DNA of 64,000 bases from an uncultured Methanosarcinales archaeon (GTDB lineage Archaea > Nanobdellota > Nanobdellia > Woesearchaeales > JACPBV01), in NCBI GenBank assembly GCA_964492935.1, contig CAZBLF010000002.1, positions 1-64,000 on the forward strand. Direction: 5' to 3'. A program made the translations under genes and the position numbers. The stretch's first letter is position 1. Each line of letters opens with the position of its first letter. This document shows, in pieces, positions 1 to 64,000 of the stretch. The notes under the pieces were generated by a model, which worked only from the letters and a program-made list of their open reading frames with translations, ran no database searches and was not told where the DNA came from.

Positions 1-113
1 CTAAGTGATTACTTTGACGATTCCACTATGGCTTTAGCCTAGTGGTAGTTCAAAAGAGTAGAAATCTTTTTAAAGGACCCCAATTCTTTCTCCAACTAGG
101 GGCAAGAACATAA

Positions 114-2105
114 ATGATACTACCAATAATTATTGTAATAAGCATTCTCAGTCTGGGCGTAGCCGTATTCAAAGCCCACAAACTACTCAAAAAACCTGCC
201 GGCACAAAAGAAATGATTGAGATTTCAGATGCCATCCATCATGGAGCATTAACTTTTCTAAAAAAAGAGTACGTCATCCTTTCTGTGTTTCTAGTAATCG
301 TTGCCGCACTGTTATTCAAATTCATTGGAATGTATATCGCACTTTCTTTCATCATCGGAGGAATTTTCTCAGCATTCGCCGGAAATATGGGGATGCGTAT
401 CGCTACCAAAGCAAACACCCGAACCGCAGAAGGTTCAAAAAAATCATTACATGAAGGACTCTCAATTGCCTTTAATTCAGGCGCAGTCATGGGATTGACC
501 GTTGTGGGTCTCGGACTTCTCGGAGTAACTGCATTATTCTTAATCTTTAACGACCCCAGCATCATCTATGGGTTCGGTTTCGGAGCATCATCTATTGCAC
601 TTTTCGCAAGAGTCGGCGGCGGAATCTACACCAAAGCCGCAGATGTAGGAGCAGACATCGTTGGAAAAGTAGAAGCAGGAATCCCAGAAGACTCACCTAA
701 GAATCCCGCAGTCATCGCAGATAATGTAGGAGACAATGTGGGAGATATCGCAGGCATGGGAGCAGATCTCTTCGAAAGTTATGTCGATTCTATTATTGCA
801 GCAATGGTCATCGGAACCGCCATCACCCTTACCACACGCGTCCCAGAAGGATACGTGATTCTACCACTCATCTTAGCAGCATTAGGCATCATCTGTTCCA
901 TCGTAGGAATGTTCTTTGTACGCGTTACCGATGATAAGAAAATCCAGCACGCCCTGGATCACGGTATCTACATCGCATCCGCCCTTATGGCAGTACTTTC
1001 CTTTTTCGTCATCGGCGCAGTTATTCCCAATTCACACGGTCTAGGTGTCTTTTACGCCATGATCTCAGGCCTAGCAGCCGGAATCATCATAGGCCTAGCA
1101 ACAGAACACTACACCTCATCCTCAAAAAAATCAGCACAATCCGTTGCAACCGCAGCAAAAACCGGTTCCGCAACAACCATCATCGAAGGACTAGCACTAG
1201 GAATGCATTCAACCGCAATTCCCGTTATAGCAGTCTGTGCAGCAATCCTTATCTCATTCCATTACGGAGGCTTATACGGCATCGCCATCGCAGCAGTAGG
1301 AATGCTGTCCACTCTAGGAATCACCTTAGCAACCGATTGTTATGGCCCTGTAGCCGATAATGCAGCCGGCATCTCAGAGATGGCAGGTTTAGGTGGAAAA
1401 ATAAGAAAACGAACCGAAGACCTAGATGCAGTCGGCAATACCACCGCAGCCATCGGAAAAGGCTTCGCCATTGGTTCAGCTGGATTAACCGCATTAGCAC
1501 TATTCGCATCCTTCACACAAGTAGCAGAACAATTAACAGGTGTAAAAACCGTAATCGACATCACCTCACCCGAAGTCATCGTAGGATTATTTCTGGGCGG
1601 AATGGTCGTCTTCCTATTCTCAGCACTAACCATGAAAGCAGTTGGAAAAGCTGCGTATGCAGTTGTTGAAGAAGTCCGAACACAATTCAAGAAAATTAAA
1701 GGCCTCATGGAAGGCAAAGCCAAACCCGATTCCAATAAATGTATCGAAATCGTAACCCAGTCAGCACTCAGAGAAATGATTCTGCCCGGCATCCTAGCAA
1801 TCATCGCACCTATCTTAGTGGGCTATTTCCTCGGCATCCAAGCCCTAGGCGGCTTACTAGCAGGCGTCACCGTAGTCGGCTTTTTAATGGCAGTCTTCAT
1901 GGCAAATTCAGGCGCAGCCTGGGACAACGCAAAGAAGTATGTAGAGTCCGGAAACCTAGGCGGAAAAGGCTCCGATGTCCACAAAGCAACCGTTGTAGGA
2001 GACACCGTAGGAGATCCATTAAAAGACACCTCCGGACCAAGTATCAACATCCTCCTAAAACTAATAACGATAGTAGCACTAGTCTTTCTACCCCTCTTTG
2101 TCTAA
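114..2105 (+). CDS. hppA: Membrane-bound ion-translocating pyrophosphatase (K+-dependent type)
   Basis: Motifs [49 protein letters not shown] variant; many TM segments. Confidence 0.95.
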
Positions 2106-2144
2106 GTAACAAATTTTATATACCTGACACCATTTTTATAAACT

Positions 2145-3377
2145 ATGTCCAAGTTCGAAGCACCTACTCTGAAGCAAGCTGACATCAAAGGCAAAGATAT
2201 TCTCTATAAAGTAGACTTTAACGTTCCACTCAAGGAACAATCAGGATCCTTCACCGTAGCCGACGACGCCCGTATCGAGGCAGTTCGTGATACGATAGAA
2301 TATATAGAATCCCAAAAACCCAAACGAGTCATCTTTCTCACCCATCTCGGCCGACCGAAAGGAAGAGTGATGGAAGAATTCAGCACCAAACCCGTTGCAG
2401 AACATCTCGGCAAGCTCTACAAAAAAGACGTAGCACATATCGATGCATCGTCCACCATTCCTGAAGAGGGATGGATCATGTACGAGAATGTACGCTTCAA
2501 TCCACGTGAAGAATCTGAAAAATCAACAGACCGAAAGGCATTCGCAAAAGAACTCTCGGATCTTGTAGATGAAGACGGAATAATCGTGTATGATGCCTTT
2601 GGAGCAGCCCATCGAAAGCAAGCCTCCGCCTACGAGCTGATTGCCGAACGAAAAGCATACGCCGGTCTGCTCATGCAAGCAGAGATCGAACAACTCATCC
2701 CATTTATCAATCCAGGTCCCGGTTCAGTGGCCTTCCTAGGGGGCGCCAAGATCGAGGATAAACTTGCCCACGTAGAAGGCTTACTCAAAAAATACGACAC
2801 CGTAGCGCTCGGAGGCGGAATGGTCTTTACTTTCTATAAGGCGATGGGACATCCCATCGGAAAATCCATACTATTCGAAGAAAAGGTCGCCGATTGCAAA
2901 AAACTCTTCGATACCTATGGGATGAAGGAAGACGACACCGGACTCATCCTACCCTCCGATGTTCGTATCGCCAAAATCACCAATCCAGAAGTGAAAGCCT
3001 ACAATTTAACAAAAGCAGACTTTGAGGATGTCCAGATGGTGTCCTCAACCGACATACCAAACGGCTACAACGGTCTTGACATGGGAGACGACTCTATCAC
3101 AAGATACGAACAACTTGCAGCCAATGCAAAAGTAATCTTCTGGAACGGTCCGATGGGAGTATTCGAAGTAAAAGGCTTCGAAAAAGCTACCAAAGCAGTT
3201 GGTAAGGCCATTGAAAAATCAAAAGCAACAAAAATAGCAGGCGGAGGCGACACGCTCAACGTATTAGCTAAATATGACCTCAACATGCCCTCATCAACTG
3301 GCGGTGGAGCCGCAACAGAATTTGTAATTCATGGCACGCTTCCCGGATACGAAGCACTTAAAGGTAATTTCAACTAA
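2145..3377 (+). CDS. pgk: Phosphoglycerate kinase
   Basis: VDFNVP, THLGRPKG, DAFGAAHR, LGGAK, WNGPMGVFE, STGGGA motifs. Confidence 0.95.
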   Translation: MSKFEAPTLKQADIKGKDILYKVDFNVPLKEQSGSFTVADDARIEAVRDTIEYIESQKPKRVIFLTHLGRPKGRVMEEFSTKPVAEHLGKLYKKDVAHIDASSTIPEEGWIMYENVRFNPREESEKSTDRKAFAKELSDLVDEDGIIVYDAFGAAHRKQASAYELIAERKAYAGLLMQAEIEQLIPFINPGPGSVAFLGGAKIEDKLAHVEGLLKKYDTVALGGGMVFTFYKAMGHPIGKSILFEEKVADCKKLFDTYGMKEDDTGLILPSDVRIAKITNPEVKAYNLTKADFEDVQMVSSTDIPNGYNGLDMGDDSITRYEQLAANAKVIFWNGPMGVFEVKGFEKATKAVGKAIEKSKATKIAGGGDTLNVLAKYDLNMPSSTGGGAATEFVIHGTLPGYEALKGNFN

Positions 3378-4620
3378 GAACTATCTTCTTTCCAAACACT
3401 CCCTTCAACAATCCAGCAGTCTCTTCACGTTCCTTCTCAACATCAATCTTCTCCAGTAATTGCTGCAATTCAGTCTGCTCACCCGTAACCTGTTCAATCT
3501 TTTTTGCAAGATCGCTAGCAGCATCCTCCATTTTTTGCTCCTCCCTACCCGCAACATGACTCTCAATAGCCGCGCCCTTCTCCTCTAATGAAGTCCGCAA
3601 TGCAGTAAGCTTTTTTCTTTGCTCTTCCAATACAGCACGCGTGATCGAACCACTCGCGCTCATCGCCTTATCTCGCTTCTTATCTCGTAATTCTATGGAT
3701 CCAGACTCCAAAGCTTTCTGCAACGTTGCAACCAACTGCACAATCTGCAACCCCTCGTCTCGCTCCAACCCTTCAACCGCATCCCGCAAGTACCAGGAAA
3801 TCACATTTCCTCCCTCTAGCGTAATGCGTTCATACTTCTTTAACGCCGATTCCAAAGCAGAAAACGGCTGTCTAATGGTAGAATGATGCTCCTGCAACTG
3901 CTTCGTCACAATCGCCACGTCCGCTTTCATACTCAGCAGATCCTGATAACGCACCGATGAACGTAATTCCTCAATCCCCTCAGAATGTACCTTCTTATCT
4001 TTTGATAACCCAGCAATCTGCTCACCAAACTTCTGCAATCGCTGTTCATGATCCAATTTCCTAGCGCGTGACGCATGTAATGAGGTAATAGCATCTCCAA
4101 CCTTCGCAATCTTAACAGCCATCCCGTCCTTAGTCAAGGAAGTAAGCTCACCGTGCAGTCCCTCTAACTTTCGAATCCGAAATGCAATATCTCCCGTCTC
4201 ATTAGCAAAGAAATGCTGCAAAATCTGATACGGCCTTACAGTAGCCTTAGTAAATCGTGCCAAAGCTCCCTTAAAATCCTCTAGGTACGCTTCCAACTCC
4301 TCCGTCTTCTCCGGTAGCCTCAGTGATGCAAGAAAAGCTTCAAGCCCAATCAGGTAACTCTTCCGATTGCCCTCCATAAACTGCTTTTCCCGCACCTCAA
4401 TATCCGGATTACGAAGCGTAGCATCTCTTAACGCATCTACTCGCGCTCCCATCGCTGCCAATTCCTCAACAATCTTACTCCTCACGCTACTCAAAGCCGC
4501 GTCCGCGTCCGCAATCAATGGTTTTGACTGTTCTTTAAACCACGATTCGAGATTATCCAATACTACAACCTCTTCCGCATCGGGAGGTTCAGCAAATAAC
4601 TTCTTTAGAAACCCAAACAT
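3370..4620 (-). CDS. Hypothetical coiled-coil protein
   Basis: 416-aa helical, charged ORF; upstream TATA-like element. Confidence 0.75.
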   Translation of the reverse strand: MFGFLKKLFAEPPDAEEVVVLDNLESWFKEQSKPLIADADAALSSVRSKIVEELAAMGARVDALRDATLRNPDIEVREKQFMEGNRKSYLIGLEAFLASLRLPEKTEELEAYLEDFKGALARFTKATVRPYQILQHFFANETGDIAFRIRKLEGLHGELTSLTKDGMAVKIAKVGDAITSLHASRARKLDHEQRLQKFGEQIAGLSKDKKVHSEGIEELRSSVRYQDLLSMKADVAIVTKQLQEHHSTIRQPFSALESALKKYERITLEGGNVISWYLRDAVEGLERDEGLQIVQLVATLQKALESGSIELRDKKRDKAMSASGSITRAVLEEQRKKLTALRTSLEEKGAAIESHVAGREEQKMEDAASDLAKKIEQVTGEQTELQQLLEKIDVEKEREETAGLLKGVFGKKIVLS

Positions 4621-4701
4621 ACAGCAAGAAATCCACCATAATTATTAAAGGTTATCATCTAGACGAATACTTTTTTAAATCAAACCTCGTTTTCTATAAG
4701 A

Positions 4702-5001
4702 ATGGCATTTGCAGCTGAAGCATACGGAAGACCGGCGGTTCTGGAGGAAGGCCTAAGAATAATGTCAAACTATCCAGACTGGGAGCCGGTTTCTGTAGAT
4801 TTCCTAAAAAATAACTGTGATGACGCAACAACCTTCAATGAATTAGGATATGATTCTCTCACTGCAGTTCAGGTATCTCTGGACGTGGCACAAGAGTTTG
4901 GACCCGAACTGAAAGATCAAGTGTGTGGGTGCACCAAAGTAGGAGAAGCCCTAGAAAAAATTGTTCGCCTAGCTCCTGCCGATTACAAGCCCCCAGAATA
5001 A
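4702..5001 (+). CDS. Acyl-carrier-protein-like protein
   Basis: 99 aa, acidic; [21 protein letters not shown] matches the phosphopantetheine attachment motif; TATA TTTAAAT about 22 nt upstream. Confidence 0.6.
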
Positions 5002-5183
5002 TCAAACACATCTTCTACACTCAAATTAAACAATTTAGAAATTCTAAACGCCAATTTCAAAGAAGGATCTCTTTTTCCCGCCTCTATCGCGATAATAGTC
5101 TGCCGAGTAACTGAAAGCTGTTCAGCCAGCTCATTCTGCCGCAATTTCAGCATTTTCCTGTACTTTCTAACCTTATTAGCCAT
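4983..5183 (-). CDS. Xre/Cro-family HTH transcriptional regulator
   Basis: [36 protein letters not shown] is a typical HTH_3; start taken at MANK. Confidence 0.85.
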
Positions 5184-5282
5184 AATGTAACACTTATAGG
5201 ACATTCCCTATATAAGCTTTTCCAAAATGTAACATAAATACTAAGAGAAACATTAATATGTAGCGCAATAAGTAGACACCAT

Positions 5283-5591
5283 ATGCGAAGAAAACTAGTA
5301 AAAAAGCTGAAAGCGAAGAAGGAAGCCAAACAACTCATCCCTAAACTAGTAGACAAAGCCAAAGCCCTAGCAAGAGCTCGCAAGCCAGCCAACAAGGTAG
5401 CCAAGAAAGTCAACTATCTACGAAATAAGTTCAAAATCAAGCTTGAAAACGTCATTAAGCGCCAGATCTGCAACCACTGCAAAGCCATCATGATTCCCGG
5501 TCTCACGGCTCGCGTAAGAACCAAATCCCCAAATGTAGTCTGGTTCTGCCGTCAGTGCAAGCACTACACCAAGATCCGCTACAAGAGGTAA
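5283..5591 (+). CDS. rnp4: RNase P protein component 4 (Rpp21)
   Basis: Basic protein; KRQICNHC...IPGLTARVR...WFCRQC zinc ribbon. Confidence 0.85.
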   Translation: MRRKLVKKLKAKKEAKQLIPKLVDKAKALARARKPANKVAKKVNYLRNKFKIKLENVIKRQICNHCKAIMIPGLTARVRTKSPNVVWFCRQCKHYTKIRYKR

Positions 5592-5669
5592 CTACTTCAG
5601 GATAACAACAAAAGAGAAACCTTTATATAGTACCTAATTCTGACTATTTACAACCGCGAGGTAGTTACT

Positions 5670-5900
5670 ATGGAAGACATGGACCAATACGGATATATTG
5701 AAGACGAACCAGAGACCGAAGTAGATCAACTAGAAGATACTGAGGAGACTGAAAAAGTCAAACCCAAAGAAACCAAGGACGACGATGAGTTCGAGCTTGA
5801 CGAAGTAAAAGGCAGCCACGGTAAAAAACCGAAAATGGCGCTCCTAAACAAGAAAAAAGTCGGCTCCTACGAAATGGACGAATTATTCTTGGATTTCTAA
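5670..5900 (+). CDS. Small acidic hypothetical protein
   Basis: TATA (TTTATATA) and GAGGT SD upstream. Confidence 0.6.
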   Translation: MEDMDQYGYIEDEPETEVDQLEDTEETEKVKPKETKDDDEFELDEVKGSHGKKPKMALLNKKKVGSYEMDELFLDF

Positions 5901-5921
5901 CAGTAAATTAAGTACACTACA

Positions 5922-7076
5922 ATGGCAGACCTAGAAGAGATGACTAGAAGAGAGGCAATGCAAAGAGGACTCGGCCTAGTCGCGTCACTATTAGTTGGAA
6001 ATCCATTTTCAGCAGAAGCTACACCTTACAACGAACAAGATCCCGAATTCACAAAGAATAGAAAATCGATTGCACATATTGACAAAGTAATTCTCCACAC
6101 AACTGAAGGAAGCGACAAGAGCGCCTATCACTCCGTAAAGAATAACGGATCCTGCAACTATCTTGTACAATCAGACGGAGAAGTCATGAAAATTGTTGAA
6201 GAGGGCCAAGTAGCACATCACGCAGGAGTCAGCAAATGGGGAGATTTAATCTATCTGAACGACAAATCCATTGGCATTGAAGTCGCAGGATATCATGATA
6301 AAGACATCACCCAAGCCCAAAAGAAATCACTCGGAGAACTTATAGGCGAACTAAAGGAGCGATACCAACTTCAAGACGAAGATTTCATGCCACATTCACA
6401 AGTTGCATTTGGAAGACCGAACAAGTACTGGCCAAAGAATCACCGAGGAAGAAAAAGATGCGGATGGCAATTTTCTGATAACGATCTCCGAGCAGAGCTA
6501 GGACTTCACTCTAAACCTAAATACGATCCTAATGTTGAAAATGGAGAATTCGTAGTAGCAGACAAAAAGCTTCACGAACGCCTCTACAAAGATGCAGATC
6601 AAGAATCCATTCCAGAGGAATCAACTCCAGACACAACTCAGTATGCAACATCAAGACCCGTCCAACAGCACCAAGCACCCCACCCCGTAAAGGAAGTAGC
6701 AGTACAATCAAACGGAAATCTGAAGGTACTAGGGAGAGACGGAAAAACAGCATGGAGTATTGCAAAATCCAGATACGACGATGCAGATACATTATACGTA
6801 ATTGGAGACGACATCATCCGAGGATCAGAACTAACCCCTGAAATAATTGAGAGCATGCCACTTGACACTCCCGTCCTAATTGGATATGAAAAGAATGAAA
6901 TCACCTCTGATCGCTCTGCATTTAGTATTGTAGGAAACCGATATGATGATGAAGATGTCCTCTACAAACTACCCAATAAACCAGGGATAAAGGGAATCGT
7001 ACCAGGAGACAAAATAATTGACTTTTCCGATCTTGATAAGAAAACAGCAATCATCTACAAAATAAAAGCAGCATAA
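5922..7076 (+). CDS. N-acetylmuramoyl-L-alanine amidase (Amidase_2/AmpD-like) with Tat-like signal
   Basis: TRREAM twin-Arg plus hydrophobic stretch; ILHTTE, AHHAGVSKW, LNDKSIGIE, PHS zinc-amidase motifs. Confidence 0.85.
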   Translation: MADLEEMTRREAMQRGLGLVASLLVGNPFSAEATPYNEQDPEFTKNRKSIAHIDKVILHTTEGSDKSAYHSVKNNGSCNYLVQSDGEVMKIVEEGQVAHHAGVSKWGDLIYLNDKSIGIEVAGYHDKDITQAQKKSLGELIGELKERYQLQDEDFMPHSQVAFGRPNKYWPKNHRGRKRCGWQFSDNDLRAELGLHSKPKYDPNVENGEFVVADKKLHERLYKDADQESIPEESTPDTTQYATSRPVQQHQAPHPVKEVAVQSNGNLKVLGRDGKTAWSIAKSRYDDADTLYVIGDDIIRGSELTPEIIESMPLDTPVLIGYEKNEITSDRSAFSIVGNRYDDEDVLYKLPNKPGIKGIVPGDKIIDFSDLDKKTAIIYKIKAA

Positions 7077-7105
7077 CCTCAAGATTCTTATAAAAAACTC
7101 AATTA

Positions 7106-7837
7106 ATGAAGAAAATGAAAGAAAAACCCTCCCAATCTGATCCAGAGTACATAGAGCGGCTACGCATGGCATTTCAGAATCAGATACTTCCCAAGCCCCA
7201 CGAGAAAAAAAAGAAGCTCATGAACGTAAATTGGGATCCAAGAGACCTTCATGATGAAACGAACGGGGACTTGTTTGGAGCAGAATATGGGCCGAACGCA
7301 CACAAAAAAGGTCCTAGCCTAGGAACTTTAATTACTTGGGGTGCAGTAGGTGCAGCATTATTCCTAACTCTTCACTATCAAACTAATGGCACTGCAGTTT
7401 CACCTTCAAATAAGCAAGTAGTCACAACCAAGAAACCGGTAGAAAGCCCATACCGTATAAAGAGTGCAGATACGAAAATAAAGCCTCCCGAAACACCGGA
7501 AGCACGAACTAATAGCTATTTTGTGAAGGACGATAGTCTCATTTCCTTGTTCGGAGAGATGGCCTACGGAGTGGAAATGATACAACCTAAGTACCACGAT
7601 TCAATTATTAAAATCCTTAACGAGCATAAACTGATCGAGCTCGAGGCAAATGAAAATCATCCACTGCCACAATCAGTGAGAATCTTAAATCGACAGGCAC
7701 TTGGCAGACCCGATCCAAGAGCAGGTGAAGACTTCTTAATATACACAAGTATCCTCCCTCAGGAATCAACTGCAGATGCGAAACCAGTAGATCAAAGTGA
7801 ACTTACCTCAATAGTAAACGAACTCTACAGAAAGTAA
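7106..7837 (+). CDS. Hypothetical single-pass membrane protein
   Basis: 243-aa ORF with one hydrophobic segment. Confidence 0.65.
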   Translation: MKKMKEKPSQSDPEYIERLRMAFQNQILPKPHEKKKKLMNVNWDPRDLHDETNGDLFGAEYGPNAHKKGPSLGTLITWGAVGAALFLTLHYQTNGTAVSPSNKQVVTTKKPVESPYRIKSADTKIKPPETPEARTNSYFVKDDSLISLFGEMAYGVEMIQPKYHDSIIKILNEHKLIELEANENHPLPQSVRILNRQALGRPDPRAGEDFLIYTSILPQESTADAKPVDQSELTSIVNELYRK

Positions 7838-7838
7838 G

Positions 7839-7857
7839 AAATGGGGCTGCGAAGATT
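7839..7857 (-). repeat. Duplicate of the tRNA-Pro 3' end (att-like)
   Basis: AAATGGGGCTGCGAAGATT is identical to 7905-7923. Confidence 0.85.
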
Positions 7858-7907
7858 CCCACCTCAGAACCTACAGTTCCGAGACCTCCAACTTCCTAAG
7901 AAAAAAA

Positions 7908-7980
7908 TGGGGCTGCGAAGATTTGAACTCCGGTTGCACGACCCCCAGCCGCGAGTGATACCAAGCTACACTACAGCCCC
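7908..7980 (-). tRNA. tRNA-Pro(GGG)
   Basis: Reverse complement GGGGCTGTAGTGTAGCTTGGTATCACTCGCGGCTGGGGGTCGTGCAACCGGAGTTCAAATCTTCGCAGCCCCA folds as a cloverleaf; followed by a T7 run. Confidence 0.95.
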
Positions 7981-8028
7981 ATACTTGGCTTACATCTAGA
8001 CAAAGAATCAACTCACTCTATAAATAGC

Positions 8029-10086
8029 TTACTCCTGCACAATCCCACTCACATGCTCGTCCTTGTTCACACGAATCACATGGTCGACAAACGTCTCAAT
8101 CTTCGTTTCATGAGAAACAATAATGACCTGCTTCATATTCAGCTGCTGCAACACCAATCGCATCCGATCTAGCTGTTCAGATGAAAACCCATCCGTAGGT
8201 TCATCGAGTATCAAGAAATCTTTAGTCTTAATATCAGAAATCACATCCGTAATCACCGTATTCAGCGCTAAACGATATGCTAACGCAACCGAAGTCTTCT
8301 CGCCACCCGATAAATTCTCCAAAACACTTTCATACCCATTCTGTTCAATCACCGGTGTAAATTCATCATCTAGTCGCACCGATAACGTTTCATCTTCTAA
8401 CAACACCGAAAACCAGTTCTGAAACAAATCATTAAATTCATGATACACCGACAACATCACGTGCTTCTCCATCGTTGCCATCAAATTGATAAAAAAGTCA
8501 GACAACCACTGCTGATAGTCCCTGACATTAACTAAACCAACCTCTGCCTTCTTTTTTTCAGCGATCTCCTGAGTTAATCCATCTAGAACCTTAGAAGATT
8601 CCTCACGCTTCACCTCAAGCTCTTTGAATTTGATCGCCAACAACCGTTCCTCCTCGCGCGCCTTCTCCAATTCGAATTTCGCAGCCGCATACTGTTCATC
8701 AACCTGCTTCTGCGCATCCAATCGAGACTGCAACTCCTGCTTAGCAACATTAATCTGCCCAATCTTCACCTTCAATCCTTCTTTCTCCACGCCCAAGGCA
8801 GTAACTCGAGCTCTCTTCTCTTCAAGATTCTTCTTCCGCAACAAAGCAGTCTGCACATCAGCTTGCTTTTTACGCAACACCCCTAATTCCTCCTGAAGCT
8901 GCTTCAATAACGCAACGATAGCAATTTCCTCATCCACACACACCTTCAATGCGGTAGCCGATGCATTAATCATACTCTCCTCTTTAGAAGTAATAGCAGC
9001 CTTATGCGAGTGCGCAACCTGCTGCAAGCACATCGGACAGTTATCAAGAGAACCAATCTTCGTAATCGTCTCCGTAGCCTGTTTCTGCTTCAATTCCAGC
9101 TCCGATTTCTGTCGAGTAATCTCCAATTGTTTATCCGTAGCCTCTCTCAAAGAAATCTCCTTGGCACTAATCCCAGAAGCAACATCTTCAATCGCTGATG
9201 GCGCATCCTTCTCCAACGCAACAACCTCAACCGATAATTGCTCAATTTCAACACCAAAGCGCTGATGCTGTTCCAAGGTTGATTGCAACGCATGCTCCTG
9301 CACCGCCAACTCCTTCCGAATCTCGATTGCAACTTTCACAGACTCTTCCAAAACAGTCACCGTAGCAGTTTTTTCTGCAACTAAAGCAACCGCAGCATCC
9401 ACACCAGGTTTCAATGCTAAAGCTTCCCTATCCAATGAAGCAAACCATTCCGTCTTATCGCTTAATTCCTTCTCTTTTGCAGGCAAATCCTGTAACAACC
9501 CCCCAAACAATTTCGTTTTCTCTCGCAAATGACTATTGTAAATCGCAGCATTCTCCCGAATGCGTTTATATTTGTCAATATTAAACACCTTTCTCAACGT
9601 ATTTAATCGAGACTCCGTATCATCCAACAAAATCTGCTTCATCGACTCCTGTGGAGTATAGACGGTGTAACGAAACACCAAATCCTTACTCTTAGACAAT
9701 AAATCAGAAGGATAACCCAATAAAGACAATATCGCACTTTTCAACTCAACGTGCGTCCCCTCCTTTTTCATCCCATCAACAATAATATATCCAGCCTCCT
9801 GCTTCACATCCTCCTTGCCCCGCTTCAAAGCACGCTTAACAATAACCTCCCTGCCCTCAATATCAAACGTAAGCTCAACCTCTCCCTTCGACTTACCATG
9901 TCTCAACAACGAACTACCAGACAAATGCTTTCGTCGAACTCCAAACAACGCAAATTCAATAGCAAGCAAGATAGTAGATTTCCCAGAACCAATATCTCCC
10001 GATAATAATACTGAACCAGAAGGAAAATCAATAGTAGCGCTCTCATACGAACGAATGTTAGTGAGTTTTAATGACGTTAAGTACAT
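8029..10086 (-). CDS. rad50: Rad50/SbcC-family SMC-like ATPase
   Basis: Walker A GDIGSGKS, coiled coils, CPMC zinc hook, LSGGE signature, LILDEP Walker B. Confidence 0.85.
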   Translation of the reverse strand: MYLTSLKLTNIRSYESATIDFPSGSVLLSGDIGSGKSTILLAIEFALFGVRRKHLSGSSLLRHGKSKGEVELTFDIEGREVIVKRALKRGKEDVKQEAGYIIVDGMKKEGTHVELKSAILSLLGYPSDLLSKSKDLVFRYTVYTPQESMKQILLDDTESRLNTLRKVFNIDKYKRIRENAAIYNSHLREKTKLFGGLLQDLPAKEKELSDKTEWFASLDREALALKPGVDAAVALVAEKTATVTVLEESVKVAIEIRKELAVQEHALQSTLEQHQRFGVEIEQLSVEVVALEKDAPSAIEDVASGISAKEISLREATDKQLEITRQKSELELKQKQATETITKIGSLDNCPMCLQQVAHSHKAAITSKEESMINASATALKVCVDEEIAIVALLKQLQEELGVLRKKQADVQTALLRKKNLEEKRARVTALGVEKEGLKVKIGQINVAKQELQSRLDAQKQVDEQYAAAKFELEKAREEERLLAIKFKELEVKREESSKVLDGLTQEIAEKKKAEVGLVNVRDYQQWLSDFFINLMATMEKHVMLSVYHEFNDLFQNWFSVLLEDETLSVRLDDEFTPVIEQNGYESVLENLSGGEKTSVALAYRLALNTVITDVISDIKTKDFLILDEPTDGFSSEQLDRMRLVLQQLNMKQVIIVSHETKIETFVDHVIRVNKDEHVSGIVQE

Positions 10087-10175
10087 GCAAATCCCCGAGA
10101 AAAGTAACACTCAATACTTTATAAGAATTGTTGTGAGCAACACCCTTTAAATATCTCCACAACTTTCAATTCTAA

Positions 10176-10502
10176 ATGCAAATCACCAAAGAAAACAACC
10201 TCTACAAAGTCCAAGGCACTAAAGACATCTACGAAGTAAATCTAGAGGAAAAAACCTGTACCTGCCCTCATTTTCAACATCGAATGAGCCAAATCCATCA
10301 ATACTGCAAGCATATCATGGCCGTTCTAGACAAAACCCAAAAAAGAGACCAAGAAACCTACAAAAAAATAAAACAATTCGTAAAAGACAACCCCAAAACA
10401 ACAATTGAACAACTAGAAAAGAAATTCAACAAAGAAGCAGTCGATGATCTTCTAAGCAAAAAAGAAATTAATCTGCAAGCTGACGCTTCAGCCACTCAAT
10501 AA
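10176..10502 (+). CDS. SWIM zinc-finger protein
   Basis: CTCPHF...YCKHI. Confidence 0.8.
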   Translation: MQITKENNLYKVQGTKDIYEVNLEEKTCTCPHFQHRMSQIHQYCKHIMAVLDKTQKRDQETYKKIKQFVKDNPKTTIEQLEKKFNKEAVDDLLSKKEINLQADASATQ

Positions 10503-11439
10503 CTTCTACCGGCGTTGGATCAATCCGTTCACGCAACGCTAAATGATAAGAAACATAATCTGCTAGATGTACTGCATACATCATCCGCGCAAGTAAAGAA
10601 CTTCCCAAGATATCAAATTCAATAACCTCAGTCTTCTTCTCCATAACCTCTTTACAAATACTCATCCTTTTCTTAACCGCACGATGATCATGGCTATCCT
10701 TCAAAATGATCGAACTAAATTTACCTTTCTCCATATGCATAAACGAGTTAATCTCATTATGGTTCATCTCAGAAAAGGTAGAATGAAATGCAGCATATTT
10801 AGCATTCTCATTCAACTGAGTCTGCCATCGAAATGCAATAGGAGCAAACGCAGCAGAACTATACACAACCGGAATCGTCCCATATAACCGTTTAGCAATC
10901 TCCTCGCCCTTCTCCTCTAAAGCTTTCGCATCACTCAACAAATTCAACATCTCATTAATGTCATCATTAAAGACCTCAATAATCGAGCTATTATACAATA
11001 ATCCCAACATCGAAAAGAACAAATAACCGAGAGCAGCCCTTGGTTGTAAACCATCCGGAACACGAATCACTTTCTGACATTTCCCAGCAAGCTTCCCGCC
11101 AGAGGTAATAGCAACTAACGCCGCACCCTTCTCCTTAGCATCAGCAAACGCCGATAACGTTTCTTCAGTATTACCCGAATACGAAATCGCAATAACTAAC
11201 GTATATTTGTCCACAAATGCAGGAACGCTATAATCTCGAACCGTAAAAACAGGAATCTTACTAGTAGCCATGTACATCTTCAACAAATCGCCACTAATAC
11301 CGCTACCGCCCATCCCAATAACAACAATAGACGTAATTTCATCACTAACAATAATCCCCTTAGCCATTCCCAAAGCCCGTTTACACTGGTCCGGAAAGCT
11401 CTTGATCACCGAAAGCATATCAGATGCGTCAACTACCAT
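10468..11439 (-). CDS. Bifunctional phosphoglucose/phosphomannose isomerase
   Basis: GMGGSG, SYSGNTEET, QPRAA, QLNENAK, EMNHNE. Confidence 0.93.
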   Translation of the reverse strand: MVVDASDMLSVIKSFPDQCKRALGMAKGIIVSDEITSIVVIGMGGSGISGDLLKMYMATSKIPVFTVRDYSVPAFVDKYTLVIAISYSGNTEETLSAFADAKEKGAALVAITSGGKLAGKCQKVIRVPDGLQPRAALGYLFFSMLGLLYNSSIIEVFNDDINEMLNLLSDAKALEEKGEEIAKRLYGTIPVVYSSAAFAPIAFRWQTQLNENAKYAAFHSTFSEMNHNEINSFMHMEKGKFSSIILKDSHDHRAVKKRMSICKEVMEKKTEVIEFDILGSSLLARMMYAVHLADYVSYHLALRERIDPTPVEVIEWLKRQLAD

Positions 11440-11533
11440 TCAAGAAATGAATCTAACTCTGTATAAATAGTTTATTATTCTGGAGTAGTTCTATCGAGTA
11501 AAACTTTTAAACAATATTCCAATCCCGAGAAGG

Positions 11534-12400
11534 ATGTATGCAGTATATGGAGACATCCATGGAGACATGGAAAGCCTGGAAAGAGTTCTGGGGTACCTCG
11601 AAAGCAGACGCGACATCACCCATCACTTCTTTACTGGAGACGTGTTTGGACTGCCACCAAATCATGAATTAAATTTGTATAAGGGATCCCATCCCCTACT
11701 ATCTGGGAGCAATAAAAAAATGCTCCACACACAAACACTCCGGGAGCAAGGAGATCAACTTAAGGATTTCGAGGAACGGTTATCATCTCACCCTCAGATC
11801 AAGGAGCGTTTTTCTTTTGTCGGCGGAAATTTCGACCCTCATCATGTCCCCGATCTCAGTGAGGTAGACATTCACCATCAAGCCAGATCCATAGATGGAA
11901 AGAGAGCATATGGTCATGGCGGATCGTATTACGAGCCAACAAGCGTTTCATGGCTATTGCACCCCTTCTCCTGGGCCTATTTTCTCAAGCAAGATCGAAA
12001 AGATGAAATGACTAGGCTTCTACAAGCAGAACAGTTAGACATCATCCTCTCCCACTCACCCATTAAAGAGTATGTTGCTCATTTCCTAGAGAAACAAGAC
12101 CAAGCAACCTTACTCTACCTAGGGGGCCACACCCACGTGCAGCAGTTCAAAGCGATTGAACACGATACACCAGAAAAAACAGTCTACCTTCTTCGGCCAG
12201 GAGCTGCAGGAATTACGCTGCATGGAGGCACAGGAGAACCTCTGCCCAAAACGCTCATGGTATACGATCCAACCAACCCAGAAGAGTGCCAACTACTTAC
12301 ATTAGAAGAAGAAACCATAAGAGAAGAAACACTGACGCCAGAAAGAGTTCCCCTTAAGCAGTATCTTGATCAACAAGCAAAGTGGGACCTCAAACCCTAA
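11534..12400 (+). CDS. Calcineurin-like metallophosphoesterase
   Basis: GDIHG, TGD, GGNFD, SH, GHTH motifs. Confidence 0.8.
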   Translation: MYAVYGDIHGDMESLERVLGYLESRRDITHHFFTGDVFGLPPNHELNLYKGSHPLLSGSNKKMLHTQTLREQGDQLKDFEERLSSHPQIKERFSFVGGNFDPHHVPDLSEVDIHHQARSIDGKRAYGHGGSYYEPTSVSWLLHPFSWAYFLKQDRKDEMTRLLQAEQLDIILSHSPIKEYVAHFLEKQDQATLLYLGGHTHVQQFKAIEHDTPEKTVYLLRPGAAGITLHGGTGEPLPKTLMVYDPTNPEECQLLTLEEETIREETLTPERVPLKQYLDQQAKWDLKP

Positions 12401-12419
12401 CCATACGAAAATGAACACC

Positions 12420-12506
12420 TTTTTAAACAACTCATCAATTCTTAGCAGTAAGGGATGTGGGTAGTTGCTTACCTGAACCGAAGTGAAAATACGGAGGCTA
12501 TGAAAA
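12420..12506 (+). promoter_or_regulatory. TATA box and structured 5' leader of rpl15e
   Basis: TTTTTAAA at 12420; GGTA/TACC hairpin; GGAGG SD. Confidence 0.4.
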
Positions 12507-13016
12507 ATGAGTATGTACAAATATGTGAGAGAACTTTGGAAACAACCAAAGAAAAATCTCCAAGACATCTGGAAACAAAGAGTTATTGATTGGAAAAAGG
12601 AACCCTCCTCAGTGAGAATCCCAAGACCAACAAGAATCGATAGAGCACGTTCTTTAGGATATAAAGCTAAACAAGGCTACATCATTGTAAGACAACGCCT
12701 TATTCGCGGAAGACGTATGCGTCCAAAGTTCGGTGCAGCAAGACGATCAAAAGCAATGAGACGAAAGAAAGTCGTCAACATGAGCTACCAGTGGATTGCT
12801 GAACAGCGAGCTGCAAAGAATCACAAAAACTGCGAAGTCTTAAACTCATATTACGTAGCAGAGACCGGCCAGTACATGTGGTATGAAATTATTCTTGTAG
12901 ACAAGACTCACCCCGTTATCAAAAACGATAAGAACATCAATTGGATCGTTACCGAACGAGGAAGAGCTGCACGCGGATTAACAAGCGCTGCTCGAAAGTC
13001 TCAAAACAAGAATTAA
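12507..13016 (+). CDS. rpl15e: 50S ribosomal protein L15e
   Basis: RPTRIDRARSLGYKAKQG, EVLNSYYV, RGLTSA. Confidence 0.97.
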   Translation: MSMYKYVRELWKQPKKNLQDIWKQRVIDWKKEPSSVRIPRPTRIDRARSLGYKAKQGYIIVRQRLIRGRRMRPKFGAARRSKAMRRKKVVNMSYQWIAEQRAAKNHKNCEVLNSYYVAETGQYMWYEIILVDKTHPVIKNDKNINWIVTERGRAARGLTSAARKSQNKN

Positions 13017-13017
13017 T

Positions 13018-13881
13018 TTATTTTTTTCTTTTCCAATTTTTTATTTTATCTGCAACAAAGCCTGAGCTAGGTCCATTTTTCGCAGACCCTGCATGCATCT
13101 CCAACAGAGTAGCATCCGGCAACGGATCGAGAAAATGTCTTCTATAGATAAAAAATGCAGCTGCAGCTAAAATCAGACCATACGAAACAATCTGCGGAAC
13201 GACAATCGAACTCACCTGTTCCACCCCAATCTCCGCAACAACCATCCCTACCGGACTAGAAAACGCAAATTGCTCACCGCGAAACATCGCCATCGGCAAA
13301 CCAACAACCAATAATAAAAAGGCAGCAACCGCACCTAAACTTCGAACATCCTTCTGCAGACCGGGCTGAAACACCGTATCCATACTTAACAGCGAACTTT
13401 TAACGAGAGAACAATCAATATCTTCCTCTAAACACACAAACACCCCTTTGTTATGTTTCGCATTCATCGAATTAACAATTTTCCTCAAGAACCGCTCACT
13501 CTCATTACCCATATTATAGATATCGAGCGTCGACAACGAATCAAACACAAACGCATCAAAAGAATTACCTTTTAACGCACTAATAATCGCAATACTTAAT
13601 TCTGTTAAGGCAGAAGGACTAGAAACATACAACACATTATCCTTTTCCACATTATGTCCCAATGATTTCGAGACCGCATCGATAAAAAAAGTATTTGACG
13701 TAGAGATCTTTTTCTTATCTAACCCCTCACACACATTCTCAGCAGGCTTATTCAGAGAAACATAGCAAATCTTCTGCCCTTTCAAGCTTTTCATCAAAGA
13801 ACACAAAGAATCCTGGTACTTGAACTTCGAAACGACCTGGAGGATAGCATCATTACTATCCAACACACTTTTTAAGTTCAT
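13018..13881 (-). CDS. Degenerate RecA/KaiC-like domain protein with C-terminal TM segments
   Basis: YVSLNKP, FFIDAVS, SSPSALTELS, FVFDSLSTL; no Walker A. Confidence 0.6.
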   Translation of the reverse strand: MNLKSVLDSNDAILQVVSKFKYQDSLCSLMKSLKGQKICYVSLNKPAENVCEGLDKKKISTSNTFFIDAVSKSLGHNVEKDNVLYVSSPSALTELSIAIISALKGNSFDAFVFDSLSTLDIYNMGNESERFLRKIVNSMNAKHNKGVFVCLEEDIDCSLVKSSLLSMDTVFQPGLQKDVRSLGAVAAFLLLVVGLPMAMFRGEQFAFSSPVGMVVAEIGVEQVSSIVVPQIVSYGLILAAAAFFIYRRHFLDPLPDATLLEMHAGSAKNGPSSGFVADKIKNWKRKK

Positions 13882-13929
13882 TACGAATATTTGTTTCTAG
13901 ACTATATAAAGATTTCTCTATCGCAGAAT

Positions 13930-15423
13930 TTATTCCTTTTCTACACCATGCTTCTCAATATGTTTCTCAATCTGATGAGAAGAGATATCCTTACTCGCAC
14001 GCCCACCAGAAGGGCTTTTCAAAAAACGACGAAGTAAGAAAATGACACCAATACCTACAATAACATACACATACGGCATGATCGAAAAGCCATTGGGAGC
14101 AAAGAACGCACTTGTTCCATCCCCAATCTTCTGCAATACGCCACGTCTACCATAATCAATGTCAACCGCGCTAGCAACGAGTTCTTGTTGCGAATCACCA
14201 CGTGCAATCGACATGCCCGTAATACTATTTCCAGCCTGTCGCTCCTGCAACAATTCCTCAGCCTCTTCCTTACTAATAGGTTCATCCGTAATCACGGCTT
14301 CATAACTCCCACTCGGAGCATTCTCAGACAAATCAATAATTTTCTGTTCATTTACATCTAATCGCAATTTCTCCTTAATCACGAACACATCATCTTCCGA
14401 AACTAACGTAATCGAAGCATCATTAGCATAGGGCACATTTCCCGTGTTAACCAACGTAAGAATCTTACCTTCAAACGTACTTTCTAATGCAGAGACCTCT
14501 TCAACAACAAACGCATCTCTATCCGTTAAACCACCAAACGAACTTTCCAGAACGTATTCACCTGGTGCAATACTATTGTCAAACGTAAAATCAAAGGTAC
14601 CATCACTCGCCAACACCGTAGAAAACACAATCACATCACTCCGTAACGAACGCTCCTCGACCAGTCGCAAGGTAACATCCTGCTGCAACACAATGCCAGC
14701 CTGATCTAATAATAACACCAATACTCCTAATGTATCGCCCGGAGCAACCGATAACGAAGTAGCAGTATGCGTTACCTCACTCGGGATTGCTTCAACCACC
14801 AAGTTTAAGCGCGTCTCCTGAATATTCCCAAATTCATCACTCACCGTAACCACAACATCATGTCGTCCCGATTGCGCACTCTCCCCAATCGTAATTTTCT
14901 CACTAAAACTGCCAGAGCTTAACTCAATATTCTGGGGAGTACCCTGGAACGTAATCGTCAATGCCACATCCCGCACAACCTCACTACCGCGCGTCACCTT
15001 ACCGGATAATGTGACAACATCACCCGGACTCAATACCTCCTTATCCAATGAAGCTTCTAAATCCAGAACACTTCCAACCGAGAACGAATTACTGTATTTG
15101 TCTTCAATCTCCTCGCCCGTTAACCGAGAAAGTCGAGCAATCATCTGACATTCACCCGTCAAATACGCATCTAACGCCGGAACCCGAATCGTCAACGATT
15201 TAGCTGCCGATAAACTCACCGGTTTCGTATAATACTGCAAAGAATTTGAACTACACTCTAAAATCGCGCTAAAGATTGCATTTTCCGTAACTTCTGGAGT
15301 TAAAATAACTTTTAATCCTAAACTATCACCAAGAAAGGCATCCTCATACACCGTTTCGATGCTAATCTCGCCCATAACAACAGGCGCCATCAACAACAAC
15401 ATCAATAATAGACTTTTTTTCAT
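13930..15423 (-). CDS. Secreted, membrane-anchored beta-rich surface protein
   Basis: Signal peptide, Ig-like composition, C-terminal TM helix. Confidence 0.7.
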   Translation of the reverse strand: MKKSLLLMLLLMAPVVMGEISIETVYEDAFLGDSLGLKVILTPEVTENAIFSAILECSSNSLQYYTKPVSLSAAKSLTIRVPALDAYLTGECQMIARLSRLTGEEIEDKYSNSFSVGSVLDLEASLDKEVLSPGDVVTLSGKVTRGSEVVRDVALTITFQGTPQNIELSSGSFSEKITIGESAQSGRHDVVVTVSDEFGNIQETRLNLVVEAIPSEVTHTATSLSVAPGDTLGVLVLLLDQAGIVLQQDVTLRLVEERSLRSDVIVFSTVLASDGTFDFTFDNSIAPGEYVLESSFGGLTDRDAFVVEEVSALESTFEGKILTLVNTGNVPYANDASITLVSEDDVFVIKEKLRLDVNEQKIIDLSENAPSGSYEAVITDEPISKEEAEELLQERQAGNSITGMSIARGDSQQELVASAVDIDYGRRGVLQKIGDGTSAFFAPNGFSIMPYVYVIVGIGVIFLLRRFLKSPSGGRASKDISSHQIEKHIEKHGVEKE

Positions 15424-15827
15424 AACCCTAACCGTTGGTCAATCTCTTCTGCGATTTCAGCAAGATCATCAAACGTTCTCGCTAAATCCTTCTGAACTTC
15501 CCTGACCAAGGCGCTTAAAGTACTTACCCTTAATAAATATTTCTTTCCTTCATGTACCACTATTCCACTATCTATTAACCGATTGATGTGGTGAATCACC
15601 GTACCACGCGTTAAATCAAGCTTCAATGCAATCTCATCCGAGCTCAATGGATGCTTCAATTTAGCAGATTTAAGCAATTCTATAAAAACACGAAAGCAAC
15701 TCTTATCTTTATCCCGCATCGAGAACAATCCAAGTGCATCTCCTAACCATAAGAGCTCTTCGTTGACGTTTTGCTCGACCGGCTTACTCTTCCGGATGAT
15801 GGTAATGCGCTGGTGAATGATGACCAT
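15420..15827 (-). CDS. Winged-HTH (ArsR/TrmB-like) transcriptional regulator
   Basis: LSSDEIALKLDLTRGTVIHHINRLIDSGIV; AGGTGA SD before ATG 15827. Confidence 0.8.
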   Translation of the reverse strand: MVIIHQRITIIRKSKPVEQNVNEELLWLGDALGLFSMRDKDKSCFRVFIELLKSAKLKHPLSSDEIALKLDLTRGTVIHHINRLIDSGIVVHEGKKYLLRVSTLSALVREVQKDLARTFDDLAEIAEEIDQRLGL

Positions 15828-15923
15828 ATCACCTATGATCTTAACACAATATATAAATCTTTTGCAGATATAGAGACTACAGAACACATATCTTTATAAA
15901 TAGGTAGAGGTTATCACACTTCT

Positions 15924-15940
15924 GTTGACTTTAAGTCAAC
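15924..15940. promoter_or_regulatory. Palindromic operator candidate of the grpE-dnaK-dnaJ operon
   Basis: GTTGACTT-T-AAGTCAAC perfect inverted repeat about 24 nt after TATA TTTATAAA (15893-15900). Confidence 0.6.
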
Positions 15941-15957
15941 CAAGAGGACTAACAAAA

Positions 15958-16449
15958 ATGGCTAAAAAAGAAACAAAAGAAAAGAAACCAAAGAAACCTC
16001 AAGTCTGTGAGATGAAAGATCCAAAAGATCTCAAAATCACAGAATTAACTTCCGATCTACAACATTTACAAGCAGAATTCGAAAATCACAAGAAATACAC
16101 CGCCAAACAACAGGCAGAATTCGCAAAATACGCGAAATCCGAGATGATTGAGAAATTACTTCCAATTTTAGATTCATTCGACCTCGCCATTCAACATAAA
16201 GAGCATTCAGAAAACTTCATCAAAGGCATGGAATTGGTGATGTCGCAATTCGTAACTACATTAGAACAAGAAGGCCTAGAAAAAATGGAATCTGTAGGCA
16301 AAGAAGTCGACCCTCATCTTCATGATGTACTCATGACAGAAGAATCCGACAAACCCGATCACACCATCACTCGCGTCTTACAAACAGGCTACATGCTCAA
16401 TGAACGTGTCTTGAGACATGCAAAAGTAAAGGTTGCAGGGGGAAAGTAA
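15958..16449 (+). CDS. grpE: Nucleotide exchange factor GrpE
   Basis: LQAEFEN, LLPILDSF, DPHLH, LQTGY...RVLRHAKVKV; upstream of dnaK. Confidence 0.93.
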   Translation: MAKKETKEKKPKKPQVCEMKDPKDLKITELTSDLQHLQAEFENHKKYTAKQQAEFAKYAKSEMIEKLLPILDSFDLAIQHKEHSENFIKGMELVMSQFVTTLEQEGLEKMESVGKEVDPHLHDVLMTEESDKPDHTITRVLQTGYMLNERVLRHAKVKVAGGK

Positions 16450-16450
16450 C

Positions 16451-16810
16451 ATGGCAGAAGAAAAAATCAACATGAACATCAACGATGGAGAGGCATTCTA
16501 TGCCCACGAGTTAAGCATCAATTTCAATCCCCTTCAATTTGTCTTAGATTTCAAGAGCGTAACGCCTCGTGTAGATCCCAGAAGCAACAACCAAGCCTCC
16601 ATCTACATGAAGCATAACGTCATTTTAGTAGATCCCTATCACGCAAGACGTGTCCATGAATTACTGGGCACCGTCCTAAAAAAGTACGAAAAAGAGTTCG
16701 GAAAGATCGAAAAACCTTCAGCACTCAAAGTGCTAGAGAAAAAGAGCAAGAAAGAAGCCGCAAAGATCAACGAAACGGAAAAGATCGAAACCCCGAGCTA
16801 TATTAGTTAA
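16451..16810 (+). CDS. Conserved hypothetical protein (DUF3467-like)
   Basis: FYAHELSINFNPLQFVLDF...PYHARR; inside the chaperone operon. Confidence 0.65.
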   Translation: MAEEKINMNINDGEAFYAHELSINFNPLQFVLDFKSVTPRVDPRSNNQASIYMKHNVILVDPYHARRVHELLGTVLKKYEKEFGKIEKPSALKVLEKKSKKEAAKINETEKIETPSYIS

Positions 16811-16820
16811 GGAACCCCTC

Positions 16821-16865
16821 CACCAGCACCGACGCCCATCGAGGCGATTTGCTGAGGTGCTGGTG
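16821..16865 (+). promoter_or_regulatory. GC-rich stem-loop in the dnaK leader
   Basis: CACCAGCACC/GGTGCTGGTG 10-bp stem enclosing a CGCC/GGCG inner stem. Confidence 0.55.
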
Positions 16866-16909
16866 AGAGAAAATAAAAATAAACGAAAAAAAACGAAAGG
16901 TGATGAACA

Positions 16910-18847
16910 ATGACTGAAACAAAAACAGAAACAAAAACAGAAGATAAGAAAGAAGAAGTAAAGATGAAGAAAGAAAAGATCATCGGTATAGATCTTGGAA
17001 CATCCAACTCAGCAGCTGCAGTTCTGCAAGCTGGTAAACCTACCATCGTACCTTCAGCAGAAGGTGCAACCCAGTATGGCAAAGCATTTCCTAGTGTCGT
17101 AGCCTTTGGAAAAGATGGACTCTTAGTGGGTGAACCAGCTCGCCGACAGGCAGTTTCCAATGCAAAGAACACCATCATGGCTGCAAAGCGAAAGATGGGA
17201 ACCGATTTTAAGTACAAAATCGAGGGTAAAGAATATACGCCCCAACAAATCTCTGCATTCATTCTACAGAAAATCAAGAAAGACGCAGAAGAATTCACAG
17301 GAGAGAAAATCAACAAAGCAGTTATTACCTGTCCAGCCTACTTTGACGATAATCAAAGGCAAGCAACTAAAGATGCAGGTACGATTGCAGGTCTAGAAGT
17401 CGTTAGAATTGTAAACGAACCTACCGCTGCATGTCTAGCATTTGGTCTAGACAAAGTTGACCAAGAAATGAAGATTCTTGTGTTCGATTTAGGTGGCGGA
17501 ACCCTAGACGTAACCGTTATGGACTTCTCAGAAGGAGTTTTCGAAGTAAAAGCAACCTCTGGTGACACCCAACTAGGCGGAACCGATATGGATAATGCAA
17601 TCATGAACTACTTCGTTGAAGAGTTCAGAAAGAAAAATGACCTTGACTTAAGTGAAGACGATACCGCAATGCAAAGATTGCGTGAAGCTGCAGAAAAAGC
17701 AAAGATCGAGCTTTCTACAACTACAGAAACCGGAATCAACATCCCTTTCCTAACCGAAAAGGATGGCGCCCCAGTCCACTTCGAAATGACCATCAACCGA
17801 GCTAAATTAGACAGTCTAGTAAAGCCAATCATCGACAAGTGTGAAGCACCTCTTAAGCAAGCACTAGATGATTCAAAGCTAAAAGCTTCAGAAATCAACA
17901 AGATTATTCTTGTAGGTGGACCAACCAGAATGCCGATTGTACAGAAAGTCGTAGAAGACTTCATTGGCCAAAAAGCAGAACGAGGAGTCGATCCGATGGA
18001 ATGTGTTGCTCAAGGAGCTTCAGTCCAGGCAGGAGTACTTGCAGGAGAGGTAAAAGATATTCTTTTACTTGATGTAACGCCTCTAACCCTAGGGATTGAA
18101 ACACTAGGCGGTGTAAAGACGGAATTAATTCCCCGAAATACCACCGTTCCAAGTAAAAAATCTCAGATCTTTTCAACCGCATCCGACAATCAGCCCGCAG
18201 TAACTATTAATGTTTTGCAGGGTGAAAGACCAATGGCAGCCGATAACAAGTCGCTAGGAAGATTCGATCTAGTAGGCATTCCACCAGCAACTCGAGGAGT
18301 TCCACAAATCGAGGTAACCTTCGATATCGATGCATCGGGAATCTTACATGTAACCGCAGCCGATAAAGGAACCGGTAAAGAGCAAAAAATCGAAATTACT
18401 GCAGCTCAGAAACTTTCCGACGAAGAAGTCGAAAAGATGAAGAAAGATGCAGAAGCCCATGCAGATGATGACAAGAAGCGTAAAGAAGAGATTGACACCG
18501 TCAATCAGGCAGACGCTCTAGTCCACACCTCTGAGCAGATGTTCAAGGACCTTGACGGCAAAACCGATAAGAAAGAACTGGAAACCGTGAAAGGAGAAAT
18601 CATGGAATTAAAGGAACTTCTTAAACCGGAAACCAAAGATACCAAAGCCATCAAAACCAAGATGGATGCAATCAACGAAAAGATGCAGAAGATGTCCGAA
18701 GAAATGTACAAGAAAGCAGCCGAAGAGCAAGCAAAAGCTCAGGCTGCTCCTGGTGCAGGCGCTGAAGCAAACGGCAAATCCAAGCCCAAAAAGGCAAAAG
18801 ACGAGAAAGTCGTTGAAGCAGAAGTCGTTGACGAAAAGAAAAAGTAG
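16910..18847 (+). CDS. dnaK: Chaperone DnaK (Hsp70)
   Basis: [43 protein letters not shown]. Confidence 0.98.
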
Positions 18848-18874
18848 TTAAATGTTAGCTAGGCTCGCAATACC

Positions 18875-19969
18875 ATGACAAAGGACTACTACGACACCCT
18901 AGGTGTTGAGAAAAGTGCAACCAAAGAAGAGATCAAGAAGGCGTACAAGAAGCTTGCCAAGAAGTATCATCCCGACATCAATAAGGAAGATAATGCGCAA
19001 GACACCTTCAAAGAGATCAATGAAGCTGCAGCTGTCCTAGGAGACGACGAAAAACGTCAGCAATACGACCAGTTCGGCGATGCAGACGCCTTTAAACAAG
19101 CATCCGGCTACGGCGGCTTCAACAATTCTGATTTCTCAGATTTCGCTTCGTTCGATTTCGGCGACATCTTCGACCAATTCTTCGGTGGTGGCGGTCGTCG
19201 CAGAGGCAGACAACAAGCTAGAGGTTCCGATCTACGATTCGATATGGAGATTTCTCTAGAAGAAGCCGCATTTGGTGTGGAGAAAGAAGTAACCATTCCG
19301 AGAAATGTTTCTTGTTCCGATTGTTCCGGATCCGGAGCGAAAGATGAAGATAGTTTAGAAACCTGTCCCGACTGTAATGGTCAAGGTAGAGTTACACGTT
19401 CGCAACGAACACCCTTTGGTTTGTTTCAGACACAAGGCGCCTGTCCCAAGTGTAAAGGCGAAGGCAAGTGGATCAAAGAAGAGTGTGTCCATTGTGATGG
19501 TACAGGCTTAGTCCACGATTCTTCGAAAATCACAGTAAAAGTACCTCCCGGTGCAGAAGAAGGCACCAATCTGCGCGTTTCCGGAGCCGGTGAAGGCGCA
19601 AAAGGCGGCTCTTCTGGTGATCTGTATATTGTTCTACATCAAAAAGACCACGAAACCTTCGAACGCCAAGGCGACAATATTTATTTGAAGATGGCAATTA
19701 GCTTTTCATTAGCTGCTCTTGGTGGTGAGATCTCAGTACCGACTCTAGACGGCAAGGCCAAGTTAAAAATCCCTGCAGGAACACAAACAAATACCATCTT
19801 CCGAATGAACGACCACGGAATCCCTTTTTTACATGGTAGTGGAAAAGGCGATGAGCTGGTAGAAGTCGTAGTGGATGTGCCTGAGAAGCTTTCTAAAAAG
19901 CAGAAGAAGTTGATTACCGATCTGCAGAAGGAAGATAAGAAAGGGTTATTGGCAAGGGTTTTTGGGTAA
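18875..19969 (+). CDS. dnaJ: Chaperone DnaJ
   Basis: J-domain HPD, G/F region, four CxxCxGxG repeats. Confidence 0.98.
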   Translation: MTKDYYDTLGVEKSATKEEIKKAYKKLAKKYHPDINKEDNAQDTFKEINEAAAVLGDDEKRQQYDQFGDADAFKQASGYGGFNNSDFSDFASFDFGDIFDQFFGGGGRRRGRQQARGSDLRFDMEISLEEAAFGVEKEVTIPRNVSCSDCSGSGAKDEDSLETCPDCNGQGRVTRSQRTPFGLFQTQGACPKCKGEGKWIKEECVHCDGTGLVHDSSKITVKVPPGAEEGTNLRVSGAGEGAKGGSSGDLYIVLHQKDHETFERQGDNIYLKMAISFSLAALGGEISVPTLDGKAKLKIPAGTQTNTIFRMNDHGIPFLHGSGKGDELVEVVVDVPEKLSKKQKKLITDLQKEDKKGLLARVFG

Positions 19970-20016
19970 CTCCACAACAATAATCTTTATAATCGCATAC
20001 ACGTTCTAATCAACAA

Positions 20017-20355
20017 ATGGCAAGAGTGTACACTGCAACATGGAGGGATAACGTAGTTCAAGCCCTAGATCCAGTGACAAGAATTTATGACAAAAATCGA
20101 ATTGAGAACAATAAGTTTCCTGGACAGATTTATGTATTCAAAGACCATGGAGATATAATCAGTACTCGGGAACACCTAGTTCTAGCGTCCTACACGGACC
20201 TAATGCTAGGACATGACTGTATTGGTCTTTTCGGAGAGGTTCCAGAAAGCCAACTTGCGAAAACAGAAAATATTGCCGCATTCACCATAGGACCACAGTT
20301 AAGAGTAGATCAAATAATCGACCTAGCAGGAAACGACATCACAGACCAATTCTAG
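20017..20355 (+). CDS. Hypothetical protein
   Basis: 112-aa ORF with its own TATA (TTTATAA near 19987). Confidence 0.6.
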   Translation: MARVYTATWRDNVVQALDPVTRIYDKNRIENNKFPGQIYVFKDHGDIISTREHLVLASYTDLMLGHDCIGLFGEVPESQLAKTENIAAFTIGPQLRVDQIIDLAGNDITDQF

Positions 20356-20370
20356 AGGATTTAGCCTCCA

Positions 20371-20410
20371 GAAGACAAGAAAGGAATTCTAGCAAGAGTT
20401 TTTGGGTAAC
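20371..20410 (+). repeat. Second copy of the dnaJ 3' end
   Basis: 33/40 nt identical to 19931-19970; encodes EDKKGILARVFG*. Confidence 0.85.
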
Positions 20411-20527
20411 GGTTTCTTGAAGGTTACATTTAGAGAATATTAACCTCAGGGGGGGCAATGTAAGTCAGAAAATCTCTATTTGATTGATCAAAGTGAATTC
20501 AAAAAATTTTGTCTTGCTTATTTCTTT

Positions 20528-20860
20528 TCATTCCACTACAATCTGAGATTGCTCACCTACGCAATAATATTCATGGCTACCAACGTAATCAAATCTCAGT
20601 GAATACGTTGCACCAGGCGGCAGTCTTACTGCCTCATTTACCTCTTTCATGGATGTCAAATCAATATCGGCACTAAAAGCGCCACTATTAATCCACCTTA
20701 CCGTGGTCCCCTTAGAGATCACAAGATATGTATCTCCACATAAATCACTATTTACATCAACTTCGACTACACCAGGGGTAAGTTGTAGATTTAAAAAATA
20801 CAAAACAATAAACACTAAAATAATGGCCGGTAATAATTGCACTTGTCCTTTCTTGTTCAT
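20528..20860 (-). CDS. Cupredoxin-fold protein with class III (prepilin-like) signal peptide
   Basis: MNKKGQ plus hydrophobic helix; ISKGTTVRWIN...GATYSLRFDYVGSHEYYC. Confidence 0.65.
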   Translation of the reverse strand: MNKKGQVQLLPAIILVFIVLYFLNLQLTPGVVEVDVNSDLCGDTYLVISKGTTVRWINSGAFSADIDLTSMKEVNEAVRLPPGATYSLRFDYVGSHEYYCVGEQSQIVVE

Positions 20861-20936
20861 TTTTTATCACCAAATTTCCTAATATAGTTTAAGATTAAAG
20901 ACTTTCCACGTTTACTATCTCCAATTCTAGTGTGAT

Positions 20937-23024
20937 TCAACCAATCAAAACATCCAGAATCTGCTCTCCATATTTAGCTATCTTTGCCGGACCAAGACCA
21001 ATCACATTCTCCAACGCCCTAACATCCAATGGCATTTTAACAGCAAGATCAAACAGCGTCTTATCATGCATCACCATATAAGGCGGCACTCCCAATTCCG
21101 AACTCAACGAAGTACGCCACTCCTTCAGCTTCGTCACCACATCACTAGAAGAAGAAAGACTTAATTTAGTACTTCTTTTAGGCGCAGCAGAATCAACCAT
21201 CAACATCATCTCTTCAGTCAGATAGTGAGTCGGCTTCTTCCCGGTATACGTCATATACAGTTTTGATTTAGCTCTAGAAAGTGCAACATAAAACAATCGC
21301 CTCTCCTCTTCCTCACGATCATACGTATCGACCTTCACCATCTCAACAACAGGATGCTCCGAAGCCTTACAGGGGAATTGTGACGTAGTACAACCCACCA
21401 CAATCACCATCTCCGCCTCCATTCCCTTTATAGCGTGAACCGTAGCCAAAGTTACACCACCACTATCAACGGCCGGCTTCTTCATCTCATCGCTCCGCAC
21501 AATATGGGGGATACGTCTTTGTTTTAACATCAAAGACAACTCATTCAACTGCCGATTAGTACGAGCAAGAACAAAAATCTCAGAAGGTGAACAAGTAGCA
21601 TGAGCTATTGAATCAACAACAAAACCAAACTCCTCATCCGCATTTGAAAACTCTTCAAGTTTAATATCAGACGAACCAGCTACACAAGATTCGAGTGAAG
21701 CAAGTCCAAGCTTAGAAATAGCTGCATTCATAAGATCAACAATCTTAGAAGAAGAACGATAGTTCTTAGTCAACACAATAGTCTCACTCCCAAAAAACTT
21801 TTCAGCAAAACCCAAGATATACTTGATGTTCGAACCGCGCCATCCAAAGATCGACTGACGTGGATCCCCCACACAAAACAAATTAGAACTCTTCAACACA
21901 TCAACCAACTCCATCTGCGTCTTATTCACATCCTGAAACTCATCTATCAAAATATGAGAGTAAGAAGGAATCAAGTTAGGATGAGAAGTAAACAACCGAA
22001 GCGTATCTATCAACTGATCAGCAAAATCACGCAACCCATTCTTCGTCATAAAAGATTCAATGAAATTCGAGATAGAGAACACCAAATCCGCACTCTTCTG
22101 ATGGTCAGCATCAACCGTTTCAAACGCACTCTTCTCAATCTTCTTATTCTTAAATTTGAAATAATCCCGTATAAAGAAACAGTCATGCATAAAAATACGA
22201 GAAAGCTGTTCAGGAGTCTTAGATCTACGCTGAGCTAACGAAAAATACTGATCAATAGCACGATCCAGCGAAATACCGATAGACGACAACGCCTTATTAA
22301 ACATCAAGATCTTGTCCCGATACGATACCACTCTAACCGACCGACCATACAACAAGTCACCATGCGTACGCAACATCTTCTCACAAAAAGAATTAAACGT
22401 CTCAATAGCAACCCCTGAGTTCGGTAACCGCTTCATCATCTCCTGTCGAGCCTTCCGTGTAAACGTTATCGCCAAAATCGACGAAGGAGCAACAGACTTA
22501 TACTTAACAAGAAACTCAATCCGTTTAGTCAACACCGTAGTCTTTCCCGATCCAGCACCAGCAATACACAACAGATGACTATTTACACCAATAATAGCTT
22601 TCTTCTGCTCATCATTATATTCTTCCAAAAACTCACCAAAAGCAGCAAACTTCTTCTTATCATCTTCCGTAATCGTAGTAGCTTCCTCAGAAAAAGCAAA
22701 CGAAAGCTGTTTAGTATGTAGTGTAGGATTAGAAATCTCCGAAACCCCCTTATCCGAGATCTCCATCACCTTCCAAAACCGATTCCCGTCAATAGACTTC
22801 ATCTGAATCAGCCCATTCAACACCAACCGTTCAATAACCTCACTCAATTCGTTATCAGAATACGCCATCGACCCATAACTAGCAAGCTTCTGCAGCTGAT
22901 TCTTAGTAATAGATTCATGTTTCTCCTTCCCCTGCAAGAATTCAGTAAGTAATTTCTTCCCAACCCCAAACGGAATCTCTTGAAGAGCTTTCAACACCAG
23001 CAAATGATTCAAATCCCCAGACAT
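20937..23024 (-). CDS. UvrD/Rep SF1 helicase with N-terminal RQC-like and C-terminal HRDC domains
   Basis: AGAGSGKT, IDEFQD, VGDPRQSIFGWRG, NYRS, TVHAIKGME, EERRLFYVALSRA; HRDC VPPYMVMHDKTL. Confidence 0.88.
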   Translation of the reverse strand: MSGDLNHLLVLKALQEIPFGVGKKLLTEFLQGKEKHESITKNQLQKLASYGSMAYSDNELSEVIERLVLNGLIQMKSIDGNRFWKVMEISDKGVSEISNPTLHTKQLSFAFSEEATTITEDDKKKFAAFGEFLEEYNDEQKKAIIGVNSHLLCIAGAGSGKTTVLTKRIEFLVKYKSVAPSSILAITFTRKARQEMMKRLPNSGVAIETFNSFCEKMLRTHGDLLYGRSVRVVSYRDKILMFNKALSSIGISLDRAIDQYFSLAQRRSKTPEQLSRIFMHDCFFIRDYFKFKNKKIEKSAFETVDADHQKSADLVFSISNFIESFMTKNGLRDFADQLIDTLRLFTSHPNLIPSYSHILIDEFQDVNKTQMELVDVLKSSNLFCVGDPRQSIFGWRGSNIKYILGFAEKFFGSETIVLTKNYRSSSKIVDLMNAAISKLGLASLESCVAGSSDIKLEEFSNADEEFGFVVDSIAHATCSPSEIFVLARTNRQLNELSLMLKQRRIPHIVRSDEMKKPAVDSGGVTLATVHAIKGMEAEMVIVVGCTTSQFPCKASEHPVVEMVKVDTYDREEEERRLFYVALSRAKSKLYMTYTGKKPTHYLTEEMMLMVDSAAPKRSTKLSLSSSSDVVTKLKEWRTSLSSELGVPPYMVMHDKTLFDLAVKMPLDVRALENVIGLGPAKIAKYGEQILDVLIG

Positions 23025-23217
23025 AGAAAGTTCGACAAAGAACTAATTTAAGTAATTAACTCAAAAGAAGCCGTCTTTAGAAGATGAGCAGCCCGTAATT
23101 GAAATGGGTGACCACAAAAAGATAAATGGCATAGTTTGTGGTCACCTAACCAATAACTAAAGCAACCACAATTCTTCCAACCAACACCTATAAATATCTC
23201 CTCAAGCTATTTTTTCC

Positions 23218-23640
23218 ATGGAATTCAACCCCGACGGCAGCATCAAGCTCCCAGAATACGCAGTAAAGAGAAAACAAAACAACGAATTCCGATTAAAACA
23301 AGCACTCTGCCTCCAAGTAAAGAAAGAAGTAGTAGATTTCCACGCTCCAAAGAAATGCACCCTCCACATTAAACTCTCAGAAAAGATCCATGACGATGCA
23401 TTCGTCACCAACATCCACAAACGCTTCGACGCCTACGCCGAAGTCCCCACCAAAATAAGAAAGATAGAAGATAAAGAATTCCAGGTAGACATCGGGACTT
23501 GCTTTAGAAGATGCACCGACTGCACCAAGTTCGTAAACATGCTCAAAGACCACATGGTAGGAAACGTCATAGAAAACAAAGGCAATTGCACCTTTGAACA
23601 AAGAAAATCCAACTTCGAATTCGAAGATTATTTTGAGTAG
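23218..23640 (+). CDS. Hypothetical protein
   Basis: 140-aa ORF, host-like codon use, upstream TATA. Confidence 0.7.
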   Translation: MEFNPDGSIKLPEYAVKRKQNNEFRLKQALCLQVKKEVVDFHAPKKCTLHIKLSEKIHDDAFVTNIHKRFDAYAEVPTKIRKIEDKEFQVDIGTCFRRCTDCTKFVNMLKDHMVGNVIENKGNCTFEQRKSNFEFEDYFE

Positions 23641-23650
23641 CTACCTGGAA

Positions 23651-23992
23651 TCAAGAAAACCCTTCAGATCCAAGAGATCTCAACACCTGCTTTATCTGAG
23701 CTATTACCTCCTTTTGATCATCTTTCGCCGACATTCGTACAAACTTAATAAGGAGATCCGAAAGCTCATCATCTCTCAGAAATTTGACCTTGTAACCATC
23801 GGTGATGAAGTAGAATCGGTAGACGTTATATTTGAGTTCTTTGATGACGACGCCCCCCACGACCCCAACCACCTTACCTTTTTTAGGAAATGACTCTAGA
23901 TCCAGCATGAGCTTAAAAATACGTATCGAATCATGCCTGAAGCGCTTGTGAATAGCTTTCTCCAGAGAAGAAGTAATAATTACCTTTGCCAT
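23651..23992 (-). CDS. RelE/ParE-like toxin candidate
   Basis: Basic 113 aa; KELKYNVYRFYF; overlaps the upstream antitoxin-sized gene. Confidence 0.6.
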   Translation of the reverse strand: MAKVIITSSLEKAIHKRFRHDSIRIFKLMLDLESFPKKGKVVGVVGGVVIKELKYNVYRFYFITDGYKVKFLRDDELSDLLIKFVRMSAKDDQKEVIAQIKQVLRSLGSEGFS

Positions 23993-24183
23993 TTCTTTTG
24001 AGCTTTAGAAAGAGCCTCCCTAACCGAGAGGGTATCCTGCTCATCCATCAACAGTTCCTGAAGCTGCCGCTCCTTAGCGCTTTCATAGAGCTTCTTGATA
24101 ATGTCGGCATACGTCTCTCCCTTATAGCCGAATTCCTGAAGCTTGTCCCTCATGGTAACGGGTATGGATATCGTTGTGTTCAT
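23980..24183 (-). CDS. Putative antitoxin (ribbon-helix-helix-like)
   Basis: MNTTISIP...KGETYADIIKKL; AGGAGG SD. Confidence 0.65.
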   Translation of the reverse strand: MNTTISIPVTMRDKLQEFGYKGETYADIIKKLYESAKERQLQELLMDEQDTLSVREALSKAQKKWQR

Positions 24184-24197
24184 GGTTTTCCTCCTTA

Positions 24198-24223
24198 ATT
24201 ATAACCATTATAATGGCTATAAT
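24198..24223. promoter_or_regulatory. Palindromic operator of the TA operon
   Basis: ATTATAACCATTATAATGGCTATAAT, 26-bp palindrome with one mismatch, between TATA and SD. Confidence 0.65.
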
Positions 24224-24267
24224 GTATATAAATGTTGCGGTTTTAAGGAACATCAATCAACAACTTC

Positions 24268-25467
24268 CTAACGCATCTTCAGAACATGCTTCATCTCTTC
24301 TAAGAACCGATCAACTTCCTCTAAAGTATTATACACATACATCGAAGCTCTAACAGAACCATTCTTCAAACCGCGCGAAGTAAACCAAGAGTGCACACAA
24401 TGCACGCCCGAACGAACCATAATATTAGCAGATTTATCCAACATAATAGCAACATCATTTGGTGCCATGCCATCAACCATAAACGAACAAATACCAGAAC
24501 GCTGAGCAGCAGAAGGACCAATAATCGACAAACCCAAATCAGCAATTCCAGCACTCAGCTTTTCATTCAAAAGAGTCTCATGCTTTTCAACATTTGAAAG
24601 TCCAATTTTTGATAAATACGTTGTAGCAGCACCTAAACCAATAATACCTGCATAATGTTGAAGACCAGCCTCAAACCGAGCAGGAATCTCTTCCAGCTTA
24701 TAGTCATCATACGTCGACCATTGCACCGTTTCCCCACCAACCATAAACGTATCTAATCTCTCCAAAGCTTCCATTTTACCATACAACACTCCCGTTCCCG
24801 TTGGACCAAGAGCTTTATGACCAGAATACGTAAGAAAATCAACATCTAACTTACGCACATCTACCGGATGCCCAGGTACAAGCTGAGCACCATCCACGTG
24901 AAGAGCAGCACCATGCTTATGTACAACAGAGGAAATCTCACGTATAGGATTCGTAACCCCATCCAAGTTCGAAGTACCCACAACAGACACTAATTTAACA
25001 GAATCATCCATTATTTTCTCAAATGCAGCCAAATCAAACGTATTATCCTTAGCACTTTTAACCTGCTTCACAATAACTCCCGATTGAGCCAACTTCAACC
25101 AAGGAATTAAATTAGAATTGTGCTCCTTATCAGATAACACCACCGTATCACCCTTCTTCAACCCAAAACTGTTTGCAACTAAATTAATCCCCTCAGTAGT
25201 ATTCTTAGTAAACACAATCTCATTCGAATCAGCACCACCAATTAATTTGCGAATAGCTTCCCGAGATTCAAGAACACCAACCTCAACCTTCTCAGAGAAC
25301 TGATGCGAACTCCGACCAGCACATCCCGGGTAAGAACTATAATACTCATTCAACTTATCAATTACCTGTACCGGTTTGAGTGCCATGCATGCTGAGTCCA
25401 TGTAAATCAAAGACTCTTTAACTGACAGTGCTGGAAAATCTTTCCTAAGTTTACTTACGTTTAGCAT
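24268..25467 (-). CDS. sufS: Cysteine desulfurase (SufS-type, class V PLP enzyme)
   Basis: EHNSN, VDGAQ, SGHKALGPTGTG, RSGVHC, VRASMYVYN. Confidence 0.9.
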   Translation of the reverse strand: MLNVSKLRKDFPALSVKESLIYMDSACMALKPVQVIDKLNEYYSSYPGCAGRSSHQFSEKVEVGVLESREAIRKLIGGADSNEIVFTKNTTEGINLVANSFGLKKGDTVVLSDKEHNSNLIPWLKLAQSGVIVKQVKSAKDNTFDLAAFEKIMDDSVKLVSVVGTSNLDGVTNPIREISSVVHKHGAALHVDGAQLVPGHPVDVRKLDVDFLTYSGHKALGPTGTGVLYGKMEALERLDTFMVGGETVQWSTYDDYKLEEIPARFEAGLQHYAGIIGLGAATTYLSKIGLSNVEKHETLLNEKLSAGIADLGLSIIGPSAAQRSGICSFMVDGMAPNDVAIMLDKSANIMVRSGVHCVHSWFTSRGLKNGSVRASMYVYNTLEEVDRFLEEMKHVLKMR

Positions 25468-26399
25468 TTTTCACCCTTCTTAAGAAGACACAACTTAGCT
25501 AATAAATCTTTCTGATTATTATCTCTAAGTATCTGTTCAATCTCTTCAGGTCCGATGTATTTGATTTTAGGGTGAATTCTTCCAGGCGAGCCATAGAGAT
25601 ACCAAATTTCTAATATATCGGCGTGCGGAAGATAGTTTTCAATATCTTTGTTGATGTACTCTTGAGCCAAGTTAAGCTTGACTTCAAACAAAGTAGTATC
25701 TGCTCGAGCATCAGGTATTTTCCTATTTGGTAATCTGGGATGGAATTCAACTTTCTCTCTTGTGGACTCCAGAACACACAAGACAAAAGACTCCCAATAT
25801 TTCCAAAAATCATCCTCAACGAATGAGCTATTTACCTGTAGGTCAGAAGCCATAACAGCTTTGTTTAACGACCCAAAATGCCTCACTGCTGCTCCAAAGA
25901 GACCACTATTGAATTTTCTAACTTCTCTTTCTGTAGGTGTCTTCCTGAGTTTTTGTGACAAACTCAACATTTCTTTTCGTATCTTATCTTTATCCCATTT
26001 AATGTTGTTTGGTTGAAGACCATGGAGTCGAACAAGCTTATTGTACTGGTTTCCATAGTGGCGCCTCAAAGCATTCAAGAAATCTTCTCTGCCAAGCTTT
26101 TTGAGTTCACGATGAGTGGGAACGTATCCCAACTCCTTGACAATAGAAGCAAATTCAGTAATCACTAGGCTTCTTGACCAATATCTCTTATTGGGGCGCA
26201 GTCCAGCAGTTTGGAGGGCATCTATGTAGCTCCCAAAATACCTTATACTTGCCTTGAAGAGACCATAGTTGCCCACCGACCTGAAATCTTTTTCCTTAGG
26301 AGATCTGGATAAGGTGGAAGCAAACTCCTTGAGTTGAGAAAGGACTTTGTCCCCATCCCACTTCCTAACTCCTTTGATTTCTGAGGTTTTCTCATTCAT
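25461..26399 (-). CDS. Putative free-standing endonuclease: homing-endonuclease-associated repeats plus PD-(D/E)xK domain
   Basis: Three W-x-x-x-x-[VI]...P[TK]...[YH][FY]G repeats; C-terminal IPDARADTTLFEVK; stop overlaps the sufS start. Confidence 0.6.
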   Translation of the reverse strand: MNEKTSEIKGVRKWDGDKVLSQLKEFASTLSRSPKEKDFRSVGNYGLFKASIRYFGSYIDALQTAGLRPNKRYWSRSLVITEFASIVKELGYVPTHRELKKLGREDFLNALRRHYGNQYNKLVRLHGLQPNNIKWDKDKIRKEMLSLSQKLRKTPTEREVRKFNSGLFGAAVRHFGSLNKAVMASDLQVNSSFVEDDFWKYWESFVLCVLESTREKVEFHPRLPNRKIPDARADTTLFEVKLNLAQEYINKDIENYLPHADILEIWYLYGSPGRIHPKIKYIGPEEIEQILRDNNQKDLLAKLCLLKKGEKC

Positions 26400-26518
26400 T
26401 TTAAGTTATAACACAACAGCGAAAGTGATTATATAATTTTGGATTTTCAATCAAAAATGAGTATAATGTACTCGAGTAATCCAATCAAATGAATGCGAAT
26501 CAATAACACAAGATCAAA

Positions 26519-27454
26519 TTAGTGGAGTTCAATCCCATTGCGCTTCAACTCTTTGTTAATCAAACGCTTGAATGTTTTAAAGGGTTTCGGTCCGACTACT
26601 CGCTTCTCACCTATAAAAAACGTAGGAGTCCCAATCACACCAGCATGAACTCCAGCCAAACTATCTGCCTGCACCTCAGCAACTACAGAAGAATCATCCA
26701 AACAACCAATAAACGTATCAATATCAAGTCCTAATGAAGAAGCAAACGAAACAAAAGAGCCGTTACTCCAATTCAGCTGATGTTCAAACAGAATATCATG
26801 ATATCCCAAATACCGACCTTGCCGACCAGCACAGTTAGCTGCAATTGCAGCCTCCAAAGCAAAATCATGGTGAGGAATAATAAACGTCTTGAATTGAATA
26901 TTCACAAGCCCATTATAATAATCAAGAATCTCTGAAACAACAGGCTCAGCCTTCTTCGTATACGGACAAGAATAACATCCAAACTCAATAATAGTTAATG
27001 GTGCAGCAGGATCTCCCAACACAGGATCATCTCTTTCCAGCGAAGGCATAATTAACTCATCAGGAACATCAAGATCCAGCTTACTCGTCCTACTATTGGC
27101 TCCTGAAGGATCTAACATACAAAAACCATCCGAATCAGGGCCATTACAATTTCCATAAAAGGAATAGTTGTAAATCCCGATCCCACTCACAACTAAACTC
27201 CAGATCAACAAGCCCGTAAATAACAAAGCAACAATATTGTAATGGGTGTAAAACAATTTAGCAAGAGAAGGACTATACCGTAACAAAGAACCACTCACCT
27301 TAGATTTAATACGATCATCTAAACCAGATTTACAAGGCCTAAACGTAGCCTTCTTACATAAGCAATCAAGTGATTCCAAGAACAATTTGCGATACTTAAC
27401 GCTAAACACACCAAGAACAGCAAACAAGGGAAGAGCAATCAAACAAAGTACCAT
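26519..27454 (-). CDS. Membrane-anchored DsbA-family thioredoxin-fold protein
   Basis: LGDPAAPLTIIEFGCYSCPYT, GTPTFFI. Confidence 0.85.
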   Translation of the reverse strand: MVLCLIALPLFAVLGVFSVKYRKLFLESLDCLCKKATFRPCKSGLDDRIKSKVSGSLLRYSPSLAKLFYTHYNIVALLFTGLLIWSLVVSGIGIYNYSFYGNCNGPDSDGFCMLDPSGANSRTSKLDLDVPDELIMPSLERDDPVLGDPAAPLTIIEFGCYSCPYTKKAEPVVSEILDYYNGLVNIQFKTFIIPHHDFALEAAIAANCAGRQGRYLGYHDILFEHQLNWSNGSFVSFASSLGLDIDTFIGCLDDSSVVAEVQADSLAGVHAGVIGTPTFFIGEKRVVGPKPFKTFKRLINKELKRNGIELH

Positions 27455-27462
27455 TTCCAGAA

Positions 27463-27948
27463 CTACTTAACATGTTTTTTTAAATCTAATGCTTTTATTT
27501 TAGCAATAACAGCATCCGGCACCATTTCTTCCCATTGACCGCCAGAAACCATCCGAGCTCGTATAGTAGTGCTAGAAATCTCATCAATTAAAGGCACAAT
27601 CGTAAGTTTGGTCCCCTTTGCCTTAAAGAGTGATGCAACATACTCATTACCCGTATACACCCGTTCATACGAACCAACATGTTCAGTAACATAGTCCACC
27701 CACAGGTTATCATCATTAATATCTTCTAAAACAACAATCTGATACGCAGTAATACTCTCAGCAGCTAAAGCCGCATCAATCAACTCGCATCGTTCCTCAA
27801 TCGTAAACGGATTATCCGCAGTCCGAGATTCTTGTGCCGACCCCACAACAATAATCAATTCCTCACATTCCTTCAAAGCAAGCTGAACATCAGCCAAGTG
27901 CCCGCGATGAAAAGGCTGAAACCGCCCAACAAACAATCCTGTAGTCAT
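27463..27948 (-). CDS. Nicotinamide-nucleotide adenylyltransferase
   Basis: GRFQPFHRGH, GSAQ...NPFTIEER, ISSTTIR. Confidence 0.92.
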   Translation of the reverse strand: MTTGLFVGRFQPFHRGHLADVQLALKECEELIIVVGSAQESRTADNPFTIEERCELIDAALAAESITAYQIVVLEDINDDNLWVDYVTEHVGSYERVYTGNEYVASLFKAKGTKLTIVPLIDEISSTTIRARMVSGGQWEEMVPDAVIAKIKALDLKKHVK

Positions 27949-27980
27949 AAGTAAAAGAAACAAAACTCGCTATTTAAACG

Positions 27981-28880
27981 TTACCCCTCATACACCAAAG
28001 CTTCATCTTTCCCGTTCCTGACCAATTCCCCGAGATAAACCTCTCTCAACGCACCCACAAATGCTCTTGCACTGGGGAATCGCTTATCTCTATCCTGTTC
28101 AACAGCAGTAAGCACCACCTCATCAAGACCCTTCGTGACAGCATCATTGAATCGAGAAGGAGGAGTATGGGGAGATTCAGAATACTTCCTGATGGTTTCG
28201 CCGATGGAAAGGCGATCACTAAACATAGTGGAATTAGTAAGCATAAAAAAGAGAGTCATCCCCGCCCCATAAATATCAGTTCGATGGTCTACCGAGGCAG
28301 CATCCGCTATCTGCTCAGGAGAAACATAATGAGAGGTACCCGCCATCATATTACTATCCTCCTTAATAACCCCCGCAGAGGGTTTAACCAGACCAAAATC
28401 AACCAACCTAATGATGTTGTCTTTATCAACCATTACATTTTTAGGATTGACGTCCCGATGGATTACAGGCTCTCTTTGACTATGCACATAGTCAAGTGCC
28501 CTTCCCAAGTGAATAGCATACAAAACAGCCTCCCGCACAAGCAGAGGAGAATAGTTAACGCGTTGCTTCAGATTATAATCTCCCGCAAACTCCATTACTA
28601 AGGAGGGAAGGGGAGCATCATCGTCTTGCAAAGTACTAGTGCCTATCCCATACGGAGCAACAACTGAGGGGTGATGAAGCCGATTCAAACAGGCAAACTC
28701 TAGGCGAAACCGTTCAAATCGATCAAGAAAATCAATTTCTCTTATCACTTTGACCGCAAGAGGCACACCTCGCTCAGGGTGCTCAGCGTAATAGATCTCC
28801 GACTGACCGCCCTTACCGAGAAGACGCCCAAGCTGAAGTTCACGTATCCACGGCTCAGTAGCCTCAACAACAAATTCCAT
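27981..28880 (-). CDS. Hanks-type Ser/Thr protein kinase
   Basis: LGKGGQS, AVK, HRDVNPKN, DFG, YVSPEQ, DIYGAG. Confidence 0.92.
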   Translation of the reverse strand: MEFVVEATEPWIRELQLGRLLGKGGQSEIYYAEHPERGVPLAVKVIREIDFLDRFERFRLEFACLNRLHHPSVVAPYGIGTSTLQDDDAPLPSLVMEFAGDYNLKQRVNYSPLLVREAVLYAIHLGRALDYVHSQREPVIHRDVNPKNVMVDKDNIIRLVDFGLVKPSAGVIKEDSNMMAGTSHYVSPEQIADAASVDHRTDIYGAGMTLFFMLTNSTMFSDRLSIGETIRKYSESPHTPPSRFNDAVTKGLDEVVLTAVEQDRDKRFPSARAFVGALREVYLGELVRNGKDEALVYEG

Positions 28881-28910
28881 ACCAGAGAAAAACGCATCTA
28901 CACTTAAAAA

Positions 28911-29300
28911 TCAAGCCTTTTTCAACTTACTACTCTTAAACTCTTCAGGTTTAAATGCCGAAATCCTAACAATCTCCACATCACCAACTTTCTCAAGAAT
29001 CTCAGCATCCGTGGGTCGCTGATCATAGCCCAATGCAAGAATATCCGGCTTTCGCGAATGAACAATAGCATACACATCATCTGCATTACCTAAAACAACC
29101 TCATCCGCAATCCCTAAAGCTTCAACATGAGAAACACGATCGCTATCCGAATACCGAGGCTCAAAACCTTTAAAACGACTAATATTTTCAGAACGTGCAA
29201 CAACCACAACCAAATGACCTAACTTCTTAGCCTCAGAAAGATAGTGAGAATGTCCTGCATGAACAACATCAAACGAACCAAAAGCCATAACCGTTTTCAT
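28911..29300 (-). CDS. ribL: Archaeal FAD synthase (cytidylyltransferase family)
   Basis: GSFDVVHAGH, PDILALGYDQ, KSS. Confidence 0.8.
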   Translation of the reverse strand: MKTVMAFGSFDVVHAGHSHYLSEAKKLGHLVVVVARSENISRFKGFEPRYSDSDRVSHVEALGIADEVVLGNADDVYAIVHSRKPDILALGYDQRPTDAEILEKVGDVEIVRISAFKPEEFKSSKLKKA

Positions 29301-29307
29301 AAGGAAC

Positions 29308-29970
29308 CTATTTTTTCTTACAAATAAAGAACGCGTGATCCTTCTCCAACGGATCCAAAACTCTATAATCCACAATCGTCAAATACCGTTCAAGTTCTGC
29401 TTTAACAACAGCAAACACCGACTTCGGCTTCATCGTAACATCAATCGAACGCGCTTTAACAGCTAATAAAGCATATCCACTAGGCTTCAGATACATATCA
29501 ATATTCTTCAAAAACACAGAAACCTGATTTCGCTGTGCAACATCCTGATACACAATATCTACAGAAGAAACTCTATCCTGATAAGTAGCAGGCTGATTAG
29601 CATCCGCTAAAATCGGAGCAATATTCCCTCGATCCTCAGCAACAAACACCATCTCCCTCATAACACGAGGAGCAAAATCAAGAGCAAACACTAAACCGGT
29701 TTTTCCAACAAGATCCGAAACGTGACTAACAGTCGTTCCAGTTGAACAACCTAAATACAACACTCGCTGCCCAGCCCGCAAGAAAATATTAGGACAACCC
29801 TTTTCTATAGCTGCAGCCAACTTTGATCGACGAACATTCCATTCCCGATATTCAGTTCCTTTATCAGCAACCAGCTTCTCGCCATACACTTGTTTACCGC
29901 GAACAAGATTCTTCGTAAATAACCGCTTACGATAGTCAATAAACACATCAAACACTCCAGTCTGCTTCAT
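29308..29970 (-). CDS. flpA: Fibrillarin-like rRNA/tRNA 2'-O-methyltransferase
   Basis: VYGE, RSKLAAAI, VLYLGCSTGTTVSHVSD, KARSID. Confidence 0.96.
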   Translation of the reverse strand: MKQTGVFDVFIDYRKRLFTKNLVRGKQVYGEKLVADKGTEYREWNVRRSKLAAAIEKGCPNIFLRAGQRVLYLGCSTGTTVSHVSDLVGKTGLVFALDFAPRVMREMVFVAEDRGNIAPILADANQPATYQDRVSSVDIVYQDVAQRNQVSVFLKNIDMYLKPSGYALLAVKARSIDVTMKPKSVFAVVKAELERYLTIVDYRVLDPLEKDHAFFICKKK

Positions 29971-30914
29971 TTGAACTTCCTCTCAAGCTCTTTTAACAAA
30001 GTAGAACCAATAAACTCACCTTTGAAATAATCAACCTTTGCACATAACAAAATCTTATCAGCCAACGAACGAGCAATCTTACCGTGCATTTCCTGCTGAG
30101 CAGATGCCAGCAACGGATGCTGTGCAATATAACCGTGTCTAGGCGCCCTAGCTCCCGTCTTCATATGTCTAAACAAAGCCTTTTCAGCACCCAGCACCTG
30201 AACTGTAGATGCAGGAAACTCAACAAGCTGCTTCAACGAGCCCGCCTGATGAATTAACTTAGCGCCGAGAAAACTCCCAGCAAGTGCTGTAATATTAGGA
30301 CAATAAGTAGTCATCAAACCTTCGAGATACTGTTCCTGCTTCGATCTAAACGACCTCAAATGCTCAATCTGCTTAGCCAGCATCAATACGGCGTCAACAT
30401 CCTTCTTAGAGATATCGCCACCCATCGAATCCTTCTCATTAATCTTCAACCGACCAAGAAGAGCCTTTCTATCCTTCGCAATGATCTCAGAAACAAACGT
30501 CTCCTGCTCCTCAACCGCTCTTTCAGTTTCCGGATTATACATCCCATACCATTCACGAAGTCTTTTCAGCAACGTATTAGTAACCGTCGTTAATTCCATC
30601 AATGAAGAGACACTCTGTATAATCAAGTTATCCTCAGAAACAGATTCCTTAACATGTAATTTAGCTAACGCAATATTTCTTTCAACAAATGCACGATCAT
30701 AACTTCCATCTGCAAAAATACCCAAAATCCGAACCAAAGACTTACCCTCTGGCTCAATTGCATTAAATTGCTTCATCAGCGAGTTCTTTTTTTCAACAGA
30801 ACCAAGATACTGTTCATTATTAGCAAACAACTCCTTCTTAATTACCTTGAAGTGTTCATTAAAAATAAATATTCCTAACACATTTGAGAAACAGTAGCGT
30901 TTATGCATACTCAC
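29967..30914 (-). CDS. Nop5/Nop56 box C/D RNP protein
   Basis: LREWYG, PASTVQVLGAEKALFRH, GKIARSLA; adjacent to fibrillarin. Confidence 0.92.
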   Translation of the reverse strand: MSMHKRYCFSNVLGIFIFNEHFKVIKKELFANNEQYLGSVEKKNSLMKQFNAIEPEGKSLVRILGIFADGSYDRAFVERNIALAKLHVKESVSEDNLIIQSVSSLMELTTVTNTLLKRLREWYGMYNPETERAVEEQETFVSEIIAKDRKALLGRLKINEKDSMGGDISKKDVDAVLMLAKQIEHLRSFRSKQEQYLEGLMTTYCPNITALAGSFLGAKLIHQAGSLKQLVEFPASTVQVLGAEKALFRHMKTGARAPRHGYIAQHPLLASAQQEMHGKIARSLADKILLCAKVDYFKGEFIGSTLLKELERKFK

Positions 30915-31165
30915 GCTTCCTCGTGATGCTCAGACAACGATGTCTGGTCAGCATCAGGAGTATCGCTGCTTACCTGATCACGCACCTCAGCGTTTTCAGA
31001 ATCCCCCGCAGCTTCAGTACTATCACCTTCAACAAGAGGTGCAATTTTTCCTTTATTCAACATCTTTTCAGCCTTCGGAATGGCATCTTCAATACTACTA
31101 GCTAAACCTGACTTCAATAAACTTTCAGCCAATTTTTCAACCTCTGGATCAACGTTCATACGCAA
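30911..31165 (-). CDS. Hypothetical protein
   Basis: Short ORF overlapping the nop5 start. Confidence 0.55.
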   Translation of the reverse strand: MRMNVDPEVEKLAESLLKSGLASSIEDAIPKAEKMLNKGKIAPLVEGDSTEAAGDSENAEVRDQVSSDTPDADQTSLSEHHEEA

Positions 31166-31218
31166 GAAAAACTACTACGCTCTTTTATAGCTTTCTATTT
31201 TAGAAGAAAAAAAACGCC

Positions 31219-31635
31219 TCAAAATGAGGCAAGGATCGCTCCAGTAACAAGCATCAACACCAACCAGTGCGACACATTCAATACATACAACTTTACCGGT
31301 TTACCCTCCCAAAAGACAGAACCAATAATCACCGGAGCAATAAACCCTAACCACAACCAAAAACCTGTTGTAGCGCCCATCACCGGGCCAACTGCGCGAG
31401 TATACTGAACAAAATGCGCCATCACATACGCCATAACCAAAGCCGCGATAAAAGCACCCGCCAGCGTACCACCCATCGGCTTCTTTTTCTTTGCGGCAAC
31501 TTCCTTCTTAGAAAATCCCATTAACTTAATCCATTGCTTTCCAAATAACAAAGGGGAGTACCACAAAGCACCAAGCACCATGTTAAATACACCCGCACCA
31601 AAAATCGCATACCAGTTGAGTACCATACCATCCAC
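31219..31635 (-). CDS. DUF1761-like membrane protein
   Basis: LGALWYSPLLFGKQW; four TM helices. Confidence 0.8.
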   Translation of the reverse strand: MDGMVLNWYAIFGAGVFNMVLGALWYSPLLFGKQWIKLMGFSKKEVAAKKKKPMGGTLAGAFIAALVMAYVMAHFVQYTRAVGPVMGATTGFWLWLGFIAPVIIGSVFWEGKPVKLYVLNVSHWLVLMLVTGAILASF

Positions 31636-31663
31636 CTCAAGAACATTGACACAAATAAACTAT

Positions 31664-32167
31664 TTAAGCATTTGTATGCTCCACAGAACAAAAGAAAATA
31701 ACATCCTTACTCTCCAAAATCAAAGAATCAACCACAAACAAAGAACGAATCAATGATTCAATTTCTTCAGCCTGAGCACTTTTTCGCAAGAACGACAACA
31801 CAAACCGATTCTTTCCAACACGTTTAATCTCCGACAACCCTTTCGCAACATCAGAAAAGTTCTGTATTGCCGTGATAGAAATAACCACATCAAAAGTAGA
31901 ATCATCAAAAGGAAGATGTTCAGCAGCAGCCTCAACATACGTAATCTCATCGCTCGAACGAGCACGCGCCAACAACTGAGGAGCAGGATCAACCCCTGTC
32001 CGAATACAATTCCACGGCTCCGTAGTCAATCCAGTACCACACCCAACATCTAACAACTTATCTTTAACAGTAACCCGAAAATGATCCTTAATCAGACCAA
32101 TCTTAGCAAGCTGCTCCTCGCTATGCAATTCTTCATAACCAGAAGCTATCTCATCATAATACGTCAT
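31664..32167 (-). CDS. Class I SAM-dependent methyltransferase
   Basis: LLDVGCGTG, AEHLPFDDSTFDVV. Confidence 0.9.
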   Translation of the reverse strand: MTYYDEIASGYEELHSEEQLAKIGLIKDHFRVTVKDKLLDVGCGTGLTTEPWNCIRTGVDPAPQLLARARSSDEITYVEAAAEHLPFDDSTFDVVISITAIQNFSDVAKGLSEIKRVGKNRFVLSFLRKSAQAEEIESLIRSLFVVDSLILESKDVIFFCSVEHTNA

Positions 32168-32244
32168 GTTCAGATGAAGTAACTCAGTGTTTATAAAAGC
32201 GTTGTACCGTAAAGTCTTTATAGAAATTCTCATTTCAAGCAAGA

Positions 32245-32616
32245 ATGAGTTTATTCAACATTTTAGTCATTGATGATGAAAACTCCTATATCGAAGAAAT
32301 GAGGAGGCATATCAAGCTATATTTCAGGCAAGAGATATCAGTTGCAAGTTCTCTAGATGAAGTCAAACAAAAAGTTCCAGCAAACGAGTATGATTTATAT
32401 TTTTTAGGTAATCCTACAGGTACATGGAAAGAAATAGCAGGCTATATCAGAAGCCAACATGAGGATGCAAGAATTGTATTGAACGTCCACAATGCGACAG
32501 ACATTAAATGCGCTTCAGCGGACATCCAAGAAGAAGTACAAAGACTAGGCATTGAAGAAATCGTAGATAAGAACGAAATTAATCAATATCTTAGAAGGGT
32601 ATGGGAGCAACTGTAA
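32245..32616 (+). CDS. Receiver-domain-like (CheY-like) protein, atypical
   Basis: ILVIDDE and conserved late Lys; phosphoacceptor position reads YDLYFLG. Confidence 0.6.
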   Translation: MSLFNILVIDDENSYIEEMRRHIKLYFRQEISVASSLDEVKQKVPANEYDLYFLGNPTGTWKEIAGYIRSQHEDARIVLNVHNATDIKCASADIQEEVQRLGIEEIVDKNEINQYLRRVWEQL

Positions 32617-33428
32617 TGAAAACGCAAGAATCAATCGAACAACAATTAAAGAAATACACCTCTAAGAAGTATATCCAGTTAACCTCAAATGGAAACGAAG
32701 CAATCACACTCTTACTAAAGCAACTAAAACCAAAAAAGCTTCTCATGCCCGACCAAGGCGGCTGGATCCATTATCTGAAAGCTGCTAAAACATTAAACAT
32801 CGATGTAGAATTAGTAAAAACAGACAACGCCCTAATCGACCTAGAAGACCTCAAAAACAAGGCAACAAAAAATGCAGCCTTCATCTATCACCAATTAGGA
32901 GCCTACATCGTTCAAAACCCCATAGAAAAGATCTACAACATCTGCAACAAAGCAACCTGCATCGTACTATTAGACGTAACCGGAACCGTAGCAACAGAAC
33001 AATGCAACGGCAACTACGGAGACGCCATCATCTGTTCTTTTGGCAAGCACAAACCCCTTAACGCAGGATATGGCGGCTGCTACACAACTAATGACGCATC
33101 ACTAATAACAAAACAAAAGCTATTCAACGAACAAAAGAGAAAACAAGTAGACGAAGCATTGAATGTACTTCCAATCAGACAGTGGGCCTACCAAGAATTA
33201 AGCAAGAAAGTAAAGGAAGACCTCAAAAAGGAAGACATCTACCACCGCAAGCACGATTCAATCAATGTTATTTGTAAAGGACATTCAAAAAAAGTAATCA
33301 ACTATTGCACGAAGCATAATTTTAAATACAGGTTATGCACTCAGAACAATAACACGACGAAACACATCATGTCGTTTATTAAAATAAACCAAGATGCAAT
33401 CAGCATCGACCTACAAGAGATGGAATAA
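32616..33428 (+). CDS. PLP-dependent DegT/DnrJ-like aminotransferase-fold protein
   Basis: LTSNGNEAI, LLDVTG, CSFGKHKPLNAGYGG. Confidence 0.75.
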   Translation: MKTQESIEQQLKKYTSKKYIQLTSNGNEAITLLLKQLKPKKLLMPDQGGWIHYLKAAKTLNIDVELVKTDNALIDLEDLKNKATKNAAFIYHQLGAYIVQNPIEKIYNICNKATCIVLLDVTGTVATEQCNGNYGDAIICSFGKHKPLNAGYGGCYTTNDASLITKQKLFNEQKRKQVDEALNVLPIRQWAYQELSKKVKEDLKKEDIYHRKHDSINVICKGHSKKVINYCTKHNFKYRLCTQNNNTTKHIMSFIKINQDAISIDLQEME

Positions 33429-33824
33429 ATGGTAACAGAACCCGAATCAATGAATGACGTCATCTACTTCTCTAATAGGAGTGTAGGCACCGGCAAAGTC
33501 AGAGCCTGGGTCTACAGAAAACAATGCCCCGAATGCGATAAAGCAAAAATGGGCAAGCCCGTAGTAAAAGGCAAAGTCAAGATCAGAGCAAAAGAATACG
33601 TCTGCCCAGGGTGCAATCACACCGAAGAAAAAGAAGAGCACGAAGAATCCTTAACCCTAGAAGCCATCTACACGTGCCCCGAGTGCGGCAAAGAAGGCGA
33701 AGGCACCACCATGTACAAGAGAAAGTCATTCCAAGGCGTAAAAGCATATGTCGTAGAATGCCAACACTGCGAAGCAAAAATCCCAATCACGAAAAAACTA
33801 AAAGCGATCAAGAAAAAAGAGTAA
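33429..33824 (+). CDS. Multi-zinc-ribbon protein
   Basis: Four CxxC pairs. Confidence 0.75.
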   Translation: MVTEPESMNDVIYFSNRSVGTGKVRAWVYRKQCPECDKAKMGKPVVKGKVKIRAKEYVCPGCNHTEEKEEHEESLTLEAIYTCPECGKEGEGTTMYKRKSFQGVKAYVVECQHCEAKIPITKKLKAIKKKE

Positions 33825-34400
33825 TTATTTCTTACAAAGCGAAACAAAATTCATCAATATCTTCTCACCCTGCTCTCCCGAAGCTTCAGGATGAAACTGA
33901 ACAGAATAAATCGGACGCTTCTTATGAAACAAAGCCTCAATTCTACCATTTGGAGATGAAGCCATAATCAAAAAGTCAGGCGAAACCCGCTTAACAAACT
34001 TCGAGTGGGCCCCATACACCTCTAAGGTACGCGGCAACCCCTTAAAGATCTTCGTACGATCCTTAAGAGTAGTCTTATGGTCTGCACTCTTATGTTTATG
34101 CGGCAACACCAACAACTCAGCACCAAACGCCTCAGCAATAATCTCATGCCCTTCACAAATACCAAAGATCGGAACATTAAAGCGAAGTAAAGCAGCGATA
34201 TTAGCTCGAATCCGCCGATAAAAGATCTCCCCATCCAAATCCGGAGTCCCACCAGAAAGAATCACTCCAGTAATCTTAGAGCTATGCACCTTATGCAACA
34301 AAGAACTCTGATCCCTCTGAATATAAGCCACGGAATGCTTCCGCAAAATCCGAGCTATCTTTTTCGTATGAATGCTATGATTGTTGATGAGCAAGATCAT
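33825..34400 (-). CDS. Class I glutamine amidotransferase (GMP synthase subunit A-like)
   Basis: ILSGG, PIFGICEGHE, VQFHPE. Confidence 0.88.
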   Translation of the reverse strand: MILLINNHSIHTKKIARILRKHSVAYIQRDQSSLLHKVHSSKITGVILSGGTPDLDGEIFYRRIRANIAALLRFNVPIFGICEGHEIIAEAFGAELLVLPHKHKSADHKTTLKDRTKIFKGLPRTLEVYGAHSKFVKRVSPDFLIMASSPNGRIEALFHKKRPIYSVQFHPEASGEQGEKILMNFVSLCKK

Positions 34401-34540
34401 ACTCTCTCTGGAGTCTCACCCTATAAATACATTACGCTTAACGCAATGCCGACGCAGACGAGCTAATTCATAATGCCCAACAAGTAAACCACTCCCTAAT
34501 CATAACATAAGTTTATAAGAGCCACTCTCTCATTACCCCT

Positions 34541-35026
34541 ATGCCGGAGCTATTTAAGAAGCCAGAAGAGCCAAAGGAAAAAAAGAAAGGATTATTCGGA
34601 GGCTCTCCAAAAACACCACCACCTGATCCTGCAGCAGATACCATGACGCGGGATGTAGAAAACGCTGTTTCTCGCTTAAGAGTTCTAGAAGAACGCCACA
34701 ACAATGTCCGTGCAGAACTCAAAATAACAGAAGAAAACATGCTGCACAAGAGCAGAAAACTCAAGACCGAATTAAAGACCATTATTTCAGATATCAATGA
34801 ATTAAGACGAGAAAACGTAGAGCTCAAATCACGTATGCTGTCCATCATGAAAGAACTCCAAAACTTCGCAGCGAGACAAGATGTGGAAGTATTGAGAAAA
34901 TACATCGAAATCTGGGAACCCATGAATTTCGTAACCCATAAGGAACTAGAAGAAGTCGTCATGGAAAAAATCAAAAAAGTCTTCAAGGCAAGAACCACTG
35001 CCAGAACCACAACAAAATCAACCTAG
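34541..35026 (+). CDS. Coiled-coil hypothetical protein
   Basis: RLRVLEER...LRKYIEIWEPMNFVT; TATA upstream. Confidence 0.75.
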   Translation: MPELFKKPEEPKEKKKGLFGGSPKTPPPDPAADTMTRDVENAVSRLRVLEERHNNVRAELKITEENMLHKSRKLKTELKTIISDINELRRENVELKSRMLSIMKELQNFAARQDVEVLRKYIEIWEPMNFVTHKELEEVVMEKIKKVFKARTTARTTTKST

Positions 35027-35088
35027 AATTAAAATTTCCAAAAGGTTTATATACGGTAATTGCGAGAAAAAACACGAGGTGATAGAGA

Positions 35089-35661
35089 TTGGCTCTTTTT
35101 GGTAAGAAGGAAGAAACAGGTACACCATTTCCTGATGTAGCTATGCCCGATCCTAATGCAGCACCACCACCTCAAGCAGCTGCACCCGCACCTCCCGATC
35201 CCTATGCACAAGCACCACCACCTGGAATGCCGGACCCCGCGATGCAGGGAATGCCTGCTCCCGGAATGCCGCCCGCAGCCCCACCTGGCATGCCACCCGA
35301 AGCACCTGCCGGCAACCAAAACATAGAAGAAGTCGCAGAGGCCATAGTACAAGAAAAGTGGGCAGAGGCAAAGAAAGAACTCAATAAGATCGAGGAATGG
35401 AAGGAAGACGTAACCGATAAAATAGGAAATCTCACTCAAAAGGTAGACGACATCAAATCACAGTTCGACTCATTACACAAAGGAATGCTAGGAAAAATCT
35501 CAGAGTACGACGAAAATCTAACGAATGTAGGCACCGAAATCAAAGCAATGGAAAAAGTCTTCTCAAAAGTCCTACCCGCCCTAACCGATTCCGTCAACAA
35601 GCTCCAAAGATATACGGGCAACACAGAAAAAGCACCCGTCAAGAAAAAACCGAGATTCTAA
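35089..35661 (+). CDS. Proline-rich coiled-coil hypothetical protein
   Basis: TTG start after GAGGTGA SD; EEVAEAIVQEKW, EIKAMEKVF. Confidence 0.75.
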   Translation: MALFGKKEETGTPFPDVAMPDPNAAPPPQAAAPAPPDPYAQAPPPGMPDPAMQGMPAPGMPPAAPPGMPPEAPAGNQNIEEVAEAIVQEKWAEAKKELNKIEEWKEDVTDKIGNLTQKVDDIKSQFDSLHKGMLGKISEYDENLTNVGTEIKAMEKVFSKVLPALTDSVNKLQRYTGNTEKAPVKKKPRF

Positions 35662-35714
35662 GATAGGGTGCAGCAAGAGAAAACTTTATAATGTAGAGTT
35701 TGCTCTCAGCATAT

Positions 35715-36008
35715 ATGCAAACAGCGGCACCTGAAAAAGTGAATGTTAATTTAATTGAGATAATTGCTTCTATTGAAAGGGCTGGCAAGTGTTTCGAGGA
35801 AACACAAGGTAGGGTAGATATTCAAGCATTACTTGTAGAAGATAACGATCTTGCCGCTGTTTATTTAGGGGCAGCCGATAAGGCTAAGGAGTTATTTGAA
35901 GCCGGACAACATCCAGAATTAAGCAGATATGATAAAAGATTATTTGATGTTGGATATGACGCTCTTAAAAGTGGAGAAATCGTAGTAACCACACAGCCTT
36001 CTGAATAA
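35715..36008 (+). CDS. Hypothetical protein
   Basis: ORF with TATA near 35685. Confidence 0.5.
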   Translation: MQTAAPEKVNVNLIEIIASIERAGKCFEETQGRVDIQALLVEDNDLAAVYLGAADKAKELFEAGQHPELSRYDKRLFDVGYDALKSGEIVVTTQPSE

Positions 36009-36053
36009 GTTTCTCCTAGAGCATATTTAGCTAACGCTATCATCCACAAACCA

Positions 36054-36569
36054 TCAGAAATGATACTGTTTTCCCGCTAAAAGCAAAATAGCAAACACAG
36101 AAATGATGAAGATAAAGATCATACCCATAATTTTAGGGTGGAAAATAACCTTAACGGCCGAATCAAACTCACTATCGACACCATCATCACCCGGTATATC
36201 GACCTTATCCCGAATTTTAGCAGTTGCAAACACCACAACAATCAAGACTAAAATAATGTAGGTAACAACCTTCATTCCATGCAATGAATCGTTAGTATCC
36301 CCGCCTAGATACGTTATACCGGACTGTGCAAAGACACCAAAGAGAAAAATCAATGCAATCACAGGAGATATTTCAATAATCAAATCCGTAACATTCGGAG
36401 AAAACAACACAAACATCCCAAATAACACGGCAATCAGCATATTAACGCCTTTATTATCTCCGAGCGTCTTCGTCATGCTCATTCCAGCATAGACTATAAC
36501 AGCAATAAAAACAAAAACAAGGATATTAGAGAATCCTTGCAAACCGGAAACGTCTAAAAACGTAGCCAT
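36054..36569 (-). CDS. Multi-pass membrane protein (paralog 3)
   Basis: About 5 TM segments; similar layout to the two neighbours. Confidence 0.75.
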   Translation of the reverse strand: MATFLDVSGLQGFSNILVFVFIAVIVYAGMSMTKTLGDNKGVNMLIAVLFGMFVLFSPNVTDLIIEISPVIALIFLFGVFAQSGITYLGGDTNDSLHGMKVVTYIILVLIVVVFATAKIRDKVDIPGDDGVDSEFDSAVKVIFHPKIMGMIFIFIISVFAILLLAGKQYHF

Positions 36570-36571
36570 CG

Positions 36572-37168
36572 TTACTTAGCGAACATCTCTCCTACTGCAT
36601 CGCCAATCTTCTTAAGCGAATATCCCGCGTCACTATCGCCATCATCGGCTCCCGTTATCCACCAGACGATAATAGCAAAGACGAGTATCATCACGATAAT
36701 GGCCACCGTCTGTTGTCCAAAAAAGTTGTTGAACCAACTCCAGTTACCCCACCATCCTGCACTTCCGCCGAATATTAACAAAACAATGATGAACGCCACA
36801 ATAGCAATCCAACCAGAAAGGTAAGATCCCATCCATTTAGCTTCACCGCCAAACAGACCGATCAAAATAAGCACCATAATAATTGCTACAGATATCAAAG
36901 CAACCTGTGGCAAGCTATTGTTCATAATTTCAACAACATCTTTCCCGGCCGGATATCTACCGGTAACGTGCGGAACAACAACTAACATCCCTACAACGAG
37001 TGAAAACACCAAATTGTATTTTCGCTTACCTTCACCTAAGATGTTCGATTTTTGCAATACTGCGAAGATAACTACGAAAATAAGAAGGAAAGGAAGCATG
37101 ACATCGGTTAACCCCCATGAATCTAAGATACGGACAAACTCTTCCAATTGCAATGCATTACTAGCCAT
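36572..37168 (-). CDS. Multi-pass membrane protein (paralog 2)
   Basis: GLTDVMLPFLLIFVVIFAVLQKS. Confidence 0.8.
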   Translation of the reverse strand: MASNALQLEEFVRILDSWGLTDVMLPFLLIFVVIFAVLQKSNILGEGKRKYNLVFSLVVGMLVVVPHVTGRYPAGKDVVEIMNNSLPQVALISVAIIMVLILIGLFGGEAKWMGSYLSGWIAIVAFIIVLLIFGGSAGWWGNWSWFNNFFGQQTVAIIVMILVFAIIVWWITGADDGDSDAGYSLKKIGDAVGEMFAK

Positions 37169-37185
37169 TCTTTGACACCTCTAAC

Positions 37186-37755
37186 TTATTTTTTACTGGG
37201 TATTGAAGCCTTAAGAGACTCACCAGAGTGAGGCTCCCCCTTAACGATATACCAGACGAAAAGGAAAATAATCCCTATCAAAATAATTGCTCCTACACTC
37301 TCTCCACTCGTTCCAAACCTGAAAAAGCCCCACATATCATCCCACCAGCCTAATGCGTTAACAAAAATCAACACAATGCCGATGAACATGAACAGCATAA
37401 AGAAGTAATTCCAGCTTCCTTCTAAGAAGACACCATCACTTTCTTTCATAAATGAACCAACCAATAATAAGAACAATACCGATAACATCAATAAAATCAC
37501 CGTGTATGAAGAAACAGTAGTAATAATCTCAACTAATTGACTGCTAGCAATCACAAAAAACGCAATAACAAAAGAGGCAGTAGCGTTCAAATTCTTCTTA
37601 GTATATTTCTTACCATCAATCTCCTCCGTACCAAAGACTTTCGTCTTTTCCAGAATAGCAAAAACAATGGTAAACACCAATAAGAAAGGTAAAACAACAT
37701 CAAACAGCCCAATCTCATCAAAGAATGTAATAACATCTCTAAATGCACTAGCCAT
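37186..37755 (-). CDS. Multi-pass membrane protein (paralog 1)
   Basis: GLFDVVLPFLLVFTIVFAILEKT. Confidence 0.8.
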   Translation of the reverse strand: MASAFRDVITFFDEIGLFDVVLPFLLVFTIVFAILEKTKVFGTEEIDGKKYTKKNLNATASFVIAFFVIASSQLVEIITTVSSYTVILLMLSVLFLLLVGSFMKESDGVFLEGSWNYFFMLFMFIGIVLIFVNALGWWDDMWGFFRFGTSGESVGAIILIGIIFLFVWYIVKGEPHSGESLKASIPSKK

Positions 37756-37829
37756 AACATCAATTTTAAGAATCTAAATATATAAACCTTTCTGTTTTAG
37801 TCGAGTGATGAATAAAGAAGGAACCAACA

Positions 37830-38771
37830 CTAAGAGAGATCCAATAATTGCTTCTCCATATGTAGCAGCCTATACGAACCCCTCACAGGATCTATTCCAG
37901 GAGTAATGTGGAACAAAGAAACCTGTCTCTGGAGATTTTCACCTGCTTCCGGGTGCTGTGATCCCGAAACACGAACTTGCTCATCACCAACTGCATATAG
38001 CAGCACATCATTTTCAGAATCAACTGGCCTCAGGGAAGTTCGACCATTCAAAGCAAGCTTTTCTGCAGCATCCCAAGAATCAACGGGGTACTGGGTAGCT
38101 ATAATCGTTCCCTGAGCAAGACCAAAAATCATACTTCCATCAAGATAGCAACCCTCTTGATCTCCAGTTAACGCAGCAGCAAGCGCTCGACCGGTAGGCC
38201 TAACTGCGAAACCAGTACCCGTATCTGGTTTGAGATCTTTAACAAAGAACAGATATCCTGCATCAACAGGACCTTCAAAATACGCAGTCAATTGATTGCT
38301 TCCATGAGCAATGGTTGCAGGAACATCTATGCCCTCATCCTGGAAGCGTGTAGGATGTTCCGTATCATTTACATAAGGGCTTAGACCATTCAATCCACCA
38401 AGATCATAGGGTAATAACACTCTCAACAGACTACCTCGATGTCCTTCAACCTCACTTTGAAGTGTTCCAACAGTTTGATCATTGGATGCAATATCAACCC
38501 TTTCAGGAGATCTAACTGCAACAAGAAGATATGCATCTTCATGCTTCCAATCTTGCTGAATGCGTACTTCAGTACCATACTGTTGAGCAGATTCACCAAG
38601 CTGCAACTCTCTAGAACTACCATGGTTAGCCAATTTGCTGAGATTGCTGGTTACCTGATGTAGGGATAGAGGTTCCGACGTAGTAAACGCAGTAACCTCT
38701 CCCCCAGTAAATCCAGGTATTCCCTCTGCTAACCTTTCAAGTGGCACCGTCACAACTTCATTTTGACCCAT
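37830..38771 (-). CDS. Hypothetical protein
   Basis: 313-aa ORF from MGQNE; shares an upstream motif with 40931-40955. Confidence 0.7.
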   Translation of the reverse strand: MGQNEVVTVPLERLAEGIPGFTGGEVTAFTTSEPLSLHQVTSNLSKLANHGSSRELQLGESAQQYGTEVRIQQDWKHEDAYLLVAVRSPERVDIASNDQTVGTLQSEVEGHRGSLLRVLLPYDLGGLNGLSPYVNDTEHPTRFQDEGIDVPATIAHGSNQLTAYFEGPVDAGYLFFVKDLKPDTGTGFAVRPTGRALAAALTGDQEGCYLDGSMIFGLAQGTIIATQYPVDSWDAAEKLALNGRTSLRPVDSENDVLLYAVGDEQVRVSGSQHPEAGENLQRQVSLFHITPGIDPVRGSYRLLHMEKQLLDLS

Positions 38772-38800
38772 AACCAACCAAACTACCAAAACATTTATTA

Positions 38801-38825
38801 ACCTAATGTTATTATTATAACGAAA
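38801..38825. promoter_or_regulatory. Operator candidate, copy 1
   Basis: ACCTAATGTTATTATTATAACGAAA; 21/25 identical to 40931-40955; GTTAT-N4-ATAAC dyad. Confidence 0.6.
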
Positions 38826-38840
38826 TAAGGAGAAATTGTT

Positions 38841-39491
38841 ATGCCCACCGTAGCACACTTAGTAAAGAGTCTTGTCGAGAAAAAACCCTTTGTAGCTGAA
38901 GCGTTAACGAAAGGATTGATCAACTATGCAGCTCTTGCAGAAGAGCTCAGTCCGGACATAGAGAGAGAACTGCAAAAGAGTGTAAAAGCCTCAGCAATCA
39001 TCATGGCATTACGAAGATACGGAGAATCTCAAAAGGACAAGTTCAAGACCTCCTATTTCAATTTTAAGGAATCAGATGTAACCATAAAATCAGGACTCTT
39101 TGAAATCACCGTTGAGAAATCCAACCAAATTCCTACCGAACTGAAGAAATTATACGAACTAGTTGATTTCGGAAAAGGAGACTTTCTTACCATCACCCAG
39201 GGTCTGTATGAAGTAACAATCCTTTCAAACAATAAGCACATGAAAGCTACCGAGAAAATATTCAAAAACGAAAAAGTAGTGAAAAAAATAGAGAAACTAT
39301 CCTCCTTAACTGTAAAAATACCTCTAGATGCGATCCACACGCCAGGAATGTTCTACATCATCACCAAAGCACTGAGTTGGGAAAACATCAACCTCCTGGA
39401 GATAGTTTCAACCTTAACCGAACTAACCTTTATTCTCAACGAAGACGATGTCTCGCGTGCTTTCGAAACGCTCAAGGATTTGGTGGAGTAG
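38841..39491 (+). CDS. ACT-domain protein with N-terminal HTH-like region (putative amino-acid-sensing regulator)
   Basis: GLINYAALAEEL...AIIMALRR; C-terminal ACT TPGMFY...INLLEIVSTLTELTF. Confidence 0.75.
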   Translation: MPTVAHLVKSLVEKKPFVAEALTKGLINYAALAEELSPDIERELQKSVKASAIIMALRRYGESQKDKFKTSYFNFKESDVTIKSGLFEITVEKSNQIPTELKKLYELVDFGKGDFLTITQGLYEVTILSNNKHMKATEKIFKNEKVVKKIEKLSSLTVKIPLDAIHTPGMFYIITKALSWENINLLEIVSTLTELTFILNEDDVSRAFETLKDLVE

Positions 39492-39502
39492 AAACGTATC
39501 AG

Positions 39503-40558
39503 TTAAATCATCCAGCCTCTTTTAAATATTCGAGGGTTGTCAACAACAGATTCTCCACTAGAACTCCTATTCGATGAGCGATTGAGCATTTTGCGAGCAT
39601 CAATCATCATAGCTTGAACAGTAGGACCGGGGCCTGCACCCTCACCAATAACTTGGGGAGTTCCATAGATTCCATCTTCCCCTTCTACCATCAACAGAGT
39701 ATTCAAAGCGCCAGGCATGAACAATCGATCATGGTACGGATGCTCACCTCGATCGTATAATCTACCCCGAATTTCCCATCCCCCGGCAGAATGCGAAAAA
39801 CTTCCGGGAGAATCCTCCTGAGCCGATCCTTCAGGAGCCATTGAAACGATGTAAATACTGTTCTCCAACAGACCTAAATCACTCTCCATTATGGGCTGAA
39901 CGCTAACATCCGCTGCATCCATCACCTCGCTACTAACGCCCGAGAGATTAAACAAATTAACAGCTTTCATCGCTATATCACTTGTAATTTCTTTATTCAA
40001 TACCGGAATCAACTCAGTATATCCTGGCTCAGGTAATTTATCCTCTATAGCAGAAGCAAGAGCAACATCCAATCCTCCAGGATGTGTTAAAAGGTAATTA
40101 ACCGTACCATTCAAAACCCCATGCAACCCATACAAGTTATTACTACCTCGATCTCGAAGATAAGGAATCATGCGAGAACCACCACCAACCGCAGCACTAT
40201 AGCCGAGCAGACCATTAGCAATAACCTCTTCAAGTTCAGCAAAATGATAAGCTAACGCTCCCTTCTCAGAAGTCACGATAGGAATACTCTGACCAGTAAA
40301 GGAGAGTATATAATCCCTTGCAGTCTCGCCAGTATCGAACGTAGGGATCGTAAGAAACGCAAGATCAACAGAACTAAGGAGGTCAACATAGGCATCAGAC
40401 TCCCCAAATCTAAGGTTCTTCTCAAAATCTAAGAATGTCCCATCAATATCAATGACAGGACTAACAATCCAGTTTTCCTGGCTCGTTCTAAGATAAGCCT
40501 CACCTCCAATATTCCCTGCCCCTATAAGGGCCACGTCCGCTACACCGAGAAGTGCCAT
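39503..40558 (-). CDS. Homoserine dehydrogenase-like protein
   Basis: GAGNIG, VTSEKG, AAVGGG, GVLNGTVNYLL, GEGAGPGPT. Confidence 0.8.
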   Translation of the reverse strand: MALLGVADVALIGAGNIGGEAYLRTSQENWIVSPVIDIDGTFLDFEKNLRFGESDAYVDLLSSVDLAFLTIPTFDTGETARDYILSFTGQSIPIVTSEKGALAYHFAELEEVIANGLLGYSAAVGGGSRMIPYLRDRGSNNLYGLHGVLNGTVNYLLTHPGGLDVALASAIEDKLPEPGYTELIPVLNKEITSDIAMKAVNLFNLSGVSSEVMDAADVSVQPIMESDLGLLENSIYIVSMAPEGSAQEDSPGSFSHSAGGWEIRGRLYDRGEHPYHDRLFMPGALNTLLMVEGEDGIYGTPQVIGEGAGPGPTVQAMMIDARKMLNRSSNRSSSGESVVDNPRIFKRGWMI

Positions 40559-40559
40559 T

Positions 40560-40901
40560 TTACAACCTATCCGGGCATAAACTCATACGTTCCCCAGGAG
40601 TAATTCCCGTATGAGTTCTATATCTCCCATCCTCCAATACTTCTACCTGACCAATACGGGCAACATCAGGAGATCTACCAAGTTCCACTCGAACACGCTG
40701 AGCCTGGTCCTCAGATCCAAGATAGACGAGCAATGATTCTGGACCCGGGGAGAAGGCACAATATCCTCTTCCAGACACCCCTAACAGTCTCGCTAAGTCA
40801 TCAGCCCCCTCAGCCATTCGATGCTCGTCGCGCACCCTATACGATGCAGACACCCGAAACGGCAGAGGCATACTAGTCCGATTATTCAATCTACCACCCA
40901 T
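40560..40901 (-). CDS. Hypothetical protein
   Basis: 113-aa ORF co-oriented with, and abutting, the dehydrogenase. Confidence 0.55.
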   Translation of the reverse strand: MGGRLNNRTSMPLPFRVSASYRVRDEHRMAEGADDLARLLGVSGRGYCAFSPGPESLLVYLGSEDQAQRVRVELGRSPDVARIGQVEVLEDGRYRTHTGITPGERMSLCPDRL

Positions 40902-40930
40902 AATTGATGAGAAACGAATTTCTTATAATA

Positions 40931-40955
40931 ACTTAATGTTATTAAAATAACAAAA
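40931..40955. promoter_or_regulatory. Operator candidate, copy 2
   Basis: ACTTAATGTTATTAAAATAACAAAA. Confidence 0.6.
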
Positions 40956-41004
40956 AGACTACTTATTGTTTTCAACCTGCTAAAGCAGGAATCCCAACCT
41001 TTTT

Positions 41005-41817
41005 ATGCTGACAATATTCAAACCCCCTATGCCTTCACCAGAAAACATCCAAAATAAAGTCCTCTCTTTCTACCAGAAAAACGGTCGAGACCTGCCCTGG
41101 AGAAAAACCACAAACCCCTACAACATCCTAGTTTCCGAGATCATGCTCCAACAAACGCAAGTAGATAGAGTAATTCCCTATTACACCAGATTCCTAAAGA
41201 AATACCCAGACTTCAAAGCACTTTCAAAAGCTAAAAAGCCAACTTTACTGAAACTCTGGCAAGGCCTAGGATATAATAATAGAATTCTCAGACTACAAAA
41301 ACTAGCCCAAGAAGTCACAGCAAACAACAATGCACAACTACCAGAAACCGAGGAAGAACTACTCCAATTACCGGGAATCGGACCCTACACCGCACATGCA
41401 GTACTAGCATTCGCTCACAATAAAGCAGTTCCCGTCATGGATACCAACATCAGACGTGTTTTAATCCACGAACTAAACCTAAAAGAATCCATCAGCGATG
41501 AAGAAATAAAGAAAATAGCCCTTTCCGTCATCCCTAAAAACAAATCCTGTATCTGGCACAATGCGTTAATGGATTACGGCGCAATGGAGAAGACAGCGAG
41601 AAAAACAGGAATCGAATCACTATCAAAACAATCCAAGTTCGAAGGAAGCGACAGACAAATAAGGGGCATCATCGTAAGAAAGCTCCTCAAAGACAAGCAA
41701 ATAACGCTACCCCAACTCAAAAAGCAACTCAACCGAGATAACCTCAACCAAATCCTAGAAAAGATGATACGAGACAACGTCATCAAAAACAAAAACAACA
41801 CCATCACCTTTGCATAA
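41005..41817 (+). CDS. mutY: A/G-specific adenine glycosylase (MutY-like, HhH-GPD)
   Basis: RDLPWR, VSEIMLQQTQV, WQGLGY, LPGIGPYTA, DTNIRRV; Fe-S cysteine motif absent. Confidence 0.85.
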   Translation: MLTIFKPPMPSPENIQNKVLSFYQKNGRDLPWRKTTNPYNILVSEIMLQQTQVDRVIPYYTRFLKKYPDFKALSKAKKPTLLKLWQGLGYNNRILRLQKLAQEVTANNNAQLPETEEELLQLPGIGPYTAHAVLAFAHNKAVPVMDTNIRRVLIHELNLKESISDEEIKKIALSVIPKNKSCIWHNALMDYGAMEKTARKTGIESLSKQSKFEGSDRQIRGIIVRKLLKDKQITLPQLKKQLNRDNLNQILEKMIRDNVIKNKNNTITFA

Positions 41818-41848
41818 TTTAATAAACAACACCTCAAATAAACCAACT

Positions 41849-42193
41849 ATGGAATACAAACAAGTAATATTAGTACGAGCAGACTTAAAACTCCCTAAAG
41901 GAAAGATGGCAGCACAAGCAGCCCATGCATCAGTTTCCGCAGTCTTAAAATCAAGCAAAAAGCTAGTCGGAGACTGGAGCAGCCAAGGAATGAAAAAGAT
42001 CGTTCTCAAAGTAGCAAGTAAAGCAGAACTCCTAAAATACAGAAATCTAGCAGATGATGCAGGACTCAAGAGCGCATTAATCCAAGACGCCGGCAGAACC
42101 GTAGTCGAACCCGGCACCATGACCTGTCTAGGAATAGGACCAGACGACGAAGAGAAGATCGACGAAATCACCAGCAATCTAAAGATGGTATAG
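41849..42193 (+). CDS. pth2: Peptidyl-tRNA hydrolase Pth2
   Basis: KGKMAAQAAHAS, DAGRT, LGIGP. Confidence 0.95.
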   Translation: MEYKQVILVRADLKLPKGKMAAQAAHASVSAVLKSSKKLVGDWSSQGMKKIVLKVASKAELLKYRNLADDAGLKSALIQDAGRTVVEPGTMTCLGIGPDDEEKIDEITSNLKMV

Positions 42194-42228
42194 TTTTATA
42201 AATAGCATACTCATTCTCAAATCGTTAT

Positions 42229-42325
42229 GGGCCCGTAGCTCAGCCTGGTTAGACAGATGGAAAATCTGGACCAAAGCGATCGCCTCTTAAGCGATAGGCC
42301 GCGAGTTCGAATCCCGCCGGGCCCA
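42229..42325 (+). tRNA. tRNA-Lys(CTT) with a 22-nt intron in the D-arm
   Basis: After removing 42253-42274: GGGCCCG TA GCTC AGCCTGGTTA GAGC G ATCGC CT CTT AA GCGAT AGGCC GCGAG TTCGAAT CCCGC CGGGCCC A; TATA TTTATAAA upstream. Confidence 0.92.
42253..42274 (+). other. Non-canonical BHB tRNA intron (position about 22/23)
   Basis: GGTT/GACC 4-bp helix, AG^A and AA^A bulges, CAGAT/ATCTG inner stem. Confidence 0.88.
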
Positions 42326-43027
42326 TTTTATTTTTTCAAGATGTTTAGAATTACTTGAACCGATACGCTCCATCCACGTTTGTAGGTTCTTCCTCCCATT
42401 TACACAAAGGTAATTTGTTACATAGTCATTTCCCGTTACGCAATGAGTTTCCTTAATATCTAAATAGGTATTAGCCTTAATCCCTAGGACAGAGAGTGCT
42501 TTCTGACAATCAACAATGAGCTCTCTGCTACACATTTTGGCTTGGATAACAGGATATTTTTCAACTTTTTTGAAGTTGATAGAAAAGTCAGTATCAAACA
42601 ATCCTCTGAGGAAATGCCCGAGGTATTCTTGCTTATTCCAAAAAAGCGATGGAATCCTAATGGCGGATTTTCTATTCATAGGGAGGCCAATAATCTGTTT
42701 ATAGAACTGCACCATTCCCTTAGAACATATCTTCAATCTGAGTTCAGATTTGTTAGTTCCAACAAAGTAATGGGGAATGTCAAGGTTAAAGAGGTCCTTC
42801 TTTAATTTTTTTACATAATTCAATATGTAGTCTTTGTCCGTCTTCGCATCCCCAGAAACCATAATCTGGTATTCTTTTCGATCTGAGGAAAGGTACTCCC
42901 CAATATGTCCATCTCCAACCATAATTCCTATGTCTTCAGCAAGCGATTGAGACATCTCAGAGGGCAATCGAAGTCCTCGTTTGATATCTTGTTTACTTAA
43001 CTCAATTTCAGATGTGTTTAATCTCAT
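42287..43027 (-). CDS. Free-standing two-motif LAGLIDADG homing endonuclease
   Basis: LAEDIGIMVGDG and HFLRGLFDTDF motifs; last 13 codons are antisense to the tRNA-Lys 3' half. Confidence 0.85.
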   Translation of the reverse strand: MRLNTSEIELSKQDIKRGLRLPSEMSQSLAEDIGIMVGDGHIGEYLSSDRKEYQIMVSGDAKTDKDYILNYVKKLKKDLFNLDIPHYFVGTNKSELRLKICSKGMVQFYKQIIGLPMNRKSAIRIPSLFWNKQEYLGHFLRGLFDTDFSINFKKVEKYPVIQAKMCSRELIVDCQKALSVLGIKANTYLDIKETHCVTGNDYVTNYLCVNGRKNLQTWMERIGSSNSKHLEKIKWARRDSNSRPIA

Positions 43028-43171
43028 AATAATCACTCAAATTTTTGCATATATATGACTTTTGCAAAATAGAGTGCGTTGAGATTCGTGCAAATCTGAG
43101 TGAGTAACAAAATGGCAAACTTCGAAAGTCCTTATCCATACCTTTTTATATTCATTCTCCAATAGAATTTC

Positions 43172-43423
43172 ATGACAAACAAATACTGGTTCAAACCAAA
43201 AAGCTATGGTTATGGCGCAACCCCCACCACCTGGGAAGGCTGGGCATTCACAGCAGCCTTCATCGCAGTCGTTCTGTGGAGAGCACTAAAACTAGAAGAG
43301 CAAGCTCCAAGTCAATTTGCGCTAGAACTAGGACTTCTCATCCTCATCCTCATCGTAGTAACCAAACAAAAAACCGACGGAGAATGGAAATGGCGTTGGG
43401 AAAAAGGCAATAGAAACAGCTAA
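43172..43423 (+). CDS. Small membrane protein
   Basis: YWFKPKSYGYGATPTTWEGW plus two TM segments. Confidence 0.75.
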   Translation: MTNKYWFKPKSYGYGATPTTWEGWAFTAAFIAVVLWRALKLEEQAPSQFALELGLLILILIVVTKQKTDGEWKWRWEKGNRNS

Positions 43424-43454
43424 TTTTAAAAAAGAACTTCATTTCTAAAACATC

Positions 43455-45029
43455 ATGACAGAAGATTCCATGCACTGGGCAGATCAAACGGCTCGGCAAA
43501 TCATCAACCTGAAGGGAGAGAAAGACAACTACGTAATAGAATCAGGAATCACTCCCTCCGGAATGATCCACATCGGAAACTTTAGAGAAATTATCACAGC
43601 CGATCTCATTCAGCGCGGTTTCGAAGCAATAGAAAAGAAATGCACCTTCTTCTACATCTGGGACTCCTACGACGTCTTTAGAAAAGTTCCCGTAAACGTT
43701 CCTAATCAAGAAGAATTAAAGAAACATCTTCACAAACCGGTGTTTCGCGTTCCCGATCCCTACAACACACACAAAAATTACGCAGAGCACTTCGAAAAAG
43801 AGATGGAAGATCAGCTACCCCGAGTCGGCGTCAATCCCACCTTCGTCTATCAAGATCAAAAGTATCTCAACCTTGAATTTACCGAAGAAATCAAACAGGC
43901 ACTCGAAAACACCGAAGCCATCAAAGAAATCCTCAATGAATATCGAAAGGAACCGCTAGCAGAAAGCTGGCTCCCTATTTTCGTATTCTGTGAAAAGTGT
44001 CATAAAGATACCACTCATGACTTAGTCTATGAAGGAGACTACAACATCAGCTACGAATGTGCGTGCAATCACAAAGACACCGTTGACTTCAGCAAGAAAG
44101 GAATCGTAACCTTAAGATGGAGAGTTGACTGGCCCATGCGCTGGCACAAGAACAAGGTAGATTTCGAATCCGCAGGAAAAGATCACTTCGCAGCAGGCGG
44201 TTCTGTAGACACCGGAAGAAAAATCCAAGAGGCTGTCTGGAAAACTCAACCACCGCACGGCTGGGTCTATGAATGGATCAGCATTAAGGGAGGAAAACAA
44301 TTCTCCAGTTCTGCAGGCGAAGTCATAACATTAAAGGAGATGCTCGAAATCTACGAGCCACAAATCATCAGACACCTATTCGCCGGCACCCGCCCAAACA
44401 CCGAATTCGCAATCAGCTTCGACCTAGACGTCTTCAAAGTCTACGAAGATTATGACCAGTGCGAGCGTATCCACTACAAGAAAGAGGAAGTAGCAGAAAA
44501 AGACTTCCTAAAGCAAAAGAGAATCTATGAACTTTCACAAGTAGATTCCGTAGCAAAGGAAATGCCCTTCCAACCGTCCCTAAGACACATGATGAATGTC
44601 GTGCAACTCTATCAAGGAGACATGGAACAAATCAAAGGCTTCTACAAAGACGACATCAAAACCAAGGAAGACGATCAAAAGGTAGAAATCAGAGCTCAAT
44701 GCGCCCTAAACTGGCTAGCAAAGCACGCTCCAGAAGACTTCAAGTTCAAAGTAAATACCAAAGAAGAACTCAAAGCAATCGAATTCACCGATGAAGAGAA
44801 AACCATCATCAAAGCGCTAGCTACCTCCCTAGAAACCGCAAAGAAAGACGAGAAAGCACTCCATGACAGCTTCTATGTAGTAGCAGAGCAAGCAGAAGCA
44901 AAACCGCAAGACCTCTTCAAAGCAGTCTACAAAGCATTAATCAACAAAGAACGCGGACCACGCCTAGCAAACTTCATCTTAACGATAGGCATCAAAGAAG
45001 TAATCGAACTAGTAGAGAGTATTAATTGA
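43455..45029 (+). CDS. lysS: Lysine--tRNA ligase, class I
   Basis: HWAD, GITPSGMIHIGNFRE, WRVDWPMRW, GKDH, GPRL. Confidence 0.96.
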   Translation: MTEDSMHWADQTARQIINLKGEKDNYVIESGITPSGMIHIGNFREIITADLIQRGFEAIEKKCTFFYIWDSYDVFRKVPVNVPNQEELKKHLHKPVFRVPDPYNTHKNYAEHFEKEMEDQLPRVGVNPTFVYQDQKYLNLEFTEEIKQALENTEAIKEILNEYRKEPLAESWLPIFVFCEKCHKDTTHDLVYEGDYNISYECACNHKDTVDFSKKGIVTLRWRVDWPMRWHKNKVDFESAGKDHFAAGGSVDTGRKIQEAVWKTQPPHGWVYEWISIKGGKQFSSSAGEVITLKEMLEIYEPQIIRHLFAGTRPNTEFAISFDLDVFKVYEDYDQCERIHYKKEEVAEKDFLKQKRIYELSQVDSVAKEMPFQPSLRHMMNVVQLYQGDMEQIKGFYKDDIKTKEDDQKVEIRAQCALNWLAKHAPEDFKFKVNTKEELKAIEFTDEEKTIIKALATSLETAKKDEKALHDSFYVVAEQAEAKPQDLFKAVYKALINKERGPRLANFILTIGIKEVIELVESIN

Positions 45030-45085
45030 ATTCTGCATACCAAAAAAAGCGAAATCTTTATTAGATAGCAGAACTAGGTATCATT

Positions 45086-46189
45086 ATCGCAGCTCTCAAG
45101 AAACTAAAAAAAATTCTAACAAACACTAACAAAGTAATCGCATTAGCATTAAAAGCTGAGGGAGATATTTCAAAATTAAAAGCAAGACATGCAAGGAAAC
45201 TTCTTAACAAAATAATTGCCTTAGATATAGAGGAACTCCAGGAAATCCACAATGCCCTCAAAGAATTAAAATACGATGACAAAGAATTAGTAACAATTTT
45301 CCAGCAATTAACCCAAGAATGCCAAGAAATTGTAGCCATTGCCCAGGATTTATTTAAAGACTTATCTCAAACAAAAAAACTCGACGAAAAGCACAAAAGC
45401 CACATCCTTTCATTATTAGAAAGAATAAAATCTCTAGGAGAGAAACAAATATTGCAGGAAAAACAATTCCTCGAGATGAAGGGTGCCGACTTCGAAAAAG
45501 TCCTCGAAGAGTATGATATTTCTAAATTACCAAAGAAAAAGACGCTATGGCAAATAGGAGAAATTAGAGCTCTCTATAGAAGAAACCTCGCCCTCTCTGA
45601 TGAAGAAAAAGTCAGAGCGTTCAAACAACTGCTTGACGAGATGGGACCCGTAAGACTTGAGAAATATTACCGGAGAATTTTTCTCATCATGACAAAAGCG
45701 GAGAAGATACTAGTCAAACTTAAAAAAGCCAATCCCGGAAATGCCTTAATCAAGGAAAGCGAAAAACCCATGGAAGTTCCAGAAGTAGTAGACGGCCCAG
45801 AAGTTCCCAAGGAGATCATTGTCCCCTATCCAAAAGAAAAACTACCTTCCATGGACGATATTGGGTTTCTGATAACACATGGCACCCTATTTTCTATTTT
45901 TACTGCATCACTTACAGGTGGACTGTGGACGGGTGCTTTTTCGTTTATGTCAGCAATTCAATATATAGGGTGGGCCTCCGGACTAGTTCCTCTTGCCTTA
46001 GTCATCGCCATATCATTTTGGTTTGTGAAAAAAAAAGATGATGAGGTATCCAACACTCATAAAAAAGACATTAAATCTCATAGCATTTCTAACACAAGGC
46101 GGATCCCTCAAAATATACGATACAGAGGGTATAATCCCCGAACCTGGACCGATAAGAGTATAGAATTCGACCAAACTCAAGCAGGATAA
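45086..46189 (+). CDS. Hypothetical membrane protein; frame open well upstream of the predicted TTG (start uncertain)
   Basis: No stop in frame from 45065 to 46189; TATA TTTATTA at 45057; C-terminal TM pair. Confidence 0.55.
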   Translation: MAALKKLKKILTNTNKVIALALKAEGDISKLKARHARKLLNKIIALDIEELQEIHNALKELKYDDKELVTIFQQLTQECQEIVAIAQDLFKDLSQTKKLDEKHKSHILSLLERIKSLGEKQILQEKQFLEMKGADFEKVLEEYDISKLPKKKTLWQIGEIRALYRRNLALSDEEKVRAFKQLLDEMGPVRLEKYYRRIFLIMTKAEKILVKLKKANPGNALIKESEKPMEVPEVVDGPEVPKEIIVPYPKEKLPSMDDIGFLITHGTLFSIFTASLTGGLWTGAFSFMSAIQYIGWASGLVPLALVIAISFWFVKKKDDEVSNTHKKDIKSHSISNTRRIPQNIRYRGYNPRTWTDKSIEFDQTQAG

Positions 46190-46240
46190 AAAAGAGCATC
46201 AAAATCAAGAATACTAAAAAAAATAATTCTTTTCTAGCAT

Positions 46241-47530
46241 CTAACCCAACCCATAATCATCAAGAACTTCTCGCTCATTAATCTCTCCACGCAAATTAGT
46301 AACCATCAACCGCTTAATCTGTTCAGGATCTTTATAATTGCCAAGCAACCAAGACAATTTAATGAGTGCAGTCTCCGGAAGCATATCATTACAGTAAAGA
46401 CATCCTATCGATGACAACCTGCGCAAATTAACATACACAGACGGATGCACCCCACCAAAGAGACATTGCGAGGTTACCGCAACAAACCCTCCTTCTGCAA
46501 TATACTTTTTGAGCGTAGCATGATTCTTCAGATTCTCTTCGCCTAGATTGGTAGGCGCGTGTCCCAGGCCCGTCCCCTCAAGCACAAAACCTTTGTAATG
46601 ACCAGCAAAAAATTCGTACAACCGATTCTTCATGACGGGATGTACTTTCAACAATCCCGTATCTTTTTCGAAGCGATCCTTCACAATGAGTGTATCGTCT
46701 TCAGTTTTCCTACCATAGTCCTGCTTCAGATAGTTGATATCTTTTGTCTTATAATTGACCAACGCAAGGGGAGTATCATTAATCGCCTTAAACGCATCTC
46801 TCCGCGAGGTATGCATCTTTCTTGTTTTCGTTGCCGGAAGGATAGCACATTCATCATCGTTGACCGAATTATGCATACAAATGGCTACACCTGTAAAATC
46901 AGTTTTGGCAATAAATTCCGCAGCGCAAATCAAGTTCATAGTGGCATCCGTACTTGCCCTATCCGGAGACCGCTGCGCACCAACAATGATCACAGGAATA
47001 TTTATCTTCTCAAACACAAAAGCGAGAGCAGCCGCCGTATACGCAAGTGTATCAGTACCATGACCGATAATGACGCCCTGAACCTTTTGTTCCGCATACT
47101 TCCGAACTGCATCAGAAATTTTCTTGTAATCCTCAATCAACATATCCTCGGACATCATATTGGCGACAAGTTCAGTTTCAATGTTCGCAATATCTCGAAG
47201 CTCGGGAACCATTGCAAGCATATCCTCAACCGAGAATTTAGCAACAACTCCACCCGTCTCATAATCCACTTTACTTGCTATCGTACCACCCGTATGCAAT
47301 ATCGCAATGGTCGGCAATCCCTTTTTACTAACAACCTTCTCGAACGTTTCAGTATGTTCCTTTCGAGCACCAACCGTTTTCACAGAAGTAATCTTCTCTT
47401 TGGCAATCCCCATATTATATCCAGAATCAAGCTTCAAAACAACCGCATCCGTCTCCTCATTCGGCATCAACGTACCAGAAAAAGTCTTGTCCTTAGTAAC
47501 AACCTCAACCGTATCTCCAGGATTCGCCAT
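46241..47530 (-). CDS. gatD: Glu-tRNA(Gln) amidotransferase subunit D
   Basis: KLDSGYNMG, HTGGTIAS, HGTDT, GAQRS, KMHTSRRDAF, NLRGE. Confidence 0.95.
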   Translation of the reverse strand: MANPGDTVEVVTKDKTFSGTLMPNEETDAVVLKLDSGYNMGIAKEKITSVKTVGARKEHTETFEKVVSKKGLPTIAILHTGGTIASKVDYETGGVVAKFSVEDMLAMVPELRDIANIETELVANMMSEDMLIEDYKKISDAVRKYAEQKVQGVIIGHGTDTLAYTAAALAFVFEKINIPVIIVGAQRSPDRASTDATMNLICAAEFIAKTDFTGVAICMHNSVNDDECAILPATKTRKMHTSRRDAFKAINDTPLALVNYKTKDINYLKQDYGRKTEDDTLIVKDRFEKDTGLLKVHPVMKNRLYEFFAGHYKGFVLEGTGLGHAPTNLGEENLKNHATLKKYIAEGGFVAVTSQCLFGGVHPSVYVNLRRLSSIGCLYCNDMLPETALIKLSWLLGNYKDPEQIKRLMVTNLRGEINEREVLDDYGLG

Positions 47531-47567
47531 ACTCAAGATAGAACCAAGATGCAATATAAATCTTCCG

Positions 47568-47990
47568 CTACTTTACCCGAGCGCCATCAACAAGACTGGC
47601 AATCGGTTTCCGATCAAAAAACGTCTCATCGATCTCATGCCAAAAGCTAACCTGCTTCTCGCCCAACTGCCAACATAACAGAATATCACGTTTATTAAAC
47701 TTAGAAAAGAAATACACAATCCCCTCCTCGACCGAATGCACCACCGCACCCAATCGAAACAACTTCTCATGCTCATTAAAGAACTGAAACGAAAGCTGGT
47801 GAAACTTCTTATCATACTGCACATCATACGTCACCGCATCATAATAGTCATCATACACCACCTCAATTGAAGAAAGCGTATTCAAAGCATTATCCAACCG
47901 AATCATCTTCCGTAAAGAACGTTTAACCGTGCCAAGCATACGATTAGCCTGTTGTAAAGAAAGATACCGCTTAGGTATTTGAAGAACCAT
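47568..47990 (-). CDS. DUF2203-like protein
   Basis: ANRML...LLCWQLGEKQVSFWHEID...RKPI. Confidence 0.75.
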   Translation of the reverse strand: MVLQIPKRYLSLQQANRMLGTVKRSLRKMIRLDNALNTLSSIEVVYDDYYDAVTYDVQYDKKFHQLSFQFFNEHEKLFRLGAVVHSVEEGIVYFFSKFNKRDILLCWQLGEKQVSFWHEIDETFFDRKPIASLVDGARVK

Positions 47991-48019
47991 ACCGATTTAG
48001 AATCAAACAAACTATAAAA

Positions 48020-48323
48020 ACATTTGTTTTCCCCAGTCTATACAACCGGGAAAGGAAATGTGTTCAGTCACCACAAGTTACTGACACATTTGTTTTCCCC
48101 AGTCTATACAACCGGGAAAGGAAATGTGTTCAGTCACCACNNNNNNNNNNNNNNNNNNNNNNNNNNNNNNNNNNNNNNNNNNNNNNNNNNNNNNNNNNNN
48201 NNNNNNNNNNNNNNNNNNNNNNNNNNNNNNNNNNNNNNNNAAGTTACTGACACATTTGTTTTCCCCAGTCTATACAACCGGGAAAGGAAATGTGCTCAAT
48301 CGCCGAAGGTTATTGACATATTT
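48020..48323. repeat. 66-bp palindromic tandem repeat spanning a 100-N gap
   Basis: Unit AAGTTACTGACACATTTGTTTTCCCCAGTCTATACAACCGGGAAAGGAAATGTGTTCAGTCACCAC at 48075-48140; partial or diverged copies on both sides. Confidence 0.85.
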
Positions 48324-48336
48324 CTGTACTCAAACA

Positions 48337-49455
48337 TCAAAACAGATGCTTCACATACCGAGCCAGACGCGGCTCAGCAAAGAATAACTTCAACAAAAAC
48401 GAAGCAGGATATTCGCGGTCACTCTTCCGCATCACCTTCTGCACCCGCTTACTCCCCATATACGAAATCAGTCTATTATAATCTGCATCCGAGAAAGTAT
48501 CCAACATCTGACGGATCTTCAGGTGCGTGAACAAATTAAAGCCCGTCTCCTTTCGCCACGCTCGATCATAAGACGTGCCATCTTTCAAGGCCGACACCAA
48601 ACCTCGAGCCGCCTTCATCCCCGGAATAATGCCTCCACCGGTCGTAGCCTTCACGTGACCGCCAGCATCGCCAACCAAATAAATCCCGTTCTCGTAACAA
48701 GTAATCAAACCATCATACCTCGGAATTAAACCACCCAGATAACGAACCACCTCCTCCTTGTACGACTTCCCAAAGCGCATCTCCATAAACTTCTTGAAAT
48801 GAAAGGAAGCACGAGAACGAACAGCAAGCCCCACAACCGCAGTTGTCGAAGACGAAGGAACCACCCAAGCAAAGAACCCCTTACAAAAGTCATTGTTCAA
48901 ATACACCTCATACTGACCCTTATCAAAGCTACCCGAAATAACCGCCTGCGGCCCAATCCAGTGCTTCCGAGTAAGATCAGGATTCAACAACTTAGCGAGA
49001 GAAGAATTCGGACCATCAGCCCCCACTAAAGTATCAAAAGAATGCTCCTCCTCTTTCCCCTCATGCGAAATAACAAACTTTTTCTCCTTCACATCACAAG
49101 AAACCATCTTATGCGAGCGATGCAGCTTAGCGCCCTCTTTCACCGCAAGACCCACAAAGTATTCATCCAACTTAACCCTATCTACCACAATATCATTTGT
49201 CGGCAAAATACAAGACTTCCCATTCGGCCCAATCACCTTCACCGAAGTCAATTTATTAAGCAACACATCCGAAGGCAAATCCACCATCTTCAAAATTGAG
49301 GAAGTAATAATGCCGGTACAATGACACGGCTCCCCAATCACCTTGTGATCTTCATAAATAGAAACCGAATATCCAGCCTTCCCCAAGAGATAGCCAGAAT
49401 ACCCACCAATCGTGCCAGCACCGATGAGTGAAACTTTTTCATTTTTCTGAGCCAT
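48337..49455 (-). CDS. Geranylgeranyl reductase-family FAD oxidoreductase
   Basis: IGAGTIG, GADG, FFAWVVP, VGDAGGHVKATTGGGI. Confidence 0.88.
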   Translation of the reverse strand: MAQKNEKVSLIGAGTIGGYSGYLLGKAGYSVSIYEDHKVIGEPCHCTGIITSSILKMVDLPSDVLLNKLTSVKVIGPNGKSCILPTNDIVVDRVKLDEYFVGLAVKEGAKLHRSHKMVSCDVKEKKFVISHEGKEEEHSFDTLVGADGPNSSLAKLLNPDLTRKHWIGPQAVISGSFDKGQYEVYLNNDFCKGFFAWVVPSSSTTAVVGLAVRSRASFHFKKFMEMRFGKSYKEEVVRYLGGLIPRYDGLITCYENGIYLVGDAGGHVKATTGGGIIPGMKAARGLVSALKDGTSYDRAWRKETGFNLFTHLKIRQMLDTFSDADYNRLISYMGSKRVQKVMRKSDREYPASFLLKLFFAEPRLARYVKHLF

Positions 49456-49508
49456 GATGTAGCGGATACACTAATTCTATTTATATCTTAGTGCATAGCA
49501 ATCAAGAA

Positions 49509-51164
49509 CTATGCAGCAAGTGACATGATTTTCTCAGAAACGGCATACTGCTTACCCTCTGCAAATCGTTCAATTTGCTCCAAACAAAATTGAATCTCTA
49601 AAAGACGATCAACCTCTTCAGCGTGGAAGTAGGGAGTTTTGGAGTCAATTTTGCTCTCAAAGAATTCAACGAGAGTTGACCCATGCTGCTGCGAAAATTG
49701 AGTATCATTTTTCATGAGTTGAGCCACTTTATCTAATAGCTTCTGAGAACTTTTTACGATGATCAGATAGAGTCGCATGGCGTAGAGATTGGTTCCCTCC
49801 AATTCAATGTTCAATACTGATTTGTATCCATGAAAAAAGTTCGTGATGGTCTTCTCAACGAACGCATTATCAAGTTTCTCCTTAAATTGCCAGTTGCGAA
49901 TAGATGCAACGACCCTCCCCACATCGGCCAATGGATCTCCCGGTTTAGAGTCATCATAATCGACAATAATCACTGTTTCGGGGTGAGCGACAAAAAAGAA
50001 ATTATCCAGGTGTGCATCTCCATGGATAATCGAGAGATAGTGTGTCTTGTATCTGTCTCGAATACGCATGAATTCCTGGTACACCTGCTCAGATAACAAC
50101 CCCTCTCGCTCTAAGAGTTTAATATGATTTTTTAATCGCTCAAAATCCTTAGTATACCCTTTACTAAAGAGAAGGCGAGGACTATATGACGAGACTTTAT
50201 TCAGCGTCCTCTTATGTATCTGCGCAAGTGATTGACCGAGTGTGTAAAATGCAATATTGGTCTGTCGGGAGCGAGAAGTCAAAAGCTTTCTAATTGGCAA
50301 TCCTTTCACCTTCTCACAAACAATCTCATTATCACTGACCCGCACGAGTTTGGGAATGAGGCCACCGGCAGCCGCAATAAATTTACGAGCCCGACGAGAC
50401 TCATCAAATGCCCCTTCCTCCGTGAATGCCTTTGCTACGTATTCGCAATCGGAGCTCGTTTTTACAAGCAGCACAGGATTCTTAAATCCTCCGCCAAGTT
50501 TAATTCTCTTTTCGATAGAGAAGTCTACACGGTCACCATCAAATTCCTTCAACTCTCGTTCGAGTTCCTTTGCACAGACCTCATAGGTATTTTCCTGAAT
50601 AACCTCAAGATCGTAGGTTTTAAGAAGATCTGTTATCTGAAAAAGTAAGTCATTAAGATCCTCAGATTGGATTGAATACAAAATAGCACCTTCCCGCTTA
50701 ATCAAATATACTAGCTTATCCTTGGCGTTGTTCTGATTGATCATACCGCTATATTTTCGAAACCACTTCACCTGAAGGTAAATTGTCTTCTCAAGAATTC
50801 GAAGCTGTCGGAAAAGGGTGCGAAGATCCTTGATGATCTTTTCTTCCCGAACCTTCTTTTTTGAGTTTATCTCTTTGTCGCAAATTTCCATGAGCGCACG
50901 AATATTTTTTCCTATACCCACAATTTCCTTTTGAATCAGTTGATCTTCGGTAAGATTTACTCCCATGATCTCCCCGAACTCATCCCGCATTCGGATAAGC
51001 TCTTCTTCATCCCACTTCTCAGAAAAAGCCTGCACCAGTTGAAGTTTCCTTTTATACTCCTGAAGATAGGTCTTGATCGCAGATATATGTTTTTTCGCAG
51101 AGGTGTTTAAGAATGCTATCGATTCACGAGAAAGAACATTTCCAAACAAGCTATGAATGACCAC
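49509..51164 (-). CDS. Aminoglycoside-phosphotransferase/choline-kinase-fold protein with N-terminal helical extension
   Basis: LGGGFKN, VAK, IIHGDAHLDN, IVDYD, GDPLADVG. Confidence 0.75.
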   Translation of the reverse strand: MVIHSLFGNVLSRESIAFLNTSAKKHISAIKTYLQEYKRKLQLVQAFSEKWDEEELIRMRDEFGEIMGVNLTEDQLIQKEIVGIGKNIRALMEICDKEINSKKKVREEKIIKDLRTLFRQLRILEKTIYLQVKWFRKYSGMINQNNAKDKLVYLIKREGAILYSIQSEDLNDLLFQITDLLKTYDLEVIQENTYEVCAKELERELKEFDGDRVDFSIEKRIKLGGGFKNPVLLVKTSSDCEYVAKAFTEEGAFDESRRARKFIAAAGGLIPKLVRVSDNEIVCEKVKGLPIRKLLTSRSRQTNIAFYTLGQSLAQIHKRTLNKVSSYSPRLLFSKGYTKDFERLKNHIKLLEREGLLSEQVYQEFMRIRDRYKTHYLSIIHGDAHLDNFFFVAHPETVIIVDYDDSKPGDPLADVGRVVASIRNWQFKEKLDNAFVEKTITNFFHGYKSVLNIELEGTNLYAMRLYLIIVKSSQKLLDKVAQLMKNDTQFSQQHGSTLVEFFESKIDSKTPYFHAEEVDRLLEIQFCLEQIERFAEGKQYAVSEKIMSLAA

Positions 51165-51263
51165 GAATAGATTTTAGCAGAGGGAGTTAAAAGCTTTTCG
51201 GTGAATTGAATTAGTTAAAGGAAAACCCATATATTTATTAATGCTCCGCTACTACACAAGCTA

Positions 51264-52130
51264 ATGAAATTCATGCAAAAGCTCAAACAAAAAATGCATG
51301 ACAACAAGTTCCAGAGAGAAGCAAAAAACAGAAGAAACAAAGGTGATACCATGTCAGCATCTATCGATTTAAAAGGAAAAAAAGCAGTTGTCTTTGGAGT
51401 AGCAACCGACAAATCTATCGGATGGTCCATCGCAAAAGCGTTAAACGACGCAGGCTGCCAAATAGCATTAGGCTATCAAGAACGAGCAGAAGAATACGTA
51501 AAAGAACTAGCAAAAGAATTGAAAGACCCCTTCCTAGCACCCTGTGATATGGTTGCAGACGAATTCATAGAAAACTTCTTTGAAAAAGTAGAAAAAGAAT
51601 TCGGAAAGTTCGATTTCTTAATCCATTCAGTAGCCTTCGCAAAGAAAGACTACTTGCAAGGAAAATTCTACGAAGTGCCTCGTAGAGCCTACAACACTGC
51701 TCAAGAAGTCTCAGCCTATTCACTTACCGCCATCACCAGAGAATCCGTAAAGAGAAAACTGCTCAACAAAGACGGAGCAATCCTGAGCATGACCTATCTA
51801 GGAAGCGTAATGGCCGTACAAAATTACAACGTCATGGGTGTAGCAAAAGCAGCCCTTGAATCCATTACCCGCTATCTAGCAATGGATCTAGGCGAGAACG
51901 GAATCAGAGTGAATGCAATCTCCGCCGGCCCCATCGCAACGATGGCCGCATCTGGCATCACCGGATTCGAAGACATTCTAAAACACGCAGAAAAGAAAGC
52001 ACTCCTTAAAAGAAACATTAGCGCAGAAGACGTCGGCAATACCGCCCTCTTCCTCTGCAGCGACATGAGCAAGAACATCACCGGCCAAGTAATCTATGTA
52101 GATGCTGGATATAGCGTTAATGGATTATAA
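51264..52130 (+). CDS. fabI: Enoyl-ACP reductase FabI (alternative start 51351 with AGGTGA SD)
   Basis: SIGWSIAK, HSVAFA, SAYS, TYLGS, YNVMGVAKAALES, RVNAISAGP. Confidence 0.92.
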   Translation: MKFMQKLKQKMHDNKFQREAKNRRNKGDTMSASIDLKGKKAVVFGVATDKSIGWSIAKALNDAGCQIALGYQERAEEYVKELAKELKDPFLAPCDMVADEFIENFFEKVEKEFGKFDFLIHSVAFAKKDYLQGKFYEVPRRAYNTAQEVSAYSLTAITRESVKRKLLNKDGAILSMTYLGSVMAVQNYNVMGVAKAALESITRYLAMDLGENGIRVNAISAGPIATMAASGITGFEDILKHAEKKALLKRNISAEDVGNTALFLCSDMSKNITGQVIYVDAGYSVNGL

Positions 52131-52132
52131 TC

Positions 52133-52321
52133 ATGGAACCAGGACTTCAAGACAAGTTAATCACAATGCAGCCAGATGTAAAACTGACTTCACTGGCAGA
52201 CGCACTTAGCGAAGTAGCCGAACTGACAAAGTCAGGCAGTATTGATGAAGTCCTTGATGCCATGACTAAAATAGCGCCCATTCAGCCCCATCTCACGAGC
52301 GCATTGAATAAAAAGCCATGA
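52133..52321 (+). CDS. Hypothetical protein
   Basis: Short ORF abutting fabI. Confidence 0.4.
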   Translation: MEPGLQDKLITMQPDVKLTSLADALSEVAELTKSGSIDEVLDAMTKIAPIQPHLTSALNKKP

Positions 52322-52372
52322 TTAGCAGTATTAGGACAAGCCGGAAAGATTTTTAGAGCATATGGGACTCTC

Positions 52373-52732
52373 GTGAAAGCAGATAAAAAATACGCTGAAT
52401 CAACCAAAGGCTATAATGCACACATAGCACACCGCCAGAATTATCCTGAAATACCTCAAGCAGTGATGGATCAATTCATGCAGGCGATGTCAGCGAAGAG
52501 AAAGTATCATGACTTCATCGTAGCCATGATCGATGGACAAGAGATTATTTCTGGATCCTCTGGACCGGATTTCTGGGCGGCTAAGAAGAAGGTAGAGGGT
52601 TCAGTAGGGATTGTATCTCCTACCTCATTTATGGCATACCTCATAAGAGGGAAAGGAGACCCTCCAATCTACAATCGTCTTGATTCAGACGGCCAACCAG
52701 TAACTCCACCACCACACCCAACCAAAACCTAA
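52373..52732 (+). CDS. Hypothetical protein
   Basis: 119-aa ORF. Confidence 0.5.
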   Translation: MKADKKYAESTKGYNAHIAHRQNYPEIPQAVMDQFMQAMSAKRKYHDFIVAMIDGQEIISGSSGPDFWAAKKKVEGSVGIVSPTSFMAYLIRGKGDPPIYNRLDSDGQPVTPPPHPTKT

Positions 52733-52871
52733 GACATAACCATTCTCAAACAACAATATTTATAAAGCATTTCAGAGTCTATCTTATTTTTGAGATGACG
52801 TTACGATTTTCACCCAATCCCATTCTAAAGTTCGTTCTAAACATCTCTATTTCTGACGTAAGGAGGCTACA

Positions 52872-53948
52872 ATGTACGCAGTTCTAGCCCTCAAAGACGG
52901 AACTATTTTTGAAGGCAAAGGCTTCGGTGCTATTAAAGAAACCGCCGGCGAAGTAGTCTTCAACACCTCCCTCGTCGGCTATGAAGAGTCACTTACCGAC
53001 CCCTCTTACAAAGGCCAGCTCCTAACACTAACCTATCCGTTAGTAGGAAATTACGGCGTAAGAAAAGAACATTTCGAATCAGACAAAATCCAGGTGCAAG
53101 GATTTATCGTACGCGAGTTCCAGGAACACCACGCCCATAAAGACGCAACCAAAACCATTCACGAATTTCTAAAGGAACACAATATTCCAGGCATCTCAGA
53201 TATCGACACCCGTATGCTTACAATCAAAATCAGAGAGCACGGAGTCATCAATGGTTGCATAAAAACCAGCGACAAACCCATAGACACCGCAGCATTAGTA
53301 AAAAAAGCAAAAGAGCTAGATGACTACGGAGAAAAGAATCTCCTACCAGAAGTTTCTGTTCGCGCCCCCGAGTTCATCGATGCAAAAGGAGAAAAAACAA
53401 TCGCCATGATCGACACCGGAGTTAAACTTTCAATCATCAGAAATTTCACGAAAAGAAAAATTAACGTTTGGAGATTTCCCTACAACACTACAGCAAATGA
53501 AATAAGAGAAAAGAACGTACAAGGACTCTTCATCGCCAACGGCCCAGGCAATCCAGAACAAGCAACAGAAGCAATCGAGGCAGTAAAACAACTAAAGGAA
53601 GAACTCCCCATCACCGGAATCTGCCTAGGAAATCAGATAGTTGCTTTAGCATTAGGCGGAAAAACCTACAAATTAAAGTTCGGCCACCGTGGAACAAATC
53701 AACCGGTAAAGAATATCAAAGAAAACAAAGTCTACATAACGAGCCAGAACCACGGATTCGCCGTAGACAAAGAATCACTACGCAACACAGACTTAGAAGT
53801 CTCTTATATCAATCTCAACGATGGCAGCGTAGAAGGAATGCAACATAAATCTCTACCCATCCAAACCGTCCAGATGCACCCCGAAGCGAATCCCGGACCG
53901 CAGGATACAAACGGATTTTTTGATGACATAGTGAGGAATCTAAAATGA
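52872..53948 (+). CDS. carA: Carbamoyl-phosphate synthase small subunit
   Basis: GEVVFNT, LTDPSY, NGPGNP, GICLG, FGHRG, SQNHG, HPEA. Confidence 0.97.
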   Translation: MYAVLALKDGTIFEGKGFGAIKETAGEVVFNTSLVGYEESLTDPSYKGQLLTLTYPLVGNYGVRKEHFESDKIQVQGFIVREFQEHHAHKDATKTIHEFLKEHNIPGISDIDTRMLTIKIREHGVINGCIKTSDKPIDTAALVKKAKELDDYGEKNLLPEVSVRAPEFIDAKGEKTIAMIDTGVKLSIIRNFTKRKINVWRFPYNTTANEIREKNVQGLFIANGPGNPEQATEAIEAVKQLKEELPITGICLGNQIVALALGGKTYKLKFGHRGTNQPVKNIKENKVYITSQNHGFAVDKESLRNTDLEVSYINLNDGSVEGMQHKSLPIQTVQMHPEANPGPQDTNGFFDDIVRNLK

Positions 53949-55230
53949 CCCAAGCGATGCCCAATAACAACACTCTTCATCAAGCTAACAACAGTTTTAA
54001 GAACTTCAATATTCCAATAATAGGCAATCTTATGAATAATGAACTTAAACCAAATGAATCTGAGATGAAAGAAATACATTTTTGGGAGCTTCCAGACACA
54101 GTCAGATTGAGATTAAATCTTGAATCTTTACATCATCTATTCAAATCCTCTGATCCAGTGAGTACAGCGGAGAGGTTGGGGATATCGAAATCATATCTAA
54201 ACCATTTGAAGAATGGCAGGCACGCAATAAAGCCCTCTCAACTACTAATCCTTACGAGGCTTTTTGAGAAAGACCCCTTAGAAGTAGAGAAGCAAATAAT
54301 TTCGATGAACTCAACTCGAGGAGGGCAAGCAAGATGCACGTTACCAATCGGGCAAATGAAGAAATTGCCTCGCTGATAGGCCATTACTATGGAGATGGAA
54401 GCATCATTACAAAAAAGCCCCAGTTCAAATTTTGCAATTTTGATAAGGTCTCTCTAAACGAAGTGAAATTGTTAGTAGCAAAGCAATTCGAGTCAACACC
54501 CATTAATGTAACTGAGACTACAGTTACTTATTCCACAATTATCGGAGAGATACTCCTTCTATTTGGTGCACAGCGAGGAAGTAAACTTAAGCTAAAAAAT
54601 GATGTCCCTACCTGGATCACAAACGGAAGCGATGGTGTGAAAAGCAGGTTTGTGAGAGCGTTGTTTGACGACGACGGATCAGTTTCTTCTTCCGGGAACA
54701 ATAAGAACATTAATTTCCACCAAATAGTCTTCGATGAGTACAATCAGTACTCTATAAGATTCTTAAAATCCGTGGTCAAGATACTAGAAGGATTTGAGAT
54801 AATTACTCATGGACCTTACTTATCCAGAAAATACCAGATTAGCCAAAAGGAAAGGAATGTAAATTTCTTAATTATCTCGGACTGGAAGAGTCTGGAAAAT
54901 TATAAGAGGAAAGTAGATTTTTTTCACTCAAAGAAAAAGAAAAGAATAATTGATGTATTATCAAGAAAAAAGACACTGGGAAAACACGAAAGAAATCTCT
55001 TATACAAAAAGATTATCCACTTGTTCCATCCTGAAGAAGAACCATTATCAACGGCATTCATTTCCGAAAAATTGGACATCTCCACAAGAGCAGCCCTCAA
55101 AAGGTTGAAGAATCTTCAAAGCAACAAAAAAGTGACCTTCGAAGGAAGAGTCCGAAACCGATCATTTTTATGGAAACTAAATGGAGGTGAAACCAAATAC
55201 CCAAAAGACAAGATATCAAAAAAATCTTAG
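53945..55230 (+). pseudogene. Frameshifted HTH plus LAGLIDADG homing endonuclease (ORFs 53945-54376 and 54334-55230)
   Basis: HTH (AERLGISKSYLNHLKNG); frame change near 54350 joins TLPI to ANEEIASLIGHYYGDG; second motif RFVRALFDDDG; C-terminal wHTH. Confidence 0.75.
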
Positions 55231-58200
55231 TGATTGGTTCAGGCCCAATTCAAATCGGACAAGCCGCTGAATATCCTTAATAGGAATCAGAGTCGACTAC
55301 TCCGGTACGCAAGCCTGCAAAGCACTAAGGGAGGAAGGCTATAAAGTTGTTTTAGTAAATAGCAATCCAGCCACAATCATGACCGATGCCGACATGGCAG
55401 ACGCAGTCTACATAGAACCCCTAACCGTAGAGATCGTAGAAAAAATAATCATAAAGGAAAAGCCAGATGGCATTCTGCCAACGATGGGCGGCCAAACCGG
55501 ATTAAATCTAGCAGTACAGCTACACCAACAAGGAATTCTCAAAAAACACCACGTAGAACCACTCGGAACATCAATAGAATCCATCGAGCAAGGAGAAGAC
55601 AGAGAACTGTTCAAAAAACTCTGCATAGATATTGGAGAACCTATTCCCGAATCAAAAACCGTAGAAAATCTCAAACAAGCAAAAGCATTCGAGAAAGAAT
55701 GCGGACTCCCGATAGTCATCCGTCCAGCCTACACCCTCGGAGGCACTGGAGGAGGAATAGCACATACACCAGAAGAATTCGAAACCATTACCCAACACGG
55801 AATCAATCTCAGCCCCATCAAGCAAGTCTTATTAGAAAAAGCAATCCTTGGCACCGAGGGCTGGGGAGAATTCGAGTTTGAAGTGATGCGCGATAAGAAC
55901 GACAACTGCATCATCATCTGTCCCATGGAAAACCTCGACGCCATGGGCATCCACACCGGCGAGTCCATTGTAACGGCTCCAACGCAAACCCTCAACGATA
56001 AAGAATTCCAAACTCTAAGAACATCCGCAATCAAAGTAATCAGAGCACTAAAAGTAGAGGGCGGCTGCAACATCCAGTTCTCATTCAACTACCATACTGG
56101 AGAATACGTCATCATCGAAGTCAATCCGCGTGTCTCACGATCATCAGCCCTAGCATCTAAAGCAACCGGCTACCCCATAGCAAGAATCGCTACAAAAATT
56201 GCAATAGGAATGACACTAGATGAAATTCCTAACGATGTAACCAAAGAAACCAAAGCATGCTTCGAGCCCACAATCGACTACACCGTAGTCAAAATTCCGA
56301 GATGGCCCTTCGACAAATTCCCTACCGTAGACAAGCGCATCGGCACCCAGATGAAATCCACCGGAGAGACCATGGCGATCGGCAGAACGTTCGAAGAAGC
56401 CCTCCAAAAAGCAATCAGATCGCTAGAAGTAGACAGATTCGGATTAGGCCACGACCCCAAAGACCGCATCTGCGAAAACAAAGAGGAAATCATTCAAAAT
56501 CTCAAAGTTCCAACACATAAAAGACTCATGTATATCCGAGATGCGTTTGCACTCGGCATGAACGAAGAAGAAGTAAAAGCACTCACCGGCATCAACACCT
56601 GGTTCCTCACCAAAATAAAAAACATCTACGAGCACGCCAACACCATCACCAAAGAAAAAGAATCAATAAGAGAAGCAAAAAGAAAAGGATTTTCCGACGT
56701 CCAAATAGCAAAAATCACAAACACAAGTGAAAAAGAAATCAGAACGTTAAGAAAAGAACACAACATCCTCCCTACCTACAAAATGGTAGACACGTGTGCC
56801 GCAGAGTTCGAAGCAAAAACGCCCTATCTCTATGGAACCTACGAGCAAGAAGATGAATCCAAACCCACCAACAAAAAGAAAGTAATCATCATTGGTGGAG
56901 GCCCCATCCGAATCGGCCAAGGAATAGAATTCGATTATTGTTGTGTCCACAGCGTCTTTGCCTTACAAGAAGAAGGCTACGAAGCCATCATTGTAAACAA
57001 TAACCCAGAAACCGTTTCAACCGACTTCGATACCTCTGATAAACTCTACTTCGAACCCTTAATTTTCGAAGACGTCATGAATATCATCGAACGAGAGCAA
57101 CCGCATGGAGTAATCCTACAATTCGGTGGACAAACGCCCATTAACATGGCGATGCGCCTACAAGAAGAGGGAGTCAAAATACTGGGAACACAACCCGGGA
57201 GCATCGACACCGCAGAAAATAGAGATAAGTTCGGCGCAATCCTAGAAACATTAAAGATTCCCAGTGCCCCCTGGGGAACCGCGAGATCAATAAATGAAGC
57301 CTTACTCAAAGCAGGCAACATCGGCTATCCCGTACTCGTAAGACCTTCCTACGTTCTCGGAGGTAGAGCAATGCAAATCGTAACGAGCGATGAAGAATTA
57401 AAGGCATATATGGAGGAAGCCGTAAAGATTTCCCCCGACCATCCCGTTCTCGTAGACAAGTACCTAGCAAACGCACTAGAACTTGATGTAGATGCATTGT
57501 GCGATGGCAAGCAAGTCTATGTCGCAGCCATCATGGAGCACATCGAGGAAGCCGGCGTACACTCCGGAGATTCAGCCTGCGTCATCCCTCCACAAAGCCT
57601 TAAACCAGAAGTCAAACAAAAAGTCATCGACTACACCAAGAAACTAGCTCTAGCTCTCAAGACAATTGGATTAATCAATATCCAATATGCAGTAAAGGAT
57701 GACGTCGTCTATATTCTAGAAGCAAATCCTCGTTCATCAAGAACCATCCCCTATGTCAGCAAATCCATAGGAAAGCCCATGGCAAAAATTGCAACCCAGG
57801 TACTTCTTGGAAAAACCCTAGACGAACTAAATCTAGGAGACTATACCGAACCCACCTTCACCACCGTCAAGCAAGTCGTCTTTCCCTTTCTTAAATTACA
57901 GGGAGTTGATCCCATACTAGGACCAGAAATGAAATCCACCGGAGAGGTCATGGGAATAGATACCTCCTTCGGCAAAGCCCTCTTCAAAGGCTTCGAAGCA
58001 GCCCAGATGAAACTGCCGAAGCAAGGCAACATCATGGTTGCAATCGGAAGAGATGACCACAAAGAACAAGCCGTGGACTGGGCAAAAAGCCTAATCGAGA
58101 TGGGCTTCAAGCTCTTTTGCACACCCGGAACGCGAGACGTCTTCATCAAGCACAACATCCCTTCAACCACCGTACCCAAAATCAGAGAGGACCCCATGAT

Positions 58201-58420
58201 ACTTGACATGATGAAGCGCAACCAAATTCATATGGTGATCAACCTCCATCGCGGCTCCCATCCAAGAACCGACAGCTACACCATAAGACGAAAGTGCATA
58301 GAATTAAACATCCCTCTACTAACACGAATGCCCACCGCAAAAGCCGCAATAAAAGCAATCACTTCGATGAAAGACCAAGAGTATGATGTAAAGTCGCTGC
58401 AAGCCTTTTACGCAGACTGA
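55197..58420 (+). CDS. carB: Carbamoyl-phosphate synthase large subunit, join(55197..55272,55293..58420), about 1067 aa, ATA start
   Basis: Exon 1 (M)[24 protein letters not shown] after GGAGGTGA; exon 2 [16 protein letters not shown] runs into ORF 55379-58420. Confidence 0.93.
55273..55292 (+). other. Candidate 20-nt BHB/BHL-type mRNA intron in carB
   Basis: ATCCTTAATAGGAATCAGAG; CTGA/TCAG central helix, AT^A and AG^T bulges; removal gives GAA TTC GAC (E-F-D). Confidence 0.8.
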
Positions 58421-58611
58421 CACACACCACAATTTCTCAAACAAAAGACTAACACATAAAAACAAACCCTAATTAACTCACCACTTCGTGACGAAAAAAC
58501 CTATACAACTACTTGAAAAGCCGAAAAATATTGACGGAAAGCATTTAAGGGAGTAACACACTCCGTATTTTCCCAGTCATTCTGAAATCCATACTCAAGC
58601 GGTGATTTCAA

Positions 58612-59679
58612 ATGAAAAAAGAAAAAAACGAAAACAAAAGTGTCCTTTACGATGGGCTTTCTCGCCGAGAAATTATTGGCGCTTGGAAGAACACAATGGA
58701 CACCAGAAAGAAGACTGGACTTGGACAGAGAGAGCTAGCGAGGCTTCTACTAACTGAGCACCAACTAGAGATCTCAGAAAGCACTATATCGGGATGGATT
58801 CATAAGCATGTTGTTCCCTTTGCGCAAGAGAAAACACAATTCAAACCAAAACCTATTCCTCCAAAAAAGGTGCTCGAAAAGCTGTATATCCACAATCAGA
58901 AAAGTGCAAGCACGATCGCAAAGAAGTTCCATGTGTCTACAATTATTGTTATCAATTGGCTGAAAAAATACGGGGTCCGAGTAAGATCTCACACAGAATC
59001 CATGAATACAAGTATTATCCAGAGCGTATTAAGGGATCAAAAAGTGACTAGGCCCACCAGAGAGTATGGTAAGCTCTCTCCCGAAAAGGCATATATTCTT
59101 GGAGTACTCTGCGGCGATGGATACATCGATCATAAATTCATGAAGCTCGAGATTAGAAGAGACCTTGATTTTATGAACGAATTCATTAGATGTGTTGAGG
59201 AGGTATACGGTTTACGATACAAGCACTATTACTACAAGCACAGAAATAGCTATATTGTGAACGTGAACGCTCAAATTATTTGCAAAGATTTACTCAACCA
59301 CGACACCTTCCGAACTCGAACATGGAGAGTCCCTAAAGCAATATCTGAATCAAAGAGCAAGGGAGTGGTGAGCCATTTCCTAAGAGCACTCTTTGACAGC
59401 GATGGTTCTTCTAGTGGATCAACCGTAAACATGACGCTTGCGAATGGAAGTGCATTAAGAGAGGTATCGTCGCTTCTTACAAAACTAAACATTTCCAATA
59501 GGGTGAAAACTCGAAGCCCTTACAGCACACTAACGATATCACATAAGGACAACCTAAGAAAATTCATAGAAGAAATCGGATTCACCATTCAAAGAAAAAA
59601 TGATAGAACCAAAAAATACATACAACACGGACGAAGAGCTGTACGGTCTTTTGCACCCCATAGTCAAAAAGTGGTTTAA
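58612..59679 (+). CDS. Free-standing LAGLIDADG homing endonuclease with N-terminal HTH domains
   Basis: KAYILGVLCGDG and HFLRALFDSDG; two HTH-like segments; overlaps the lhr start by 80 nt. Confidence 0.87.
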   Translation: MKKEKNENKSVLYDGLSRREIIGAWKNTMDTRKKTGLGQRELARLLLTEHQLEISESTISGWIHKHVVPFAQEKTQFKPKPIPPKKVLEKLYIHNQKSASTIAKKFHVSTIIVINWLKKYGVRVRSHTESMNTSIIQSVLRDQKVTRPTREYGKLSPEKAYILGVLCGDGYIDHKFMKLEIRRDLDFMNEFIRCVEEVYGLRYKHYYYKHRNSYIVNVNAQIICKDLLNHDTFRTRTWRVPKAISESKSKGVVSHFLRALFDSDGSSSGSTVNMTLANGSALREVSSLLTKLNISNRVKTRSPYSTLTISHKDNLRKFIEEIGFTIQRKNDRTKKYIQHGRRAVRSFAPHSQKVV

Positions 59680-62185
59680 GAGGAAGTTTAAGACGTTCGC
59701 GAAAGCCCAGAAATGCGCGATAATGCCAATCCATAATCGCGAGAACGTGTTAGTTTCATCTCCAACCGGATCCGGCAAAACGTTAACAGCATTCATGGCC
59801 ATTCTCAACGAATTAGTAGACTCCTCGGAAAAGAACATTCTTGAGGATAGAGTTTATGCTGTTTACATAAGTCCGCTTAAGGCACTTTCTTCAGACATCC
59901 ACCACAATCTCATCGAACCCCTAGAAGAGATGGAAAAATCCGCAAAGAAAGAGCTCAATATCAGAGTTGGTGTACGAACCGGCGACACCACCCCCTACCA
60001 ACGATCAAAGATGCTCAAGAACCCGCCCCACATTCTCATCACAACGCCAGAATCCCTAGCTATCTTAATCTGCTCCCCAAAATTCCAGGAACATCTCAAA
60101 AAAGTAGAGTGGTTTATCTTAGATGAAGCCCACGCCATCGCAGAAAACAAGCGAGGAGTCCACGCATCTATCGTCATGGAACAACTCTCCCAACTCTCTC
60201 CCCACATGTGTCGCATCGGATTATCCGCAACCATCTCACCACTCGAAAAGATAGCACATTTCCTTGTCGGTAACGATAAGGGTAAACCAAGACCTTGCAA
60301 ATTAGTAGATGTGCAATACCTCAAAGAAATCGACCTCAAAGTCATGTCACCCGTCAAAGATCTCATTGGCGTCGAGCACACCTTAATGCACAACTCCATG
60401 TACAAGTTAATTAACAAATTAGTACAAGACCACAAGACAACCCTAATCTTCACCAACACCCGAGCTGCAACCGAACGGGTAGTCCACAACCTCAAAGATA
60501 AATATCCGAAAAACTACGACGAAAACATAGGAGCACATCACGGTTCTCTAAGTAAAGAACTCAGATTAGATATCGAAGAAAGATTACGAGCAGGAAAAGT
60601 AAAGGTAGTTGTTTGTTCAACCTCTTTAGAATTAGGAATCGACATCGGTTCTATTGACTTAGTTATCTGCCTAGGCTCTCCAAAATCAGTTGCGCGAGCA
60701 TTACAACGAGTAGGACGATCCGGTCACCGACTAACAGCAAAAACCAAGGGAAGAATAATTGTACTAAACCGAGACGACCTCATCGAATGTTCCGTCTTAG
60801 TAAAAGATGCAATCGAAAAGAAGATCGACCGCATCCACATCCCGAATAACTGTCTCGACGTCCTAGCCCAGCAAATCTACGCAATAGCCATCCAGGATAA
60901 AATCCAAGTAAATGACCTTTTCAACATGATTACGAGATCATACTGCTACCGAGATCTAGACCGAAAAGACTTCCAGGACGTTATAGATTACTTAGCAGGC
61001 AAGTTCGTCTCCTTAGAAGACCGCTACATCTACGCCAAGATCTGGTACGACGAAGACACCGGCATGATTGGTAGAAAGGGAAAGATGGCAAGAGTCATCT
61101 ACATGACCAACATCGGAACCATCCCAGAATCAATTGCTGTACGCGTTAAAATCGGCGATCAACCCGTAGGTACCATTGAAGAAGCCTTTCTAGAAAAGCT
61201 CAGACCAGGAGACGTCTTCCTATTAGGTGGAAACACCTACCAGTTCAAGTTTGCGCGCGGGATGGTCGCCCAAGTCTCTGCGTCCGTCAACCGACCACCC
61301 AATGTTCCGGCATGGTTCTCCGAAATGTTGCCATTAAGCTATGATCTAGCAAGCGACATCGGCAAGTTCAGAAGACTTATTAGCCAACAATTCGATGCAA
61401 ATAAGAAAAAGCCAGAAATTCTAGAATGGATTCACGAGTATCTCTATGTAGATCAAAAAGCGGCTGAATCAATTTACAGTTACTTCGACGAACAACACAA
61501 GTTCGCAAAAATCCCCTCAGATTCCAGAATCATTGTCGAACACTACATCGATGGAACCGGAAAACGATTTTCCGTCTTCCATTCCCTCTTTGGTCGCAGG
61601 GTAAACGACTGCCTATCAAGAGCAGTAGCCTTCGCCATCGGCAGAACCCAACACAAAGACGTAGAGATCGGCATCAGCGACAACGGCTTCTATATCATCG
61701 CTCCCGGAAAAGTAAATGTGCTGAAAGCCTTTAAACTCCTAAAAAGCAAAGACCTCAGAAAAGTAATGAATATGGCCATTGACAAAACAGAAGTTCTGAA
61801 ACGAAGATTCAGACACTGCGCAGCACGTTCACTCATGATCTTAAGAAACTACAAAGGCAGAAGAAAGTACGTTGGCAGACAACAAGTAAGTTCAATGATC
61901 CTATTAAGCGCTGTAAGAAGAATCTCCCAACACTTCTCCATCCTCAAAGAAGCCAGAAGAGAAGTCCTAGAAGACTTAATGGATATCGACAATGCCCAAA
62001 TCATCGTAGAAAAAATAGAGAAGAAAGGCATCAAGATAGAGGAGTTCACAACGGAAATACCAAGCCCCTTCGCATTAAATCTAGTAACACAAGGCAAGAC
62101 CGACATCATGAAGATCGAAGACAAAACAGAATTCTTACGAAGAATGCACAATGAGATTCTGGCAAAGATTAGTTTGAAGAAGTGA
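59600..62185 (+). CDS. lhr: Lhr-family ATP-dependent helicase
   Basis: PTGSGKT, SPLKAL, RTGDT, TTPES, DEAH, LSAT, HHGSL, LELGID, QRVGRSGH. Confidence 0.93.
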   Translation: MIEPKNTYNTDEELYGLLHPIVKKWFKRKFKTFAKAQKCAIMPIHNRENVLVSSPTGSGKTLTAFMAILNELVDSSEKNILEDRVYAVYISPLKALSSDIHHNLIEPLEEMEKSAKKELNIRVGVRTGDTTPYQRSKMLKNPPHILITTPESLAILICSPKFQEHLKKVEWFILDEAHAIAENKRGVHASIVMEQLSQLSPHMCRIGLSATISPLEKIAHFLVGNDKGKPRPCKLVDVQYLKEIDLKVMSPVKDLIGVEHTLMHNSMYKLINKLVQDHKTTLIFTNTRAATERVVHNLKDKYPKNYDENIGAHHGSLSKELRLDIEERLRAGKVKVVVCSTSLELGIDIGSIDLVICLGSPKSVARALQRVGRSGHRLTAKTKGRIIVLNRDDLIECSVLVKDAIEKKIDRIHIPNNCLDVLAQQIYAIAIQDKIQVNDLFNMITRSYCYRDLDRKDFQDVIDYLAGKFVSLEDRYIYAKIWYDEDTGMIGRKGKMARVIYMTNIGTIPESIAVRVKIGDQPVGTIEEAFLEKLRPGDVFLLGGNTYQFKFARGMVAQVSASVNRPPNVPAWFSEMLPLSYDLASDIGKFRRLISQQFDANKKKPEILEWIHEYLYVDQKAAESIYSYFDEQHKFAKIPSDSRIIVEHYIDGTGKRFSVFHSLFGRRVNDCLSRAVAFAIGRTQHKDVEIGISDNGFYIIAPGKVNVLKAFKLLKSKDLRKVMNMAIDKTEVLKRRFRHCAARSLMILRNYKGRRKYVGRQQVSSMILLSAVRRISQHFSILKEARREVLEDLMDIDNAQIIVEKIEKKGIKIEEFTTEIPSPFALNLVTQGKTDIMKIEDKTEFLRRMHNEILAKISLKK

Positions 62186-62271
62186 ATCAAAGAGCTGAAG
62201 TTACATCGAAAGAGATACAATTGATAATAAATTTCCCACACAGAACTTTCGATAACTTCTTAAGAACTTAC

Positions 62272-62586
62272 TTAATTTACATCAGATGGTCGATAATCAT
62301 AAACCAGCCATAGCAAACCAACGATATGAGTAGCAGCTTCCTCTTCACGAATTTCTGTATTCCTACGAATGCAGTCGGCTATGTGACCTGTGACGCAGCG
62401 CAAATAATCCTTAAACGATTCTTCTTCAAAGCGTTCATCAATAATATCTTTATGTGACCTGCCAGTGAGTTGCGCCGTGGTGAATGCATCGCGTGTAACC
62501 GGATCGATAAGATCCTCAATATGCTGATCAACGTCAAAGCCGCGGGCCATAAAATACGCCTTTGCTTCTTCACACTTAGGGTGCAT
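62272..62586 (-). CDS. Hypothetical protein
   Basis: 104-aa ORF with upstream TATA. Confidence 0.55.
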   Translation of the reverse strand: MHPKCEEAKAYFMARGFDVDQHIEDLIDPVTRDAFTTAQLTGRSHKDIIDERFEEESFKDYLRCVTGHIADCIRRNTEIREEEAATHIVGLLWLVYDYRPSDVN

Positions 62587-62685
62587 TGCATATTTCTCAC
62601 TAACAAGTAACTCTTTATAAACGTTACTATTTTAACTACTAGATGATAGTAAAAAACTTAAATCGAAAGTAAATCCATTTCAGCC

Positions 62686-63762
62686 CTAACACTCACAATT
62701 AGCAATTACTTTCAACTTCTTCTTCCCACCAAACTTAGCTAAATAAAGTGGCAAAGAATTCAACATCTGTTCTTTATACGCATCAGAAATCGGCAAAGCA
62801 TTAATCTCCTTCTCCCAATCAACATCAACCTGCTCAGTAATATTACCAACAAACTCACGACCCGCATCCTCAATCAGCTTCTTTACCGCAATAGAACTTT
62901 CATTTCCAAACTCTTTCAAAAGTGGAAATTTAGTAATTCCATTAGCACCCGCCTTCATATACAAACCAGATTCCTCAGCACGACGCAAATTCGTGCCAGC
63001 AACAATCTCAATCTTAGGAAACTCAACTCTTACACGTGACATCCACTTCAAAAACTCATCCGTCGAAGGACCAGTAGTGTAACGTGTTCCACGAACCGGT
63101 TTCAAAGGATACATCGTAATTCTATCAAGCTCATGCTCCTTAATAAAATCAAGAAGATAATGAATATCAGAATAGCTATCACCCAAACCAACAATAACAG
63201 CTATTGACTTCCTAAACCCTTTTAATTTCTTGAACATATCAGAAAACGGTTTAATCGGCTTGCTCGGACACGTCTCATCATGGAGTTTTGGATGCAACGT
63301 CTCCATGCTCCCGCATACACCCTCAACATACGGACGAAGTTCTTCAATCTGCTCCTCTGAAAAGCCACCCAAGTTCAACCATACTTTAGAACCATACACA
63401 TCCGAAATAGCTTTAATATGCTCAACCAATTCAGGAAACGGCATAATCCCTAAACCACCAGTGATAAATTCCAATGGCCAGTCAAACGTTTTAGAAAATA
63501 AAGCCTCTAACAAAACAGAACCCATAGAACGCTTAGCTTTCTTCGGATTGCCCTGCTTATGTTTTATCACGCTTCTATAACAAAAGTCACAATCCGCAAT
63601 CGAGCAATACCAACTCAAGAAAATACACCGACCAGCGTACGCAGTTGCCGGAAAATTCTTCGAATACACAACAGAAGCTTTAGACATCAATTCTTTAGTT
63701 TCCGAACTAAGACTAACATCTTTAATTCGAACAAAATCGTCCGGATTGTATTCTTTTTGCAT
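62686..63762 (-). CDS. Radical SAM protein (BioB-like)
   Basis: CSIADCDFC motif, ITGG. Confidence 0.85.
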   Translation of the reverse strand: MQKEYNPDDFVRIKDVSLSSETKELMSKASVVYSKNFPATAYAGRCIFLSWYCSIADCDFCYRSVIKHKQGNPKKAKRSMGSVLLEALFSKTFDWPLEFITGGLGIMPFPELVEHIKAISDVYGSKVWLNLGGFSEEQIEELRPYVEGVCGSMETLHPKLHDETCPSKPIKPFSDMFKKLKGFRKSIAVIVGLGDSYSDIHYLLDFIKEHELDRITMYPLKPVRGTRYTTGPSTDEFLKWMSRVRVEFPKIEIVAGTNLRRAEESGLYMKAGANGITKFPLLKEFGNESSIAVKKLIEDAGREFVGNITEQVDVDWEKEINALPISDAYKEQMLNSLPLYLAKFGGKKKLKVIANCEC

Positions 63763-63814
63763 ACAGTCAAAAACGAGCAACACTATTTAAAAGTAGACTA
63801 TTATTTCCCACCTC

Positions 63815-64000
63815 ATGGTAGAAATTATGGCGCCAGCAGGCTCATTTGAGTCATTACACGCAGCAATCAAAGCAGGCGCAGATTCAGTCTATTTCGGCAT
63901 CAAACAATTAAACATGCGTTCTAAAGCAGCAAATAACTTCCAGTTAAAAGACCTCAAAAAAATAAGTGAGATAGCAAAGAAACACAAAATAAAAACATAC
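63815..64000 (+). CDS. U32-family protein, 5' part (runs off the window)
   Basis: MVEIMAPAGSFESLHAAIKAGADSVYFG...NMR. Confidence 0.85.
   Translation, partial: MVEIMAPAGSFESLHAAIKAGADSVYFGIKQLNMRSKAANNFQLKDLKKISEIAKKHKIKTY

Follow-up and report, generated by a model that had tools for sequence, protein, structure and literature searches.

Why do two introns of only 20–22 nt, one in a tRNA gene and one in a protein gene, each lie beside a free-standing LAGLIDADG endonuclease gene? Both pairs are found in a window of 64,000 nt (the whole stretch of DNA that was analysed) from the genome of an uncultured Methanosarcinales archaeon (GCA_964492935.1, in the following G000), which was compared with G001, a genome of the same genus. 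The host is a tiny marine archaeon of a DPANN/Woesearchaeota-like lineage. The features concerned are the following.

42229–42325, plus strand: tRNA-Lys(CTT) gene with the exons 42229–42252 and 42275–42325, called by ARAGORN after removal of the insert
42253–42274, plus strand: 22-nt mini-intron in the D-arm with a relaxed BHB, delimited by fold and alignment to an intron-less orthologue
42287–43036, minus strand: free-standing single-chain LAGLIDADG endonuclease gene (PF14528; ATG at 43027, GTG at 43036)
52872–53948, plus strand: carA, whose stop codon shares an ATGA overlap with the start of the endonuclease ORF
53945–54376, plus strand: N-terminal piece (HTH_3) of the carB-associated endonuclease, frame broken near 54330
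54334–55230, plus strand: second piece of the carB-associated endonuclease with LAGLIDADG core and C-terminal HTH_11 (frame open from 54268, ATG at 54334)
55183–55272, plus strand: GGAGGTGA (55183–55190) and carB exon 1, which starts with ATA at 55197
55273–55292, plus strand: 20-nt mini-intron in the carB mRNA with a near-canonical BHB, delimited by orthologue alignment and fold
55293–58420, plus strand: carB exon 2
58606–59679, plus strand: another free-standing LAGLIDADG gene, the third in the window, overlapping with the beginning of an Lhr-type helicase gene

The initial annotation had taken both inserts for BHB introns, and this is borne out. Without 42253–42274 the tRNA-Lys gene yields a normal 75-nt cloverleaf, called Lys(ctt) by ARAGORN, that aligns without gaps to the intron-less orthologue of G001; with the insert in place Rfam reports a partial match only (24.4 bits) and the ARAGORN call is wrong. 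The T-stem has one A·C mismatch as read from the sequence. Removal of 55273–55292 from carB gives GAA T|TC GAC and thus E-F-D, the reading of 10/10 uninterrupted close orthologues. Both inserts are predicted to form a 3-nt bulge, a 4-bp helix and a 3-nt bulge, with cuts that restore the gene. In tRNA-Lys the central helix is 42247–42250/42269–42272 with the bulges 42251–42253 and 42273–42275, the inner helix is CAGAU/AUCUG and the outer helix is weak (relaxed form). In carB the helix is 55267–55270/55287–55290 with the bulges 55271–55273 and 55291–55293, and the inner helix is UCCU/AGGA with one extra A. A BHB at the exact site, with 4/4 pairs in the central helix and at least 4 in the inner one, arises by chance at 0.3% of 20,000 random sites. 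In addition, homologous introns show compensatory change. The genome G005 has a 22-nt D-arm intron at the same tRNA-Lys site, in which two pairs of the inner helix have changed in a compensatory manner (CUUAU/AUAAG), and in carB the BHB of the genome G011 is kept with AAGC/GCUU as inner helix. Six further carB introns keep a GGCG/CGCC-type central helix, as judged by eye. A single gene for the splicing endonuclease EndA is present in G000 (219-aa ORF, PF01974 match with 99.8 bits).

No ATG, GTG or TTG is read in frame ahead of the ATA start of carB. We also considered whether a large BHB could remove the entire endonuclease gene from the carA–carB transcript and restore an ATG. This was rejected, as judged by eye the required pairing of AAAA (53942–53945) with CAAA (55194–55197) does not form.

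It had further been claimed that each intron lies within about 45 nt of the stop codon of a LAGLIDADG gene and that the 3′ ends of these genes overlap the intron-bearing genes; both statements hold. The gene 42287–43036 converges on the tRNA gene, its last 13 codons fall into the 3′ half of the tRNA, and 12 nt separate the intron from its stop codon (42287–42289), which is part of the anticodon loop. The stop codon of the carB-associated gene (55228–55230) lies in exon 1, 42 nt from the intron. Both encoded proteins exceed the curated cut-off of LAGLIDADG_3 (PF14528, 22.5 bits), with 35.4 bits for the tRNA-Lys enzyme and 26.2 bits for the core of the carB enzyme. GDG and DTD/DDD motifs are found in both and in 17/17 aligned copies (16 free-standing ones and one from an rRNA intron); in the tRNA-Lys enzyme these are residues 40–42 and 147–149, and G40, D41, G42, D147, T148 and D149 are invariant in the alignment. 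A sequence search of this enzyme against the PDB gave no match at E ≤ 1. Its AlphaFold model (pLDDT 89.6) points to a duplicated alpha-beta-beta-alpha-beta-beta-alpha fold, and Foldseek matched the model to I-DmoI (E = 1e-9, TM 0.78 on the target) and also to I-Tsp061I and PI-PfuI. Judged by their sequences, both are bona fide double-motif LAGLIDADG proteins with putative cleavage and homing activity. The carB-associated gene is frameshifted in G000, and the frame break near 54330 is also present in a contig of an independent sequencing run; the intact homologue of G011 has 366 aa.

The bI3 maturase is also among the fold matches, LAGLIDADG maturases are known for group I introns, and the endonuclease genes lie in cis to the introns. 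The proteins might hence be domesticated, maturase-like cofactors that help EndA with an unusual adjacent intron. We regard this as highly improbable. Introns are still present when the gene has a frameshift (carB of the window), is absent (carB of G368) or is not adjacent (tRNA-Lys of G005), all aligned copies retain the catalytic acidic residues, and patchy presence and absence is typical of selfish elements.

The most telling evidence for a link between endonuclease gene and intron comes from carB. Among 401 genomes of the order, the clade of the carB-type endonuclease (E ≤ 1e-39) is found in only six (G000, G011, G297, G370, G330 and G360), which belong to five families. In all six the gene lies between carA and carB, and carB carries a mini-intron of 17–23 nt at the identical E|FDYSG site; congeners have neither gene nor intron. 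The co-occurrence that had been predicted for carB is thus strict and the distribution patchy. The enzymes of the clade share 31–35% identity with that of G011 (58% between G000 and G011), and the introns of different genomes are unrelated in sequence except for the bases that pair with the exons. Two further genomes have an intron at the same site: in G368 no endonuclease gene is present, and in G040 the intron lies behind an ORF in which 'homing endonuclease associated repeats' occur four times (PF18780, E = 1e-30), together with a weak restriction-fold ORF. This suggests that in G040 a second nuclease family has converged on the same carB site. The introns of G040 and G368 are clearly homologous to each other.

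These data bear on two other explanations. The endonuclease could target the gene edge or another nearby site and donor introns could simply be dragged along in co-conversion tracts, with no immunity involved. We consider this unlikely, as the same site is interrupted in six out of six genomes despite divergent enzymes and unrelated introns, and is interrupted behind a different type of nuclease in G040. Moreover, frequent loss would be expected of a mere passenger 78 nt away. The congener G013, which has no cassette, is 96% identical to G011 in the middle of exon 1, the part that separates endonuclease gene and intron; this stretch looks native, and one long foreign tract is not what links the two. 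The lack of an obviously foreign tract that bears both also counts, like the lone intron of G368, against the cassette reading given below. Alternatively, the introns could have been made locally, the endonuclease cutting its own host gene and captured filler DNA surviving only when it folds into a BHB. The tiny size of the introns and their lack of sequence similarity beyond the exon-pairing bases speak for such an origin, as does the clustering of intron gains at endonuclease-adjacent tRNA genes (see below). Nevertheless, we give it a low probability, since the homologous introns of G040 and G368 in carB and of G000 and G005 in tRNA-Lys indicate that inheritance or transfer accounts for at least some of the introns, and since repeated chance hits on the exact phase at E|F are unlikely.

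At tRNA-Lys the predicted co-occurrence was confirmed in part only. G001 lacks both the intron and any LAGLIDADG match. On the other hand, the homologous intron of G005 has no endonuclease ORF in the 108 nt up to the contig end, and the orthologous enzymes at tRNA-Lys(CTT) in the loci L126 and L127 of two other genomes are accompanied by introns at the canonical position and in the T-loop, not in the D-arm. A single recognition site of ∼22 bp could not span these positions. The coupling at tRNA-Lys is loose; introns at differing positions beside orthologous enzymes are what dragged-in donor introns would also produce. No orthologue with more than 44% identity to the tRNA-Lys enzyme was found among 40 relatives, nor in a contig search (5 loci).

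Genome-wide, PF14528 has 18 matches in G000 and none in G001, and 9/16 free-standing LAGLIDADG ORFs of G000 abut a tRNA gene (binomial P ∼7e-13 for at least 9/16 within 200 nt). By blastn against G001 the endonuclease genes are clean insertions at syntenic tRNA loci, with spans of 879 versus 55 nt at Gln, 808 versus 5 nt at Met and 1372 versus 10 nt at Ile/Asn; this presence and absence at syntenic loci suggests that the genes are mobile. The orthologues of tRNA-Lys, Gln, Ala, Ser, Met and others in G001 are without the introns of G000, and five non-canonical tRNA inserts have alignment-defined boundaries that coincide with an exact BHB. In other genomes, a tRNA gene lies within ∼220 nt of members of the tRNA-type endonuclease family at 11/14 evaluable loci, many with non-canonical introns. 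In the 23S rRNA gene of G000, insertions amounting to ∼1.4 kb contain LAGLIDADG ORFs.

The expectation that genes beside LAGLIDADG ORFs carry BHB inserts was partly upheld. Introns specific to G000 are present in 7/10 tRNAs at most 400 nt from an endonuclease gene versus 3/14 others (Fisher P = 0.035), a result that hinges on the distance cut-off (P = 0.20 at 200 nt). However, about half of the free-standing endonuclease genes of G000 have no visible intron in the neighboring gene. An endonuclease gene abuts the intron-less tRNA-Leu(TAG), and no intron was seen in the neighbors of the six copies beside protein genes (four junctions were read, and in-frame introns could escape such reading); in the window, none is visible in the Lhr-type helicase gene. 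These copies would fit introns that are merely dragged along. The exons of endonuclease-adjacent tRNAs differ from G001 by a mean of 5.1 mismatches versus 1.3 in the others (one-sided MWU P = 0.015), as expected for co-conversion from foreign donors; this speaks for the cassette reading given below as well as for dragged-in introns. tRNA-Asn has a D-loop intron in G001, despite the lack of any LAGLIDADG match there, and none in G000 despite an endonuclease gene 14 nt away. The tRNAs Gly(TCC), Arg(TCT) and His of G000 have gained introns in surroundings where no endonuclease gene could be recognised; searches for remnants beside them gave a tRNA-derived tail as best tblastn match (E = 0.01) and no Pfam match in the three neighboring ORFs, with runs of N in the Arg flank.

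Such cases raise the question whether tRNA genes and conserved gene starts are just landing pads in an intron-rich genome, with endonuclease genes and introns accumulating independently and the two pairings of the window being coincidental. In fact, about two thirds of the tRNA genes of G000 bear introns anyway, other insertions are found next to tRNA-His, tRNA-Gly and tRNA-Arg, and the contingency table at 200 nt is not significant. Still, coincidence has in our view only a very slight chance of being the right explanation, given the six out of six carB loci across five families and the endonuclease-free congener that lacks introns at the same loci. The pairing of endonuclease gene and mini-intron is more than chance, and the relatives suggest that both spread together.

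Contigs from four DNA runs contain the same carrier alleles with no differences, rare variants being invisible in contigs, and no joint with adequate flank skips an intron or an endonuclease gene. The joint 42253>42318 was dismissed as empty allele, because it has one side of only 21 and probably stems from another tRNA. A look for RNA runs that contain 46501–56500 found none. Likewise, ARAGORN calls of tRNAs with 1-kb introns were discarded (one on C4 is without Rfam support, one on C18 lies inside the rRNA operon).

Taken together, the data are best explained by an archaeal form of collaborative homing with protein-spliced introns, a reading that we hold to be rather probable. The two pairs would be mobile cassettes, in which a free-standing LAGLIDADG homing endonuclease gene has inserted at the border of a highly conserved gene (3′ flank of tRNA-Lys, carA/carB junction) and is accompanied by a BHB mini-intron of 20–22 nt some tens of bases farther into the conserved gene. 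For cleavage site, immunity, splicing and direction of transfer we infer the following course. The enzyme would cut cassette-free alleles where the intron inserts or close by, and repair of the break by recombination with a carrier would copy the endonuclease gene, the short intervening stretch and the intron. The intron would split the recognition sequence so that the carrier's own DNA stays uncut, and at the RNA level EndA and ligase of the host would excise the intron so that the gene remains functional. After fixation the endonuclease gene may decay or be lost while the harmless intron remains; the carB copy of G000, already frameshifted, could be at this stage. As a more speculative extension, archaeal BHB introns may quite generally be brought to non-canonical tRNA positions and into protein genes by free-standing homing endonucleases, each mini-intron starting as the self-protection mark of a cassette and outlasting the endonuclease gene. 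On this view, numerous 'orphan' introns of archaea would be relics of earlier homing events.

Such a cassette offers a concrete, bench-testable route by which archaeal tRNA-type introns could reach new positions, and G000/G001 and G011/G013 are natural pairs of carrier and empty alleles. If true, collaborative homing would extend from the self-splicing introns of phages to protein-spliced introns of cells. A literature search, with subscription journals and supplements outside its range, found no paper on free-standing LAGLIDADG genes paired with BHB mini-introns nor on the carB intron. A 2026 preprint on Asgard tRNA introns tests several routes; it leaves open how introns arrive and contains neither 'homing' nor 'LAGLIDADG'.

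How does this compare with known systems? A BHB intron has been described in the cbf5 pre-mRNA of Crenarchaeota (PMC2738675). The carB intron would add a second, mobile example of an archaeal mRNA intron and differs from the cbf5 intron, as portrayed there, in its gene, its DPANN/Woesearchaeota-like lineage, its homing endonuclease partner and its patchy distribution (PMC2738675). With I-DmoI and I-Tsp061I from archaeal rRNA BHB introns the tRNA-Lys enzyme appears to share the single-chain double-motif fold as well as the association with a BHB intron. In those cases, however, the ORF lies inside the intron, whereas here it lies outside a mini-intron far too small for an ORF; this location and the lack of a Hint domain led us to reject an intron-encoded endonuclease or an intein. 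T4 SegB, a GIY-YIG enzyme, is a free-standing phage endonuclease that carries out intronless homing at tRNA genes. The tRNA-Lys enzyme resembles it in that its gene lies in or next to a tRNA gene that it is proposed to target, and differs from it by family and by the presence of an intron. The closest parallel is collaborative (trans) homing in phages, exemplified by cyanophage S-PM2, in which free-standing F-CphI neighbors an intron-containing psbA, and by mobE/I-TevIII in T4 (PMC3984707; PMC6083498; PMC2790892). As in the phage systems described there, a free-standing endonuclease gene adjoins a conserved gene with an ORF-less intron, at carB both are inherited jointly (6/6), and the intron insertion site is the proposed target of the enzyme. 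Unlike in phages, the host genes are cellular archaeal tRNA and mRNA genes, the enzyme is of the LAGLIDADG type, target and immunity are proposed from sequence, and the intron is not a self-splicing group I ribozyme; it is a BHB intron predicted to be removed by host proteins. Since 20–22 nt are too few for a ribozyme and a BHB is present, the cassettes are not members of the described kind, but would work like collaborative homing.

There is a link between the endonuclease genes and the mini-introns, and it is clearest at carB. In the window, the carB region has the following features:

53945–54376, forward strand: ORF with an HTH_3 domain, the N-terminal piece of the endonuclease
ending at 55230, forward strand: ORF with LAGLIDADG_3 and HTH_11 domains, the continuation past a frame break near 54330
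55273–55292, forward strand: carB mini-intron of 20 nt, which breaks the carB frame
58606–59679: third LAGLIDADG gene, after carB and overlapping the start of a helicase gene

The carA gene ends at 53948 and its stop codon overlaps the ATG of the next ORF. The initial annotation had placed an intron at 55273–55292 beside a LAGLIDADG gene ending at 55230, and this is borne out: removal of these nucleotides yields GAA TTC GAC with the junction after the first T, that is EFD, which is encoded by 10 of 10 uninterrupted close carB orthologues, and the splice cuts predicted by the bulge–helix–bulge (BHB) rule are exactly the frame-restoring boundaries. The BHB consists of the helix CUGA/UCAG, bulges AUA and AGU, an outer helix of 2 bp and an inner helix UCCU/AGGA with one extra A, and the fold is almost of textbook form. 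Contigs from four independent metagenomes carry alleles identical to those of the source genome G000, frame break included, and the organism is present in marine and vent samples. No interruption was seen in the helicase gene overlapped by the third LAGLIDADG gene.

Of 12 close carB orthologues, only two are interrupted, those of G000 and of G011 (a different genus), and the site is the same in both; these two genomes alone have an endonuclease gene between carA and carB; the congeners G001, G013 and G005 (the latter two unpublished) have neither. The endonuclease gene of G011 is intact (366 aa) and its carB intron of 23 nt has an inner helix unlike that of G000. When a 401-genome sample of the order was searched with the G011 enzyme, matches at E ≤ 1e-39, which define the carB-type clade, were found only in G000, G011, G297, G370, G330 and G360, spanning the families f1, f60, f68, f38 and f24; weaker matches sit at other loci. 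In 6/6 carriers the gene lies between carA and carB, and all six (6/6) have an insert of 17–23 nt in carB at the same position, between E and F of E-F(D-Y/F-S-G), with a central helix of the GGCG/CGCC type as read by eye. The proposed co-occurrence at carB thus holds for all six clade members in five families, but G368 has the intron without the endonuclease gene. With the intron-less N-terminus of G001 as query, carB was found in 101 of the 401 genomes. Among the matches listed (150 of 209) five start at residue 23–24 (G000, G011, G368, G040 and G370) and that of G297 reads through a TGA; the N-termini of G330 and G360 lie outside the matches listed, and at least eight carB genes are interrupted. 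A Fisher test that takes the other 93 as uninterrupted gives only a rough value.

In G040, a 29-nt intron at the same carB site is found downstream of two ORFs (locus L028, 1–1326), one with four PF18780 "homing endonuclease associated repeats" (E = 1e-30) and a small one with a weak restriction-fold match, possibly another kind of homing endonuclease for this target. G368 has a 29-nt carB intron homologous to that of G040; its carB starts with a normal ATG and is preceded by Nudix-like genes, and no endonuclease gene was found there, an N gap being close by. In the main rival explanation, the intron would be carried along as a passenger and protect nothing. What favours a protective role is the strict coupling of endonuclease gene and intron at one site in carB, which persists over very divergent enzymes, unrelated intron sequences and a second nuclease type. 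The middle of carB exon 1 of G011 is 96% identical to that of the cassette-free congener G013, and the 19 nt adjoining the intron are identical in G000 and G011, suggesting that only the intron-pairing bases travel with the intron or are held by it.

Upstream of carB exon 1 in G000 there is a strong GGAGGTGA and then, 6 nt on, ATA at 55197 (region 55183–55199); the exon begins with this ATA, an in-frame ATG, GTG or TTG being absent. The carB gene of G011 (locus L015) starts with ATC after the same GGAGGTGA, so that both carriers of family f1 are without a usual start codon; the start is ATG in cassette-free relatives and ATG or GTG in the more distant carriers. G370 has a second mini-intron of ∼30 nt in exon 1, between GSGA and LKIG and upstream of the shared intron (L107, ∼2750–2860; read by eye). 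In G297, the endonuclease ORF (L106, 1228–2526) continues in frame into carB exon 1, and the 21-nt intron is likewise in frame and provides the TGA stop. A distant member of the carB-type family in G099 (L116, 689–2625) lies immediately 3′ of an apparent gene of the host splicing endonuclease EndA, and its C-terminal residues are similar to EndA of G000, whose gene is in the C25 11548–11808 region.

The second pair in the window is found at tRNA-Lys(CTT):

42229–42325, forward strand: tRNA-Lys(CTT), from ARAGORN after insert removal and from alignment to G001
42253–42274, forward strand: D-arm mini-intron of 22 nt, between the D-loop and the 3′ strand of the D-stem
42287–43036, minus strand: double-motif LAGLIDADG ORF, with a Pfam match above the cut-off

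Unaided ARAGORN does not call this tRNA and Rfam gives only a partial match (24.4 bits). After systematic deletion of every possible segment ARAGORN recovered tRNA-Lys(ctt), and the top BHB score among the rescuing deletions belonged to exactly 42253–42274. The orthologue in G001 is uninterrupted (75 nt) and aligns with a single clean 22-nt gap. The BHB has two bulges of 3 nt (AGA and AAA), a 4-bp central helix GGUU/GACC and an inner hairpin of 5 bp; because the outer helix is weak, the motif is of the relaxed form. Deletion scan, alignment and fold together confirm the 22-nt insert that had been proposed beside the LAGLIDADG stop at 42287. ORF and tRNA are convergent: the final 13 codons fall within the 3′ half of the tRNA, and the stop, in the anticodon loop, is 12 nt away from the intron. 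Both motifs of the protein, GDG and DTD, are conserved without exception in its family, and the confident structural model (pLDDT 89.6) resembles I-DmoI, I-Tsp061I and intein endonuclease domains in structure comparison. The T-stem has one A·C mismatch and the exons differ from G001 at 7 positions; part of 42229–42325 doubles as C-terminal codons of the endonuclease.

The tRNA-Lys gene of G005 is interrupted at this D-arm site by an intron that is also 22 nt long and differs by two compensatory pair changes, and it has the canonical intron as well; stops but no endonuclease similarity are found in the 108 nt that separate the gene from the end of its contig. The tRNA-Lys enzyme shares only 38–44% identity with its nearest homologues. 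Those at L126 (a Woesearchaeota MAG) and L127, the latter sharing the upstream gene with the window, also converge on tRNA-Lys(CTT), whose introns there occupy the canonical and T-loop positions, not the D-arm. For the expected co-occurrence, the picture at tRNA-Lys is mixed: G001 lacks both elements and the L126 and L127 enzymes adjoin the same tRNA, but the introns are elsewhere. A tRNA lies within ∼220 nt of the enzyme gene at 11 of 14 evaluable tRNA-type loci in other genomes and at 390–850 nt at the other three. Many of these 11 tRNAs have non-canonical introns: in the D-loop of Gly(TCC) in G007, the D-stem of Gln(TTG) in G014, the T-arm of Phe and Met in G003 and G028 and at position 26/27 of Arg(TCT) in G030.

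An HMM built from the copies matched 19 ORFs in G000. Exclusion of two intein-sized ORFs and of C18 7490–8191, within the 23S rRNA gene, leaves 16 free-standing copies, nine of which adjoin a tRNA gene (chance expectation ∼0.26 of 16, P ∼7e-13). Of the remaining seven, one is at carB and six are beside other protein genes (Lhr-type helicase, metS, Obg/YchF-like GTPase, rpe-like gene and two more). Four of these junctions were read, and there no intron is visible in the neighbouring protein gene, whose frame is continuous through conserved motifs. Endonuclease genes with no intron beside them, together with the shifts of intron position at tRNA-Lys, argue that intron protection is not the sole solution.

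Table. tRNA genes of G000: distance to an endonuclease gene and introns specific to G000 relative to G001
Lys CTT: overlap; 22 nt, D-arm
Gln TTG: overlap; 23 nt, D-loop
Ala GGC: overlap; 19–20 nt, D-loop
Leu CAA: overlap
Ser GGA: 2 nt; introns of 30 nt (anticodon stem) and 13 nt
Leu TAG: 6 nt
Asn GTT: 14 nt, with Ile GAT on the other side at 321 nt
Tyr GTA: 39 nt
Met CAT: 173 nt; introns of 24 nt (anticodon stem) and 14 nt
Ile GAT: two extra introns
Ser CGA: intron of 31 nt
Gly TCC: introns of 48 nt (D-loop) and 20 nt
Arg TCT: intron of 20 nt
His: intron of 15 nt

The tRNA-Ala(GGC) gene (C6 3989–4080) is overlooked by both ARAGORN and Rfam; its intron has a perfect BHB (CCCG/CGGG; bulges GUA and AGA), and the upstream endonuclease ORF ends at tRNA positions 8–10. 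The 23S rRNA gene (C18 6970–11387, equal to L124 1471–5888) has 4418 nt versus 2987 nt in the model and contains two LAGLIDADG-type ORFs (C18 7490–8191 and 8818–9309), so that this genome has classical rRNA introns with endonuclease ORFs alongside its free-standing copies.

G001, whose carB protein is 94% identical, has no PF14528 match at a completeness of 80%, versus 18 in G000. The two genomes were compared over 24 tRNA pairs, leaving out Lys TTT (intron common to both), Arg TCG (poor alignment), the second His copy and those with no partner among 30 G001 loci (Leu CAA, Arg CCT, Thr CGT, Pro TGG and the C19 12380 gene). Of the 10 tRNAs at ≤400 nt from an endonuclease gene, 7 gained introns in G000, compared with 3 of the remaining 14 (Fisher P = 0.035); if the limit is set at 200 nt, the counts are 5/3 versus 5/11 (P = 0.20), and this cut-off-dependent statistic is only suggestive of a link to the endonuclease genes. 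For Lys, Gln, Ala, Met-1 and Gly-1, the alignment boundaries are those of a perfect 4-bp central helix with an inner helix of at least 4 bp, a combination found at 0.3% of random sites. By blastn, the endonuclease genes are clean insertions at syntenic loci. The endonuclease-adjacent tRNAs have 7, 5, 4, 2, 8, 0, 0, 5 and 15 exon mismatches to G001, whereas the 14 others average 1.3 (one-sided MWU P = 0.015), and this raised divergence would be the trace expected of co-conversion from foreign donors.

Against the link, Leu TAG is without intron despite its endonuclease gene and is the most diverged tRNA (15 mismatches), and tRNA-Asn(GTT) of the endonuclease-free G001 (L089, C56, beside tRNA-Ile) has a 21-nt D-loop intron that is absent from G000. 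Moreover, no recognisable endonuclease gene adjoins the intron-gaining Gly, Arg and His tRNAs, N runs being present in the Arg flank. This flank (C46 4247–4679) also contains repeated copies of the tRNA 3′ end joined to other DNA, a sign of faulty assembly or of a scar left by integration. G000-specific DNA by tRNA-His and tRNA-Gly(TCC) contains ORFs of 146 and 180 aa (C1 95575–96015 and 48091–48633) without Pfam match. Several contigs of G001 (C36 1–127, C22, C47) break off 50–220 nt from a tRNA gene, C36 exactly where G000 carries the endonuclease gene, and there may be population heterogeneity at these ends.

No published description of this pairing was found in the literature searched. The simplest mechanism would be collaborative homing as it is known from phages. 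However, the phage systems employ a group I ribozyme intron, whereas here the partner of the endonuclease would be a BHB intron, to be removed by the host.

Follow-up and report, generated by a model that had tools for sequence, protein, structure and literature searches.

The window, by which we mean the whole 64,000-nt stretch of DNA analysed, comes from a tiny marine archaeon (genome G000) and includes carB, which encodes carbamoyl-phosphate synthase, a core metabolic enzyme. The features of the carA-carB region described here are on the forward (+) strand. Upstream of carB lies carA (52872-53948), listed as an ORF of 358 aa, which encodes the glutamine amidotransferase subunit (Pfam CPSase_sm_chain and GATase) and whose TGA stop codon overlaps the ATG of an inserted endonuclease ORF in the sequence ATGA. 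The endonuclease gene falls into two parts: an N-terminal part of 143 aa (53945-54376) with a helix-turn-helix (HTH) domain (Pfam HTH_3 at 24.7 bits, cut-off 23), and a C-terminal part of 298 aa (54334-55230) with two LAGLIDADG motifs (Pfam LAGLIDADG_3 at 26.5 bits, cut-off 22.5) and a C-terminal HTH (HTH_11) that scores below the cut-off. Alignment with relatives, in which the ORF is continuous, indicates that a frameshift splits the gene, and no indel variant was detected at the frameshift in the four runs compared. Its C-terminal part runs into carB, sharing with it the initial 34 nt of that gene (55197-55230), read in a different frame.

The carB gene itself (55197-58420) is interrupted by 20 nt at 55273-55292 that break its reading frame. 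The conserved CarB N-terminus is read at 55200-55271, and the same frame then meets a TAA at 55278-55280; the CarB reading resumes in a different frame, with the Asp codon at 55295, and stays open until 58420. The insert holds both a TAA and a TAG in frame. When 55273-55292 are taken out, E-F-D is restored and a frame of 1067 codons appears, the beginning of which agrees with intact relatives; the original prediction, that a 20-nt insert interrupts carB and that its removal gives a protein of about 1067 aa, agrees with both the sequence and its translation. We refer to 55197-55272 as exon 1 (the start codon, 24 more codons and the first base of a Phe codon) and to 55293-58420, which includes the stop codon, as exon 2; the latter is in the ORF list, matches Pfam CPSase_L_D2, D1, D3 and MGS, and encodes a product with 91% amino-acid identity to that of G001, an insert-free genome of the same genus that reads GAA TTT GAC at the site. 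The start codon is ATA, and 6 nt ahead of it a perfect Shine-Dalgarno site, GGAGGTGA (55183-55190), can be read from the sequence; this site is presumably complementary to the 3' end of 16S rRNA, and the TGA within it is an in-frame stop upstream of carB. Neither this start codon nor the endonuclease gene figured in the original prediction.

Archaeal bulge-helix-bulge (BHB) motifs consist of two 3-nt bulges on opposite strands with a 4-bp helix between them, and the tRNA splicing endonuclease, EndA, cuts after the second nucleotide of each bulge. We computed minimum-free-energy folds for 55255-55310 and 55255-55305, and these yielded a central 4-bp helix between an exonic 5' strand, CUGA (55267-55270), and an intronic 3' strand, UCAG (55287-55290). 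The helix is flanked by a 5' cut-site loop, AUA (55271-55273), with a predicted cut at 55272/55273, and by a canonical 3-nt 3' bulge, AGU (55291-55293), with a predicted cut at 55292/55293. On the exonic side, an outer helix joins 55256-55266 of exon 1 to 55294-55304 as 4 + 2 + 2 bp; on the intronic side, an inner hairpin (55274-55285) pairs UCCU with AGGA around a UAAU loop, followed by a single unpaired A at 55286. Thus, the BHB fold that had been proposed, with its 4-bp central helix and extra A, is recovered by energy minimisation, and the cutting rule applied to this fold excises exactly 55273-55292, restoring E-F-D as foreseen and leaving the same junction as in insert-free alleles, which independently set the boundary. 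The description of the motif as relaxed holds for the minimum-energy fold, in which a 3x1 internal loop, and a bigger one in two related alleles (G011 and L093), takes the place of a clean bulge at the 5' site; it does not hold for every accessible structure, since a canonical two-bulge form can be reached in all four known alleles through a conserved U-A pair, at a cost of 1.4-4.3 kcal/mol above the minimum. Plain folding-energy z-scores are modest to weak (-1.0 to -2.2), so the case for a BHB motif rests on geometry and comparison rather than on stability. A chance fit to the motif, with the boundaries fixed, occurred at 634 of 2,000,000 random genome positions (about 3 in 10,000) and in 206 of 200,000 sequences made by shuffling the insert. 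Among the 32 distinct indels of at least 10 nt between this genome and G001, one fits the motif, namely the carB insert.

Comparison among relatives, which the original prediction had put forward as a check for inserts with covarying helices, identified four related insert alleles: those of this genome (20 nt), G011 (23 nt), L091 (20 nt) and L093 (21 nt). They share both their site and the architecture of their minimum-energy folds, each of which (4/4) contains the 4-bp helix and the 3-nt 3' bulge; the 5' strand of the outer helix, 55256-55266, is invariant among them. The inner helix exists in three versions (UCCU/AGGA; AAGC/GCUU; and U-A, U.U, G-C, C-G), such that the one in G011 differs in sequence and still pairs, and the one in L093 pairs with a U.U mismatch. 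What is conserved across the four alleles is the structure rather than the sequence of the inner helix. Codon third positions are invariant at 9/9 sites that are paired or in a bulge, versus 2/11 of the others; the search pattern that led to L091 and L093 fixes two of these nine frozen positions and restricts two more to Y, and the five positions free of this ascertainment bias are all invariant (5/5). Pairwise pS between insert alleles is 0.83-0.92, and synonymous sites are otherwise saturated. In the carB tree, the insert alleles do not form a single clade (AU test, p = 6.8e-58): the closest partner of this genome is the insert-free G001, as its sister with 100/100 support.

The genome encodes the enzymes that removal of such an insert would call for. 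EndA is represented by matches to PF01974 and PF02778 in a single 219-aa frame (contig C25, 11176-11832), nearest to the Nanoarchaeum equitans alpha subunit and to Methanocaldococcus jannaschii EndA; it is the only EndA gene found in the genome, and it resembles the homotetramer (alpha4-like) type, which has been described as strict, with looser behaviour reported in DPANN lineages that have an extra loop. The RtcB ligase is also encoded (575.7 bits). Based on the boundaries, the covariation of the inner helix, the frozen third positions, purifying selection on the gene and the presence of EndA and RtcB, we consider it likely that the carB pre-mRNA contains a BHB intron, namely the insert at 55273-55292, and that the tRNA-splicing machinery removes it, as originally proposed. 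Among the 23 sequencing runs listed, no RNA run contained this DNA, and the one run presumed to be RNA shared next to none of its sequence words. The single alpha4-like EndA would cut both sites and RtcB would join the exons; ribosomes on unspliced RNA would halt at 55278 after about 27 residues, and only a spliced message would give the 1067-residue CarB. The carB message very probably must be spliced.

An alternative explanation is that carB is dead or dying in this genome, that the insert is a small hairpin that stays in the message, and that the products of carbamoyl phosphate come from a host. Indeed, the gene is broken as read, its start codon is not ATG, the adjoining endonuclease gene is frameshifted too, and DPANN archaea often lack biosynthetic genes, with 20 of 40 relatives (this genome excluded) having no match to CarB. 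Nonetheless, carB is under strong purifying selection: compared with G001 over 1066 codons, dN/dS is 0.053 at a dS of 1.15, no further stop or frameshift occurs in the 1067 codons, and a manual count over 16 codons of exon 1 found 11 synonymous changes and no amino-acid change. The relaxed selection of a pseudogene, which would have spoken against the original prediction, is thus not seen. Moreover, the insert-bearing genes of G011 (1072 codons) and L093 (over the 697 codons held by the locus) are otherwise intact, a carbamoyltransferase gene of the OTCase family, the product of which consumes carbamoyl phosphate, is present in the genome, and decay would explain neither the precise BHB geometry nor why the paired sites are frozen. 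We therefore regard loss of carB function as quite unlikely.

Somewhat less likely still is that EndA cuts the transcript and the halves stay unjoined, with the motif acting as a switch for mRNA decay or down-regulation, or in some other RNA role. Conservation of the structure would be expected under this scenario, and there is a precedent in the endonuclease-initiated mRNA decay that a review describes for yeast TSEN. A decay switch, however, would not need cut sites that restore both codon and frame exactly, and without rejoining there would be no CarB, which conflicts with purifying selection having acted on the two exons alike; the presence of RtcB is a further point against it.

Translational bypassing or frameshifting, by which the ribosome would skip the insert, is very improbable. 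In phage T4 gene 60, a 50-nt gap is bypassed during translation, and the arrangement at carB, where a short hairpin insert that contains stop codons has a free-standing endonuclease gene as its neighbour, resembles that of T4 MobA and gene 60. At carB, however, the Phe codon is split (55272 + 55293-55294), so that no hop between matched codons yields E-F-D; the sole nearby GAA (55284-55286) lands in the wrong frame, and a single +1 or -1 shift cannot cross a 20-nt gap. In addition, the conserved outer helix between the exons is a requirement of a BHB motif and not of bypassing. Lastly, we reject the idea that the insert is an artefact of assembly or sequencing, in favour of which nothing was found: as the original prediction had anticipated, the insert can be confirmed in DNA, with metagenome contigs from three runs, from different studies, spanning it with zero differences (one of them, X9 record 21, covering 54875-55350, carries no flag as a possible source of the assembly), metagenome contig L092 identical, three further alleles having inserts at the identical site, and the alignment of a relative's insert-free contig (run X3) beginning exactly at 55293.

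A BHB intron in carB would have few precedents. The pre-mRNA intron of cbf5 in Crenarchaeota (Watanabe, 2002; Yoshinari, 2006; Yokobori, 2009, PMC2738675) is 16-44 bp long and of BHB type. Like the carB insert, it is short, lies in a coding sequence, has a relaxed motif, leaves no room for a nuclease gene and occurs patchily across related genomes, and the cutting and ligation by tRNA splicing enzymes that are presumed for carB are proven for cbf5 (PMC2738675). The two differ in that carB encodes a metabolic enzyme of a DPANN archaeon and cbf5 an RNA-modification enzyme of Crenarchaeota, in that the splicing of cbf5 is linked to a heterotetrameric EndA (PMC2738675), rather than to a homotetramer-like enzyme from a single gene as here, and in that an endonuclease gene adjoins the carB insert. 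The cbf5 gene of this genome lacks such an intron and is part of an 834-aa frame in which a LAGLIDADG domain also occurs. The carB insert, on our reading, works like the cbf5 intron and yet is not that intron. cbf5 had been cited beforehand as the established archaeal mRNA intron, and this stands for coding sequences, cbf5 being the only archaeal coding-sequence case of a tRNA-type intron that we found in the literature searched; it does not extend to mRNA as a whole, since a second mRNA substrate is the 46-nt BHB intron in the 5' UTR of HVO_1309 in Haloferax volcanii, shown by circular-RNA sequencing and in vitro cleavage (Schwarz et al., 2020, PMC7714728). There, the splicing endonuclease acts on a BHB motif of an mRNA, as we propose for carB, but the intron lies in an untranslated leader and interrupts no frame, unlike the carB insert (PMC7714728). 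The literature that we searched contained no published description of the carB insert, and a 2023 review expects further archaeal mRNA introns to be found. If the carB insert is spliced, mRNA splicing would reach a central metabolic gene and extend to DPANN archaea, a single homotetramer-like EndA would suffice for it, and automatic annotation would miscall such genes as broken or split.

The neighbouring endonuclease gene bears on how the insert may have arrived. This free-standing HTH-LAGLIDADG gene stops 42 nt upstream of the insert, and the arrangement carA-endonuclease-carB is common to this genome, G011 and L093, the C-terminal part being 61% identical to the L093 ORF (tblastn); the G011 copy lacks the C-terminal domain. 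Thus, three of the four insert alleles have an endonuclease homologue upstream of carB. In L091, the insert is present and a NUDIX gene occupies the place of the endonuclease gene. By contrast, none of the nine relatives with no insert, an intact junction and an ATG start codon has the endonuclease gene, and in G007 a degenerate remnant of it is found with no insert. Altogether, the 14 carB 5' regions, a small sample from related genomes, comprise three with both elements, one with the insert only (L091), one with the remnant and no insert (G007), and nine with neither, including two from unpublished genomes (G005 and G013). The junction between the Shine-Dalgarno site and carB is of the identical kind in G011 and L093, and has a weaker GGGTGA in G007; at all four cassette junctions, ATA, ATC or ATT serves as the start codon behind a perfect ribosome-binding site.

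We judge the chances about evenly balanced that the insert and the HTH-LAGLIDADG gene form one selfish cassette. The target of the endonuclease would be insert-free carB, with the cut falling at or close to the highly conserved coding site for E-F-D-Y; on repair, the broken allele would acquire the insert, frequently together with the endonuclease gene, and the insert would abolish the target site. The insert would be harmless in such a cassette because the host splices it out, and since the endonuclease gene in this genome is frameshifted, the cassette looks to be beyond its active phase. A more specific proposal, which we offer tentatively and to which we give slightly less than an even chance, is an archaeal form of collaborative homing in which the HTH-LAGLIDADG nuclease targets E-F-D-Y of carB and travels with a protective, host-spliced BHB mini-intron of 20-23 nt, the start codon being part of the cassette. 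Removal of the mini-intron from the mRNA by the tRNA-splicing enzymes would keep the cost to the host low, and the odd ATA, ATC or ATT start would serve immunity of the junction, or a throttled translation that leaves time for splicing. The insert without an endonuclease gene in L091, the frameshift in the present copy and the truncation of that in G011 are observations that run against a cassette.

Collaborative homing and trans homing have been described in phages, for F-CphI, encoded beside the psbA intron of cyanophages, and for T4 MobE with the nrdB intron (PMC2790892; PMC6083498). These phage systems share with the carB locus a free-standing nuclease gene beside an insert that lacks a nuclease; the phage inserts are removed at the RNA level and distributed together with the nuclease gene, as may also hold at carB (PMC2790892). 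The phage inserts, however, are self-splicing group I introns, whereas the carB insert is a putative host-spliced BHB intron in a cellular archaeon, and the nuclease beside carB combines LAGLIDADG motifs with HTH domains, its cleavage of insert-free alleles being only proposed here. I-DmoI is an example of a LAGLIDADG endonuclease encoded in a BHB intron of archaeal rRNA. LAGLIDADG genes occur inside BHB introns of archaeal rRNA (Yokobori, 2009, PMC2738675), so that rRNA and carB would have in common both the nuclease family and the kind of intron that accompanies it; the nuclease gene lies inside the intron in rRNA and outside it at carB. The 23S rRNA gene of this genome spans 4418 nt versus a model of 2987 positions, and has a LAGLIDADG ORF within it. 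With an endonuclease gene next to it, the intron has a possible mechanism of arrival and spread that is open to experiment, and collaborative homing, if true, would be a working route for introns into archaeal protein-coding genes.

Searches with insert patterns, which require particular exon codons and insert lengths and so miss other forms, matched 2/401 genomes of the order, 1/251 genomes of a phylum sample and 2/14 genomes of the family; of 31 loci in the genome_contigs set, one is a true match and 30, an Iainarchaeum contig among them, match by chance. Further copies of the insert were not found in this genome at up to four mismatches, save for two unconvincing matches with four, and no second BHB-type insert was detected relative to G001 in the 188 kb aligned (20 of about 90 G001 contigs plus the two carB loci); a 36-nt hairpin insert at C8:27846 is an in-frame coding indel with no BHB motif. 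A genome-wide scan for BHB motifs with an open-frame filter returned 9019 matches from 68,439 raw motifs, which are of no use unless homology is considered too, and carB itself would not have passed its 40-codon filter. Both rtcB and rnhB are uninterrupted, and archaeal metK was not found in the genome, which is 84.8% complete.

Two further candidates at the endonuclease gene were set aside. The region 53945-55199 might have been a large BHB intron, the removal of which would give carB an AUG; no BHB motif appeared on co-folding its ends or in manual registers. A possible -1 slippery run of seven A (55218-55224) in the endonuclease frame was dropped, being absent from G011 and L093. As for a possible duplicate of the carB start at the beginning of the endonuclease ORF, the N-termini of the endonuclease ORFs (M-x-x-x-x-P-N/K-N) recall M-P-K-R just faintly.

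The conserved CarB N-terminus, encoded at 55200-55271, runs into Y-P followed by two stop codons, and the conserved continuation lies in a different frame that ends at 58420. Sequence reading and translation agree with the coordinates in the original prediction for this interruption of carB (55197-58420, forward strand): removal of the 20 nt at 55273-55292 gives a joined frame of 1067 codons, as had been expected, in which E-F-D-Y-S-G is read through as in intact relatives. No second carB was found in the genome (G000; 1.15 Mb in 57 contigs, of which the window is C2; completeness 84.8%), which also encodes a carbamoyltransferase-family gene. The relaxed selection of a pseudogene was not seen; relative to the uninterrupted carB of a congener (G001; 91% amino-acid identity), the joined gene has a dN of 0.061, a dS of 1.149 and a dN/dS of 0.053 over 1066 codons, with no further defect. 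The 16 codons of exon 1 have 11 synonymous and no amino-acid differences from the congener, which argues that exon 1 is translated in its own frame. On these sequence comparisons, such translation would only make sense if exon 1 is joined to exon 2.

The insert was recovered without differences in contigs of several sequencing runs. The stretch is present in 20 DNA runs from 18 studies, and we compared contigs of four runs over 53700-56000. Two of these contigs (23.9 kb and 12.5 kb) have no differences over the whole interval and may originate from the source sample; a 476 nt contig from a run not flagged as source (X9) spans the insert, again with no differences. The fourth, a 281 nt contig from run X3, comes from a diverged relative, with 8 differences over 68 nt, and aligns only from 55293 on; immediately ahead of this point it carries the final bases of an exon 1, which makes it an insert-free allele with a junction exactly as predicted. 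A further metagenome contig, L092, shows no difference from the window.

We folded 55255-55310 and 55255-55305 with RNAfold. The exons pair with each other in an outer helix (55256-55259/55301-55304, 55262-55263/55297-55298 and 55265-55266/55294-55295) that leads into a 4-bp helix of CUGA (55267-55270) and UCAG (55287-55290). This helix is flanked by AUA (55271-55273) at the 5' site and by a clean 3-nt bulge, AGU (55291-55293); a 4-bp hairpin (55274-55285) and a single unpaired A (55286) complete the fold. Cutting after the second nucleotide of both 3-nt elements, a rule deduced from the place of the canonical tRNA intron in the bulge-helix-bulge (BHB) motif, excises 55273-55292. The motif had been described as relaxed, with one extra A, and the minimum-energy fold accords with this because its 5' site is a 3x1 internal loop. 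Pairing of U55274 with A55286 gives a canonical 3-nt bulge at both sites; this form lies 1.4-4.3 kcal/mol over the minimum, and its U-A pair is conserved in all four insert alleles that we recovered. Folding-energy z-scores are modest (-1.0 to -2.2).

Chance occurrence of the motif was assessed at fixed boundaries, allowing at most one G.U in the 4-bp helix and requiring an outer helix of at least 2 bp and an inner helix of at least 3 bp with 0-2 spare nucleotides. These rules were passed by 634 of 2,000,000 random genome positions and by 206 of 200,000 shuffled versions of the 20-nt insert. As a natural control, we aligned 20 contigs and two carB loci of the congener to G000, in blocks totalling ~188 kb; one of the 32 distinct indels of at least 10 nt passes at its own boundaries, and it is the carB insert. 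No second mRNA intron was found in this compared part of the genome.

Among 12 carB loci with at least 70% identity, drawn from 41 related genomes, two are interrupted, at the same site: that of G000 and that of G011, which belongs to a different genus. Searches with the insert pattern matched 2 of 401 genomes of the order, 1 of 251 in a phylum sample and 2 of 14 in the family, and 31 loci from genome_contigs included one true match, G011's own contig. The three loci returned by one metagenome scan are all carB; L092 is identical to G000, L091 has a 20-nt insert with one loop difference, and L093 has a 21-nt insert. All four alleles share the minimum-energy architecture, and the covariation anticipated for relatives is present, in that the inner helix exists in three pairing versions: UCCU/AGGA (G000, L091), AAGC/GCUU (G011) and U-A, U.U, G-C, C-G (L093). 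The exon flanks (55254-55305) of the four alleles differ solely at 55300, an unpaired position, and synonymous sites between the insert-bearing carB genes are saturated (pS 0.83-0.92). Over the aligned stretch, codon third positions are invariant at nine of nine paired or bulge sites and at two of 11 others (Fisher p = 3.3e-4); the pattern used to find L091 and L093 fixed two of these nine and held two more to pyrimidines, and the five left free are all invariant. This invariant exon block could reflect co-conversion during transfer or selection on RNA structure. Since the inner helices have diverged and the paired exon sites have not, the alignment favours selection on structure.

The genome encodes the machinery that splicing would use. 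There is one gene for the splicing endonuclease EndA, a 219-aa frame that encodes both the N- and the C-terminal domain; its nearest matches are the Nanoarchaeum equitans catalytic subunit (3iey_A, E = 1.2e-37) and the homotetramer enzyme of M. jannaschii (1a79, E = 1.1e-32), and a second EndA subunit was not found in the genome. The ligase RtcB is also encoded, and neither rtcB nor rnhB is interrupted. Strict BHB recognition has been ascribed to alpha4-type EndA, and DPANN alpha4 enzymes that possess an additional loop (L3) accompany many disrupted tRNA genes (PMC5829648). Many tRNA genes of G000 have an ARAGORN-predicted intron; of the 14 such introns of 8-200 nt, only five match a strict BHB template within 6 nt of their predicted ends, which may reflect relaxed motifs or imprecise predictions. 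The carB interruption is confirmed by frame, fold and independent contigs, and splicing by the tRNA machinery is supported: we infer that the insert is probably a BHB intron removed by EndA, with the exons joined by RtcB. The literature searched describes two archaeal mRNA substrates: cbf5, interrupted in its coding sequence by 16-44 bp in Crenarchaeota (PMC2738675), and the HVO_1309 5' UTR (PMC7714728). The accessible portions of the full-text literature searched, including these two articles, PMC10485636 and PMC13149111, with subscription journals and supplements outside the scope, make no mention of carB. carB would add a host gene, and a lineage, to those already known for this kind of intron.

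The original prediction was right about the insert and overlooked two features of the locus, an endonuclease gene and the ATA start of carB. The congener, in which the carA stop and carB ATG overlap, lacks 1.25 kb that separate carA (52872-53948) from carB in G000. This stretch codes for an HTH + double-LAGLIDADG + HTH protein, in one 447-aa frame in L093, in one 363-aa ORF without the C-terminal domain in G011, and split by a frameshift in G000 (53945-54376 and 54334-55230). At its 5' end the endonuclease gene supplies the ATG of the ATGA overlap with carA, and at its 3' end it runs into the start of carB. There, carB reads GGAGGTGA, 6 nt, then ATA (G000, 55183-55199) or ATC (G011 and L093) rather than ATG; further coordinates for this kind of junction are L005, about 1300-1318, and the reverse strand of L093, just upstream of its carB. 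An in-frame TGA inside GGAGGTGA closes the frame ahead of carB. In the endonuclease frame, 4 nt ahead of the stop, a run of seven A (55218-55224) has the form of a -1 slippery site that would lead into the frame of carB; G011 and L093 do not conserve it, and it probably just reflects the Lys-Lys codons of carB.

In a tally of 14 carB 5' regions, three have the endonuclease gene and the insert (G000, G011, L093), one has the insert alone (L091), one has a remnant and no insert (G007), and nine have neither (seven without G005 and G013, which are flagged unpublished). The remnant is a 210-nt ORF with similar ends, GGGTGA-N6-ATT. All four endonuclease junctions, including the remnant, have an ATA, ATC or ATT start, and an ATG start without a GGAGGTGA-type motif is found in the nine loci with neither element and in L091, where a NUDIX hydrolase gene (382-960, reverse strand, 59.6 bits) replaces the endonuclease gene between carA and carB. 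A tblastn search of 17 loci with the L093 protein matched G000, G011 and L093 alone. G000 and G001 are sisters on the carB tree (100/100), and constraining the three alleles with insert and endonuclease together is rejected (AU p = 6.8e-58), which suggests that the cassette of insert and endonuclease gene was either transferred or repeatedly lost.

A link between the carB insert and a homing endonuclease is plausible. We give about even odds to a second layer of interpretation, a selfish cassette in which the endonuclease would cut insert-free carB and the insert would protect its carrier; collaborative or trans homing in phages follows the same logic (PMC2790892). An insert without the endonuclease gene exists, as does a dead remnant without the insert, and no apparently whole endonuclease gene without the insert was seen among the 14 regions. 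This pattern, from few and related observations, fits a candidate target at or near the insertion site. As a lead only, a short near-palindrome in the joined exons has its centre one base away from the insertion site.

LAGLIDADG_3 has 18 matches at about 15 places in the genome. Two are in long frames: a helicase gene (L079 978-4085, reverse strand, contig C3; 1035 aa), which has the genome's best match (57.3 bits) and probably contains an intein, and cbf5 (L087 10784-13288, C11:22783-25287, forward strand; 834 aa). cbf5 is classically the gene that hosts mRNA introns in archaea; in this genome, its internal LAGLIDADG domain resembles an intein rather than a BHB intron. Five matches are found ~50-550 nt from tRNA genes, and introns are predicted in four of these tRNA genes. 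Apart from matches in or beside rRNA genes, the others are flanked by protein genes, among them metG, a ychF-like GTPase gene and an lhr-like helicase gene (59600-62185). The last is apparently complete, with no insert seen, and its start overlaps by 80 nt a second HTH + LAGLIDADG ORF downstream of carB (58612-59679, forward strand; 355 aa, 53.1 bits). A 249-aa LAGLIDADG ORF (42287-43036, reverse strand) adjoins tRNA-Gln (42228-42326), predicted by ARAGORN in intron mode only; similar ORFs adjoin tRNA-Asn (C1), tRNA-Lys (C6), tRNA-Leu (C16) and tRNA-Met (C11), and one adjoins the 5S rRNA gene (C9). The 23S rRNA gene (L082 2971-7388, C18, reverse strand) spans 4418 nt against a 2987-position model. 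It carries at least one LAGLIDADG ORF, at C18:7487-8080, and there is probably another at C18:8815-9309; this points to classical endonuclease-bearing rRNA introns. Lastly, the genome has eight copies, with at most two mismatches, of a 25-nt motif (C6:5696, C9:31061, and, on the reverse strand, C16:10158 and C36:5344, together with C3:9872, C27:9834, C42:6092, reverse strand, and C57:163). Four of the copies immediately precede free-standing LAGLIDADG ORFs, and none is at the carB cassette; the motif could serve as a promoter or a target site, or mark the end of an element.
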